A DNA stretch of 50,096 nucleotides, from the NCBI GenBank assembly GCA_024278345.1, contig JAJRTK010000512.1, forward strand, positions 1 through 50,096, written 5' to 3'. Within the stretch, counting starts at the first letter, position 1; every line of letters begins with the position of its first letter. The notes under the pieces were generated by a model. It had not been told where the DNA came from. It worked only from the letters and a program-made list of their open reading frames with translations, and did not search any database. Positions 1 through 50,096 of the stretch are shown in pieces. Origin of the DNA: a bacterium (GTDB lineage Bacteria > CSSED10-310 > JAJRTK01). Both the position numbers and the translations under genes were made by a program.

Positions 1-25
1 CGCTGGCGGTCAGTAGCTCTTCGGA

Positions 26-1570
26 TCAAGCCCGGGTTTCCGCCTCTTTCTGACGACGTTCTCGCTTGATCCGGATCGCACGGATGACAATGATGAAAAA
101 TGCCAATCCAAGGACTACCGCAATCACCACGGAGACCGTGGCCGTCGGATCTCCCGACACCACCAGGAACGGTATCACCTCCGTTTTTCCCTCCACGTCA
201 AGGCTCAGCTCCACGATGTATTCGCCCTCTTGTGGGAAAGTTGCCGACAGCGAGTGAGGTTGTTCGTAGGGAATGACTTCCAGTGAAGAAAGCACTTCCA
301 AGCTTCGCCCGAAGGTGAAAGTCCGCAGGATCCGTACCCGAATCGGCTCCTGATAGGGCTGGCCGCTGTCCCGGTTCTTGATGTAAAAAGCCAAGTTTGC
401 TGTTTCTCCCGGTATCGGGCGACCGGGATAGCTGGTGAGCAAGATGTCATAAGGTCCAGTGGACGCTGGGTATTCCAGGATCGGGACCTGAGGATAGTTC
501 TCCTTGTAGGAGTAGTGGGGAAGCCCTAGGATGTGGTGCGCAGCGGCGGATGCTGGCAAAAGAGCCGAGACCAGGATGACGGCCGCCATCGCGGTCCGTG
601 AGCTTTTTTCGGGCGGGTGGCTCTTCTTGATCCTCGCACGGGAACGACCGGGCAAACCCGCGGTAAAGAGAAGGGCCTTTTCCGGACAATGCCGAAGGCA
701 AACACCGCAGTTATCGCACTCCATTTCGTAGGATTGGAGCACGGGATTCAGCCCCTCTTCGCAGACCGGCTCGCATTCCCGGCATCCGGTGCAAAGATTC
801 GCATCCAGCCTGATGCGAAGAAGTCGGCCGGCGCCGAGCAGGCCGTACAAAGCACCACCAGGGCAGAGGGTCCTGCACCACCAACGGCGAGAAACAAAGA
901 CTTCCACGGCAATGATGATTCCTAGAATCAGGAGCATTCCCGTGAATGCCGTTCCAAAAATCCAGGCGTGGACCAGCCGACTGATTACCGCAGGCGGGTA
1001 GATCAGCGCAAAGAATGGCAATCCCGCCACAGCCGCTACGATCAAGCCGGCTCCCAGGAAGGCATATTTGTTTCCGTGGGAAAATTCCACCTCACCGGGG
1101 GGAAGCTCGGCGAACCTCAGCAGTTTTCGCAGTTTTCCCGCAAGCTCGAACAACACGTAACCCGGGCAGATCCCACTACAGAAGACTCGCCCCAAAAGCA
1201 GCGTGACGAGAACAGGGATCAAGATAGACAAGAGCATGGGGCCGTAGAGAGTCTTCGAGGCCACGACCATTTCCGCGGCTGCCAGCGGATCGCTCAGCTC
1301 CACTCCCCAAAGGCGCATGGACCAGAGCGTTCCTTTGAAACCATCCAGGAACTGCTGTGGTTGCTCCATGGGGGCCACGGTATCGTCAATGAACCGCAAC
1401 ACCTTTCCCTGAAAACCCGCCATGAGTTGATCATCTTCCAAGGCCCGCGCAGCGCGATAATGGGCGTAGAGGCTCAAGTAGACCACAGCGATGACTACGG
1501 CCATCACCGATGCCTGGACCATCCGCCGCAGAATCTGCAACGCCAAGTGTCGAACTTGATAGGCATTCAT
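26..1570 (-). CDS. NapH/CcoG-type membrane polyferredoxin fused to a C-terminal TM-flanked extracytoplasmic domain
   Basis: 514 aa. ATG at 1570 has AGGAGG 7 nt upstream. TM helices, two CX3CP motifs (CSGICPG, CRTLCPGG) and two [4Fe-4S] motifs (CTGCRECEPVC, CDNCGVCLRHCP) match NapH/MauN/CcoG proteins. Residues ~323-514 add a TM helix, a ~135-aa hydrophilic domain starting HHILGLPHY, and a C-terminal TM anchor with a basic tail. Confidence 0.8.
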   Translation of the reverse strand: MNAYQVRHLALQILRRMVQASVMAVVIAVVYLSLYAHYRAARALEDDQLMAGFQGKVLRFIDDTVAPMEQPQQFLDGFKGTLWSMRLWGVELSDPLAAAEMVVASKTLYGPMLLSILIPVLVTLLLGRVFCSGICPGYVLFELAGKLRKLLRFAELPPGEVEFSHGNKYAFLGAGLIVAAVAGLPFFALIYPPAVISRLVHAWIFGTAFTGMLLILGIIIAVEVFVSRRWWCRTLCPGGALYGLLGAGRLLRIRLDANLCTGCRECEPVCEEGLNPVLQSYEMECDNCGVCLRHCPEKALLFTAGLPGRSRARIKKSHPPEKSSRTAMAAVILVSALLPASAAAHHILGLPHYSYKENYPQVPILEYPASTGPYDILLTSYPGRPIPGETANLAFYIKNRDSGQPYQEPIRVRILRTFTFGRSLEVLSSLEVIPYEQPHSLSATFPQEGEYIVELSLDVEGKTEVIPFLVVSGDPTATVSVVIAVVLGLAFFIIVIRAIRIKRERRQKEAETRA

Positions 1571-1585
1571 TCTTGACCTCCTGTC

Positions 1586-2311
1586 TCAAGCCATGACGCG
1601 GGTCGGAACAACCCTGATCGCCGGCTCTCCTCGGACCATCACACGGCAGATCTCTTCGCACATCCCGCATCCGGCACATCGAGCCTCATGGACGGTGGGA
1701 GCCAGAAAGGATCCCGGCTCCAGAGTAATGGCGCGTTCCCGGAGCGGACAAAACATGTAGCACTCGCCGCAAACGCCGCGCCGTTCCGTAGTGGCAACCA
1801 CCTCTGTAGGCTGGCGGCCAAGTTCCATGAGCAACGCCTGTTGCGCACGAATCGCCTTCGCCTTGTGAGACAGGCAGCGATCCTCGAAAAGCTCCACCGA
1901 CGCCATTCGAACCAAAGCCTTCTCTTTTCGTGGAGTGGGAATCAAGGCCGCGGTTGGACAGACCTGGGTACAGTCCATACAAAGGGTGCAGGCTTTGGCC
2001 GCGGGCTTGATGTAGGGGGTATGGTAATGCAGTCCGTTTCTTTCGGTGAAAAATTGAATGGCGCCGACTGTACAGGCATCCTGGCAACGATAACAGCGAA
2101 TGCAGGCGCTCAGGAAAGCCGCTTCCTCAAGAGCGCCAGGAGGCCGGATCAAACTCTTCGGGTTCGAGACCTTCTCTCCAAGTAGAACTGGATAGTCCAG
2201 CTCGCGACGCCTCGACAAAGCATGGACTGTTCCCAAAACCACGGCGAGGCCCGTGGCCTTGAACAGCCATCGGAAAAGCCTTGAGAACAACTGCCGTCGC
2301 GTCCAGGACAT
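1586..2311 (-). CDS. NapG/MauM-like periplasmic poly-[4Fe-4S] ferredoxin (second paralog)
   Basis: 241 aa. Twin-arginine-like N-terminus (TRRQLF) is followed by a hydrophobic segment. RPPGAL..CIRCYRCQDAC plus the clusters CTLCMDCTQVCP, CGECYMFCP and CAGCGMCEEIC. Its start overlaps the upstream stop (TGATG at 2309-2313). Confidence 0.8.
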   Translation of the reverse strand: MSWTRRQLFSRLFRWLFKATGLAVVLGTVHALSRRRELDYPVLLGEKVSNPKSLIRPPGALEEAAFLSACIRCYRCQDACTVGAIQFFTERNGLHYHTPYIKPAAKACTLCMDCTQVCPTAALIPTPRKEKALVRMASVELFEDRCLSHKAKAIRAQQALLMELGRQPTEVVATTERRGVCGECYMFCPLRERAITLEPGSFLAPTVHEARCAGCGMCEEICRVMVRGEPAIRVVPTRVMA

Positions 2312-2913
2312 CAGCCCAGCTCCACCTTGACCCGGATCGCTTGGGGATACCGGATACAGGCACGCTCACAAAGGCCACAACCCACACACTGATCGGCGTG
2401 AACCGTGGGCCGTTCCCACAGCCCCAGGGTGAGGGCTCGGTTGGGAAAAGGGCAGGCCCGGAAGCAAGCGCCACAGCTCCAGCTATTGTACGAATAGCAG
2501 AGCTTGAAGTCGATCTGGGCGATTCCCATGGCGACCTTCGTCTGGATCTCCTCCGCGTTCTTGTGAACGAGCCGCAGCGCACCAGACGGGCAGGCTTCAG
2601 TGCATTTGAGGGTGTCGCCCTTGACGCTCATGCAAAGCATACATGCCTGTCTGCGAGGCTGAATGACGGGAGTCATCTCTTCTCCTGGCCCAGAAGAACG
2701 CCCGGAGGGGAGAATCGCGTTGTTGGGGCAGGCATCAGCGCACCGCTGGCATCGGATGCAACGAGCCAGGAACTCGATCTCAGGCAAGGCCCCAGGCGGC
2801 CGGATGGGATGAGAGCCCGTCTTTTGGGGCACCACAAGGCCTGCTGCCGCGCCGGTCGCAAGGGTCGCGGCTCCGGTCATCAACACGTTTTTGAGGAAAT
2901 TCCTGCGATCCAC
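2311..2913 (-). CDS. NapG/MauM-like periplasmic poly-[4Fe-4S] ferredoxin (first paralog)
   Basis: 200 aa. GTG start at 2913 with GAGAGG upstream. Tat motif DRRNFLK. IRPPGAL..CIRCQRCADACP, CMLC..CTEACP, CGACFRACP and CVGCGLCERAC give four ferredoxin-type clusters. Confidence 0.85.
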   Translation of the reverse strand: MDRRNFLKNVLMTGAATLATGAAAGLVVPQKTGSHPIRPPGALPEIEFLARCIRCQRCADACPNNAILPSGRSSGPGEEMTPVIQPRRQACMLCMSVKGDTLKCTEACPSGALRLVHKNAEEIQTKVAMGIAQIDFKLCYSYNSWSCGACFRACPFPNRALTLGLWERPTVHADQCVGCGLCERACIRYPQAIRVKVELG

Positions 2914-3061
2914 CGCCTCGACCTCTCAGGTGGGCAAAATGCCATGGCACGTCATGCCAGCAGAGGCGAAGCGGTGGCCCCGCCGCCTCACGGTTATTCT
3001 CAGAATTGCTAGACGAGGAGGGAAGATGAAAACAGCCTCCCCTCCTCAATTCGGAAAACGC

Positions 3062-5794
3062 CTATACGCGTTCGATACGGGCCGCGATCTTCTTGTAATC
3101 GACCTGACCGCTCACTGGATCCCAAGCCCGGTGGCTTGTCAGGTTCACGAGCCATCGGTTCTTCCGAGGGTCGGCACTGTCGGCAACGGACAAGTTCCAG
3201 GGGCTGAAGATGTGACCGGGGGGCATTTCGCTTCGAGCAGGACGCACCATACTGTCGAGACCGACGGATACACGGCATTCGTAATGGCCTCGGCGGGTGA
3301 CGATTCGGACCTTGTCGCCATCCTCAAAGCCATAGCGTTCGGCATCTTCTTCGGCCATCTCCAGATACTGTTCGGGAACGAGCTTGAGAGTCGTTGCTCC
3401 TCGGATGGTCTTGGCTGTGTGGAAATGCTCGTAAACGATCCCAAGCGAGAGCCAGAAGGGATATTTGTCCTCTGCCTTGTGGTCTTCGATGTTCTTCTTC
3501 TTGTCGCGATAGACAGCGAGGTCTGGAAGCTCCGGAGGCAGCGCCATATCCCGCGCGAGCTCGAGGAGGCTCTTGCGGCCTTCTTTTTTTGCTGCCGCAA
3601 TGTCATCGATGATGAAAGGTCCTTCGCCAGGTCGATCCTTGTTGCCGTATTCCATGAGCTTGCCAGTGATCTCTTCGATTCTGGAGTAATCCTGCTCGCA
3701 GAGCTTGAACCTGGCTTTCCCATCTTTGTGGCGGAAGGCGCCGTAAGGTTTCCCGGCCCAGCCTTCCTGGCCAAGGTAGCGGCGCGGAGTTCCGCCGGCC
3801 TTGGCGATAACACTCGTGGGCGCCGGCCATTGGATGCCTCGAAGCTGGCGAAGCTGATCGTAGGGAGTGATTCCTTCGGCCTTTTCCACTTCCAGGATAC
3901 CGGTCAAGTCAGCATCTGATCCCTTGGAAGCCGTAAGAATATCGCGAAAGATATCTTGCGGATCGTAGGCCATCAGGCCATTGCCCATCTTGATCGTTTT
4001 CTTGTACGGGAAAATTTTATCGGCATCCAAACCAAGCTTCTTGGCAAGAACCCGCCCTTTGTCGATGGCCATATCCATGTCAGGGCGGCAGTTGGGTGGC
4101 GGGTTTTTCGTTCCGTCGCAGACATAGACCCGACGTTCCGATTGAATGTAGGTGCCTCCAGTCCATTCACCCCAGGTGGCGGCGGGAAACACGACATCGG
4201 CGTACAAGTTGTTCGGGGCGTGCCGGTAGATGTCTTGAACCACCACAAACATCTTCGTCAGGGCCGGTCGAACGAGGGTTTCGCAGTCAGCCATGTGAAT
4301 GTGGGTCGTGTACATCCAGAACATGGCCATGAGATCACCCTTCAGGGCACGTTCCATCATGCCGACGACCATGCCTGGGTTCGGCAAGGCTGTCGTCTGC
4401 GCCAGTCTCTCCCTGGGCACCCGCCAGGCATCGGCGATGTGATCCCTCCATTTTTCGTTTTTCAACGGCTGATTGAAGGGAAGGCGACCCGTGAGACCAC
4501 CCATAAGCCGTTCGCTCATGGCGTTGGGTTGGCCGGTCTGGGAGTGACTGCCACAACCAGGCCGCCCAAGGTTGCCTGTCAACAGATGCAGGTTGATGAG
4601 GCCAATGGTGTTGTGTTGGCCGTGGAGCATCTGATTGTAGCCGATGCCCCAGAAAGTCAAGACGCCTCCCTTGCCGCGTTTTCGGCCCTTGATGCTTGCC
4701 TCGGCCCACTGCTTGGCGATGGTCTCGATGAGCTTCACTGTCACGCGACCGTTATCCAGAAGATCAAGGCGCTTGACGACGGCTTTGGGAGAGTATCGTG
4801 TCTTGACTCCTTCGACGTAATCACGCCAGCCTGTCGTGTTCTTTTCGAGCCATTCCTCGGGCATGCAAGCGTCGGGATACTTGGTCAAAAGAACATGGGC
4901 GATGGCGTTGTGGTAGCTGATATCGCCGTTGAAGGTCTGGAGGTGGTAGCTGTTCCTGGGGTTGATGGCTTCAAGGCCAATGACGGTTCCCGTCCGCCGG
5001 GGATCGACGACCAGTGTGGGGATGTTCTTCTGCTTCTTGTGGTCGGCAGCCCGCCAGAAAAGCACGGGATGCGCTTCTCGGGCGTTGTGCCCCCAAAAAG
5101 TAATAAAATCCGCTTGCTCCACATCCTCATAGCTGGTGGGGGGAGCATCGGACCCGTAGGAATAGAAATACCCCGTTACGGCTGAAGTCATGCACATGCG
5201 GGCATTGGCTTCGATGGAGTTGGAGCCAATGACTCCCTTCATCAAAAGGTTTTCGATCCACTGGGCCTCCATGGTGAGCTGACCCGAGCCATTCAAACCA
5301 ACATAGTTGGGGCCTTTTTCCTTAATAATCGCCGCGATCTTCTCAGCCACGAGCTCTTCGGCTTCTTCATAGGGGACTTCCCTGAACACGTTGGCGTCGA
5401 ATCGCCCTTTCGTTGCCGAAACGTGCCCTTTGAGAGGGTCGCTCATGTCTTTCCGAACGAGCACTTTGGTCAAACGATCACGGTAGATCGGCTCGTGCGC
5501 ATTGAGGCCTTTGATGCACTGAATCCCCCGGTTTGTCGGGTGCTTCTTGTCCGGCACCATGCCGACAACCTTCCCATTTTGGACGCGAATGAGCGTTCCG
5601 CAGCCCACCCCACAATAGGGGCAAGCCGATTGGAGGAGCTCCGGTCCCTTGTTGTTCGAGGCTGGAGGTGCATCTTGCGCTTCAACGAATTCAGCGGAGA
5701 AGAGGTTGGTGGCGGCACAGGCGACACCGCTGGCGGCAGCGGCCTGCATGAACTCTCTGCGATTGAAATTGACTGGCCCTTGCCTACGTGGCAT
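3062..5794 (-). CDS. napA: Tat-exported molybdopterin (Mo-bisPGD) oxidoreductase, NapA-like periplasmic nitrate reductase catalytic subunit
   Basis: 910 aa. Tat signal (NRREFMQAAAASG). N-terminal [4Fe-4S] motif CPYCGVGCG..CIKG. The Mo-ligand region ARMCMTSAV matches NapA/NasA (ARHCMASAV, RLCMSSAV). LTGQPNA and YEHFHT segments align with E. coli NapA as recalled. It is about 80 aa longer than typical NapA, so substrate is not proven. Confidence 0.7.
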   Translation of the reverse strand: MPRRQGPVNFNRREFMQAAAASGVACAATNLFSAEFVEAQDAPPASNNKGPELLQSACPYCGVGCGTLIRVQNGKVVGMVPDKKHPTNRGIQCIKGLNAHEPIYRDRLTKVLVRKDMSDPLKGHVSATKGRFDANVFREVPYEEAEELVAEKIAAIIKEKGPNYVGLNGSGQLTMEAQWIENLLMKGVIGSNSIEANARMCMTSAVTGYFYSYGSDAPPTSYEDVEQADFITFWGHNAREAHPVLFWRAADHKKQKNIPTLVVDPRRTGTVIGLEAINPRNSYHLQTFNGDISYHNAIAHVLLTKYPDACMPEEWLEKNTTGWRDYVEGVKTRYSPKAVVKRLDLLDNGRVTVKLIETIAKQWAEASIKGRKRGKGGVLTFWGIGYNQMLHGQHNTIGLINLHLLTGNLGRPGCGSHSQTGQPNAMSERLMGGLTGRLPFNQPLKNEKWRDHIADAWRVPRERLAQTTALPNPGMVVGMMERALKGDLMAMFWMYTTHIHMADCETLVRPALTKMFVVVQDIYRHAPNNLYADVVFPAATWGEWTGGTYIQSERRVYVCDGTKNPPPNCRPDMDMAIDKGRVLAKKLGLDADKIFPYKKTIKMGNGLMAYDPQDIFRDILTASKGSDADLTGILEVEKAEGITPYDQLRQLRGIQWPAPTSVIAKAGGTPRRYLGQEGWAGKPYGAFRHKDGKARFKLCEQDYSRIEEITGKLMEYGNKDRPGEGPFIIDDIAAAKKEGRKSLLELARDMALPPELPDLAVYRDKKKNIEDHKAEDKYPFWLSLGIVYEHFHTAKTIRGATTLKLVPEQYLEMAEEDAERYGFEDGDKVRIVTRRGHYECRVSVGLDSMVRPARSEMPPGHIFSPWNLSVADSADPRKNRWLVNLTSHRAWDPVSGQVDYKKIAARIERV

Positions 5795-5909
5795 GACGTT
5801 TCTCCCTTGGTTCCCCGAAAGGGGCGATGAACCAGATGCCCCCTAGGGGATTCGGACAAGGCGGTGAAACACCGCTATTTCAGGATCCGGCACGAAGTAG
5901 GCACCCCGT

Positions 5910-8666
5910 TTACCGTCCGGTAGTGAGGCTGACGAGATCTCCTTGTTCGGGCGTTGGCTGTTCGCTCGGCCTGAATGCTTCTGGCGCCCAGGTTCGAATG
6001 AAAGCGACGATATCGTTGATCTCCTTGCCCTCTAGCTCTGAAACTCCGCCCCCCCCGCGGCCGAAGGGGCGCATGGCGGTTCCGAGCCGGCCTCGGACAA
6101 TCGTCGCTTGAAGGAAACCATCGGTAGCGGCAGCCAGGAACTCAGAATTGTTTAGAGCCGGTGCCCATCCTTCGCGACCCATGGGTCCGTGGCAGCCTGA
6201 ACATTGCGTCCCATAGAGCAGTTGACCATTGCCAAGATCCGCACCCGCGACATAGCGGTGAGGGAGCGACGTCGGTGGCCGGCGTGCCCAATCTCTGAGG
6301 TAGGCGACAACGTTGTCGATATCCTCCATGGAAAGCTGCACGTTCCCTTGGCCGCCCAAGCCCATAGCCCGCATTTCTGTACCGTCGCGGCCAAGAACGA
6401 TGGTCGCTATCAAGTAGCCGTCGGCCGCGACTCGAAGGAAATCGCGATTCGCCAGTGCGCTGCCCGTGGCGCCCTGCCCTTCGGTCCCGTGACACGAAGA
6501 GCAAGCCCCTTCATAGACTCTCTTGCCAAGGGCCGCAATCCCTGTGCCCGGGCGACTACCCTCCAGGCGTGGCCGTCCTTCGATTTGCCGGAGATAAGTC
6601 ACGATGTCTTCGATCTCTTCGGCTGTCAGCTCGACGATCCCCTGAAGACCTTTGAGGAAAGGCCGCATCTCAGTGCCATCTCGCCCGTACGAAACCCAGT
6701 GGCGCAACACTGCGTTGCTGACGGAAGCCAGAAAAACAGGATTATTGAGCTGAGGTCCGGTGCCACCTTGGGCGTTGTCCCCGTGGCAGCCTGAACAGGA
6801 GCCGCGGTAAAGCCGCGCTCCGCGCACCCAGTCCCCTCGGGCGACGAAATCCTCGAGCTTCTGTCGGCGATTGTCATTGAGGCTACGCATATAGCCGATG
6901 ATCGCCGCAACATCCTCACCCCTAAGACTCTTCCAGGATGGCATCGCCGTGCCCGGCCGTCCACTGACGATGGCGTCGTAAAGGTAGTCGTCTTCCACCA
7001 CTGCAAGGAGAGAATTGGTTCGGAGCGCTGGACCAATGCCGCCTTCTGCTTTTCGGCCGTGACAGCTCGAGCAATGGCTGCGGAAAAGGCCTTTCCCAAT
7101 ACGGATCTCCCGCCGTGGCAGAGGACCGTTGGCCAGCTTTGTCAAGACTTCTTGTTTACGGGAATTCTCAAGCTGCCAGGACCGGATGTAAGCCAGGAGG
7201 TCACTGACTTGTTGATCCCCAAGATCCTTCCAACTTGGCATGGCGGTGTTGGCCCGACCGAAGACAATAGAGTCTCGTAGGAATTCATCCGAAGCTACGG
7301 CAAGGAAGGAGGGCGAACGAAGAGCCACTCCAATCCCTCCCTGGCCGCGGTTGCCGTGGCACGCCGCACACTGGCCCCGGTAGATGACGCGGCCTTTTCG
7401 GGCATCACCATAGGCAGAGCTGATCCGATCAAGAGCGGGTACTTCCTTTTGCCATGATCGGATATAATCAATGATTCGATCAATCTCTTTGGCGTCAAGA
7501 CCTCCCTGCTCAAGGTTCCATCCACCCATGGAGGTCCCGCTCCGCCCCGTGGCGATGATGCGGCGGAGGTAATCATCGCTGGCCACAGCCAGAGTATCGG
7601 GATGGTTGAGGGAGGGGGTCATAAGCTCTCGCGGCGCATCGACGAGCGTGGGCTCAATCTCCGGATCGCGAACCGTGTTGCCAACGCCATCCTTCCCGTG
7701 GCACGCACTACAAAACATCCTGAACAGGCGCCCGCCATCGACGGATTTTCCCGTGCGCGCCGGTGGTACCGGCGTAAAGGCTGCTGGCTGGCTCTTGCGA
7801 TGCAGGCTGAGCATGTAGGTCGCCAAATCCCGAGCCTGTTCATCATTGAGTTCCAGGTCCGGCATGACGGTCTCAGGTGTGACAGCGGCAGGCTCCTTAA
7901 AATGCTCGTAGAGCCACTGAGCGACGGTCCGCTCGCCCTTGACGTTCTTAAAATCAAAATCGTGTGCGACTTTGTCGCCAACCGCTGTGATCTCAGGCCC
8001 TAGGCTTCCGCCACGTCCTCGGTACTCATGGCACCCCAAACAGCCAGATTCTAAGGTGAGCTTCTTGCCTTTCCCCACAACCTCCGCCCCGGGGACGGTC
8101 CAGTCGAGTTCCGACTGGTCCAGGGGTTCTGGTGGAGCTTCCCGGGCATAGAGGTCGTTTTGGGATCCATAGAGGTCATTTTCGTAATGGCACCGCCCGC
8201 AGCTTGTATAAATTTGATCACCCCGGAGCAATGGAGTTTCCCAGTGGGGGACGTCACCGTGGGCATCGGCTATCTTGGTTGCACGGCCCTGCCCATCGTG
8301 ACAAACGGTGCATCCGAATTTGTCCACTGGATGCTGCCGAAGCCATTTTCCCGGATGCGCTTTAAGAGGTTGTTTGGCGTTGGACATGCCTGGATGCTCA
8401 ACTCCCAGATGGCAAGTCATGCATCGATCCACGCGGCCCAGTTCGGATAGGAAGAGCTGCCGGAACTCGATCTCCATTGCCTCCGCTGACGCTCGAGTCG
8501 TGTCGCTCTTCGCTTGCGCAACGAGGGTCTCCCGATAGTTGGCCTGGATTTGTCGCCATTCGCCCGCGAGGTTTTCCTCGAAAGCGGCCAGCATCATCAA
8601 CACGAGCGAAGCAAGGGAGGAAACCAATAAAATGATCTTCAGTTGCCGAACCTGTTTGTACTCCAT
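5910..8666 (-). CDS. membrane-anchored decahaem cytochrome c (three or four N-terminal haems plus six tandem class-I cytochrome c domains)
   Basis: 918 aa. N-terminal TM anchor (IILLVSSLASLVLMMLAAF). Ten CxxCH motifs (CMTCH, CTVCH, CGRCH, CLGCH, CSACH, CAACH, CSSCH, CSGCH, CSSCH, CSGCH). The last six lie in six tandem ~85-100-aa repeats, each with a distal Met (e.g. GTAMPSW, GTEMRPF). Confidence 0.9.
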   Translation of the reverse strand: MEYKQVRQLKIILLVSSLASLVLMMLAAFEENLAGEWRQIQANYRETLVAQAKSDTTRASAEAMEIEFRQLFLSELGRVDRCMTCHLGVEHPGMSNAKQPLKAHPGKWLRQHPVDKFGCTVCHDGQGRATKIADAHGDVPHWETPLLRGDQIYTSCGRCHYENDLYGSQNDLYAREAPPEPLDQSELDWTVPGAEVVGKGKKLTLESGCLGCHEYRGRGGSLGPEITAVGDKVAHDFDFKNVKGERTVAQWLYEHFKEPAAVTPETVMPDLELNDEQARDLATYMLSLHRKSQPAAFTPVPPARTGKSVDGGRLFRMFCSACHGKDGVGNTVRDPEIEPTLVDAPRELMTPSLNHPDTLAVASDDYLRRIIATGRSGTSMGGWNLEQGGLDAKEIDRIIDYIRSWQKEVPALDRISSAYGDARKGRVIYRGQCAACHGNRGQGGIGVALRSPSFLAVASDEFLRDSIVFGRANTAMPSWKDLGDQQVSDLLAYIRSWQLENSRKQEVLTKLANGPLPRREIRIGKGLFRSHCSSCHGRKAEGGIGPALRTNSLLAVVEDDYLYDAIVSGRPGTAMPSWKSLRGEDVAAIIGYMRSLNDNRRQKLEDFVARGDWVRGARLYRGSCSGCHGDNAQGGTGPQLNNPVFLASVSNAVLRHWVSYGRDGTEMRPFLKGLQGIVELTAEEIEDIVTYLRQIEGRPRLEGSRPGTGIAALGKRVYEGACSSCHGTEGQGATGSALANRDFLRVAADGYLIATIVLGRDGTEMRAMGLGGQGNVQLSMEDIDNVVAYLRDWARRPPTSLPHRYVAGADLGNGQLLYGTQCSGCHGPMGREGWAPALNNSEFLAAATDGFLQATIVRGRLGTAMRPFGRGGGGVSELEGKEINDIVAFIRTWAPEAFRPSEQPTPEQGDLVSLTTGR

Positions 8667-8673
8667 GATGCCC

Positions 8674-10302
8674 TCAATGGGTCGGCCACTGGCTAGGCCA
8701 CCAGTAGAAGTCCCAGTTCGGCCCGCGGTGGACGGTGGCGAAGTAGGTCAGCACCACGAACGCGACAATGAAACAGGTGAAAAGGGCGATGGCACTCATC
8801 CGAGTCGAGCGGGTCTTCCCGATGATCCCCAACGACCAAACGATGAAAGCGGTAACGAGCACGGTTCCTGGATTTACAAACGTGATAATGATCTGCGGGA
8901 TTTCCAGAAACCAATTTCTAAGCCATCCAAAATTGACGGTAAAGGTGAGAAGCGCCACGGTGAATAAGAAGGAAAACAGGGCAGTTTGCCAAGCGACTCG
9001 GATGCCTTCTTGCCCGCAAATCCAGCGACCAGGTATTTCGCGCTCCCGATCAAGATAGGGAATCAGCGCCAACCCCAAGATGACTACCGCGGGGATCCCC
9101 ACGCCTCCCATGAAGGCCGAATAACTGACCATTTCCTGGAGTCCCAGGAAATACCACGGCGCCTTGGCGGGGTTCTCAGGGATTCCGGGGTTTGCAAGCT
9201 CCTTTAGCGGTGCGTCGAAGAAGTAGCCCAAAAAGAGCATGACTGCCGTTGTCAACATTGCCAAGGCCGCAATGGCATAGAGGGCATTGGGGTAGGCCGG
9301 AATCGTATTTCGCAGCTCCTTGCCCACGGCAGGTGTCCGCCCCTTCATAAGGGCCATGAGCCCCCAAGTCCGAGTCGATGGATCTCCCTGCTTGGGTGTC
9401 ATGGCTGTCATCGACGGGGCCTCGACATCTTTCCCCGTTGGCCGTGGGGGCACGGTCTCTGCCGGCTTGGCCAGCCCCCCGTCCTTGCGAATGCGCCATA
9501 TATGCACCGCGGCAAATAGGGTCAGAACCAGTGGCAAAACCACCACGTGGAGCACGTAGAAGCGCACCAGTGCTTCCTGCCCCACGTAGTGGGCTCCCAA
9601 CAAGAGTTCCTTCTGCATTCCCCCAATATCTAGGCTGGCTGTAATCCCCAGGGCATCCGTCAGCTCCCGTGGGGATTGAGCGATGTTGGCTCCAATGGTG
9701 CAAGCCCAAAAAGCCAGCTGATCCCAGGGCAGTAGATAACCCGTGAAACTCAGTCCGAGGGTCAAAACGAACAGAGCCATACCAATGACCCAGTTGAACT
9801 CCCGAGGTTTTTTGTAAGCTGCCGTATAAAAAACCCGCGCCATGTGGAGAAACACACATAGGACCATCCCGTGGGCCGCCCAGCGGTGGATGTTTCGGAT
9901 GAAGCGCCCGGACGGAACAACGTAGATGATATCCTTCATGGAGTCGTACGCCAGATCGACGGCCGGTTTGTAGTAAACCATCAAAAGGATGCCCGTGAAG
10001 GTCAGAATGCCAAACAGGACCAGGAGAATGATGCCAAGCCCCATCGTCGCCGAAAACTTTAGCGATCTCAGGTGGACGCGGACCGACATGACATGAAGAA
10101 AAAAATTGCTAAAGACCGTTTGGGAACGAGCCCGATCCGATGTCGGCACACCATGACGCACGACGGAATCGCGAGCGGTATCCGGTAGTGCCTTGAGGTT
10201 TGCCAGGAATGCAGGCAAACCTCCTCGTTCCTCCAGGGCCGGGGAGACCTCAACCGGTGGCTGCCTCCCGTTGATCGATTTTTCGACGGGTGTCGTCGTC
10301 AT
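8674..10302 (-). CDS. cytochrome b, fused b6 / subunit-IV type with extra C-terminal TM helices
   Basis: Maximal ORF 8674..10371 trimmed to ATG 10302 (CAGGAGA 7 nt upstream, 19 nt after the Rieske stop). [15 protein letters not shown] (H-x13-H), [24 protein letters not shown] and [17 protein letters not shown] (H-x14-H, b6-like). Followed by the subunit-IV-like motif PWYFLGLQE. Confidence 0.85.
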
Positions 10303-10321
10303 GATGAGTCTCCTGAAGCCT

Positions 10322-10822
10322 TCAAACCGGAAGCCGCGTGCCGAGAGGAACGTTGATCGCGGTGTCCACAAGGAGCTGCCCGTCCGGAGACAGCCCCATC
10401 GCTATCCAATGGAGTGGCGTTGGCGCAGGTCCCTGGAGCACCTTGCCATCAGGCGCGAAAATCGAACCGTGACAGGGGCACCGAAAAATCCCGTCGGCGC
10501 TGCGGCCAGCAATACATCCCAGGTGTGTACAGATGGATGAAATGCTGTAAAGACCCTTGGCGTCATGAAAAACCCACAACCTAAGTTCCGGGAGATGGGT
10601 CACGGAACCCTTGGGATAGCGCTCGGGATGACCGATCTTTACGCGGGAATTCGATTCGGGAAAAACGGATGGCATCGGCAGCCGGAGGGAGCCAATGAGG
10701 GCGGCTCCGAAAGCTGCTACGGCGGACCAGATCGCCGCTAGTCCCAAGAAGTCTCGACGGGACGCGGGTTCCTGGAACCGGGGACTTTCTTCCAGTGCAG
10801 AGTTCCGAGACAGTTTGCTCAC
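10322..10822 (-). CDS. Rieske [2Fe-2S] iron-sulfur protein, Tat-dependent
   Basis: Maximal ORF trimmed to GTG 10822 (GGGAGG 8 nt upstream; GTGA overlap with the upstream stop at 10819-10821). Tat motif SRRDFLG followed by a TM segment. Rieske boxes CTHLGC and CPCHGS. Confidence 0.85.
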
Positions 10823-12828
10823 GATCCGACCTCCCGCCAGGGACTTTCGTAATGGACTCTCTCCATAGTGATTGCATTGACAGGGCACCGTTCCGCGCAA
10901 AGCGCACAGCGGATGCATCGAGACTCGTCTTTGATGATGGCCGAGCCTTGGGGCAACTCTTCGGGCGCATAGCGAGCCTCGAGAAGTTCCTGTATCTGCT
11001 CCGTCGCCTCCAGTGCCTCCACGGGAACAAGCCTAAGGCAAAGCTCGGGGCAAACATCGGCGCACCCGCCACACAGGATGCAGACGTCGGAGTCAAAGAC
11101 GGTATTGACGCCGCAATCGAAACAGCGACCGGCTTCCCGCATGGCGTCGGCTGGCTCATAGCCAAGCTCTACTACCGCCGTGTGCGAGGCCTTTCTCTTA
11201 TCCGGATCGAGTGCTGGCACTGGCACGCGGCCTTGCTTTTCGTAGTCAGCTTCCCGTTCGTACCCCAATATCGGTACATGGATCATCACCTGCTCAGGTT
11301 TGATTTCTAGACCCGTCAAATAACGATGCACCGATCTGGCAGCCCGTTTGCCCGTGGCGACCGCGTGGATGAGAAGACCCGGTCCCGTGGCGATGTCGCC
11401 AGCCAAGAAAACGTCCTCGGCACTGGTGGTCAACCGCACGGGGTCCACATCGATCAAGCCTCGCTCCGTAAACCGGATATCTCCGCCGGCCGGGATGAAG
11501 CTCAAGTCAGGTTGTTGCCCAATTGCCCAAAGGACGGTGTCAGCCTCGATGGTCGTCAACCCATCTCCAAAAATAGGGGAGAACCGACCGTTTTCATCGA
11601 AGACCCGGAGTACTTCTTGGAAGAGAACGCTTTGGACCTTTCCCGCCTCGTCCAGCAAAATCTCCTTTGGACCCATGCGGTGGTGTCTGACAATGCCCTC
11701 TTCATCACCCTCGATGATTTCCACGTCATCCGCCGGCATTTCTTCAAGGCTTTCCAAGGAGACCATGTTGACTTCCCGAACACTGGGATGGCGCAAAGCG
11801 CTCCTAGCTACGTCAATGTCCACCTGGCGCACGACGGAACGGGCTACGTCATAGGCAACATTTCCACCGCCAATGACCACGATGCGCTGACCAAGCTCCG
11901 CCGGCTCGCTGAGGGCAACACTCCTCAAGAACTCAACTCCACCCAGAACCCCTTCTCCCTTCGACCCCGGAATTGACAATCGGCGGGAGTACTTCGCACC
12001 AACGGCAATGATCGTCGCGGCGAATTCGTTCCGAAGCTGTGCCAAGGAAAGGTCACCCCCAACCTGCACATTGCATTCGAAATGAACGCCTAGGGCTTCG
12101 ATCAACTCGACTTCCGCCGTCACAAGATCTCGAGGCAGGCGGTAAGAAGGAATCCCCAAGACGAGCATCCCCGCCGGAATGGGTTCCATCTCGAAAACCG
12201 TGGGGCGAAATCCCATGAGCGCAAGATCGTGGGCTGCGGCCAACCCCGCCGGCCCAGCTCCCACGATGGCAACTTTGTGGCCATCCAGCTTGGGAGGGTC
12301 GATCCGTCGAAGGAGCCTTCGAAGGCTTGTCAACTCTTCTTTGCCGCGAACTTGGCGCTGGCGTCCGAAATGTAAGACCCGCTGGAGGATGTCCAACGGC
12401 CTTTGGCTCCGGGTTTCGGGGCCGTATAGGTTTGTCACAAACCTCTTCAGTGCTCGAATCGAAACCGCTTGGTCCACGCTTCCTCGGCGGCAGGCAGCTT
12501 CGCAAGGTGCGCCGCAAACTCGTCCACAAATACTGGCGAGCGGATTGGGGCCTCGCGCGATGAGGTAAGCTGCCTCGAAGTTGCCCTGGGCGATCGCCCG
12601 TACATAGCCCCGGGCATCAGTATTGACGGGACAGGCATCGTGGCATTTGATTTGCTTGGTCCAGTAGGCTGCATCCGGAACCTCAACGCGAAGCCTCTCA
12701 CCAGCCGGCTCCGCCACCCCATTCTTGCACATGCTAGCCCGCTCCGGATTCTTTGCTGCACCCCCCCAGGTTCCCGCGCCGATGGGGAACACCGGTTCAA
12801 GGAGCCAACAAACGGAAAAAACGACCAT
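10819..12828 (-). CDS. GltD/NfnB/SudA-like NAD(P)-binding iron-sulfur flavoprotein with C-terminal 2x[4Fe-4S] ferredoxin domain
   Basis: 669 aa. N-terminal Cys motifs (KCHDACP, CGRVCGAPCEAAC). Two dinucleotide-binding motifs (VAIVGAGPAGLAAA, VVIGGGNVAYDVA). C-terminal CILCGGCADVCP and CIRCALCAERCP. No signal peptide. ATG 12828 lies about 50 nt downstream of a TTGACA box; an alternative start is ATG 12732. Confidence 0.8.
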   Translation of the reverse strand: MVVFSVCWLLEPVFPIGAGTWGGAAKNPERASMCKNGVAEPAGERLRVEVPDAAYWTKQIKCHDACPVNTDARGYVRAIAQGNFEAAYLIARGPNPLASICGRVCGAPCEAACRRGSVDQAVSIRALKRFVTNLYGPETRSQRPLDILQRVLHFGRQRQVRGKEELTSLRRLLRRIDPPKLDGHKVAIVGAGPAGLAAAHDLALMGFRPTVFEMEPIPAGMLVLGIPSYRLPRDLVTAEVELIEALGVHFECNVQVGGDLSLAQLRNEFAATIIAVGAKYSRRLSIPGSKGEGVLGGVEFLRSVALSEPAELGQRIVVIGGGNVAYDVARSVVRQVDIDVARSALRHPSVREVNMVSLESLEEMPADDVEIIEGDEEGIVRHHRMGPKEILLDEAGKVQSVLFQEVLRVFDENGRFSPIFGDGLTTIEADTVLWAIGQQPDLSFIPAGGDIRFTERGLIDVDPVRLTTSAEDVFLAGDIATGPGLLIHAVATGKRAARSVHRYLTGLEIKPEQVMIHVPILGYEREADYEKQGRVPVPALDPDKRKASHTAVVELGYEPADAMREAGRCFDCGVNTVFDSDVCILCGGCADVCPELCLRLVPVEALEATEQIQELLEARYAPEELPQGSAIIKDESRCIRCALCAERCPVNAITMERVHYESPWREVGS

Positions 12829-12849
12829 GAATTCTCATTGGCAATAGAT

Positions 12850-12878
12850 TCCATAAAACAATCCAAAACATCTGTCAA
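12850..12878 (-). promoter_or_regulatory. candidate sigma70-type promoter of the respiratory operon
   Basis: The minus strand reads TTGACA (12878-12873), a 17-nt spacer, then TATGGA (12855-12850), about 20 nt upstream of ATG 12828. The -10 is imperfect. Prediction by eye only. Confidence 0.3.
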
Positions 12879-12912
12879 GCCCTGCAACTCACTGGCAGAT
12901 ATAAAAAAACTA

Positions 12913-12950
12913 TTTCGCAAAGAAAATGCATGATCATTTTGCACGAGAAA
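12913..12950. promoter_or_regulatory. imperfect 38-bp palindrome in the divergent intergenic region (candidate Rrf2-family operator)
   Basis: TTTCgcaaagAAAATG-catgat-CATTTTgcacgaGAAA. The core inverted repeat is AAAATG (12923-12928) / CATTTT (12935-12940). The arm AAAATGCATGA resembles the E. coli NsrR half-site AAnATGCATTT as I recall it. Confidence 0.3.
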
Positions 12951-13025
12951 CTCGAACCCTGCACAGGCCACGCCCGAGATCCAGCCCTTGCACTTTGAGC
13001 ACCAATCACCTATTGAGTATGCGAT

Positions 13026-13472
13026 ATGGGTGTCTTACTTTCTAAAACAGCACAATACGCAATTCGAGCACTGGTCGATCTGGCGCTGCAGTCTAGCGAG
13101 CGAGCCACGCCAATCCGGACTATCGCCGAACGTACGAATATTCCTTACCCGTTCCTGGCCAAACTGGTGGTCCAGCTTGTCCAGTCTCGTCTGGTGTCGT
13201 CGCACAAAGGGCCCGGAGGGGGTATCCGCCTGATGCGGCCCGCCAGCAAGATCAGCGTCATTGAGATCATCACGGCGATGGAGGGGGTCAACGCATTTGA
13301 AGCTTGCTTCCTGGGGCTCAAGCACTGTGGCGAGGAAGATCCATGCCCCATGCACGACTATTGGGCCGGCTTCAAGAGCCAGCTCCAGTCGAAATTGGTG
13401 GAGACTTCGCTTGCGGATTTGGCTGAGCTGGAACGAAAGCAGCAAGCGATCAATGCTGGCTCGGCAGACTGA
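13026..13472 (+). CDS. Rrf2-family transcriptional regulator with Fe-S cluster ligand motif (IscR/NsrR-like)
   Basis: 148 aa. Rrf2 winged helix (LSKTAQYAIRALVDLA, IRTIAERTNIPYPFLAKLVVQL, SHKGPGGGIRL). C-x6-C-x5-C-x2-H motif (CFLGLKHCGEEDPCPMH). No SD upstream of the ATG, and a TTGCAC box lies at 12988-12993, so the mRNA may have a very short leader or none. Confidence 0.9.
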   Translation: MGVLLSKTAQYAIRALVDLALQSSERATPIRTIAERTNIPYPFLAKLVVQLVQSRLVSSHKGPGGGIRLMRPASKISVIEIITAMEGVNAFEACFLGLKHCGEEDPCPMHDYWAGFKSQLQSKLVETSLADLAELERKQQAINAGSAD

Positions 13473-13587
13473 AGCTCTCGGGCAGCGCCTCGGATTTCTC
13501 CCCGGGGTTTTCCGCGGTGCCTTGTTCATCCGATCCTCCTGCTCTCTTTTAGGGTGTGCTTTTCGGGTAAAGCCTCCGTTCTCTTTA

Positions 13588-13630
13588 CGTTCCGCTCCCG
13601 GCGGCGGCAATCCGTCCGCCGCCAGTCGCC
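13588..13630 (-). repeat. dispersed intergenic repeat, copy D
   Basis: The reverse complement reads GGCGACTGGCGGCGGacggattGCCGCCGCCGGGAGCGGAACG. It shares the flanks GGCGA.T.GCGG and GGGAGCGGAACG and a central GC hairpin with copies at 15401, 24115 and 43596. Confidence 0.6.
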
Positions 13631-13792
13631 ATTGGTGCCGCTCTTGTCATCCACTGCCCTAAAGTCAGAGTTCCACCGGTTCTTCCTTTTCCCTGGCGTT
13701 TTCGTTGGCAGGGCCTTTTCAAGGTATCGTCGGGATGGCATTCACTGGCGGATCGCAGTCTTGTTTGCCACAATCCGTGGTAGGGTTCCGGA

Positions 13793-15421
13793 ATGGAAGT
13801 CGCCATCGCATCGAAACCCGAAGAGAGTGACCCCATCGAGCTTGAGCTGATCCGCTCGACACTCTTTTCCATCACGGAGGAGATGGGCGCGGCGCTAGAG
13901 AGATCGGCCTTTTCCCCGAACATCAAGGAGCGGCGCGACGACTCCTCCGCCATCTTTGATTCGCGGGGCCAAATGGTTGCCATGGGGGATGACCTCCCGG
14001 TCCATCTTGGCGCGATTCAGGCATCTGTTCAGGCGTTCGTTGACGCTCTCCCTCTTGAGCCGGGAGATGTGGGACTTTTGAACGACCCGTTTTCCGGAGG
14101 TTCCCATCTTCCTGACTTGACAATGGTTCAAGGCGTGTGGAAGGGGGAGCGCCTTCTTTTTTATGTTGCGAACCGCGCACATCACAGCGATATAGGAGGG
14201 ATGTCACCCGGTTCCATGGGGCCTTCGACGGAAATTTACCAAGAGGGGTTGGTGATCCCGCCGATTCGCCTGGTTCGCCGTGGCGAACTCGACAAAGAGC
14301 TTCTTCGTTTGGTGCTGGCCAATGTGCGTACCCCGAAAATGCGGCGAGGTGATCTCACAGCGCAGCTTGCGGCGTGTCATCTTGGGGAAAGACGGCTTTT
14401 GGAGGCCTACGCTGTTTATGGTGAGCGGTTGTTGGCTTTGAGCGGAGCACTGCTCCTCTCCACCGAGCGCCGCGTCCGGGATCTTGTGGCGAGTTTACCC
14501 GATGGTCACTATTCCTTTGAGGATCGCCTCGATCCCCTGGAGGATGGCCAAGAAGCCCGTTTGTCCCTGGAACTTCGGATCGATGGGGATCGCGCTGTGA
14601 CCGATTTTTCCGGGAGTTCGCCTCAAGTTACCTCTGGCGCGGTCAATTGCCCGCTGGCGGTGACGGCTTCGGCGGTCTATTATTGCTTTCGCTGCCTGAT
14701 GGATGATCCGGTCCCCTTCAATGGCGGTTTTGGCCGGGCCATTGAGATCGTGGCTCCCAAGGGATCTATCTTGAACGCCAAACGCCCGGCGGCCGTGGCC
14801 GCGGGGAATGTGGAGACTTCCCAGCGGGTCGTCGATGTCGTCTTCGGAGCCCTGGCGCAGGTTGTTCCGGATCGCGTCCCGGCGGCGACCCAGGGAACGA
14901 TGAATAACCTCTCTTTCGGTGGCCTTCGCCCGGATAAGACTCCCTTCGCCTACTACGAGACCATGGGCGGCGGCACCGGAGCCTGGGCCGGTGGAGACGG
15001 TGAAAGCGGAATCCAGAGCCACATGACCAATACCTTGAACACGCCCATCGAAGCGCTGGAAAATGAATTGCCGGTTCGCATTCGGGCCTATTCTCTTCGC
15101 GAGGGAAGTGGCGGCGCTGGACAAAAGAGGGGCGGAGAGGGTTTGATTCGGGAGTTGGAAATGCTCCAGCCGGTGGTGCTGTCGATTCTTTCGGAGCGCC
15201 GGCGGACCGGTCCCTACGGACTGGCCGGCGGGAAGGCCGGGAAACCGGGTCGCAACTTGCTGATCCGCGGCGGGGCCGAAGTCCTGGAGCTGGGGCCTCG
15301 CGTGGGACTCCGGCTGGAACAGGGGGATATCATTCGGATGGAAACTCCGGGCGGGGGAGGTTTTGGGGCTTGCCCGGCACCTGGGGTCACCGATGGCGAT
15401 GGCGGCGAAAATGGCGAGTAG
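13793..15421 (+). CDS. hyuB: hydantoinase B / oxoprolinase family protein (HyuB-like)
   Basis: 542 aa. DPIELELIRSTLFSITEEMGAALERSAFSPNIKERRD, LNDPFSGGSHLPD, ANRAHHSDIGG and RGDLTAQLAAC are typical of the HyuB/OplaH/acetone carboxylase alpha family. No HyuA partner is present in the window. Confidence 0.85.
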   Translation: MEVAIASKPEESDPIELELIRSTLFSITEEMGAALERSAFSPNIKERRDDSSAIFDSRGQMVAMGDDLPVHLGAIQASVQAFVDALPLEPGDVGLLNDPFSGGSHLPDLTMVQGVWKGERLLFYVANRAHHSDIGGMSPGSMGPSTEIYQEGLVIPPIRLVRRGELDKELLRLVLANVRTPKMRRGDLTAQLAACHLGERRLLEAYAVYGERLLALSGALLLSTERRVRDLVASLPDGHYSFEDRLDPLEDGQEARLSLELRIDGDRAVTDFSGSSPQVTSGAVNCPLAVTASAVYYCFRCLMDDPVPFNGGFGRAIEIVAPKGSILNAKRPAAVAAGNVETSQRVVDVVFGALAQVVPDRVPAATQGTMNNLSFGGLRPDKTPFAYYETMGGGTGAWAGGDGESGIQSHMTNTLNTPIEALENELPVRIRAYSLREGSGGAGQKRGGEGLIRELEMLQPVVLSILSERRRTGPYGLAGGKAGKPGRNLLIRGGAEVLELGPRVGLRLEQGDIIRMETPGGGGFGACPAPGVTDGDGGENGE

Positions 15422-15458
15422 CGGGCGCCGGATGGCGCCCGATGGGAGCGGAACGTAG
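15401..15458 (+). repeat. dispersed repeat, copy A (overlaps the hyuB 3' end)
   Basis: GGCGGCGAAAATGGCGAGTAGCGGGCGCCggatGGCGCCCGATGGGAGCGGAACG. The first 21 nt encode the last six hyuB codons plus the TAG stop. The same flanks occur at 24115-24172. Confidence 0.6.
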
Positions 15459-15483
15459 CACAGAACGGGGAAGAGGGTGGCCG

Positions 15484-16806
15484 ATGGTTTACGAGGCGAT
15501 TTTGATTGCTCTTGGGGGAATCGTGACTCTGACCGGCGCGTTGGTCCGGCGCTTTGGTGGTGAACGGGGACAGCAGCTATCCGGGACGGCGCAGCTTTTC
15601 GTTGCCATGACCTTGGGTTTCGCGTTGGCCTGGATTTCACCGGAAACGGCGGCGGGCTTCGGTTGGATTGGGCATCTTTTTCTGAAGATGCTGAAGATGA
15701 TCGTGGTGCCACTGGTGGTCGGCTCGGTGATCGTCGGCATCACGAGCCTTGGCGACATCCGCAATCTTGGCAGGACCGGCTTTGCCACCCTTGGCTACTA
15801 TGCGGCGACCACGTGTGCGGCGGTTCTTCTGGGTCTCATCGTTGTCAACATTTTCCAACCCGGCGTGGGGATTTCCACGTCGAATGCCGTCATGCTGGAG
15901 AACGTGGCGGCGAAGAGCAAATCTCTCAGTGAAGCCTTCATCGACATCGCCCTGGGCTTTTTCTCCGAAAACGCTTTCTACGCGGCAGCGGCGGAGAAAC
16001 CCCAAATGTTGCCGCTCATCATCTTCACGCTTGTTTTTGGCGGCGCACTGACCACCATCGGCCCGAAGGCCAAGGTGGTCATCGACTTTTTCGACGCCTT
16101 CAACGAGGTGATCCTGAAGATGGTCCACTGGATCCTGAAGCTGGTTCCCTACGGAGTCTTTGGCCTCATCGCCGGACGCCTTGGGCAGGCGGGCCCAGAG
16201 TTTTGGCAACTGCTTTCCGGTATTGCCCTCTACGCGGTGACAGTGGTGGTGGGGCTCCTGATTCACGGGGTGATCGTTCTTCCGATCCTGCTCAAGGTTT
16301 TCGCGAAACGGAGCCCCTGGGCCTACACCCAGGGGATGGCGGAATCCCTGATGACGGCGTTTTCCACGGCTTCCAGCTCGGCGACCTACCCCATCACGCT
16401 GGAGTGCGTGAGCCAACGGAACCGAGTCTCGAAGAAATCAGCGATGTTTGTCCTTCCCATCGGCGCCACCATCAACATGGACGGCACGGCCCTCTACGAG
16501 TCGGTGGCTGCCATGTTCATTGCTCAAGCTTACGGTATTCACTTGGGTCCCGTGGAGCAACTGGTGATCTTCATCACTGCTTCCCTGGCGGCCATAGGAG
16601 CGGCGGGCATCCCCGAGGCGGGGCTCTTCACCATGGTCATCGTCTTGAATGCCGTTGGCCTTCCCCCCGAAGGGGTCTCGCTCATCGTGGCCATCGACTG
16701 GTTCCTGGACCGGTGCCGCACAACGGTCAACGTTTGGGGCGACGCCGTTGGCGCCGCAATCATCGACAACATGGGAGAATCCCAAAGTGCTCCTCTCAGA
16801 CCGTGA
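15484..16806 (+). CDS. dicarboxylate/amino acid:cation symporter (DAACS family, GltP/DctA-like)
   Basis: Maximal ORF trimmed to ATG 15484, downstream of the hyuB stop. Polytopic membrane protein. The motifs SSSATYPIT and NMDGTALYE are typical of the sodium:dicarboxylate symporter family. Confidence 0.85.
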   Translation: MVYEAILIALGGIVTLTGALVRRFGGERGQQLSGTAQLFVAMTLGFALAWISPETAAGFGWIGHLFLKMLKMIVVPLVVGSVIVGITSLGDIRNLGRTGFATLGYYAATTCAAVLLGLIVVNIFQPGVGISTSNAVMLENVAAKSKSLSEAFIDIALGFFSENAFYAAAAEKPQMLPLIIFTLVFGGALTTIGPKAKVVIDFFDAFNEVILKMVHWILKLVPYGVFGLIAGRLGQAGPEFWQLLSGIALYAVTVVVGLLIHGVIVLPILLKVFAKRSPWAYTQGMAESLMTAFSTASSSATYPITLECVSQRNRVSKKSAMFVLPIGATINMDGTALYESVAAMFIAQAYGIHLGPVEQLVIFITASLAAIGAAGIPEAGLFTMVIVLNAVGLPPEGVSLIVAIDWFLDRCRTTVNVWGDAVGAAIIDNMGESQSAPLRP

Positions 16807-17383
16807 CATCGAGATTGCCCTTAATGAGGGGCGTATTCGCGTCAATCCCGAACCCGACCTCGTGGCCCAGCTTGGCGCCTGCTCCCTCGATTTTCGCCTG
16901 GGCACGCTCTTTCGGGTCTTCGAACACTCCCGCTACCCCTACATCGATCCCTGCAAGGGCATGGATGTAGATGCCCTCATGTCCAGCGTGAAGACGCCCC
17001 CGGGCGAGCCGTTCATCATGCAGCCCGGCGAGTTGGTGCTGGCCGTCACCATGGAGTGGCTCGAACTGGCCGACGATCTCGCCGCAAGGATGGAGGGCCG
17101 CTCTTCCCTGGGACGCCTGGGCATCATCGTCCACGGGACCGCCTGCCTCTTCGATCCCGGTTGGCGCGGCGTTCCCACCATGGAGATCGGGAATCTGGGC
17201 AGGATGCCCGTGGCCCTCTACCCGGGCATGAAGATCTGCTCCTTCACCTTCGAGCCTCTTTCGTCGCCCGCCCGCGTTCCCTACTACAAGAAGCCCGGAA
17301 ACAAATATGCCGGCCAGCGGAGCCCCGAGGCAAGCCGCCTTGGCGACGAATTCCTCGAATCTCCCGCCGACAGGGCCCTCTAA
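16787..17383 (+). CDS. dcd: dCTP deaminase
   Basis: GTG 16787 with GGGAGAA 7 nt upstream. It overlaps the symporter 3' end by 20 nt. The ~198-aa product begins LLSDRDIEIALNEGRIRVNP and contains GWRGVPTMEIGNLG, typical of Dcd (dUTPase fold). Confidence 0.85.
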   Translation: MLLSDRDIEIALNEGRIRVNPEPDLVAQLGACSLDFRLGTLFRVFEHSRYPYIDPCKGMDVDALMSSVKTPPGEPFIMQPGELVLAVTMEWLELADDLAARMEGRSSLGRLGIIVHGTACLFDPGWRGVPTMEIGNLGRMPVALYPGMKICSFTFEPLSSPARVPYYKKPGNKYAGQRSPEASRLGDEFLESPADRAL

Positions 17384-17474
17384 CGCGAAGGCTCGGTCGG
17401 CGCGAAGCTGGCCAAGTCAGCCCGGTCGGCGCCATTCATCGAGACGCTGGCCGATTCCCACCAAGGAGGAAACC

Positions 17475-18101
17475 ATGCAATTCTGGAGCGACAGTTTCAA
17501 GGATGGCCAACCCATTCCGGTCGCCAATGCTTTTGGGAAGTACAATTCCCACAGCCATGTAGAGCTCTCGGACAACAAAAACCCACACTTCGCCTGGTCC
17601 GGTCTCCCGGAAGGCACCCGTTCCCTGGTCCTGATTTGCCGCGATCCCGATGTTCCCAGCAAGCCTGATGACGTCAATCAGGAGGGCCGCGCGGTACCGG
17701 CGAGTTTGCCTCGGGTGGACTTCACTCACTGGCTCCTGGTGGAGATCCGGCCCGGTGGATCGCCCATCCTGGAAGGCGAGTTTTCCCACGGCATTACGCC
17801 TCGGGGAAAGAGCGGCCCAGCGGGCCCAAGGAACACACGCCAAGGTGTGAACGACTACACCGCCTGGTTCCAGGGTGATGCCGACATGGAGGGGACCTAC
17901 TTCGGATACGACGGCCCCTGTCCCCCGTGGAACGACGAGATCGTCCACCACTACCATTTCACTCTCTACGCCCTGGATGTGGAGAGGTGTCCCGTGGAGG
18001 GGAACTTCACCGTGGATGACGTCAAGAAGGCGATGGAGGGGCAGATCCTGGATCAGGCGACCCTGGTGGGCACCTACCACATAAATCCCGACGCCAAGTG
18101 A
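17475..18101 (+). CDS. YbhB/YbcL-family phosphatidylethanolamine-binding (PEBP / Raf-kinase-inhibitor-like) protein
   Basis: ATG 17475 preceded by AAGGAGGA. MQFWSDSFKDGQPIP..NKNPHFAWSGLPEGTRSLVLICRDPDVP..THWLL..YDGPCPP..HHYHFTLYALD match bacterial PEBP signatures. Confidence 0.85.
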   Translation: MQFWSDSFKDGQPIPVANAFGKYNSHSHVELSDNKNPHFAWSGLPEGTRSLVLICRDPDVPSKPDDVNQEGRAVPASLPRVDFTHWLLVEIRPGGSPILEGEFSHGITPRGKSGPAGPRNTRQGVNDYTAWFQGDADMEGTYFGYDGPCPPWNDEIVHHYHFTLYALDVERCPVEGNFTVDDVKKAMEGQILDQATLVGTYHINPDAK

Positions 18102-18184
18102 GCCTTGATTGCTCTCGACCATAGGGTTATCATCGCAGCCATGGACTTTTTGGGGCGTTGAGTTCCGTTGGGGTGCGGCCCCGA

Positions 18185-18271
18185 CCCGCGCCCGCGGCGC
18201 GGGGCCGCCGCGCAGGCCCTTCGCGGCTAGGCGGGCGCCGACTTCCCGCGCCCGCGGCGCGGGGCCGCCGC
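18185..18271. repeat. two perfect 27-nt palindrome-containing direct repeats (REP-like) between convergent genes
   Basis: CCCGCGCCCGCGGCGCGGGGCCGCCGC occurs at 18185-18211 and 18245-18271. Each contains an 8-bp stem, CCCGCGCC/GGCGCGGG, around a CGC loop. The repeats lie between the PEBP stop (18101) and the carboxylase stop (18329) and probably act as a bidirectional terminator or REP. Confidence 0.7.
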
Positions 18272-18328
18272 CCCTTGCTCCATTCCCCCGGGGCATGGTA
18301 CGCCGGCGGACCCGCCACGCTGCGCCCC

Positions 18329-21300
18329 CTAGACCCGGCGTCGGATCATGGGGGGGACCAGCGGAGTCTTCTCCGTCAGGATTCCCTCCATCTGAATGGT
18401 CCTTGCCATTCCCCGTTCCACGGCATTCACAAGGTAGGGCCGGAGGAGGTTGGGTGGCAAGATATGGTCGATGGAGCCCACACGCTGGGCTCGTTGCACC
18501 GTATGGATGGCGTCGAACTCTTCGGCCACTTCGCCGAGCTTTTCGGCGTGGACCTTTTTCCGGAGGTCGTCGAGCTGTGTTCTGAGGCGGTGTTTGTGGG
18601 GTTCCTTGGCTTCGGCAAGCTCTTGTTCCAGCCGTTTGACTCGTTCATCAAGTCCGACTCGTGCCTGCACTTCCCGAGCAAAGACGACGGCTGCCGCCGG
18701 TGCGCCGCCGATGACGGAGGCATAGCTTCCTTCCAAGGCGGCGACTTCGACACTTTCGTTCAGGGCCTTGGAAAAGACGACGTAGGCGCCGCCGTGGTAT
18801 CTGGAAATCACGCAAAAGACGACGGGGCCGCGGAAGTTGACGATGGCCCTGCCGATTTCGGCTCCGTGCTCCAACTGAAGCTCTCGCATGGATTCCGGCG
18901 AGCCGTCGAAACCGGACAGGTTTGCCAGGATGACGACGGGCCGAAGCCCGCTAGAGGAGTTGATGGCTCGTGCGACCTTCTTTGAAGAGAGGGGAAAGAG
19001 AGTTCCCGCGGTCCAGCGGTCAGGACCATCGGCCGGTGCGTAGCCAAGGCGGCTGAGGTTTTTCGATTCGATCCCTATGAGGCAGATGGAGCGTCCTCCA
19101 AGCCTTGCCGACCAGACCACGGCGGTTTCGGCATCGCGCATGGCGGCCCAACGTTCCATGGGCGTGCAGTCCTGATCGACCACGGAGGCCATGACGGCCC
19201 GGATCTCGAAAGGCCGCTTGCGGGCGGGGTTCTTCTTCGCTGAGAAGATATCGGCCACTTGTTCGAATTCGGCTGTCCCATGAAGGTGGACTCCGGCATC
19301 CCGCTCGGTGGGATCGGCTGTTTCAAAGCGCCTTGGAAATCTTTCCCCGGAAGCCACGTAGGTATACTCGTAATGGCGGAAGAGGAGGTGGCAGGCGTTG
19401 GTGAAATCTTCCGCCCAAAACTGGGCCTGGCCATTGGGTCCCATGATGTGCTCGTATCCGCCGATCCCCTGATTCGTGTCGGCGGAGACTCCGCCGGAGT
19501 AGTCCAAGGCCTTCTTGCCCGTGAGGAGCATGGCCCCTTCGGGGATCATGATCAAGATTCCCCGGGTGTGCATAAGCATGGTGGCTTCGGCGTTCCAGTA
19601 GGACTGTGCCCCCACATTGACGGCATGGGCGACAATATTGACTTCGCCGCCATCGCGGGTGAATTCGATGAGCCGCCGGAGGACGCGGGCAGTCCAGTCC
19701 AGGTTCTCCGTGCCGCTATCCATGGCGATCTTGGCCCCTGCTGAGACGGAGAACCATTCTACGGGTACGCCGAGATTTTGAGCCAGATCGATAGCTTGAA
19801 TAATCCGGCGGCACTCGGGTTCCGCCAAGGATCCCATGGACTTGCTGGGGTCCCCAAGGATCACCACGCGAGTGATTCCGTCGGGGTAGCGTTTGGTGAA
19901 GTTTTTCAACAGGCCCACAACCAGATTGGCTTCATTGAGGCCATAGGGGCGCTGTACCGGAACGAGCCGCTGAGCGTAGTCGAGATCGTATTCCACAAAT
20001 TCGCCGGGCGGGAATTCTGAACGGACGCCTTCCTTGGCTGGCGTGAGCATCCGGATGATTTCGTAGGGATAGATGAGCCCCCGCTGGCGCATGCGGACAA
20101 CTTTCCGCTCGTACTCGGAAAGGGGGCGAATGAGCTCATGCGTAGGCTCGTCGATATGGAGGACCAGTTGGGCTCCGGTGGGATTGGACATCCCGAGGAT
20201 CTTGCTCCGCTCGACGCCCAGTTCCTTGTCGAGAATACGGACGTGCATGGTGATCTTTTCCAAGCCGAGCTCGGCGGTGGAAGCGCCGACGCGGCGAATG
20301 ACTGTCCTGAGATCTTCGGGTTCGAGTTCTAGTCTGGGCCAGACGTAGAGGATCACGCGATTCCAGTGGAGCCGCTTCCTGAGGGTGCGATGGGATTGGA
20401 ACATCCGGATGCCAGCCAACGCCTCGGAGACGGTCCTTTCCAGGTAGGGAAGCTGCACGACGTTCCCGCGGGAATCGCGGACGGGCGTGAGATCCCAGAC
20501 CTCGGCGAAGGCGAAGATCCTTTCGTCCCTGGGATTGTCCCGGGCTACGCCGTGGAAGAGATAGAGGTCTTCCACCGAGGGCAGGCGCTGGATCTTGAAG
20601 TTCCCCAGGCGCCAGAGCTCCAGGCGTTTGCCCATCATGGGGTGAAGTCCCCGATAGAGCTTTTCTTCCCAGTATCCCTTGTCCGAGGGCCGGAAAGTGT
20701 ATTGCTCCATCCCCTCGCGGCCATCGTGGAGGCTAGGGCCGGCGACGGCGAAGAAGACGCGGCGAAGTGGTTCGGGGAAGGACTCGTCCAAGAGCTTGGT
20801 CAGCTCTTTGGAGCGTCGCTCCTGATCGCAATGACCGCCCTCGTCCCAGACGTAAAAATCGATGAGCACCTGCCGCTCATCCGCGATGCTCTCCGCGAGG
20901 TCGCGGAGAGCGCGAGCCGCCTGGGGAAGCTCCTGATAGCCCACGTGGAGTGACAAGAGCAAGAGCTGCCGGTCGTCGTATTCGTATTCGGCCGTTCCAA
21001 CGCTCCATCGACCGGCGGAGTAGAAACGGATGTTTTCCAGGTTCCGGATGCAATAGTAACGGCGCATGATCACTTCGAGCATCCGATCCCGCATCTCGGG
21101 GGAGGCCTGGTGGAATCGGCGGCTGAAGACGCCAACGATCTGTTGCGGACAATCGACGAGCTGCTGGAGGAGGCTTTCGCGTTCGTCATCGGATGGGCAG
21201 GCGATGAGGCGTTGGAGGTGGCTTTCCATTCGGGCGAAAGTTTCCTGACGCACTTCGTCGAAGAGGGGTTGCTCGAAAATGCGGTAGCGCACTTCTCGCG

Positions 21301-23944
21301 CCAGATCGGCCAGAGCGGGGTTTTGGCCCAAAGCCGCGAAGACCAGGCGGTCGAGGAGATCCCGGAACGAGCTGGCGTCAGTCTTTGGGATCATGCGGTC
21401 CGGTTCAAGGCACTGTTCCAGGAGCTCCAAGATCGCCGGAATCTGCTGCTCGGTACGTCGTCTGGCCTTGAAGATCCAGAGAAGGGCTTCTTCCAGTGGC
21501 TGGGACCGGTCAAGATCTTCCACGCCGTAATGTGCGAGAGCGCGGAGGAGCTTGTCGAGAAAAGACTGGGGAAGTCCTTCGCCCCGGGCGTCGAGGTCTC
21601 GCAGGTAGGTGAAGAGATACTCTTCGTCGCTGACGCGGCCTTCCACCAACAGGCCTTGACCTGCCCGGGTGGATCTTCGGCGGAAGAGGGAGGAGAGATC
21701 GGTAAAAATTTGGAGGAGGTCTTTTTCCTTCGGTCGGAGGAGGAGTTTTTCGTCACCGGCCGCGGGCAGCCGGCGTTCGGACAAGATCCGTTCGACTTCG
21801 GTGGAGGCAACGTCAAACCCGAGCATCAAACTTTTGAGAAGGCGTGTGTTTTCTTCGCGCCGCTCTCCGCTGGCCTGGTGGCCTGCCGGGTCGGAGGCTA
21901 TTTTCTGGAAGGTAGCCCGTTGCGCCAAAGTGGGGGTGGCTGTTTTTTCTTCGGGATCGACCAGGATCAGCGGGGCACCGGCATCGACCTGGACATTGGC
22001 TCTGGTGAGGATTTTTTGGACGCGGCCGCCATAAGGGGCGACGACGGACATCTCCATCTTCATCGCTTCAAGGACCATGAGGCGATCACCGGCTTCGACG
22101 AGATCTCCTGGCTCCACGGGGATGGAGAGGACAACGGCGGGTGCTGGTGCGCGGATAATACCGCCTTCATCGCGAGAGATCTTGTGGGGAATCCCGTTGA
22201 TCTCGATCTGGTGGTGAACGCCGTGGACGACCGTGAGAACGCGATAAGTGCGGCCGCCCACTTTGAGGCGTCTGCCAAAGCGATCCAGGCGCTGGCTCTG
22301 CACGTCTACACTGCACCCGTCGATGCGGATTCTGTAGCGGGAAGCGCCGATCCGGTAGACGGCCATCTCGTAGGAATGGCCGCGATAATGGAGCTCGACG
22401 CTGCGGCCCAGGGTATCTCTCAGGCGTGGGCGGTCGCGGGCGGCGGAGGTGAAGAAGCGCATCCTCTCCAGTTTCAGCTCCGAATCGTAGACATCGATGG
22501 CTGCTTGGAGAATGGCTATTTCCGCATGACGCCGAAGGCTGGCGCCTTTCTGGGCGTTTAGGCGGTCGAGCCAGCCGATGTCGAGGTCGCCGCTCTGGAC
22601 TTCCGGTCTTTCCAGGAGCTCTAGGAGGAACGCCTTGTTGTTCATGCCTCCACGAATGACGATGGCCGCTTCCTGTAGGGCTCGGCGGAGCCGCGCAAGG
22701 GCCTCGTTTCGATCCCGGCCCCAGGCCAGGATCTTCGCCACCATGGAATCGAATTCCGGCGGCACCCGGCTTCCGGCTTGAACCCCTGTATCGACGCGGA
22801 TTCCTGGCCCCGTAGGTACCCGGAAGAGCTCCACCACCCCGGGAGCTGGTGCAAAGCCGTTGTCGGGGTCCTCGGCGTTGATCCGAACTTCGATGGCGTG
22901 GCCCCGGCTCTCGGGGGGCTCGCCTTCGAGGCGGCCGCCCCGGGCCACGTGGAGTTGTAGTTTGACAATATCGACCCCGGTGGTGAACTCTGTGACCGGA
23001 TGCTCGACTTGGAGGCGGACATTGACCTCCATGAAGGCGAAAGCCTTGGTGACGGGATCGTAGAGGAACTCTACCGTACCTGCATTCTGGTAACCGGCGG
23101 CTTCTCCCAGACGAGCCGCCAACATGCGCAGATCTCGATCTTGCTGTTTCGTCAAGGCGGGTGAGGGAGCCTCTTCGAGGACCTTTTGGTTTCTGCGCTG
23201 GATGGTGCAGTCCCGAACCCCGAGTGCCCACATTGTGCCGTAGCCGTCACCGACGATTTGGACCTCAACGTGGCGGGCACCTACGAGCATCCGCTCCAAG
23301 AAAAGAGTGCCATCTCCGAAAGCTCTGAGGGCTTCGAGGCGTGCGCTTTCTAGTCGCTCCTCGAGCTCGTCATCGGAGCACACCTTCCGAATACCGCGTC
23401 CACCCCCGCCAGCGCTGGCCTTGATGAGCAGTGGATAGCCCAATCGCTCCGTGTGGGTTTTCGCCTCTTCCACCGATTCGACGGGTCCGCCGCTCCATGC
23501 GGCGACGGGGACACCTGCCTCTTCGGCGAGGCGCTTCGAGGCGATCTTGTCTCCGAGCCTCCGCATCACGTCGCCGCTCGGTCCGATGAAGACGATGCCG
23601 AGATCCCTGCAAAAATCGGCAAATGCGGCGTGCTCGGCGACAAATCCCCAGCCCACCCAAACGGCATCCGCTTCGGCGGACTTGAGGGCACGCTCAAGCC
23701 GTCCATAATCAAGGTAGCTGCTCTTGCGGCGCCCGTCTTGTGGATCGACCCAGGTGGCGGGTCCCAGCGGAACGGCCTCGTCGGCCTCGTGGACGAACAT
23801 GGCCCCCTGATCGGGTTCGGTGTACAGGGCGATGGTTTCCAAAGGGCCGCCGTTTTCCCGGGCGAATTCCCGGGCGGCATGAATGAGCCGCATGGCTGGC
23901 TCGCCGCGATTGACGATAGCAATTCGACGAAAATCTCTCTGCAT
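18329..23944 (-). CDS. single-chain multidomain biotin-dependent acyl-CoA carboxylase (BC - BCCP - central region - carboxyltransferase), eukaryote-like architecture
   Basis: About 1871 aa from ATG 23944 (GAGGGA upstream; the maximal ORF starts at GTG 23977). Biotin carboxylase N-terminus (RIAIVNRGEPAMRLIHAARE, ASAGGGGRGIRKV). Biotinyl motif VLEAMKMEM. A ~500-aa central region, then two crotonase-like carboxyltransferase halves at the C-terminus. Confidence 0.85.
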   Translation of the reverse strand: MQRDFRRIAIVNRGEPAMRLIHAAREFARENGGPLETIALYTEPDQGAMFVHEADEAVPLGPATWVDPQDGRRKSSYLDYGRLERALKSAEADAVWVGWGFVAEHAAFADFCRDLGIVFIGPSGDVMRRLGDKIASKRLAEEAGVPVAAWSGGPVESVEEAKTHTERLGYPLLIKASAGGGGRGIRKVCSDDELEERLESARLEALRAFGDGTLFLERMLVGARHVEVQIVGDGYGTMWALGVRDCTIQRRNQKVLEEAPSPALTKQQDRDLRMLAARLGEAAGYQNAGTVEFLYDPVTKAFAFMEVNVRLQVEHPVTEFTTGVDIVKLQLHVARGGRLEGEPPESRGHAIEVRINAEDPDNGFAPAPGVVELFRVPTGPGIRVDTGVQAGSRVPPEFDSMVAKILAWGRDRNEALARLRRALQEAAIVIRGGMNNKAFLLELLERPEVQSGDLDIGWLDRLNAQKGASLRRHAEIAILQAAIDVYDSELKLERMRFFTSAARDRPRLRDTLGRSVELHYRGHSYEMAVYRIGASRYRIRIDGCSVDVQSQRLDRFGRRLKVGGRTYRVLTVVHGVHHQIEINGIPHKISRDEGGIIRAPAPAVVLSIPVEPGDLVEAGDRLMVLEAMKMEMSVVAPYGGRVQKILTRANVQVDAGAPLILVDPEEKTATPTLAQRATFQKIASDPAGHQASGERREENTRLLKSLMLGFDVASTEVERILSERRLPAAGDEKLLLRPKEKDLLQIFTDLSSLFRRRSTRAGQGLLVEGRVSDEEYLFTYLRDLDARGEGLPQSFLDKLLRALAHYGVEDLDRSQPLEEALLWIFKARRRTEQQIPAILELLEQCLEPDRMIPKTDASSFRDLLDRLVFAALGQNPALADLAREVRYRIFEQPLFDEVRQETFARMESHLQRLIACPSDDERESLLQQLVDCPQQIVGVFSRRFHQASPEMRDRMLEVIMRRYYCIRNLENIRFYSAGRWSVGTAEYEYDDRQLLLLSLHVGYQELPQAARALRDLAESIADERQVLIDFYVWDEGGHCDQERRSKELTKLLDESFPEPLRRVFFAVAGPSLHDGREGMEQYTFRPSDKGYWEEKLYRGLHPMMGKRLELWRLGNFKIQRLPSVEDLYLFHGVARDNPRDERIFAFAEVWDLTPVRDSRGNVVQLPYLERTVSEALAGIRMFQSHRTLRKRLHWNRVILYVWPRLELEPEDLRTVIRRVGASTAELGLEKITMHVRILDKELGVERSKILGMSNPTGAQLVLHIDEPTHELIRPLSEYERKVVRMRQRGLIYPYEIIRMLTPAKEGVRSEFPPGEFVEYDLDYAQRLVPVQRPYGLNEANLVVGLLKNFTKRYPDGITRVVILGDPSKSMGSLAEPECRRIIQAIDLAQNLGVPVEWFSVSAGAKIAMDSGTENLDWTARVLRRLIEFTRDGGEVNIVAHAVNVGAQSYWNAEATMLMHTRGILIMIPEGAMLLTGKKALDYSGGVSADTNQGIGGYEHIMGPNGQAQFWAEDFTNACHLLFRHYEYTYVASGERFPRRFETADPTERDAGVHLHGTAEFEQVADIFSAKKNPARKRPFEIRAVMASVVDQDCTPMERWAAMRDAETAVVWSARLGGRSICLIGIESKNLSRLGYAPADGPDRWTAGTLFPLSSKKVARAINSSSGLRPVVILANLSGFDGSPESMRELQLEHGAEIGRAIVNFRGPVVFCVISRYHGGAYVVFSKALNESVEVAALEGSYASVIGGAPAAAVVFAREVQARVGLDERVKRLEQELAEAKEPHKHRLRTQLDDLRKKVHAEKLGEVAEEFDAIHTVQRAQRVGSIDHILPPNLLRPYLVNAVERGMARTIQMEGILTEKTPLVPPMIRRRV

Positions 23945-24114
23945 CCCGGTCCCTCGATTCCGCCCCAGATTCGACACACTCTCCGCCAGTCTGTAGCGGT
24001 GGCTGATTCAACGGTCTCACCGGTCTCCTCGCCGGTAGAAAGACCTATTAACACGATGGCGGGACTTGCGTCACCCGCAGAGGGGATAATCCCGTTTTCG
24101 GCGGGCCACGCCGC

Positions 24115-24172
24115 GGCGGCGAAAGGCGAGTAGCGCGCAACGGACGTGAGCGATGGGAGCGGAATGCAACCC
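24115..24172 (+). repeat. dispersed intergenic repeat, copy B
   Basis: GGCGGCGAAAGGCGAGTAGCGCGCAACGGACGTGAGCGATGGGAGCGGAATGCAACCC. In my hand alignment, 37 of 42 positions are identical to the reverse complement of 43596-43637. Confidence 0.65.
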
Positions 24173-24267
24173 AGAGACGTGGAGTCCGGGATCGACAATT
24201 CCCGGCGAAGGAGGTTACCATCCGGTCGATTGGATTTTCGAGCAACCAAACCAGAATCGAGAACCGA

Positions 24268-27200
24268 GTGAACAGAGCGTCCTACAGTCAGCTTTGTCGT
24301 GGATTTCTACTGGGGGTTCTGCTCGTGGGGCTGCTTTGGAGTCCGGCGCTGCTGCCTTGTTCCGGGGCGCAGCCAAAGGCGGCAACTTCCACAAGAGCCG
24401 GGACACCGGGGAAAACAACGCCCAGCCAGACTCCCTCCGAGGAAGGAACGGCGGTGGGGGCCCAGGATACGCCTTCATCCTCCGCAATTCCTACAGAAAT
24501 CCCGTTTTTGGAAAGTGGCGGCGTTCCCCTGGACGATGCGCGCCTGGGAGTGCTCATAGGCAAGACCAAGGCCACCCTTGTCGATGAGGAGGCAAAGGAC
24601 AACCCCGATCCGGCGCTTCTTGCCTTTGAAAACCGCACGTTAGCCATTTTGGAAGGCATCTTGAGCCTTTACGGGGCGGAGCGGGCCTATCCCCAGAGAC
24701 GCGGGGAGGTGGAGGAGCGGTTGCTGCGGCTTCGGGCTGAAAAGGAGGCCATGGGGAAACCCTCTGAGCCGAAAGCCCCAAAACCAGAAGGCCCAGAATC
24801 AGGAGCAGAGCGAGACGAGATCCCCTTGTCTACGGACCGGCTTGCGGAAATCGCGGCGACGATTGCAGAGTTGCGGGGGAAATTGGCGGAGCTGGAAAAA
24901 GAGGCTCTCCGTGCGCAGCAGGCGGGCAGTCTGTTGGATTCCTCCGCCAGATCCAACGAAAACCTCCGGTCTGAATCAGAGGGGGTGCGCCAGGAGTATC
25001 TGGGGAAGCTGGCCAAGGCGCAGGGGGTCAATGCGCCGCCTCAACAGATCGCGGACCTGGAACGCCGCATCCAGGCCCGGGACCTCACGATTGCGTATTC
25101 TGAGCGGAGGTCGAAACAGATCGAAAAGGAGCGGGAGCTCTTGGCCATGTCCGATGAAGCTCTGGCCCTTGAGCGTTCGATCCTTCAAGCGAAGAGCGAA
25201 GCAGCCGAAAAGATGCGCGCCCTTGTCAGCCAGCGGCTGGAAGATGCCTTGAGCCAGAATGTCTTCGAGTCGGAAAAGGGTCTCGAAGAGGCAAGGAAGC
25301 TGGCAAGAATGGCCCAAACATCTCATGCCAGGCTTCGGGCGAACAAGCGTGTCGAGGAAAAGCTCATCGACACGCAGCGGCTTCGATTCAAGGCCGAAAA
25401 GCGTCAGGCGCTCCAGGGAGCCCGGGAGGTCTTGCTCGGGATCGAAGAGCTGAGGGCTGAGCTGGAACTGGCGAAAACCGCCGTGAAACACCTTGAGGAA
25501 ACCCGGAAGCTTGGTCGTCCCAGCGCGTTGAGGGCAAAGCAGGTCTCGGATCTACTCCACAGCCTCCGTCACCGTGCCCGCCGGCTCCAGGAGGCGCGCC
25601 GGCCACTGCTGGCGGATCTCGGAGGGTTGGCAGGCAGGCTGGAGGCTGGGAAAGCCGATCTCCAGAACCGTTTGCGCCACCTTGGAGCGAGTTTTAGGAG
25701 CCACCGGGAAAAGGCGAGGTCGCTATTCGAGCAGGGCCAAGGCCAGCACCGTCGCCGGGGGTTTTGGGGCTGGAAGAGGGAGGTGGAGGCTTGGAAAAAG
25801 CTCGAGTCGGACACCAGGAGCACCCTCGTCACGTTCCTGGAGGAGATCGCCGCGGCAGAGAACGAGCTTCAGGAGCTCACCCTCACCGTGGAAGGAGCGG
25901 ATACTGCGCTTGAGGAGATCAAAAAATTCGTCCGCAAGCACCACCGCTACAAAAAAACGCCTTTGCGAATTTCCATTGGTTCTTTGAAGCGCCTGCCTTC
26001 GGATATGCTCGACGGGGCGGATGGGGTTTGGGCTTTTCTGATGAAGATGCCGGCGAGCTTCTCGGCCTTCACTGCCCAGGATGAAGTTCTCTACGCCATG
26101 GCCGCCATCCTTGTCTTGGGAGGCCTCCTGCTGCCCGCGCTGATCCTCATTCGCCGCTTTCTTGCTTGGGAGCTGGCCTCTCCCGATCCGATCGTCCTCG
26201 ACATCCTCGGGCCCGTGGGCATTTTTGGTGGCCGGGTCTTCCTCCAGATCTCCGGGACGGTTTTCCTCTCTGGGTGGCTCGTGGCGACGAGCTGGCTCCT
26301 ACCTTTGGAGCCGGCAACGGCAAGGTTCGCGCAAGTTTTGATCCTTTCTCTTGCTGCGGCAGTCATTGGAAGCTGTTTCTGCCGTGAGCTCGCGTCGATC
26401 CCTGCCAGGGAGTCCGGAGCTTCCAAAGAAGAAAAAGCCGCAAGCGACTCCCGAAGGCACCTGGTAACGACCCTTCACAGGCTTCTTCTTTGGTCGCTTT
26501 TCTTTGTTCCCGCGGTCCTCCTGTTGGAAACCACCCAGTACAGTAACCACGGCTTTCTGGACCTTCTTTGGCTTGTTCACAACACTGGTGTCTTCGCTTT
26601 GGCCATCGGTTTCTTGCGCCATCGCCGACGAGTGATCGGACTGTTGAGTTCCCGGTCCGGCAAGTGGTGGAAGGCGAGCAAGCTGGTCTTGGAGGTCTTG
26701 CGGCCCATCATGATCGCTGCTGGAATCTGGATTTTCCTGCTGTGGGTCACGGGAACCAGGGAATATGCTGCGTCGCGACTGATGAGCGTGCTTCACGTCT
26801 TTTTGGCTCTCCTCATCGTTCCAGCCGCAACGACAGTGGTTCTCGAAGCACTGCCAAGGCTGGTGAACAGGCTTTCGGCATCGGCGCCTCCGGTTTCTCC
26901 CCTTCATGCAGCCTGCGACCACAGCCTGCTCTACACTCGCCTTCTAGTGGTGCTCCTAGCCATAGTAACGGCGCTGTTCTGGGTGTTGGCGGCTTGGGGA
27001 CTCTCCCCGCGTGAGACGTTTGAAATCCTTGGCAATCCGCTCCCCTGGATCGATCCCGAGTCCATGCGGCCCACAAGCTACCTGGGTCTGTTCCAGGCCA
27101 TCCTGAGCTTTCTTCTGTCGGTGGCGACAGCCAACTATGCCCGGGATATGCTCCGGGAAGTGTGGCTCCCCCTTTCGGCGGTGGAACGGGGCCTTGGATA

Positions 27201-27948
27201 CGCCATTTCCACCATCGCGCGATACATTGTCCTGCTCACGGGGGCCACCATCGGGTTTGCCTACCTGAACATCCGGTGGGGCGACCTCAACTGGCTCTTC
27301 GCCTTCGTCGGCTTGGGGATCGGCTTCGGAATGCAGGATATCGTCACGAACTTCATCGCCGGCCTCATCATGCTCTTCGAGCGTCCGGTCAAAGTCGGCG
27401 ATGTCGTGGGCGTTGGCGATACCGAGGGCTCGGTTCAGAGCATCAGCATTCGCTCCACCCTGGTCCGCACGCGGCGGAATATCGACATCCTCATTCCCAA
27501 CAAGCGGTTCATCACCGAAGATGTCATCAACTGGACCCTGGGGGACAAAAAGGTGAGCATCTTCATCGACGTGGGCGTCTCCTACGACACCGACGTGAAG
27601 ATTGTGCGGGACCTCCTTCTCGATATCGCCAGGAAACATGGCCGTATTCTCAGCAATCCTCAGCCCTCGGTCCTCTTCATGAGCTTCGGCGATTCTTCCC
27701 TTGATTTCGCCCTCCGCGTCTGGATCGACCGGGCCATGGACCGCCCCCAGATCGAAAGTGACCTTCGATTCGCCATCTTCGCCGCCTTCAATCGCCGCGG
27801 AATCGAGATCCCCTTTCCCCAGAGGGATCTTCACCTCCGTTCGTCCGACGTTTCGCTGGATTGCCCCGGCGCCCACAAGCCACCGGAAACTTCCGCATCT
27901 TCCAAAACCCGGGAACCGCCCAAGCCGGACAAGCCGAAGCTTCCCTAG
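24268..27948 (+). CDS. large mechanosensitive channel of the MscK/MscM (KefA-like) type
   Basis: 1226 aa with a GTG start. Signal peptide, then a ~570-aa E/A/L/R-rich coiled-coil periplasmic region, multiple TM helices and a C-terminal MscS core (GDVVGVGDTEGSVQSISIRSTLVRTRRNIDILIPN). Confidence 0.85.
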   Translation: MNRASYSQLCRGFLLGVLLVGLLWSPALLPCSGAQPKAATSTRAGTPGKTTPSQTPSEEGTAVGAQDTPSSSAIPTEIPFLESGGVPLDDARLGVLIGKTKATLVDEEAKDNPDPALLAFENRTLAILEGILSLYGAERAYPQRRGEVEERLLRLRAEKEAMGKPSEPKAPKPEGPESGAERDEIPLSTDRLAEIAATIAELRGKLAELEKEALRAQQAGSLLDSSARSNENLRSESEGVRQEYLGKLAKAQGVNAPPQQIADLERRIQARDLTIAYSERRSKQIEKERELLAMSDEALALERSILQAKSEAAEKMRALVSQRLEDALSQNVFESEKGLEEARKLARMAQTSHARLRANKRVEEKLIDTQRLRFKAEKRQALQGAREVLLGIEELRAELELAKTAVKHLEETRKLGRPSALRAKQVSDLLHSLRHRARRLQEARRPLLADLGGLAGRLEAGKADLQNRLRHLGASFRSHREKARSLFEQGQGQHRRRGFWGWKREVEAWKKLESDTRSTLVTFLEEIAAAENELQELTLTVEGADTALEEIKKFVRKHHRYKKTPLRISIGSLKRLPSDMLDGADGVWAFLMKMPASFSAFTAQDEVLYAMAAILVLGGLLLPALILIRRFLAWELASPDPIVLDILGPVGIFGGRVFLQISGTVFLSGWLVATSWLLPLEPATARFAQVLILSLAAAVIGSCFCRELASIPARESGASKEEKAASDSRRHLVTTLHRLLLWSLFFVPAVLLLETTQYSNHGFLDLLWLVHNTGVFALAIGFLRHRRRVIGLLSSRSGKWWKASKLVLEVLRPIMIAAGIWIFLLWVTGTREYAASRLMSVLHVFLALLIVPAATTVVLEALPRLVNRLSASAPPVSPLHAACDHSLLYTRLLVVLLAIVTALFWVLAAWGLSPRETFEILGNPLPWIDPESMRPTSYLGLFQAILSFLLSVATANYARDMLREVWLPLSAVERGLGYAISTIARYIVLLTGATIGFAYLNIRWGDLNWLFAFVGLGIGFGMQDIVTNFIAGLIMLFERPVKVGDVVGVGDTEGSVQSISIRSTLVRTRRNIDILIPNKRFITEDVINWTLGDKKVSIFIDVGVSYDTDVKIVRDLLLDIARKHGRILSNPQPSVLFMSFGDSSLDFALRVWIDRAMDRPQIESDLRFAIFAAFNRRGIEIPFPQRDLHLRSSDVSLDCPGAHKPPETSASSKTREPPKPDKPKLP

Positions 27949-28136
27949 ATGGCCCGGTCTCCGCTTCCCAAGGCTCCGCACCACTCTCCATGGTTTCTTG
28001 AAGGCAAGCCTGCATGCAAGGATCTTAATGTGCGCTCGTGTCCCGCTCACGCTGCCCGCAACGTTTCTCCCGCTCCCGGGCCACCAGCCCCAGGGAAAGG
28101 GTGCCCCGCCGCCTGCGATTCCGTCCGGTGGCAGCG

Positions 28137-29339
28137 CTATTTGATGGCTTCCCGGATATAGGCGGATGCCACGTCCATGGCCCAGACGGTGAGGACGATG
28201 ACTAGGGCCAGGGTGCCCACCTCGTGCCAGCGTGCCTGACCCTGGAACTGCATGATGAGGGTCCCGATCCCGCCGCCGCCCACCAGGCCGATGATCGTAG
28301 ACATGCGGACGTTGATGTCCCACCGGTAGATGGTGAAGGAGATGTAGGGCAGGATCACCTGGGGCACCACGGCGAACCAGACAACCTGGAGCGGCCCGGC
28401 GCCGGTGGCGAGGATCCCGTCCACGGGGCCGTCGTCGATGCTTTCTACAAGCTCCGAATAGAGCTTGGCCAAGGAGGCTACGGTGTGGAGCATGAGGGCC
28501 AGCATTCCGGCGAAGGGGCCGATCCCTACCCAGACGGAGAAGATGATGGCCCAGATGAGCGGCTCGATGGAGCGGGTGATGTTCAGGAGCGCTCGGAGAA
28601 AGGTATAGACGGCGAACCCGATTTTGGTCTGGCCCATGAGGTTTTTCGCGCAGAAGAAGCTCAGGATGAAAGCCGCCGGAACCGCCAGCACCGTGGCCAG
28701 GAAAGCCATGAAGATCGTTTCCAGGATGGCTAGGACGGCCATGGGCAGGATGGCGAAGTTTGGCGTGGCCAGGCTGGAGAAGACTCGGCGGGCGCCTTCG
28801 AATCCGTCGGAGGAGAAAATCTCGTAGAGGCTAAACTCGGTCACCACGATGGCGGCGGCGAAGGTCACCAGGAAGGTGATGATGGTCTGGATGCCCCAGG
28901 TGGTCTTCCACCAGGTTTTGGCCGGGCCCTCGGTGTCAAGGCGCGCCTTCTTGTCTGGGGACTCGAAGAGGAAGCCCCCAAGAGTCTGGAACCCGGCCCT
29001 GTTGATGCCGATGGAGAGGCTCGCGCCAAGAGCCGTGAGAGCCAGCACCACGAAGGCATAGGGAAGTTGGTTCTTTGGAGCCTCTTCCTTAGCGGTGAGG
29101 AAGCTGGAAACAACCCAGCTTTCCGGCAGGAGTCTTGCTTCCACATCATCTTCCGTGACTCCGGTGATGACAGCTAGCGCGATGGTCAACAGGTAGCCGA
29201 AACAGATGGCATCGAAGATCGTCTGTTTGATGGTCACTGGCCTTATTCTTTCCCTAGTGCCTGTAAAAAAAGATGACTTCCCATGTTGGTTTGGACGCCC
29301 TGAGCCCCGGCGGCCTCGACTTCCAGGGCGGGAGCTCAT
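28137..29339 (-). CDS. phnE: phosphonate ABC transporter permease PhnE with N-terminal TM extension
   Basis: The C-terminus (IIGLVGGGGIGTLIMQFQGQARWHEVGTLALVIVLTVWAMD) is typical of PhnE. Maximal ORF trimmed to ATG 29339, after the phnC stop. GTG 29237 is an alternative start. At about 400 aa it is longer than the usual ~270 aa. Confidence 0.75.
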   Translation of the reverse strand: MSSRPGSRGRRGSGRPNQHGKSSFFTGTRERIRPVTIKQTIFDAICFGYLLTIALAVITGVTEDDVEARLLPESWVVSSFLTAKEEAPKNQLPYAFVVLALTALGASLSIGINRAGFQTLGGFLFESPDKKARLDTEGPAKTWWKTTWGIQTIITFLVTFAAAIVVTEFSLYEIFSSDGFEGARRVFSSLATPNFAILPMAVLAILETIFMAFLATVLAVPAAFILSFFCAKNLMGQTKIGFAVYTFLRALLNITRSIEPLIWAIIFSVWVGIGPFAGMLALMLHTVASLAKLYSELVESIDDGPVDGILATGAGPLQVVWFAVVPQVILPYISFTIYRWDINVRMSTIIGLVGGGGIGTLIMQFQGQARWHEVGTLALVIVLTVWAMDVASAYIREAIK

Positions 29340-29353
29340 GTTTTTATAGGCCC

Positions 29354-30355
29354 TTACTCGATATGGACATCCTGGGTTTCCTCGCCGTAGATTCGGCGGA
29401 ACCATTCTTGGTCGATTTCTTTTGGATCGCCCTCAAACACTAGGATTCCTTCCCGGAGAGCCACCACGCGTCGGGCGTACCGGCGAACGAGGTCCAGGAA
29501 ATGGAGGTTGCAGAGGATCGTGATGTCCAGCTCCCGATTGATCTTTTTCAGATAGTCCATGACGACGTGGCAGGTGGCCGGGTCGAGGGAGGAGACCGGT
29601 TCGTCGGCGAGGAGGATTTCGGGTTTTTGCATGAGAGCCCTGGCGATGGCGACGCGCTGCTGTTGCCCACCGGAAAGGCGGTCGGCTCGGATATTGGCTT
29701 TGTCGGCGATCCCTACTAGATCCAGGTATTCCAGGGCCCGTTTCCTTTCCTGGGCCGAGAACAGCCCCAGGATACTCTTGAGCGTGCCGGTCCTGCCCAG
29801 TGCTCCCATGAGCACGTTGGAGAGCACGGTGTGGCGTCCGATGAGGTTGAATTGCTGGAAGATCATGGCGACTCGGCTCCGGAGCTGCCTTCGTTCCGCG
29901 GTTCTGGGTCGAGTGATGTCCTGGCCGTGGAGGAGGATCTGCCCCCCCGTGGGTTCGTGTAGGTGGTTGATGCACCGGAGCAGGGTGCTCTTTCCGGATC
30001 CGCTCAGGCCGATGATCACCAGGAATTCACCCTTTTCCACGTCGAATGACACAGACCGCAGGGCGTGGATATCGCCGGAAAATCTTTTGGCCAGATTCCT
30101 GATGGAGAGTTGCTTGGCGGTCAAGGTGTGTGCCTTTCTCCGGAAAACCACACCACGGCAATTTTTGGCCATGGTACTTAGGGCACGGGGTAAGTTCAGG
30201 GCGATGAGATGCACGCGGCGGCGGCTGAGTGGTGGGAAGTCGCGCCGAAGGCGTACCCCAGCCCGATTCCCATCATGGCACCCGCCTTGGTCATGGGTCA
30301 TCAGTGGGCAAAACGGTTGTCCGGTCTCGTTGCCGCGGATGGTAGGGCAGATCAT
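29354..30355 (-). CDS. phnC: phosphonate ABC transporter ATP-binding protein PhnC
   Basis: Walker A GLSGSGKST, signature LSGGQQQRV, Walker B ILLADEP. ATG 30355 forms an ATGA overlap with the phnD stop but adds a 61-aa Cys/Arg-rich N-terminal extension. ATG 30172 would give a canonical ~272-aa PhnC. Confidence 0.8.
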   Translation of the reverse strand: MICPTIRGNETGQPFCPLMTHDQGGCHDGNRAGVRLRRDFPPLSRRRVHLIALNLPRALSTMAKNCRGVVFRRKAHTLTAKQLSIRNLAKRFSGDIHALRSVSFDVEKGEFLVIIGLSGSGKSTLLRCINHLHEPTGGQILLHGQDITRPRTAERRQLRSRVAMIFQQFNLIGRHTVLSNVLMGALGRTGTLKSILGLFSAQERKRALEYLDLVGIADKANIRADRLSGGQQQRVAIARALMQKPEILLADEPVSSLDPATCHVVMDYLKKINRELDITILCNLHFLDLVRRYARRVVALREGILVFEGDPKEIDQEWFRRIYGEETQDVHIE

Positions 30356-31263
30356 TTCTTCAGGAGGTCCGCCGCTTCGATTTCCAGTTTCTTGATCATT
30401 TTTCGAACGCCGTCATAGTCGGAATCCTTGGCCTCTCGGAGCCCGGTGACCTCGTAGAGAGCTCGGAACGTTTCCCGGCCTTCGTCCGTTTCGATGAATT
30501 GGAGCAGTGCATTGATGACGGCGGTTTTCATTTTTTCCGGCATTCCTTTCCGGAAAACCATGGGCTCGATGGGAACCTCGGCGGTGAGCTCGATGATCTT
30601 GACCTTTTCTTCGATGTCGGGGTACTGGGTTCGCACAAGGCGCCGGGCATCCTGTGCCAGTCCCTCGGCTGGCGGAGAATAGAACGTCGCCCCGGCATCG
30701 ACTTGCCGATTGTAGACCATGGTGATGACGTTGTCGTGCCGGCGTGCGAAAATGGTTTCTCCCAGCTTGATCCCCCGTTCCCGAAAGAGGTTCGCGGGCA
30801 AGACATAGCCGGACAGGGAGGCCGAATCGACATAGGCGAACTTTTTACCGGCGATATCTTCGAGTTTCTGGATGGGGCCATCGACATGAGCGACGATTTG
30901 GCCGCTGTAGGTGTCCTGGCCAAACCTCCGGAAGGCGAGCCTGGCCTCGGCTCCGAACTTGTCGTTGGCCAGCAGGTAGCCGAAAGTGTTGAGGGCGGCC
31001 ACATCGACGCGCTTAGTGCCGAAGGCTTCGACCACGGCGATGTAACTTGCGGGAACAGCCGTTTTGTAGTGGAAGGGCGTCTGTTTTTCCAGGTAGGCCT
31101 TGATGACCTTGGCGTTCTTCTTCAAGGCCGCCGCATCGGTGGATGGCACGAAATAGATTTTCACCGGATTCGATTTGCTCCCGAGCGCCGCTCGTTCGCC
31201 GGAGCAGCCGGCCAGGATGGCCGCCAGACCAAGAAGCGCGATTCTACAAAGAGATCCCTTCAT
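30352..31263 (-). CDS. phnD: phosphonate/phosphite ABC transporter substrate-binding lipoprotein PhnD
   Basis: 303 aa. Lipoprotein signal (LAAILAGCSG). The PhnD-like body includes YFVPS, AALNTFGYLLAN and GKKFAYVDSASLSGY. Confidence 0.85.
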   Translation of the reverse strand: MKGSLCRIALLGLAAILAGCSGERAALGSKSNPVKIYFVPSTDAAALKKNAKVIKAYLEKQTPFHYKTAVPASYIAVVEAFGTKRVDVAALNTFGYLLANDKFGAEARLAFRRFGQDTYSGQIVAHVDGPIQKLEDIAGKKFAYVDSASLSGYVLPANLFRERGIKLGETIFARRHDNVITMVYNRQVDAGATFYSPPAEGLAQDARRLVRTQYPDIEEKVKIIELTAEVPIEPMVFRKGMPEKMKTAVINALLQFIETDEGRETFRALYEVTGLREAKDSDYDGVRKMIKKLEIEAADLLKK

Positions 31264-31516
31264 CGCTTGCTCACCTCGTGACTCGAACGCCTTTTATCGA
31301 AAGGTTACACAATAAACCGGCCTGACCTTAGTCGCTGGCCCGTGCGACGTCAACCCTGTCCAAAGCGGTGTTCACTTTCGTGGGGGGAAAGCCTCCCGTC
31401 CAGCCGAATCGATTCCGGTCCTTCCAGGGATTGAAAAGCAGCGTGGAACCGAATAGCTTTCGGAGAATGGGCCGGTACTGAATCGTGGCCCGGCGACGGA
31501 GAACGAAGGAAGAGCC

Positions 31517-34500
31517 GTGTTGGACAGCGATCCCAGTGCCATTGGTCCCTATGATATCGTGGAAGTGCTTGGCTTTGGCGGCGGTGGCGTCGTTTACAAG
31601 GGGTGTCACCGGGAGACCGGCGAGTTGGTGGCCATTAAGACGTTGCACGCTTTCCTGGAAGACCGGCTTTCCCATCTTCGGTGGGAGATCCATGCCTTGG
31701 CGCGGCTCAGGCACCCGAGGATCGTTCGGATTGTCGATCACGGAATCCACGGGGACGTTCCGTGGTATGCCATGGACTGTCTGGAAGGGGCGACTCTGCG
31801 CCGATACTCCGTGGGCCTTTGGCAGGCGGCTTTGGGAGCGCTCCAGGAGTGGGAAGAGCTCACGGACCCGGAAGAGATGACTCTTGACGTGCAGTTTGGG
31901 ACGCGGGAGTGGTGGACACTCTGTCTTCCGAGCCGCCGCCTCGCGCAGCTCCTTACGGCGCCTTTTGCCAGGACGGAGAGACTTCCAGGCGTGGCAGGAG
32001 CCGAAAACGGGCAAAGAGCTCAAGAGACCATGACGGCGGGGCCCAGGCTAGATTCTGAGGCATCCGGGAGTGGTGAACCGACTCTGACAGCGCCTTCCTT
32101 GTCGCCTGGTGACCAGGGGGTTGCCAGGCCATCCGAGGCGTCTGAGGCTGATCAGGATCTTCCTCGAAGACGGATTCCGGGAGTCCTTCTCAATAAACTC
32201 CTCGACTTGGCTCTGAAACTCTGTCCACCCTTGGCGTTCCTTCACGGGGAAGGGATGGTTCATTGCGACTTCAAGCCGGAGAATATCCTTATTTCCCCCA
32301 GTGGCGAGCCGGTGCTGGTGGATTTTGGGCTTCTTTCTCTGTCGGGTGGGCCTCGGGCTCGGGAAGTGCTCCGGATCACGACCCAGGGAATCGGCACGGC
32401 ACCCTACATGGCTCCGGAGCAGATCCGGGGGGAGTTGCCGGATGCACGGGCCGACCTTTATGCGCTGGGCTGCATTCTTTATGAGATGTTTACTCGTCGG
32501 CGTCCCTTTCGCGGGCGCACCGTGGAAGATCTTCTGGGGCAACAGCTCCATGAAATGCCTCACCCGCCGGGGGAAATCGTGGAGGGTCTGCCGCGGGAGC
32601 TGGACGAGTTGATTCTGGGGCTTCTGGCGAAGCGTCCCCAGGACCGGATCGGCCATGCGGATCAAGTGGCGGCGGTTTTCCGGAGCTTGGGAGGCCGGGA
32701 CGCCGGTGCGCGTGCGCAACCGCCGGTAAGGGCGGCCCTTTACCGGTCAGGCTTCGTTGGGCGCACGGAGGAGCTTTCGGCGGTTCGTATGAAGTTGGAC
32801 AAGCTCATGGAGGGCCGGGGGAGCCTCGTGCTGATCCACGGGGAGAGTGGCTCTGGAAAGACGCGCTTCGCCATGAAGCTGGCGCGCCAGGCGAAGGGTC
32901 ATCGGATCCAGGTGTTAACGGGGGAGAGCGACGCGCCGGCGGCGCCGGCGGAAAAGTCGGGGCACCGGGGAGGAGCGCCTTTGGAGGCGCTCCGGCCCAT
33001 TCTCCGGGCGATCGCGGATCGCTGCCATGAAAAAGGGCCGGAAGAGACCCGGCGGCTGCTGGGAAAGAGGCTGGGCCTGTTGGCCCAATTCGAACCGGCG
33101 CTGGCTCGTCTTCCCGGCGCGAAAGTCCCGGCTCGTTCGAAGGCGCCGGACAGCGTCACCCCTTCGCGGGTCCACCGTAGTTTTTTCGAAACGCTGGCTG
33201 CTTTGGCGGAAAAGAGGCCGCTCTTGATGATTCTTGACGACCTACAGTGGGCGGACGAGCTGACTCTGGGTTTCCTCCAGAACCTCCTTCAAGAGGGGCA
33301 TTTGGAAGAGACCAGGCTCCTTGTCCTGGGGGCCTACCGCAGCGAAGAGGCCTCGCCGACCATCCAGCGGTTGGCTTCCCATGACGAAGTTCTTACCCTT
33401 CGGATGGGCGACCTCAACGAAGAGGCAATTTCCACCATCGTCCGGGAAATGCTGGCGATGAAGGAGGCTCCCGTGGAGCTGGTGCGCTACTTGGCCCACC
33501 AGTCGGAAGGCAATCCCTTCTTCGTGGCGGAATACCTGCATGCCGCGGTGGAAACAGGCCTACTGGTCCGAGGCGAAGGCGGTTCCTGGAAGGTTGCCGG
33601 CGATTTTTCCGACGGTGAAGCTCGGAGCGAGATCGACTTGCCGGAATCGTTGGTGGAGCTGGTGGGCCGGCGCTTGGATGCTCTTCCAAAACGCGCAGTG
33701 AGGGTCGCTCAGGCCGCGGCCGTCCTGGGTCGCGAGTTCGAAGCCAAGCTCCTAGGCAGGGTGACTCGCAAGAAGACGAAGCGGTTGGGCCGCGCTCTTC
33801 AGGAGCTCTTTCGGCGGCATGTTCTTCAGAGCGCTGGGGCGAGCTCTCTGCGGTTCGTCCACGACAAGATCCGGGAAGTCGCCTATGGTGGTATATCAGC
33901 CAAACGGCGTCGCAAGCTCCACCGCCGGGCCGCGGAGGCACTGGAAGAGAGGCAGGCACACCGGCAAGACGCACCTCTTGCGGTTCTCGGGCAACACTGG
34001 GAAGAGGCGAACGACCCGGTTCGAGCCCGAACCTATTACCTGGCTGGGGCTCGCCAGGCACGACATCTCCATGCATATGGCGAGGCCGAGCAACTGTACC
34101 ACAACTACCTGCGCCTCGTGGATGAACCGAACGTCCGGAGTGTGGATTCTCGCAACGACCTGGCCCGGGACATTCTCTATGCCCAGGGCCGGAATCCAGA
34201 AGCGATTGAGCAACACGAGATCGCCCTTCGCGAAGCCGTACGTTTGGGGGACCTGAATGCTCAGGCCCAATGTCTCCGCGGGCTTGCCACGGTTTACCGT
34301 GGAACAGGCCAGCTCGACAAGGCATCCAAACTCGCTCACCAGGCGCTTCAGATTTACAGGCAAGCAGATGATATTCGCCTCCAGGGCCGGACATTAGCCA
34401 TGCTTGCCGGCATTGCCGAGGATCAGGGGAGAATTGAGCGGGCGGAGGAACTCTATCGCGCCGCCCTGGCCTTGCACCGTGAAGCGCGGAGCCCTCACTT

Positions 34501-35278
34501 CGAGGCCATCACCCTCAGTAGCCTGGGTCTTCTCTTCCAGTTGCGGGGGAAGTTTCTCGAGTCGCGAAGCCTCCAGAAAGCGGCCTTGGAGATCCACAGG
34601 ATGGTGGGCAACCGCCGTTCCGAGGCGATTACTCTTGAGCTCTTGGGCTCCCTGGCCATCGACGAGCAGAAATGGACGGAAGCCCGGCAGTTGCTGGAAC
34701 AGGCGCTGAACATTCTCAAAGACATAGGCAATCGCCGTTTCGAGGCAATCGCCATGGGCCGCCTTGCCCTGGTGGACTTTGCCCAAGGACGCCTGCCGGA
34801 GGCCCGTGCCCTTTTGAGTCAGTCCCTAGGACTTCTGGAGCGGGCTGGAAACCGCCTTTTTTGGGGTCGGGCTCTACGGGACATGGCGCGTTTGGAAAGG
34901 CTGGGCCGCGCGAACTTAGGTGACGCTGCTCGCCTTCTCCAAAGGGCTGAAGGGATGTTCGACAAGCTAGAAAACGCACTTGAGCTCGCCCTCTGCATCT
35001 GCGAGCGGGGACATCTGGCCCTGGCCGGAGGCGAAACGGCCAGATCCTTTATCGGCCGCGCCCGAGAGCTGTGCGCCTCCGTGGGACTCGGCTCGGCCAG
35101 CCAGCCAGGCCGCGCCATCGGTCGCCTGGAACGGGCCGACAACGATTTTCGTGCCGGTCGCCCACTCATCCGGGGAGATATCCCCTTCGATCTTCCTGAC
35201 TCCCTTCGCCATTTCGAGCCCAAGGTCTTTGGCCTCGCCAATTCCGGCGGAGATATCCGGAATCAGAGCACCACCTGA
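31517..35278 (+). CDS. PknK-like Ser/Thr protein kinase fused to an AAA/STAND-type ATPase and TPR repeats
   Basis: 1253 aa. GTG start with AAGGAAG upstream. Kinase motifs [26 protein letters not shown] and APYMAPE, with a ~130-aa insert in the kinase domain. P-loop GESGSGKT and [10 protein letters not shown]. About 450 aa of TPR-like repeats follow at the C-terminus. Confidence 0.85.
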
Positions 35279-35489
35279 TTCCTGGCGGAGCGTGAATCCG
35301 GTCAATTCCAACGTGAAGGGATGGAATCTTGAGCACTTGGGCCTCGTTTTGTGATCTGGTAGCGTAAATCCCCTCATTCTGTCGCCGCTCCATTCCTGAG
35401 CTCCCCTTCCCGGCGGGGTTTCACTGCAAAGCGGCGTTTCCCATGCATCGAATGGCGCCGGAAGAGCGTGCGCAGGAGTTTACCGACCT

Positions 35490-37235
35490 ATGCCTCACAC
35501 TTTGATAGCTCCTCACGGAGGAGAGCTGAAAAACCTACTCGTTTCCAAAGATCGCGCCGCGGAGCTCAGAGCGGAATCACGGGAATGGCCCTCCTGGGAC
35601 ATGACCCATCGGCAGCTTTGCGACCTCGAGCTCTTGTTGAACGGGGGGTTTTCGCCGTTGACCGGTTTCATGGCGCATGCCCAGTGGGATTCCGTCTGCC
35701 GATCCATGCATCTGCCTTGTGGAACCCTCTGGCCGCTGCCCATCACGCTGGATCTGCCCAAGGAGATGGCTCTACGGCTCGACACCGGCCAAAAGCTGGC
35801 CCTGCGTGACCCCGAAGGAGTGCTTCTGGCGGCGTTGACGGTAGAAGAAGTCTGGAAACTGGACAAGAGGGCCGAGGCCACCGCTGTCTATGGAACGATC
35901 GACGAGAGCCATCCCGGCGTTGCCTACCTCATGGAGGAGGCGCATCCATTCTGCGTGGGAGGCAAGCTCGAGGGGCTGCAATTGCCGGTTCACTATGATT
36001 TTCGCGAATTTCGCAAAACACCCTCGGAGGTCAGAAGAGCTTTTGCCCGGGCTGGCTGGCGGCGTGTGGTCGCTTTCCAGACCCGCAACCCCATGCACCG
36101 CGCCCACCAGACCATGACCCTCCAGGCCGCGAAAGAGCTCGAGGCAAACCTGCTCATCCACCCGGTCGTGGGGATGACGAAGCCCGGTGATGTCGATCAC
36201 TACACGCGGGTTCGAAGCTATCAGGCTCTCCTGAGGCGCTATCCCAAGCACACGACGAAGCTTTCCCTTCTGCCCATCGCCATGCGGATGGCCGGTCCCC
36301 GTGAGGCGCTTTGGCACGGGATTATCCGAAAGAACTATGGCTGCACCCATTTTATCGTCGGGCGCGATCACGCCGGTCCGGGCCTCGACCAACGAGGGCG
36401 CCCTTTCTACGGCCCTTACGATGCGCAGGCGCTCATGCGGGAAAATGCCAAGGAGCTGGGGATTGAGATGGTTCCCTTCCGCCTCATGCTCTACGTGGAA
36501 GAGCTTGACGCCTACGTGCCTCAGGACCGGGTTCCAGAGGGAATGCGAGCTCTTAGCATTTCTGGCACGGAGCTCCGAAAACGTCTTTCCATGGGCCATG
36601 ATCTCCCAGAATGGTTCACGTTTCCCGAAGTGGCCCGCGAGCTTCGCAAGAGCCATCCTCCGCGCTACCGGCAGGGATTTACGGTCTTTTTCACCGGACT
36701 TTCCGGAGCGGGCAAGTCCACGATTGCCAACGTCCTGATGGTGAAGCTTCTGGAGGCCGGTGGCAGGCCGGTGACCCTGTTGGATGGCGATATTGTCAGG
36801 AAGAACCTCTCTTCAGAGCTGGGCTTCAGTAAGGAACACCGTGACCTCAATATTCGGCGCATTGGATTTGTCGCCTCGGAGATTACGAAAAATGGAGGCA
36901 TCGCCATCTGCGCTCCCATTGCTCCTTACGCCAAAGTACGGAGTGAAGTCCGCCAGGTGGTGAGCCAGGGAGGCGGTTTCATCCTGATTCATGTCGCCAC
37001 GCCGCTGGAGATTTGTGAGATGCGTGATCGCAAGGGCCTTTACGCCAAAGCGCGACAGGGGATCATCCAGCAATTCACCGGGATCTCCGATCCGTATGAG
37101 GATCCGGAAAACCCTGAAGTTGTCATTGACACCACCGATATCAGTCCTGAAGAGGCAGCCCAGATGGTCTACCTCCACCTGGAACGGGAGGGATACGTCG
37201 GAATCAACGGAGTCGCGGGCGAAGGTTCTGGGTGA
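35490..37235 (+). CDS. sat: bifunctional sulfate adenylyltransferase (ATP sulfurylase) / adenylylsulfate kinase
   Basis: 581 aa. ATP sulfurylase motifs QTRNPMHRAH and GRDHAGPG. C-terminal APS kinase P-loop FTGLSGAGKSTIA. Confidence 0.9.
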   Translation: MPHTLIAPHGGELKNLLVSKDRAAELRAESREWPSWDMTHRQLCDLELLLNGGFSPLTGFMAHAQWDSVCRSMHLPCGTLWPLPITLDLPKEMALRLDTGQKLALRDPEGVLLAALTVEEVWKLDKRAEATAVYGTIDESHPGVAYLMEEAHPFCVGGKLEGLQLPVHYDFREFRKTPSEVRRAFARAGWRRVVAFQTRNPMHRAHQTMTLQAAKELEANLLIHPVVGMTKPGDVDHYTRVRSYQALLRRYPKHTTKLSLLPIAMRMAGPREALWHGIIRKNYGCTHFIVGRDHAGPGLDQRGRPFYGPYDAQALMRENAKELGIEMVPFRLMLYVEELDAYVPQDRVPEGMRALSISGTELRKRLSMGHDLPEWFTFPEVARELRKSHPPRYRQGFTVFFTGLSGAGKSTIANVLMVKLLEAGGRPVTLLDGDIVRKNLSSELGFSKEHRDLNIRRIGFVASEITKNGGIAICAPIAPYAKVRSEVRQVVSQGGGFILIHVATPLEICEMRDRKGLYAKARQGIIQQFTGISDPYEDPENPEVVIDTTDISPEEAAQMVYLHLEREGYVGINGVAGEGSG

Positions 37236-37376
37236 AGCTCCTGAAAAAGGCGACTGGCGTGCGGCGGCTGTCGCACGACGGGAGCGGAAGTCAACTGGAA
37301 GAAGAGTTCTCCAACCCAAAGATTCGCCATCGGTTTTTGAATTTTGGAACACGGGCAGAGGGAATCTCAGGTCAGA

Positions 37377-38789
37377 ATGTGGTCCAAGCTAAGAAGAGTC
37401 TCGAGTTTGCTCGACGGGCATTCCACTGAGATCGTTACCAAGGCAAGAGACGCCTTTCTTCTCCGTGTGTGTGGAACCGGAATGGCCTTTGTCTTCAGCA
37501 CGTTGATTGCTCGGCGGCTGGGGGCGGATGGGGCAGGTCTCTATTTCCTGTCCCAGACCATCGTTTTTTTGGCCGTTGCTTTGGGGCGAGGCGGTTTGGG
37601 CCATGCGATGCTCAAGTTCATCGCCAACGCTGCCTCTGCCAAAGATTGGGACACCGTCAAGGCAGTATTTGGGAAAGGTCTTTTCTTTTCTAGCCTTTGG
37701 TCCGCAACCATAGGGCTCTTACTTTGGATCCTTGCACGCACTCTTGCAGTGGGAGTTTTCGGCAAGCCTGACCTGGAGACTCCGCTCCGTTGGATGGCTC
37801 TGGCGGTGGTTCCCGGAGTCCTACTGATCATCATCGGGGAGTCCCTCAAGGGGCTCAAGAGGATCAAGAGCGCCATTGCCGTCAACGGCGTTTTAGTGCC
37901 CATGGGCTCTTTGGTGGTTTTCGTGGCTATTGGAGAGAGGTATGGAGTCTTGGGCGCCGCTTTCTCGTTTGTGTCGGCAAACATTGTGGCGGCGCTGGCG
38001 GGTGGATGCCTTTGGCGTTTGGCGACGCCGGATTTGGTCTCGTCTTCCGGTGGGGAATTCGATACTCGGTCTTTCCTTAAGAGTAGCATACATTTATATC
38101 ATATTGTAATTATGGGGCTTTTTCTTACTCGAGCACCGGGGCTCTTTTTGGGGGTCTGGGGCACGAAGGCGGACATCGGAGTCTTTGATATAGCGTTTAG
38201 AACGGCGATGCTCACGAGTTTCGTTCTCAACGCCATGAACAGCATCATTCCCGCCAAGATTGCCGAGCTTTACCAGCGGCGGGACATGGAGCTTCTGGAC
38301 CGGACCATTCGGCGGATGGCGTTCGTGACCGCACTCCTCGCAAGTCCTGCCGTTGCTTTTTTTCTTCTGATGCCCTCAAAGGTGATGGTTTTTTTTGGGC
38401 CGGATTTCGTGAGGGGCGCTCCGGCTCTTGCCATTCTTGCCGTGGGCCAGTTTGTCAACGCGGCTGTCGGTTCCGTCGGTTTCGTTCTCATCATGACTGG
38501 CCGGGAAAAGATTCTGCGGAACATTACCCTTGCCATGATGTTGCTTGTTGTCGCTTTGAGTTTCTTGCTGATCCCCCGGTGGGGCGTTGTTGGTGCCGCT
38601 TGGGCTGGAGCCATCACCGCCGCCGGCCAAAACCTCGTGGCCAGCTTCGTTGTCATGAGGAAATTTGGAATTCGGAGCCTTCCCTGGCCTCGTTTCCTTC
38701 TTCCCTCCAAGGAAGCGCTGGCGGAATCGCTTTGTCCGGTGACTCGGAAAGCGGGCGAACCGGTGAATCCCCCCGGGCGTAAGCGCTAG
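37377..38789 (+). CDS. polysaccharide biosynthesis / oligosaccharide flippase (Wzx-like, MOP superfamily) membrane protein
   Basis: About 470 aa with 12 or more predicted TM helices. The layout is typical of Wzx/polysaccharide biosynthesis proteins. The maximal ORF starts at TTG 37344; I chose ATG 37377. The family call rests on overall topology and composition only. Confidence 0.6.
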   Translation: MWSKLRRVSSLLDGHSTEIVTKARDAFLLRVCGTGMAFVFSTLIARRLGADGAGLYFLSQTIVFLAVALGRGGLGHAMLKFIANAASAKDWDTVKAVFGKGLFFSSLWSATIGLLLWILARTLAVGVFGKPDLETPLRWMALAVVPGVLLIIIGESLKGLKRIKSAIAVNGVLVPMGSLVVFVAIGERYGVLGAAFSFVSANIVAALAGGCLWRLATPDLVSSSGGEFDTRSFLKSSIHLYHIVIMGLFLTRAPGLFLGVWGTKADIGVFDIAFRTAMLTSFVLNAMNSIIPAKIAELYQRRDMELLDRTIRRMAFVTALLASPAVAFFLLMPSKVMVFFGPDFVRGAPALAILAVGQFVNAAVGSVGFVLIMTGREKILRNITLAMMLLVVALSFLLIPRWGVVGAAWAGAITAAGQNLVASFVVMRKFGIRSLPWPRFLLPSKEALAESLCPVTRKAGEPVNPPGRKR

Positions 38790-38888
38790 CGGTGAGGAAG
38801 CGAGCAAAGGCTAGACATTCTCCAGAAAGTGTGGTCGTTTTTGGGGGCGGCTAGACTCAACCCGAATGCCCGAGGAGCGTACGATCCG

Positions 38889-40034
38889 ATGCAGGACGAA
38901 AGTCACCCGACTCAAATAGGTCCTTACGAGGTACGGCAGATCATCGGACGTGGAGCGATGGGCGTTATCTACGAAGCCTACGATCCCGAAGCCGATCAAA
39001 GGCTTGCCATCAAGACTCTGCCCCTGGATGTCATCACCGACAAGTCCCAACTTGACACCCTGGAGATGAACCTGCGGCACGAAGCGAAGATCGCGTCGAA
39101 GCTGATCCATCCCAACATCGTTCAGATTTACGGAGAGGTCCGTTGTGCGGAAGAGGGTGATGTCTTTTTCGTGGTCATGGAGTATGTGGATGGCATCAAC
39201 TTCTCCGTGCGCATGAAGCAAGGCCCTCTGCCCCTCTGGGAGCTTCGCCAGATCATGGTCCAAGTCTGCGATGGTCTCAACTATGCCCACGATCAGCAGG
39301 TGATCCACCGTGATGTCAAGCCGGGGAACATCCTATTGACAAGCGATTTGCAAGCGAAGATCACGGACTTCGGGATCGCCAAGGTGCAACGACGTGCCAC
39401 GACGATTCTCTTCAACCAGACTGGCAAGATGGTGGGCACGCCCTCGTATATGTCCCCGGAGCAGGTCACCGATTCGAAGGTGGATCGCCGCACCGACGTG
39501 TTTTCCCTTGGCTGTATCCTCTATCGAGTATTGACGGGAAAAAAGCCTTTTACGGGCAAGACGATCGTCGATACTCTGGTCAAGATCGTTAGGGAGCCGC
39601 CTCTTCCTCCAAGGCATCATCAGCCGAAGCTCTCGGCAAGCCTGGAGGAGCTTGTCCTCAAGTGTCTCGAAAAGGAAAAAGGCGATCGCTATCAATCGAC
39701 TTTGGAGCTCAGGGAAGATCTCCTGGAACTCTTGCCTCCACCTCCGGAAAACCGCAATCTCTGGTCACCTGAGGGGGAGACCATGGTGGACGACGGTGAT
39801 CTCGTTTCGTCCCAGGTCCACAAGCGCCTCCAGGAAGTGGTAGAGGAAAAGCCAGCGGTTTCCCTGCCGGCCAGCGATCTAGATTGGTGCCTCTACCGCG
39901 CCGAACGCTACGTGGAGCGGCAAACCTTCCTCACCGCTCTCCACGAAGTTCGCAAGGCTCTCGCGTTGGAGCCGCGTCACCCGCGTGCCACAGATTTGCT
40001 TGGGGAGATCTCCGAAGCGCTGGAAGTGCGCTGA
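38889..40034 (+). CDS. Ser/Thr protein kinase (Hanks type) with C-terminal helical/TPR-like tail
   Basis: ATG 38889 with GAGGAG 11 nt upstream. GRGAMGVIYEA, LAIK, HRDVKPGN, DFG and SYMSPE. The C-terminal ~110 aa are helical and end in a TPR-like segment. Confidence 0.85.
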   Translation: MQDESHPTQIGPYEVRQIIGRGAMGVIYEAYDPEADQRLAIKTLPLDVITDKSQLDTLEMNLRHEAKIASKLIHPNIVQIYGEVRCAEEGDVFFVVMEYVDGINFSVRMKQGPLPLWELRQIMVQVCDGLNYAHDQQVIHRDVKPGNILLTSDLQAKITDFGIAKVQRRATTILFNQTGKMVGTPSYMSPEQVTDSKVDRRTDVFSLGCILYRVLTGKKPFTGKTIVDTLVKIVREPPLPPRHHQPKLSASLEELVLKCLEKEKGDRYQSTLELREDLLELLPPPPENRNLWSPEGETMVDDGDLVSSQVHKRLQEVVEEKPAVSLPASDLDWCLYRAERYVERQTFLTALHEVRKALALEPRHPRATDLLGEISEALEVR

Positions 40035-40182
40035 GAGAATTCCCTGGGTCCCTCCTTGGTGGCCCACAACCATGAGAAGGGAACGCGATTCTTGGAAATG
40101 ATGCTTCTGAAGGCGTTCTACGGCTAGATCGTCGGGTCGCCCTGTGGTTTTTTTCGTGAACTCCTGACAAGGAACTGATCCC

Positions 40183-41463
40183 ATGATATATCCTCGCTCT
40201 AATAGCCTTTGGGCAGCCGCTCAGAAGACCCTCGTTGGAGGTGTCAACAGCCCTGTTCGCGCCTTTCGAGCCGTTGGCGGAACTCCGCTTTTTATCCGAC
40301 GGGGCGAAGGTGCGATGATGACGGATGAAGATGGCAACGGCTATACGGACTACGTGGGCTCGTGGGGGCCGCTCATTGCGGGCCACCGGCATCCAAGTGT
40401 CGTCGCGGCATTGGAGGAAGCCCTGGCCAAGGGAACAAGTTTTGGCGCTCCCACGGCCGCGGAAATCACCCTTGCCGAGTTGGTCATCGAGAGAATTCCG
40501 GGTGTGGAACGGGTCCGGTTTGTCAACTCGGGCACCGAAGCGACCATGAGTGCTCTCCGTCTGGCGCGGGCCGCCACCGGCCGGGACCGGATCGTCAAGT
40601 TCGCTGGTTGCTACCACGGCCACAGTGACGGGCTGTTGGTGCGTGCTGGGTCTGGAGCGACAACCTTGGGCACCCCGGACAGCCCGGGAGTCCCGGCTGC
40701 CTGGGCCAAACTGACCTACGTGGCGGACTTCAATGACTTGGCAACTGTCCGAGAGGCTTTTGAAGCGCATCCAGGGGAGATTGCCGCAGTCATCGTCGAG
40801 CCCGTGGCGGGGAACATGGGAGTCGTGCCACCAAAGGATGGCTTCCTCCAAGGCCTTCGCGATCTCTGTGACGAGCAGGGAGCTCTGCTCATCTTCGATG
40901 AGGTGATGACGGGCTTCCGAGTTAAAAGAGGCGGCGCGGCGGAGCGGTTCGGGACCAAGCCTCATCTTTACTGCTTTGGCAAAGTCATTGGCGGAGGCCT
41001 TCCAGTGGGCGCCTACGCAGGTCCAGCCGAATTGATGGACCAGATTTCGCCCAGGGGTCCGGTCTATCAGGCGGGAACCTTGTCGGGTAATCCCCTGGCC
41101 ATGGCGGCGGGGATCGCCACGTTGCGCCTGTTGGACGAAAGTGCTTACGAAACGCTCGAGGAACTGGGGCGGCGCCTGGAAGAGGGGCTTCTTCGGTCCG
41201 CAGCGCCGGGAGCGATTCACGTACAGCGGGTGGGCTCGATGGTGACGCTTTTTTTTCAAGGCGGTCCGGTCCACTCTTACGAAGACGCTCTTAAAAGCGA
41301 CGTGAAGCGGTTTGGCCTTTTCCACGGGGCAATGCTCCAACGGGGGCAATACTTGCCGCCCAGCCAGTTTGAAGCCTGGTTTCTTTCCTTGGCCCATACT
41401 CCAAAACTTGTGGACGACACGATCACCGCCGCCCGTGAATCGCTTGCTATCGCTCTGGCGTAA
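40183..41463 (+). CDS. hemL: glutamate-1-semialdehyde 2,1-aminomutase
   Basis: 426 aa. GGVNSPVRAFRAVGG, YVGSWGPLIAGH, FDEVMTGFR and FGKVIGGGLPVGAY (PLP lysine region) match HemL. Confidence 0.92.
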   Translation: MIYPRSNSLWAAAQKTLVGGVNSPVRAFRAVGGTPLFIRRGEGAMMTDEDGNGYTDYVGSWGPLIAGHRHPSVVAALEEALAKGTSFGAPTAAEITLAELVIERIPGVERVRFVNSGTEATMSALRLARAATGRDRIVKFAGCYHGHSDGLLVRAGSGATTLGTPDSPGVPAAWAKLTYVADFNDLATVREAFEAHPGEIAAVIVEPVAGNMGVVPPKDGFLQGLRDLCDEQGALLIFDEVMTGFRVKRGGAAERFGTKPHLYCFGKVIGGGLPVGAYAGPAELMDQISPRGPVYQAGTLSGNPLAMAAGIATLRLLDESAYETLEELGRRLEEGLLRSAAPGAIHVQRVGSMVTLFFQGGPVHSYEDALKSDVKRFGLFHGAMLQRGQYLPPSQFEAWFLSLAHTPKLVDDTITAARESLAIALA

Positions 41464-41657
41464 GAACCTCGTGACGCTCCTTTTCGTGGGCCAGCACGGC
41501 GCTTTTTCATGCGAAGCTTGTCAAAACGTGTTTGAAATCTACCGCTTGCAGGGTCATAGTAAGGAAGAGAGGAACGAGGGGAGATCATCAAGGAGGGGGT
41601 GGCCTTACTCGAATTCCGCCACAACACACCAGAAGAGTTCCCTTGTCAGGCGATCCC

Positions 41658-42737
41658 ATGAACCGCCGCTGGCTTATCCGTTATCTATGTTACGTTTTAC
41701 GTCATAACCCCAGGGATTTGGGGATCATTCTCGACGAGCGGGGCTGGACCGAGGTGACCCCGCTCATCGAGGGACTACGTCGGCACAAACAGTTCCAGAT
41801 TTCCCTCTCGGAGCTCGAAAGGCTTGTCCAGCACGATCACCAGAGCCGCTACAGCCTCTGCGATGACCGTATCCGCGCCAACAGTGGCCACACGCTTCCC
41901 GAGGTGCGCCTGGTCTTTGAAAAAACCGAACCGCCTCAGCTCCTCTATTACGGTATCGCAAAAAGCCGGCTCCATTGCTACATCGAGGCAGGTGCCCTGA
42001 CTCCCGACGATCCGGAGCGGTATGTCACCCTCTGCGCTTCGGCCGGCGAGGCGGACTGCAAGAGCCACTGTTCCTCCGACGAACAGCCCCACATCATCGT
42101 CATCGAAGCCGCGAAGGCTGCCCAAAAGGGAGTCCCCTTCTTCAAAAGCGAAATCGGAGAATACCTCTGCGAAAGCGTCCCGGCGGAGTTCTTCCTCGAT
42201 CAGCGGCCGGACTTCCGATTCCAGGTCTCCGCGGGAGGCGTCGTCGTTCGGGATTTCAATGCCAACTATGACGCAGCGATCATGCGTACCAGAACACCTT
42301 GGGAACTCCCCAAGGGCAAGCTCCAGAAGGGGGAACGTGGGTGGGAAGCCGCGCGGCGCGAAGTCCAAGAAGAGCTTGGGCTCACCGGCAGCATCCGAGT
42401 CGGGCAGCGTCTCGATCGTGTCCTCTACTTCTTCCGGAACCACTGTGGTCAGCCACGGCTCAAAACCGTGCTCCTCTTCCTCATCCATTACCAGGGCTCC
42501 ATGGAGCTCCGGCCGCGGAAAAAGGAAGGTGTCCTTGCCGCGGAATGGGTCAGCTTCGAAGAAGCCCAAACCAGGCTTCTTTACTCAGGAGGCCGCTATC
42601 TGCGGGCCCTGGAAACCGCCCAATGGCTGCTTCGAAAACACTGCTGGTCCAAGCTGAATCCAAGCGGTGAGAGGCCGAGGGGCAACGACCGCCCACAGGC
42701 CGAGGCTCTGCGGAAACCTCCCTGTTCCGATTCCTAG
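41658..42737 (+). CDS. RNA 2'-phosphotransferase (Tpt1/KptA) fused to a Nudix hydrolase domain
   Basis: ATG 41658; the maximal ORF starts at TTG 41532. The N-terminal ~185 aa align with E. coli KptA from memory (YVLRHNP, ILDERGW, RIRANSGHT, PPQLLYYG, ERYVTL, GVPFF). The C-terminal part carries a canonical Nudix box, GKLQKGERGWEAARREVQEELGL. Confidence 0.8.
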   Translation: MNRRWLIRYLCYVLRHNPRDLGIILDERGWTEVTPLIEGLRRHKQFQISLSELERLVQHDHQSRYSLCDDRIRANSGHTLPEVRLVFEKTEPPQLLYYGIAKSRLHCYIEAGALTPDDPERYVTLCASAGEADCKSHCSSDEQPHIIVIEAAKAAQKGVPFFKSEIGEYLCESVPAEFFLDQRPDFRFQVSAGGVVVRDFNANYDAAIMRTRTPWELPKGKLQKGERGWEAARREVQEELGLTGSIRVGQRLDRVLYFFRNHCGQPRLKTVLLFLIHYQGSMELRPRKKEGVLAAEWVSFEEAQTRLLYSGGRYLRALETAQWLLRKHCWSKLNPSGERPRGNDRPQAEALRKPPCSDS

Positions 42738-42830
42738 CCAACACCTTCCTTCCGGCGGTGGAACTTCGGTATCTGGCAAGTGTTCCGGAATTGGCCCACG
42801 CGAACCAGCGGCCCACGGGGGCGGAAGACA

Positions 42831-43535
42831 ATGACCAAGAATGAGGTTCATCCCATGAACGAGCAGATCTACTTTCGGCAGATACCGGCCGGACCCATGG
42901 CCAACTACGTCTATCTCTTGGGCGATCATTCCAAGCGCGAGGCATTCATCGTGGATCCCGCCTGGGATGTCGCGGGACTTCTGGACCTCCTTGACAAAGA
43001 TGGGATACGGCTGGCGGGCGTCCTGGCAACCCATTACCATCCAGATCACGTGGGAGGCTCCATCTTCGGCATGAGCATCGAAGGACTAAGCCGCTTGATG
43101 GAGCTCCGGCCCGTGCCCGTTCATGTCAATCGGCACGAAGCGGATGGCCTCAAGCAGGTCACGGGCCTCGAAGAATCGGACCTGGTTCGCCACGACGGTG
43201 GTGATCTGCTCAAAGTCGGCGACGTGCCCATCGAGCTATTGCACACGCCGGGCCATACCCCTGGAAGCCAGTGCTTTTTGGTCGATGATCGCTTGGTGTC
43301 GGGCGATACGCTCTTCATCCAGGGCTGCGGTCGCGTCGATCTCCCGGGGGCCGACCCCGAAGAGATGTACTACACGCTGACCCGAAGGCTTGCCAAAGTG
43401 CCCGATCACGTGGAACTCTACCCTGGCCATAACTATGCCGCGGACATAAAATCTACACTTGGCAAAGAGCGGAAGACGAACCCGTACCTCCAGATTTCCT
43501 CTTTGGAGGATTGGCTCCGGACGATGGGCCACTGA
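42831..43535 (+). CDS. MBL-fold metallo-hydrolase (glyoxalase II / persulfide dioxygenase-like)
   Basis: HYHPDHVGG (HxHxDH), HTPGHTPGS and GDTLFIQGCGRVDLPG. The start is ATG 42831 or ATG 42855. Confidence 0.8.
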   Translation: MTKNEVHPMNEQIYFRQIPAGPMANYVYLLGDHSKREAFIVDPAWDVAGLLDLLDKDGIRLAGVLATHYHPDHVGGSIFGMSIEGLSRLMELRPVPVHVNRHEADGLKQVTGLEESDLVRHDGGDLLKVGDVPIELLHTPGHTPGSQCFLVDDRLVSGDTLFIQGCGRVDLPGADPEEMYYTLTRRLAKVPDHVELYPGHNYAADIKSTLGKERKTNPYLQISSLEDWLRTMGH

Positions 43536-43595
43536 GCTCCGCCCTTCATCGTGGTCCGTCAATGGCGGAACCGGACTGAAACGCTTTTTTGTCTT

Positions 43596-43653
43596 GGGTT
43601 GAGTTCCGCTCCCATCGCTCGCGTCCGCTGCGCGCTGTGCGCCTTGTTTCGCC
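43596..43653 (-). repeat. dispersed intergenic repeat, copy C
   Basis: The reverse complement reads GGCGAAACAAGGCGCACAGCGCGCAGCGGACGCGAGCGATGGGAGCGGAACTCAACCC. It lies between convergent genes, the MBL stop at 43535 and the sensor stop at 43710. Confidence 0.65.
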
Positions 43654-43709
43654 CAGCGAAAGAGCTTCACCCCGAAGGATAGCCCGCTGTTGAGTTTCAG
43701 GGCGTTTGG

Positions 43710-44864
43710 TCATTTGCCCGGAATCTTCTTGGATCCCCTCTCTTGGGTTCGCTGTGATTGGGAAGGACCCTCCGCCGGTTCAGGTTTTTCTGGCTTCTTT
43801 GGAGGCTCAATATTAATGAGGGTGACAAAGGTCCCAAGAAGGCCGCCACGGCTGTCGCGCATCGGTTCCTGGGTCAGGCGGAATTTGCCATCGGTGAGCT
43901 CGATATCTGCGCGGATACGCTTGCCTTCCCGTAGCAGAGTCACAATCGCTCCAAGGTCCCGGCGCCAACCTGCGGAAAGGAGCATGACACGACCGGAGGC
44001 ATTGGTCAGGAGGACCTCCCGTCTGAGGTCGAAAATGATGGCAGGTCCATCGTAAAGCTCGAGAAGCGCCCGAGCGATCTGGGCTTTGTCCGCGCAGAGA
44101 GCTTCGTGGCGGTCGATTGTCTGCTGGAATTGCTCCAGCATGCGGTTGATCTCTGCGGCGACATCCCCGAATTCGTTCCGTTCGTGGCTGGGAAGCCTGA
44201 GATAGGCTTCGCCCTGAGCCAGTCGATGGAGGTGGTGGAGCAGGTTGGCAAAGGGCCGCATCAGAGAGTGGGAAAGAAGCCTGTAGTAACCATACACGGC
44301 CAGCAATCCACAGACTAGAAGGACGGAGAGCCACTGAACGCCCCGTTTTGCCAGTGCCTTGATGCGGCTTTGTCCCTCGTGGAGAGCCAGCTCATTGATT
44401 TTGAGGAGCTGCTGGGTGGCGTCCTGGAGTGTCCGGAGCTGCGGAAGAACCCGAATCTGATAGTGCTCGATGGTGGGCGGCGGCTCGATCTCGAGGTCAG
44501 GGCCGCTCCAACTGACAAAGTTCCGGAATTCCTCTGCCATGTTGCTAAGGATTTCCGCTTCCCCGGGAAGAGAAGAATGGCTCCGGGCTCTTTCCAGGTG
44601 GCTGGAGAAGGCATTGGCGAGTTGTTTGAAACGGCTGGTATCGATGGCGTCCCTTGCCAGGAGCCTTGCCATGTAGAGCCCGTTGAGCTGAGTCAAGTCC
44701 TGCTCCATGGTACGGGCAGCCTGGATGGACATGTAGTTTTGCTCGATGACGCCACTGATGGCGCTGCCCAGGTCGTGGATTCTCCATATCGCGGTCGTCG
44801 CGCTCAAGAGCATGATGATGGCCAGAACGATGAATCCGGCGAAGATCGACTCGGTTGCTCGCAT
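43710..44864 (-). CDS. membrane sensor protein: four-helix-bundle periplasmic domain - TM - HAMP - PAS-like domain, with no recognisable output domain
   Basis: 384 aa. ATG 44864 has AAGGA upstream and lies 8 nt after the trkA stop. TM1 (IFAGFIVLAIIMLLSATTAIW), a ~150-aa helical periplasmic part, then TM2. HAMP-like segment LMRPFANLLHHLHRLAQGEAYLRLP..EFGDVAAEINRMLEQF, then a ~100-aa PAS-like region and a Pro/Lys-rich tail. No His kinase, GGDEF or MCP signalling motifs. Confidence 0.6.
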   Translation of the reverse strand: MRATESIFAGFIVLAIIMLLSATTAIWRIHDLGSAISGVIEQNYMSIQAARTMEQDLTQLNGLYMARLLARDAIDTSRFKQLANAFSSHLERARSHSSLPGEAEILSNMAEEFRNFVSWSGPDLEIEPPPTIEHYQIRVLPQLRTLQDATQQLLKINELALHEGQSRIKALAKRGVQWLSVLLVCGLLAVYGYYRLLSHSLMRPFANLLHHLHRLAQGEAYLRLPSHERNEFGDVAAEINRMLEQFQQTIDRHEALCADKAQIARALLELYDGPAIIFDLRREVLLTNASGRVMLLSAGWRRDLGAIVTLLREGKRIRADIELTDGKFRLTQEPMRDSRGGLLGTFVTLINIEPPKKPEKPEPAEGPSQSQRTQERGSKKIPGK

Positions 44865-44872
44865 ATCCGTCC

Positions 44873-45562
44873 TTAGTCCAGGTTGCTCATCCGAGCGACA
44901 TCGTCCGGAGAGCCCAGTAAAAGCAGAATATCGTCAGAAGTGAACTGGTCGTTGAGCCTCGGGATGGTGAGCTCCAGTTGGCGCTTCGTTTTGTGCCGGC
45001 TTCCAGAACTTGGCTGGCGTCGGATGGCCAAGATCAACACGCCGTAGCGGCGGCGGATATCGAGCTCCAGGATCGTCTTTCCCACAAAACTGGCGGGGAT
45101 ACTGACTTCGCCGATGACAACGTCGTCGGAAAGTGACTGGAGATCGAGGATCCCCGGCCGGACGATCCGGCCCGCCAGGCGATCCGCGGCTTCTTGTTCG
45201 GGATTGATGACTTCGTGAGCGCCGATGATCCGCAGAATTCGGCCGTGAAGCGGTGTTGTGGAACGGGCGATGATGCGGGGAACTCCAAGCTGCTTGAGAA
45301 GAGCCGTGGTCAAGATGCTGGATTCCACACTGTGGGTTCCCATGGCGACCACGACAGTACTCATTTCCGGTATCCCGACGTTGGCCAGGGCCGCCTCGTC
45401 GGTGGAATCCATACAAACCGTTCTGTCCACAAAAGAGCTCACCTGCTCCACGTGCTCCATGTTGTTGTCGATGGCGAGCACGGGCCACTTGTCCGTGGCA
45501 AGTGAGAACGCCAATGCGCGGCCGAAACGGCCCAAGCCAATAATGGCGACTTTTCCGAGCAC
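44873..45562 (-). CDS. trkA: Trk/Ktr potassium uptake system NAD-binding peripheral subunit (TrkA/KtrA, one RCK N-C pair)
   Basis: 229 aa. GTG 45562 with AAGGAAGG 7 nt upstream. Rossmann motif VAIIGLGRFGRALA followed by a TrkA-C-like C-terminal half. Confidence 0.85.
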   Translation of the reverse strand: MLGKVAIIGLGRFGRALAFSLATDKWPVLAIDNNMEHVEQVSSFVDRTVCMDSTDEAALANVGIPEMSTVVVAMGTHSVESSILTTALLKQLGVPRIIARSTTPLHGRILRIIGAHEVINPEQEAADRLAGRIVRPGILDLQSLSDDVVIGEVSIPASFVGKTILELDIRRRYGVLILAIRRQPSSGSRHKTKRQLELTIPRLNDQFTSDDILLLLGSPDDVARMSNLD

Positions 45563-45646
45563 CTCATACCTTCCTTGTTCTACGGCTCCACCGGTGCTTG
45601 CAGGTGCGTCGGCGTGCCCTTTTTTTCGGAGCCACAGGGAGCAAAA

Positions 45647-47668
45647 TCAGCCTACCAAAACATTTCCGTGAGGCAAGCGATAGGCGAGCCGGCTTTTCGA
45701 TTCTAGGAGCAGAACCAGGGTGAGCGGGCCGATCCGGCCGATGAACATCAGAACGATGATCACGAGCTTCCCGAAACTATCCAAAAGACCGGTTGTCCCT
45801 AGGGAGAGGCCCACGGTTGCCACGGCCGAAAACGCTTCGAAAACGAGAGATGGGAAAGAGCCCGACTGGGTGGCAAGAAGCAAAAGAACGCCTCCCGAAA
45901 CAAAGAGCAGCGACAATGTAATGACCACCGTCGCCTTGTAGACCGTGGCGACGGGGATGGTGCGGCCCATGACCTCGACTTCTTCTCTGCCCCGGATTGT
46001 CGATACCACTGCCGCCAATAAGACCATGATCGTCGTGACCTTGACACCTCCCCCGGTGGAGTTGGAGCAAGCTCCTACGAACATCAGCAACATCATGAAA
46101 AAAATTGTCGCCGACTGAAGTGTCCCATACGCCACACTGTTGAAGCCAGCCGTTCTACAGGTGACCGATTGGAAAAAGGCATTGAGCACCCGGTCCTGGA
46201 GCGGAAGTCCACCCAGCGAGGCGTCCCATTCCAACAACCCATAGACCAGAGTTCCAACCACGACCAGTGCCAACGTGCCAAGGAGAGACAAGCGCACGTG
46301 GATGGGGGTGGGACCCACCTCGGCCATCCCAATCAGGCGCCGGTAGAAAAGAGAGAGCACGCCAAAACCGATCCCACCAACCAAAATCAAGAGCGAAATG
46401 GTCAACAACCCGGGGACCGAGCCACGGAGCCCCACCAAGCTGTCGGAAAAGAGAGCGAAACCCGCGTTGCAGAACGCCGAGACGGAATGGAAAAGCCCGT
46501 ACCAACAACTTGTGGCAAGCCCGTATCCTTGCTTCAAGAAGACATTGGCCAAAAAAAGTGCGCCCACGAGCTCTATGGCAAGAGTGCCCAGCACAATGAA
46601 GCGTATGAGCGAAAAGAGCACGGCCGGGCGATCTGCTTCGTAAAGCGTCCCCAAGGCCGCCTCCGCTCGCAAGCCGATCCGGTGCCCCAAAAATAGCGAC
46701 GCAAAACTCGAAATCGTGATCATGCCCAGTCCCCCCACCTGGATCAGAACGAGCAAGACTACGTGGCCGAAGGTCGAAAAATCGACCGGTGTATCAAGAA
46801 CGATGAGACCCGTGACACAAGTGGCTGAAGTCGCCGTAAACAAAGCGTCCAAGAAACCGATGGGAGCGTGTGCCGACGCGACGGGAAAGCTCAGCAGAAT
46901 CGTGCCAACGGCGATGATCCCCGAAAAACTCAAGGCCAACATTTGCGCAGGGCGACGATAAAGGCCCTCCAGAATTCCCACGATAAGGTCGAGCTGGCGC
47001 ACAACGCCCCAAAGAAGAAAAATCTGACCCAAGGCGATCATCGTGAAAGCAAAGCTTGGGCGCACCACGAAAAGAAGAAGCGACAAAAACATGGCCAGCC
47101 ACCAAAACCTGGATTCCATAGGGCCGCGGGAGCCAGGCGGCAGCACAAAACGGGCTTCGATGACAGCCAGGGCCACCAAGATCGCCAGACAAAGATGCGT
47201 CCAGAGAGTTTGACTCAGCTCGTAGCCCACGAAGAGAAGGATGAGTACCAGCACCAGCAGATTGAGCCAGGTAACCGGTACCGCGAGAGAGCCATGGTCG
47301 GCATCTTCCAACCGGCACAACTGAACCATCCACACATTGGCCAGCGCGGCCACAGGCCACAATACCGCGTCGGGGGGAGAAAGAAAAAGAATCGGAAGAA
47401 CCGCGCAAAAACTGAGGAGCAGCGCATAAAATGCTGCCTTCCGTGGCAATATCCTCGACTGAAGGTAGACTCCAGCCGATCCAAGAGCCAAGAAACCCGT
47501 GAGGCCGAGCCCAACAGGCGTCACGACATCCGCCGGACCAAAAGCTCCACCAGGATCGGAGAGCACAAGATAGACCAGGCCATTCAGCGGGGCCAGCGCC
47601 AAGATCGGGTATTGCGGCGCTAACCAGCGTGGCCTATCCACCGATGATCTCATTCCCGCAAGCCTCAT
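45647..47668 (-). CDS. trkH: TrkH/KtrB-family potassium transporter with ~235-aa polytopic N-terminal extension
   Basis: 673 aa. The TrkH/KtrB core starts near residue 240 (FLDALFTATSATCVTGL, LIQVGGLGMIT, FCNAGF, GACSNSTGGGVKV). The N-terminal ~235 aa form about 6-7 additional hydrophobic helices. Confidence 0.85.
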   Translation of the reverse strand: MRLAGMRSSVDRPRWLAPQYPILALAPLNGLVYLVLSDPGGAFGPADVVTPVGLGLTGFLALGSAGVYLQSRILPRKAAFYALLLSFCAVLPILFLSPPDAVLWPVAALANVWMVQLCRLEDADHGSLAVPVTWLNLLVLVLILLFVGYELSQTLWTHLCLAILVALAVIEARFVLPPGSRGPMESRFWWLAMFLSLLLFVVRPSFAFTMIALGQIFLLWGVVRQLDLIVGILEGLYRRPAQMLALSFSGIIAVGTILLSFPVASAHAPIGFLDALFTATSATCVTGLIVLDTPVDFSTFGHVVLLVLIQVGGLGMITISSFASLFLGHRIGLRAEAALGTLYEADRPAVLFSLIRFIVLGTLAIELVGALFLANVFLKQGYGLATSCWYGLFHSVSAFCNAGFALFSDSLVGLRGSVPGLLTISLLILVGGIGFGVLSLFYRRLIGMAEVGPTPIHVRLSLLGTLALVVVGTLVYGLLEWDASLGGLPLQDRVLNAFFQSVTCRTAGFNSVAYGTLQSATIFFMMLLMFVGACSNSTGGGVKVTTIMVLLAAVVSTIRGREEVEVMGRTIPVATVYKATVVITLSLLFVSGGVLLLLATQSGSFPSLVFEAFSAVATVGLSLGTTGLLDSFGKLVIIVLMFIGRIGPLTLVLLLESKSRLAYRLPHGNVLVG

Positions 47669-47723
47669 CCCACCGGCATTCCGCAGCTATCTTATTCATT
47701 CGAGACTCCATCGGTGGCTCGGT

Positions 47724-48638
47724 TCAGCGGCGGCGCCGACGATGCTTTTTCTTCTTCCCCGCTACCGGCTTTTGCCTCACCTTCTTCTCTTTCTTCCGCG
47801 GACTTGGCTTTTCAGATGGTTCCGTAGCCTCCCCCGAAGACGCGTCAGCGGCGTCCACGGGACCATGGGAGAGAAGAGCGTGGAAAAAGCCAACAGCTTC
47901 GACATTTTCGGCCACGGTCAATCCGAATTCATAACGGGCGAACCAGTTGACGACACCTTCCAGAAAGTCGCCGTCCCGAAAGACGAACCGCAGCCTCTCA
48001 CCCCCCCGGATCTCTTCGAAAAAGTCCTCTTTATCGATCTTAAGGCGCTCTTTGAGATCCACGGTGGCAGAGAGACCCCGTTTCTGAACCTCTTCGTCCA
48101 CGCTCATCGCATTCCGCAGAACATCGATCTGCTCCGGCGAAAACAGCAAGACTTTGACGTCGTGCTTCTGGAGTACCTCGGTTCCCTCTTCGGCCTCGAA
48201 TTCGAATTCGTATTTCTCAACACCACACAAACGGCCAACCCGCCATGGTCGCCCAAAAGACAAGATGGCGAGATCGCAAGCCCGGTGCTCTTCTACATCA
48301 AAAATACTGTATCGGGCTTTCCAAAAACGACTGGCCCGCCTTTTACCGCGGGCGACAACTTTTTCCAAGGATGCGTGCCCCCGGGCCACCTGGCCAGCCA
48401 CAGAGGCGGAAAGCCCGTAATCTTCCATCAGCCTCCGAGCCTTTTCCCTCAGCATCATCTTCCGGAGGACATCGTTCAGAGTCGTGCGACCGTCAATGAC
48501 ATGGAAAGCCAAATGCAGAGGAATCCCGCTCCGTTGTGAGAGCTCTCGCGCCTTTTCCCGGCGTTCGAACTCACCCGAATCTCTTTTGCGAAACGGTCTC
48601 TTGGAGCCCACCGGTCGATGAGAAGTACGCAATGCCAT
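47724..48638 (-). CDS. hypothetical basic protein with two Hfq/Sm-like repeats and a Lys/Arg-rich tail (putative nucleic-acid binding)
   Basis: 304 aa. ATG 48638 is preceded by GAGGGGAGGGGAGG. Residues ~205-258 (FFEEIRGGERLRFVFRDGDFLEGVVNWFARYEFGLTVAENVEAVGFFHALLSH) follow the Hfq Sm1/Sm2 pattern. A weaker repeat lies at ~110-166. The tail is KKEKKVRQKPVAGKKKKHRRRRR. Confidence 0.5.
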   Translation of the reverse strand: MALRTSHRPVGSKRPFRKRDSGEFERREKARELSQRSGIPLHLAFHVIDGRTTLNDVLRKMMLREKARRLMEDYGLSASVAGQVARGHASLEKVVARGKRRASRFWKARYSIFDVEEHRACDLAILSFGRPWRVGRLCGVEKYEFEFEAEEGTEVLQKHDVKVLLFSPEQIDVLRNAMSVDEEVQKRGLSATVDLKERLKIDKEDFFEEIRGGERLRFVFRDGDFLEGVVNWFARYEFGLTVAENVEAVGFFHALLSHGPVDAADASSGEATEPSEKPSPRKKEKKVRQKPVAGKKKKHRRRRR

Positions 48639-48800
48639 GACCTCCCCTCCCCTCTTGTTGTTCCACCAAAGGTTTCTAAGTCACCGTGGAGCCCTCAGCC
48701 CCCGGAATACAATCACGCCCCGGAATCCCTACATTGGCAACCAGAACCGACAAGGTTATTCTAACCAAGCGAAAACCCAATCGCTCCCAAAAAAATCACC

Positions 48801-49943
48801 CTATGCATTTGTTTTGCTTTCTTTCAAGCGCATTATTTCTTCGGCTTCGCTCACCCACTCCCTCCACAAGGCCAGGAGGACTGATAAAATCGTCGGACCA
48901 ATAAAGAGCCCAATCAGCCCGAAAGCTCCCACGCCTCCAAGGACTCCGAAGAACACCAACAGATAGGGAATGCGGGTCGCGCCGCTGATAAAGTAAGGCC
49001 TGAGGACGTTGTCAATGGTACTCACCAGCAGAGCACCCCACAAGAGCAATAAGATTCCCTGGAAAACCAGACCTTGCATCAGCAACCACAATCCCGCCGG
49101 GACCCAAATCAGGGGAGCGCCAAAAGGAATCAGCGCCAGTAATCCCGTCGCTGCCCCCAAGAGGAGAGGGGCTCCAACCCCGGCAATGAGGTAACCGATG
49201 CCCGCCAAAACCCCCTGGGCCATGGCTGTCAACAGCAAACCGTAAACGACCGCGCGGATGGTCTGCCCTACATTCTGAAAACGCCGCTGAACCTGTTCGC
49301 CGGCAAATCGCCGTGCGACTTTTCGGGTTTGCTCCACAACCTCTTCCCCGGAAAGGTAGAAGAAGAAAAGTGTCAGCAGGGTCAAACCTAGCTTAACGAT
49401 GTTTTTCCCAAGGCGGCCGCCAAGATCGAGTGCCAGATCCTGAAACGACGATGCCTTTTTCAGAATGAGCGACTTGATGGATTCAGGGTCCTCGTGCCAC
49501 TGCTTTGCCAGAGTTTCCACGCGAACTCCGACGATGGGCAGTTCCTTGAGCCACGATGGCGCTTCGGGAGGAGCGTGCAGAACTTCCCTGGCCTTCGCCA
49601 TGGTCCCCTGGACCTCCGTGGCCAGCCTCCATGATCCATAGAGCACGGGAAGCGCAACCGCCACAATGATCAAGAGCAGCATGATCCAGGCCGCCAAGAT
49701 CTGGCGCCCTCCAAGCCGAGCCAACAGACCGCGGTAAGCGGGCCAAGTCGTGTAACAAAGGACCCCTGCCCAAGCGAGGGGCGACAAAAAGGGTTTGAGC
49801 ACGACGTAAGTGCCAAGGAACAGAAACACCAAGAGAGTGATTCCCACAAACCAGCGCATATCTCGTCCTGTCATTGCCTTGTTCCTCGCGTGAATTGTCT
49901 TAACACTCATGGGAGAATCGGCCTCGGTCATGGTACCGGCCAC
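48801..49943 (-). CDS. AI-2E family transporter (PerM/YhhT, UPF0118)
   Basis: About 370-380 aa. Polytopic, with the typical C-terminal half (LIPFGAPLIWVPAGLWLL, VSTIDNVLRPYFISG, FFGVLGGVGAFGLIGLFIGP). The start is uncertain: GTG 49943, ATG 49931 or ATG 49910. Confidence 0.8.
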   Translation of the reverse strand: MAGTMTEADSPMSVKTIHARNKAMTGRDMRWFVGITLLVFLFLGTYVVLKPFLSPLAWAGVLCYTTWPAYRGLLARLGGRQILAAWIMLLLIIVAVALPVLYGSWRLATEVQGTMAKAREVLHAPPEAPSWLKELPIVGVRVETLAKQWHEDPESIKSLILKKASSFQDLALDLGGRLGKNIVKLGLTLLTLFFFYLSGEEVVEQTRKVARRFAGEQVQRRFQNVGQTIRAVVYGLLLTAMAQGVLAGIGYLIAGVGAPLLLGAATGLLALIPFGAPLIWVPAGLWLLMQGLVFQGILLLLWGALLVSTIDNVLRPYFISGATRIPYLLVFFGVLGGVGAFGLIGLFIGPTILSVLLALWREWVSEAEEIMRLKESKTNA

Positions 49944-49977
49944 CCGAAAAAAGCACGCAGCGCAAAAAGATGTGGGT

Positions 49978-50074
49978 CCAGGGAGCTGGCTCCCTGGCGT
50001 GGGTCTGGGAGCGGCGCTCCCAGCGGAGGTCCGGAGGCAGAGCCTCCGCCGGGTTCCAGGGCTGGAAGCCCTGG
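49978..50074. repeat. array of four tandem GC-rich hairpins (REP/BIME-like)
   Basis: CCAGGGAGC-tg-GCTCCCTGG (49978-49997), CTGGGAGCG-g-CGCTCCCAG (50005-50023), CGGAGGC-aga-GCCTCCG (50032-50048) and CCAGGGCT-gga-AGCCCTGG (50056-50074). Hairpin starts are spaced 27, 27 and 24 nt apart. Confidence 0.7.
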
Positions 50075-50096
50075 GGCGGCGTCTGAAATCTGCACC

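Follow-up and report, generated by a model that had tools for sequence, protein, structure and literature searches.

Can a Rieske/cytochrome b complex, a decahaem cytochrome, a cytoplasmic flavoprotein and a molybdenum enzyme with NapG- and NapH-like partners, all encoded side by side on one strand, belong to a single respiratory system, and if so, what would that system reduce? The question arises from the 50,096-nucleotide stretch of DNA analysed here (the window), in which an earlier note had seen a combination that it did not recognize as described. A literature search indeed returned no paper describing the gene cluster. Partial precedents for the pairing of Rieske/cytochrome b with NapGH and NapA are the Caldithrix abyssi nap cluster (PMC5317091) and the Qcr-dependent Nap (PMC6195509). 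What emerges is a real and widely conserved respiratory operon, apparently undescribed so far.

Extent and conservation of the operon

Eight co-oriented open reading frames lie on the minus strand, with coordinates, junctions and motifs that all match the earlier description, and annotation with Pfam and NCBIfam profiles agreed with the identities proposed for all eight genes. The GTG start of gene 2 overlaps the stop of gene 1 as GTGA (10819-10822), gaps of 19 nt and 7 nt precede the gene 3 ATG at 10302 and the gene 4 start at 8666, an ATGA-type overlap at 2311 translationally couples gene 7 to gene 6, and 15 nt separate gene 7 from the gene 8 start at 1570. Shine-Dalgarno-like purine runs occur ahead of most starts. 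Gene 5, which encodes the molybdenum enzyme, has a larger gap on each side, one 115 nt long (5795-5909) and the other 148 nt (2914-3061); neither contains an intrinsic-terminator-like site on the minus strand, and a promoter scan found no promoter-like site in either one. The spacer between genes 5 and 6 (2914-3061, minus strand; fold energy -62.1 kcal/mol, z = -2.8) does form a strong hairpin, GAGGAGGGGAGG...CCUCCCUUCCUC, which, since it has no U tract, is not taken for a terminator but possibly acts in mRNA processing or stability.

A gene for an Rrf2-family transcription regulator with a putative Fe-S ligand motif, Cx6Cx5C(PMH), diverges from the operon on the plus strand (13026-13472), where tblastn matched it to the Rrf2 neighbour of a related locus, L040 (E = 9e-18); an Rrf2 gene also lies upstream in 30 related loci. 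The regulator fits no specific subfamily, scoring only 40 bits as NsrR. The AT-rich region between the two divergent genes (12829-13025) is a probable promoter and operator region, judging from its position and from a TTGACA-N17-TATGGA sequence seen by eye on the minus strand, which the promoter scan did not call. The Fe-S-type Rrf2 regulator is a conserved neighbour of the operon, along with hemerythrin/RIC-like proteins and Moco genes; all of these would be in keeping with a molybdoenzyme under redox or N-oxide control. The flanks examined showed no nir, nrf, nor or nos genes.

The search of public genomes that the earlier note had proposed showed that the same synteny recurs. Relatives of the molybdenum enzyme turned up in at least 131 species genomes, and among 80 such loci examined for their neighbourhoods, 33 have all nine genes in order. 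Where the flank was long enough to tell, 47 of 55 loci have genes 1-4 upstream of the enzyme, and 47 of 47 have genes 6-9 downstream. The carriers are chiefly Planctomycetota, with others in Wallbacteria, Myxococcota, Latescibacterota and the cultured Deferrisoma camini; a colinear arrangement that recurs across several phyla is far beyond chance. An eight-gene unit is thus too small. Because a ninth gene, encoding two YHS domains and a NapH-like membrane protein, follows gene 8 in relatives, and the window ends 25 nt past gene 8, the operon extends beyond the window; the unit comprises nine or more genes, of which the window holds the first eight.

Two departures from this order are informative. 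Elusimicrobiota loci keep genes 5-9 and have genes 1-4 swapped for an ACIII/Qrc-like module (QrcA/ActA-like, fused QrcBC/ActB-like and NrfD-like proteins), which suggests that the molybdenum enzyme is served by interchangeable quinone-linked cytochrome c modules. Another locus, L095, has genes 1-4 without NapGH-like genes, and a degenerate relative of the molybdenum subunit directly follows its cytochrome c gene.

An anammox-type module in genes 1-4

Gene 1 (10819-12828, minus strand) encodes a predicted cytoplasmic GltD/NfnB-like flavoprotein that binds FAD and NAD(P) (Pfam Pyr_redox_2, Fer4_20 and Fer4), with the Fer4_20 domain at the N-terminus and a 2x[4Fe-4S] domain at the C-terminus. It scores 405 bits against NCBIfam PRK12771, the closest structures in the PDB are those of GltD and NfnB-type modules (9bov, 8oh5, 9n5u, 4ylf and 5jca), and it shows neither a signal peptide nor a convincing transmembrane helix. 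Since orthologues are 610-640 aa long, its true start is probably Met33, at about 12732.

Gene 2 (10322-10822, minus strand) encodes a membrane-anchored Rieske [2Fe-2S] protein with a Tat motif for export (Pfam Rieske) and the motifs CTHLGC...CPCHGS. When it was compared with all solved structures, the best relatives were the anammox proteins Kuste4569 (9rk4, 91.6 bits) and Kustd1480 (9rk3, 82.5 bits; both structures from PMC12954380), whereas the highest-scoring b6f Rieske protein reached 54 bits; gene 2 also has the same Ser/Phe pair as Kustd1480. Gene 3 (8674-10302, minus strand; Pfam Cytochrome_B) is a fusion of a cytochrome b6-like four-helix part with a subunit-IV-like part, the latter having five C-terminal helices as predicted from hydropathy. 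Its sequence contains all four bis-His ligands for haems bL and bH, spaced as in b6, and lacks the Cys to which haem ci is bound in b6. Its top PDB matches are cytochrome b6, and it scores 230 bits with the NCBIfam model for ExtP and 53 bits with that for ExtQ.

Gene 4 (5910-8666, minus strand) encodes a membrane-anchored periplasmic cytochrome c with exactly 10 CxxCH motifs, built from an N-terminal transmembrane helix (residues 11-29), a c7-like trihaem part and seven class-I monohaem domains (Pfam Cytochrome_C7 and 6-7 Cytochrome_CBB3/Cytochrom_C domains). The proposal that this decahaem protein stands in for NapB is plausible, as it occupies the position of the dihaem cytochrome c gene found directly upstream of sister molybdenum enzymes, and its class-I domains, taken in pairs, share 32-37% identity with that cytochrome. 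The reported absence of napB, napC, napD and napF holds as well: tblastn found no NapB, NapC or NapD homologue anywhere in the window and no recognizable cytoplasmic NapF-type gene, the sole matches of E. coli NapF being genes 6 and 7, which are NapG-like.

The anammox clusters that the earlier note had mentioned do exist: Kustd1480-85 and Kuste4569-74 carry an NAD(P) oxidoreductase and multihaem cytochromes (PMC12954380). By sequence, genes 1-4 correspond to a Rieske/b6 complex of the anammox type that includes an NAD(P) flavoprotein resembling NfnB/GltD.

The molybdenum enzyme and its NapG- and NapH-like partners

Gene 5 (3062-5794, minus strand) encodes a 910-aa, Tat-exported Mo/W-bisPGD enzyme that carries a [4Fe-4S] cluster at its N-terminus (Pfam Molybdop_Fe4S4, Molybdopterin and Molydop_binding). 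Its earlier designation as NapA was not borne out. Scores against the NapA and Fdh models are about 300 bits, far under their cut-offs (308 bits for NapA, with a cut-off of 904), and the phylogeny suggested at that time placed it outside the NapA clade, which has 100% bootstrap support; membership in the NapA family was rejected on these grounds. In the alignment, gene 5 keeps Cys140, Met141, Asp155, Arg354 and the Lys linking FeS to pterin, residues that periplasmic nitrate reductases (the NapA clade) and assimilatory ones (the Nas clade) have in common; every nitrate reductase aligned carries the Cys-Met, Asp and Arg signature, which is invariant across the gene 5 family. The NapA-specific E156 and M308 are replaced by A and I, respectively, and the Fdh pattern (C/U-His, Gly, no Arg) is absent. 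The clade is very conserved, with more than 100 clusters sharing 74-82% identity, and isolated at the 50%-identity level. It is a distinct clade with a nitrate-reductase-type active site.

Sister enzymes occur in plain nap-like operons. One of them, P0122 (52% identity), belongs to Microaerobacter geothermalis, a nitrate respirer, with the gene order napF-like, tatA, dihaem c, molybdenum enzyme, NapG-like and NapH-like; since M. geothermalis also has narGHJI, P0122 need not be its nitrate reductase. Another, P0121 (54% identity), has the order dihaem c, molybdenum enzyme, NapH-like and NapG-like.

Genes 6 (2311-2913) and 7 (1586-2311), both on the minus strand, encode NapG-like ferredoxins, the first a predicted Tat-exported periplasmic protein with four [4Fe-4S] motifs and the Tat motif RRNFLK (NCBIfam NapG 129 bits, below the cut-off of 269; 36% identity with E. 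coli NapG), and the second with an RRQLF motif and four Cys clusters (92 bits; 34% identity with E. coli NapG and 36% with gene 6). Gene 8 (26-1570, minus strand) encodes a NapH-like membrane iron-sulfur protein with two CxxxCP and two [4Fe-4S] motifs (NCBIfam NapH 131 bits, below the cut-off of 234; 31% identity with E. coli NapH). By hydropathy, it is extended by a transmembrane helix, a periplasmic domain of ~130 aa and a final transmembrane helix; neither Pfam nor the PDB gave a match to the extension, and HH..G.PHYSY is conserved in its periplasmic domain among 68 orthologues.

That the operon joins two independent quinol-oxidizing modules is doubtful. Elusimicrobiota swap the Rieske/cytochrome b genes and always keep the NapG/NapH-like ones, and Nap in the Epsilonproteobacteria Campylobacter jejuni and Wolinella succinogenes requires both Qcr and NapGH (PMC6195509), so the two modules look complementary and not redundant.

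Proposed electron path and alternative readings

Gene content, homologies, synteny, active-site residues and the exchange of modules are observed directly; what the system reduces, which way its electrons run and whether its proteins form a physical complex are predictions. A quinol:nitrate respiratory system, with menaquinol-dependent reduction of nitrate or a similar high-potential oxyanion, seems to us probable, if only just, and it may possibly bifurcate electrons to NAD(P)+. Its core would be the products of genes 5-9, i.e., the periplasmic molybdenum enzyme, two NapG-like polyferredoxins and two NapH-like membrane iron-sulfur proteins; the second module, genes 1-4, would supply a Rieske/b6-subunit IV complex with the decahaem cytochrome outside and the flavoprotein inside. 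Quinol would be oxidized at the Qo site of the Rieske/cytochrome b complex, and the high-potential electron would pass from the Rieske centre to the decahaem cytochrome, from which the NapG-like proteins would probably relay it to the [4Fe-4S] cluster and Mo of the enzyme. The second electron would return through the b haems to quinone in an energy-conserving Q cycle, or would leave them through Fe-S clusters and FAD to reduce NAD(P)+, a bifurcation of the kind proposed for the anammox complexes (PMC12954380). The published potentials (MK -70 mV, high-potential acceptor about +400 mV and NAD(P) -320 mV; PMC12954380) favour such a scheme.

Nitrate as the substrate is supported by the residues common to Nap and Nas, the missing Fdh pattern and the nap-like sister operons, one from a nitrate respirer. 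It is weakened by the placement of gene 5 outside NapA in score and tree, the absence of E156 and M308, the lack of a specific Rrf2 subfamily and of nir, nrf, nor or nos genes in the examined flanks. Deferrisoma camini, moreover, is reportedly unable to use nitrate for growth. NapA-like enzymes can also take other substrates, as in the case of NaoA, which oxidizes Sb(III) and groups close to NapA (PMC11521347), and the Qrc-type module of Elusimicrobiota could in principle run towards quinone, which weakens a reductive reading. The replaced E156 and M308, the NaoA precedent and the reported behaviour of D. camini, together with the resemblance of that module to a menaquinone-reducing complex and a separation from NapA and Nas without settled deep placement, could mean that gene 5 encodes some other reductase (of chlorate, selenate, iodate or similar) or an oxidase (of nitrite, arsenite or antimonite), whose electrons would enter a cytochrome c chain and reach quinone and NAD(P)+ by reverse transport via the Rieske/cytochrome b or Qrc-like module. 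We judge this quite unlikely, as it is opposed by the invariant active-site signature and the plain nap-like sister operons; NapG/NapH partners, furthermore, are known only beside reductases (Nap and Nos), and the oxidases Aio and Nao have a different partner, an enzyme-bound Rieske small subunit (PMC11521347).

It is also conceivable that the flavoprotein serves as an electron input, with NAD(P)H reducing FAD and Fe-S clusters and these an n-side haem or quinone site, much like ferredoxin/FNR entry in b6f cyclic flow, to give a complete proton-motive chain from NAD(P)H to nitrate. The b6-type architecture of gene 3 would suit this role, the gene 1 relatives GltD, NfnB and DPD are reversible NAD(P)H enzymes, and most carriers (Planctomycetota and similar) are apparently heterotrophs that produce NAD(P)H and are not short of it. 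Nonetheless, this reading is unlikely, if less so than a different substrate: gene 3 has no equivalent of the haem ci Cys, the mark of the stromal input site in b6, and Hauser et al. argued that high Rieske potentials of +303 and +335 mV suit NAD(P)+ reduction, the forward role being better done by dedicated NADH dehydrogenases (PMC12954380). Highly improbable, by comparison, is that genes 1-4 and 5-8 are independent neighbours, a bc-type complex and a NapGH-dependent reductase with separate promoters in the 115-nt gap. Both large gaps are roomy enough for internal promoters, Elusimicrobiota have genes 5-9 without genes 1-4, and L095 has genes 1-4 without NapGH-like genes, but the gaps hold no terminator-like or promoter-like site, order and adjacency persist in 47 of 55 loci from several phyla, the decahaem gene takes the place of, and is homologous to, the dihaem donor of sister operons, and even L095 retains a degenerate relative of the molybdenum subunit.

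Gene 5 represents a new branch of nitrate-reductase-like molybdenum enzymes. Moreover, the unusual NAD(P)-linked Rieske/cytochrome b complex has until now been discussed only for anammox bacteria, and the long-debated mechanism of the anammox-type complex would become testable in ordinary cultivable bacteria.

Gene order, junctions and conservation

Eight co-oriented ORFs run along the minus strand of the window from 12828 to 26, as the earlier note had stated, and profile searches bore out each of its domain assignments. Gene 1 encodes a GltD/NfnB-like FAD/NAD(P) protein with Fe-S domains and is coupled directly to gene 2, for a Tat-Rieske protein, through a GTGA stop/start overlap at 10819–10822. 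Gene 3, for a cytochrome b, starts at an ATG at 10302 after a 19-nt gap, and gene 4, whose cytochrome c has exactly ten CxxCH motifs, follows a 7-nt gap before 8666. Next come gene 5, for a Tat-exported Mo-bisPGD enzyme of 910 aa; genes 6 and 7, for NapG-like proteins with four Cys clusters apiece; and gene 8, for a NapH-like protein of 514 aa. The remaining close junctions are an overlap at 2311 and a 15-nt gap before 1570, and these too agree with the initial reading, as does the absence of any NapB, NapC or NapD homologue across the whole window in tblastn searches with E. coli queries.

Longer spacers set off the molybdoenzyme gene, 115 nt on one side and 148 nt on the other, again as first described, and a scan of their coding strand found no terminator-like or promoter-like site. 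The 148-nt spacer between the molybdoenzyme gene and the first NapG-like gene (2914–3061) contains a strong hairpin (z = -2.8) of 12–13 bp with a G/A-rich arm and without a U tract, which could set the ratio of the catalytic subunit to the accessory proteins. Upstream of gene 1, a TTGACA-N17-TATGGA site was read by eye; the promoter scan did not call it.

Relatives of the molybdoenzyme were sought in one genome per species and were found to be encoded in 131 genomes; 80 loci were fetched and the window proteins mapped onto them. Genes 1–4 lay colinear upstream in 47 of the 55 loci with enough flank, and genes 6–8 plus a ninth gene lay downstream in all 47 loci that could be scored there. The full nine-gene set occurred in 33 loci, so that the gene order recurs across phyla and the unit is larger than the eight genes initially proposed. 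Since the window stops 25 nt after gene 8, the ninth gene is cut off from it. Carriers are chiefly Planctomycetota (Phycisphaerae, Pirellulales, Planctomycetales and Gemmatales), together with Wallbacteria, Myxococcota, Latescibacterota, Eiseniibacteriota, 'Deltaproteobacteria' MAGs and the cultured Deferrisoma camini.

The product of the ninth gene is about 660 aa long; it combines two YHS domains with a NapH-like CxxCP/Fe-S core and has, in addition, a signal anchor and extra helices. In D. camini (15623–17608 of the fetched locus L001), a Met/His-rich stretch follows the anchor. The C-terminal helices have near-invariant histidines in FHGLTMTP, FYHLSHNLEHL and GHVYSLW, which could bind b haems, and searches of Pfam and the PDB gave no match for the extension. 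The Methanoperedens nar cluster has also been reported to contain a NapH-like protein with five additional helices (PMC4683180). PDB sequence searches with the products of gene 8 and the ninth gene returned generic ferredoxin motifs only and no solved NapH-like structure.

An Rrf2-family regulator accompanies the operon in 30 loci, a further NapG/NapF-like ferredoxin in 17 and a hemerythrin/RIC-like protein in 10; Moco biosynthesis genes recur as well. The window's own Rrf2-family gene, with a Cx6Cx5C motif, lies at 13026–13472 on the plus strand and points away from the operon; of the 30 related loci having one, 26 carry it upstream in the orientation of the operon. The orthologue tested fell into no specific subfamily, its IscR, NsrR and RirA scores all being below cut-off.

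Outside the operon, 18329–23977 on the minus strand encodes a single-chain acetyl-CoA carboxylase of 1882 aa with biotin carboxylase, BCCP, ACC central and carboxyltransferase domains; its fused form is eukaryote-like, bacteria usually having a multi-subunit enzyme. On the plus strand are two very large proteins. One, of 1226 aa (24268–27948), has a C-terminal MscS channel domain as its sole recognisable part; the other, of 1253 aa (31517–35278), joins a Ser/Thr kinase to an AAA/STAND ATPase and TPR repeats. The same strand also encodes, at 35490–37235, ATP sulfurylase and APS kinase in one chain together with an N-terminal PUA-like domain, which places sulfate activation in a single polypeptide.

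The molybdoenzyme and its relatives

The close relatives of gene 5 form a distinct and very conserved family with 74–82% identity across phyla. Outside it the lineage stands isolated: of the full-length relatives in a library clustered at 50% identity, just four were above 39% identity. Neither the gene 5 product nor any nearest relative scanned reached a curated family cut-off. The NapA models NF010055 and TIGR01706 scored gene 5 at 307.8 (cut-off 904) and 288.7 (cut-off 930.6), and the Fdh-alpha model, at 303.6, was about equal to them. Identity to annotated plasmid-borne NapA, Nas and FdhF did not exceed about 35%, and was about 30% in the longer alignments. In a neighbor-joining tree (200 bootstraps) with references from annotated records, from which a frameshifted Salmonella plasmid napA was left out, a NapA clade of 17 sequences, monomeric type included, received 100% support and excluded the gene 5 family. 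That family and a few sisters grouped at 79%, and deeper nodes were without resolution. This placement and the model scores do not uphold the earlier note's description of the catalytic subunit as NapA.

Active-site residues were numbered after D. desulfuricans NapA and mapped via a PDB alignment. Cys140, Met141, Asp155, Arg354 and the FeS-pterin Lys are kept in the family, as they are in the NapA clade (16 of 17 sequences) and the Nas clade, and the first four are present in gene 5 as well as in the family's D. camini and Elusimicrobiota proteins. Two other positions differ: Glu156 of the NapA clade (16/17) is Ala or Thr in the family and variable in Nas, while Met308 (16/17) is Ile in the family and Gln or Met in Nas. 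The [4Fe-4S] motif CPYCGVGCG...QCIKG, conserved Lys included, aligns with the NapA, Nas and Fdh motifs and matches Pfam Molybdop_Fe4S4. The Tat signal reads RREFMQ, with R12 and R13 invariant in 36 family members and a weak match to TIGR01409. On sequence grounds, the most fitting description of gene 5 is thus a nitrate-reductase-like enzyme that forms a clade apart, and not NapA. An AlphaFold2 model built from the 36-sequence family alignment had a mean pLDDT of 55.6 and a pTM of 0.51, a low confidence attributable to the more than 75% identity within the family.

Formate dehydrogenase, raised as a candidate by the equality of the Fdh-alpha and NapA scores, was ruled out by the active-site residues: the family has C-M at the Mo ligand and TGQPNAMSER in the Arg region, as against C/U-H and GQNNVQG...C in the Fdh references. 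The NaoABC Sb(III) oxidase and arsenite oxidase, where a NapA-like enzyme also has a Rieske partner, were rejected on their different architecture, with a DmsB-like subunit and an enzyme-bound Rieske subunit; the comparison serves only as a caution about the gene 5 substrate.

Sister enzymes outside the family have simpler surroundings. The 52%-identical WP_236403631 comes from Microaerobacter geothermalis, a cultured nitrate/nitrite respirer that also has narGHJI, and its operon runs mobA, moeA, mobB, moaDE, tatC, napF-like, tatA, dihaem c, Mo enzyme, NapG-like, NapH-like. In a Deltaproteobacteria MAG encoding a 54%-identical sister, the order is dihaem c, Mo enzyme, NapH-like, NapG-like. Both sisters belong to the same enzyme lineage as gene 5 and share its Cys-Met, Asp and Arg residues, and both have a class-I cytochrome c gene directly upstream and NapG-like and NapH-like genes directly downstream. 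Unlike the window operon, they have a two-haem rather than a ten-haem cytochrome and a single NapG/NapH pair, and they are without the Rieske/cytochrome b module, the flavoprotein or the YHS protein. The sister dihaem proteins are 32–37% identical to the paired class-I domains of the gene 4 product, which makes the decahaem protein look like the enzyme's usual cytochrome donor in enlarged and membrane-anchored form; its gene holds the napB position.

A more distant arrangement occurs in the Deltaproteobacteria MAG contig JACRCV010000088 (locus L095, 3880–12043), where genes for a flavoprotein, a Rieske protein, cytochrome b, a separate subunit IV and a multihaem c are followed by a molybdoenzyme relative. 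This protein (40% identity, 680 aa) lacks the C-terminal domain, Met141 and Arg354, no NapG/NapH genes accompany it, and by analogy with ACIII or Qrc it may be a catalytically dead, structural subunit. The gene set suggests that the tie between this molybdoenzyme lineage and the Rieske/cytochrome b module is not limited to one family.

Genes for a probable anammox-type complex and for NapG/NapH-like proteins

When the gene 2 Rieske protein was compared with all solved structures, the best matches were 9rk4 (91.6 bits) and 9rk3 (82.5 bits), which are Kuste4569 and Kustd1480 of Kuenenia; all others scored 54 bits or less. Gene 3 encodes a b6-type four-helix domain with four His ligands spaced 14 and 15 residues apart, and its best PDB matches are cytochrome b6. 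Five further C-terminal helices are predicted in the same polypeptide, matching the five-helix subunit IV described for anammox complexes. The gene 4 product carries an N-terminal anchor besides its ten haem motifs, and gene 1 is NfnB/GltD-like by its best PDB relatives. A likeness of gene 3 to Geobacter ExtP/ExtQ was set aside, as genes 1, 2 and 4 match no Ext model above noise.

The earlier note had credited anammox bacteria with Rieske/cytochrome b clusters that include an NAD(P) oxidoreductase-like subunit and multihaem proteins. This proved correct: a putative NAD(P) oxidoreductase occurs together with multihaem cytochromes in two of the three Kuenenia complexes (PMC12954380). The window operon resembles Kustd1480–1485 and Kuste4569–4574 of Kuenenia stuttgartiensis (Kartal et al. 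2013; Hauser et al. 2025, PMC12954380) in its Rieske protein, nearest to both solved anammox Rieske structures, its b6-like four-helix cytochrome b, its five-helix subunit-IV-like part, a multihaem c replacing cytochrome f/c1, and a cytoplasmic FAD/NAD(P) iron-sulfur oxidoreductase in the cluster, the likeness being one of sequence for the two PDB Rieske chains and of description for the other four. It differs in the fusion of cytochrome b with subunit IV, in having ten haems rather than six or eight, and in its partner enzyme, which is a Tat-exported Mo-bisPGD enzyme with NapG/NapH-like proteins in the window and an HAO-like octahaem protein in anammox. An extra inter-monomer b haem has also been predicted for the anammox complexes (PMC12954380). 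Moreover, the carriers of the window operon are not anammox bacteria, and they include one cultured isolate. The anammox complexes have been proposed to bifurcate quinol electrons, with a high-potential acceptor driving NAD(P)+ reduction, an idea that is hypothetical there too, and for Kustd1480–85 no acceptor reaction has been proposed so far (PMC12954380). In the window operon, an acceptor enzyme is encoded in the same unit as the anammox-type complex.

On the other side of gene 5 are the two NapG-like proteins, both showing an RR motif and four Cys clusters. Identity to E. coli NapG is 36% for gene 6 and 34% for gene 7, and their NapG model scores, 129 and 92, fall under the cut-off of 269. 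The NapH-like part of gene 8 spans residues 1–305, in which four TM helices accompany two CxxxCP motifs and two cytoplasmic [4Fe-4S] motifs; it shares 31% identity with E. coli NapH, and the protein, which has an extra periplasmic domain, scores 131 against the NapH model (cut-off 234). In its residues ~310–514 (window 26–646), two TM helices enclose a domain of some 130 aa with a conserved HH..G.PHYSY. The domain matched no family and, though the layout recalls CcoG/FixG-type proteins, gave no FixG_C match.

The two sides of the operon can be separated in nature. Elusimicrobiota and a few other loci keep genes 5–9 and lack genes 1–4 (flavoprotein, Rieske, cytochrome b and decahaem). In the Elusimicrobiota versions, the ninth gene, with an extra ferredoxin gene if present, is followed by a Qrc/ACIII-like module consisting of a QrcA/ActA-like multihaem c, a fused QrcB/QrcC (ActB)-like protein and an NrfD-like subunit (L068, 17941–22739; L067, 10420–11898; L065, 17631–22426). 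The genes upstream encode MobA, MoaA, an Rrf2 regulator and an outer-membrane porin of the alginate-export type. It is thus the quinone-linked cytochrome c module that can be exchanged, and not the NapG/NapH-like set, a pattern that argues against the two redundant quinol oxidases first suggested. Because they are always kept, the NapGH-type proteins look like obligatory enzyme partners rather than an alternative quinol dehydrogenase, a role questioned for canonical NapGH too (PMC6195509).

Partial precedents exist for several of these features. In the Epsilonproteobacteria Campylobacter jejuni and Wolinella succinogenes, a periplasmic nitrate-reductase-type enzyme operates with NapG/NapH-like proteins and no NapC, and the NapGH-dependent Nap pathway requires a Rieske/cytochrome b (Qcr) complex as well (PMC6195509). 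There, however, qcr and nap are separate loci and a canonical NapA occurs with NapB and NapD, whereas the window has one operon, another enzyme clade without NapB/NapD, NapG and NapH each duplicated, and an NAD(P) flavoprotein on the complex. The nap cluster of Caldithrix abyssi is a further partial precedent, with Rieske/cytochrome b genes inside, napGH, no napB or napC, and a multihaem cytochrome proposed as periplasmic wire; it differs in its tetrahaem NapM, NapF and adjacent epsilon-Hao, and it has no NAD(P) flavoprotein, decahaem cytochrome or second NapG/NapH pair (Kublanov et al. 2017, PMC5317091). Clade II nos, as cited in PMC6195509 (Hein et al. 2017), similarly combines a periplasmic reductase needing a NapGH-type module (NosGH) with a Rieske/cytochrome bc complex, but its enzyme is a copper rather than a molybdoenzyme.

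Proposed electron flow and significance

From the homologies, synteny, active-site residues and module swap, we infer a substrate, a direction of electron flow and a complex: on balance, we favour a respiratory system in which quinol supplies the electrons and nitrate, or a comparable high-potential oxyanion, accepts them. The Qo site would oxidise quinol, and the first electron would pass from the Rieske centre to the decahaem cytochrome and then, probably by way of the NapG-like proteins, to the molybdoenzyme. The second would enter the b haems, after which either the Q cycle would be completed or NAD(P)+ would be reduced via the flavoprotein. A more ambitious form of this scheme, which we regard as speculative though conceivable, is a single respiratory supercomplex with a bifurcating anammox-type Rieske/cytochrome b complex. 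One menaquinol electron would run downhill via the decahaem cytochrome and the NapG-like proteins to the new-clade nitrate reductase, and that pull would pay for the other electron going uphill from the b haems through Fe-S clusters to FAD, yielding NAD(P)H without proton-motive force, in a system widespread outside anammox and present in D. camini.

Other readings have to be weighed against a quinol-dependent respiratory system. That NAD(P)H is the electron input is rather unlikely. Less probable again is a different substrate, or an oxidase role with reverse electron flow. Against nitrate stand the placement of gene 5 outside NapA, the replacement of two NapA residues, the precedent of NaoA as a NapA-like oxidase, the presence of narGHJI in M. 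geothermalis as well, and the lack of N-oxide genes in the flanks examined; in addition, D. camini is not known to grow on nitrate. The retained Cys-Met, Asp and Arg residues are those of the NapA and Nas clades. Two independent neighbouring units would be quite improbable.

Every component type in the operon is already known, and two-thirds of the logic has precedents. The earlier note had not recognised the combination as described, and full-text literature searches indeed yielded partial precedents only and no description of this cluster. A survey of Oslofjord tunnel MAGs, several of which are among the loci compared here, recorded 'NapAB' and, downstream of Nap, a cluster resembling ACIII; the arrangement of Rieske/cytochrome b, flavoprotein, decahaem and NapG/NapH genes was not described there.

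Anammox bacteria are slow-growing and genetically intractable, and the role of their NAD(P)-oxidoreductase-bearing Rieske/cytochrome b complexes is therefore hard to test. Here, a complex of the same type is encoded together with a defined terminal enzyme by many ordinary anaerobes, the isolate D. camini included, so that the bifurcation hypothesis becomes testable with membranes, menaquinol, nitrate and NAD(P)+. The gene 5 clade is missed by curated NapA models and is labelled 'NapAB' or generically in MAG surveys, and the nitrate-reduction potential of Planctomycetota-rich anoxic habitats may consequently be mis-scored. The operon moves both the anammox Rieske/cytochrome b question and the NapGH question into cultivable organisms.
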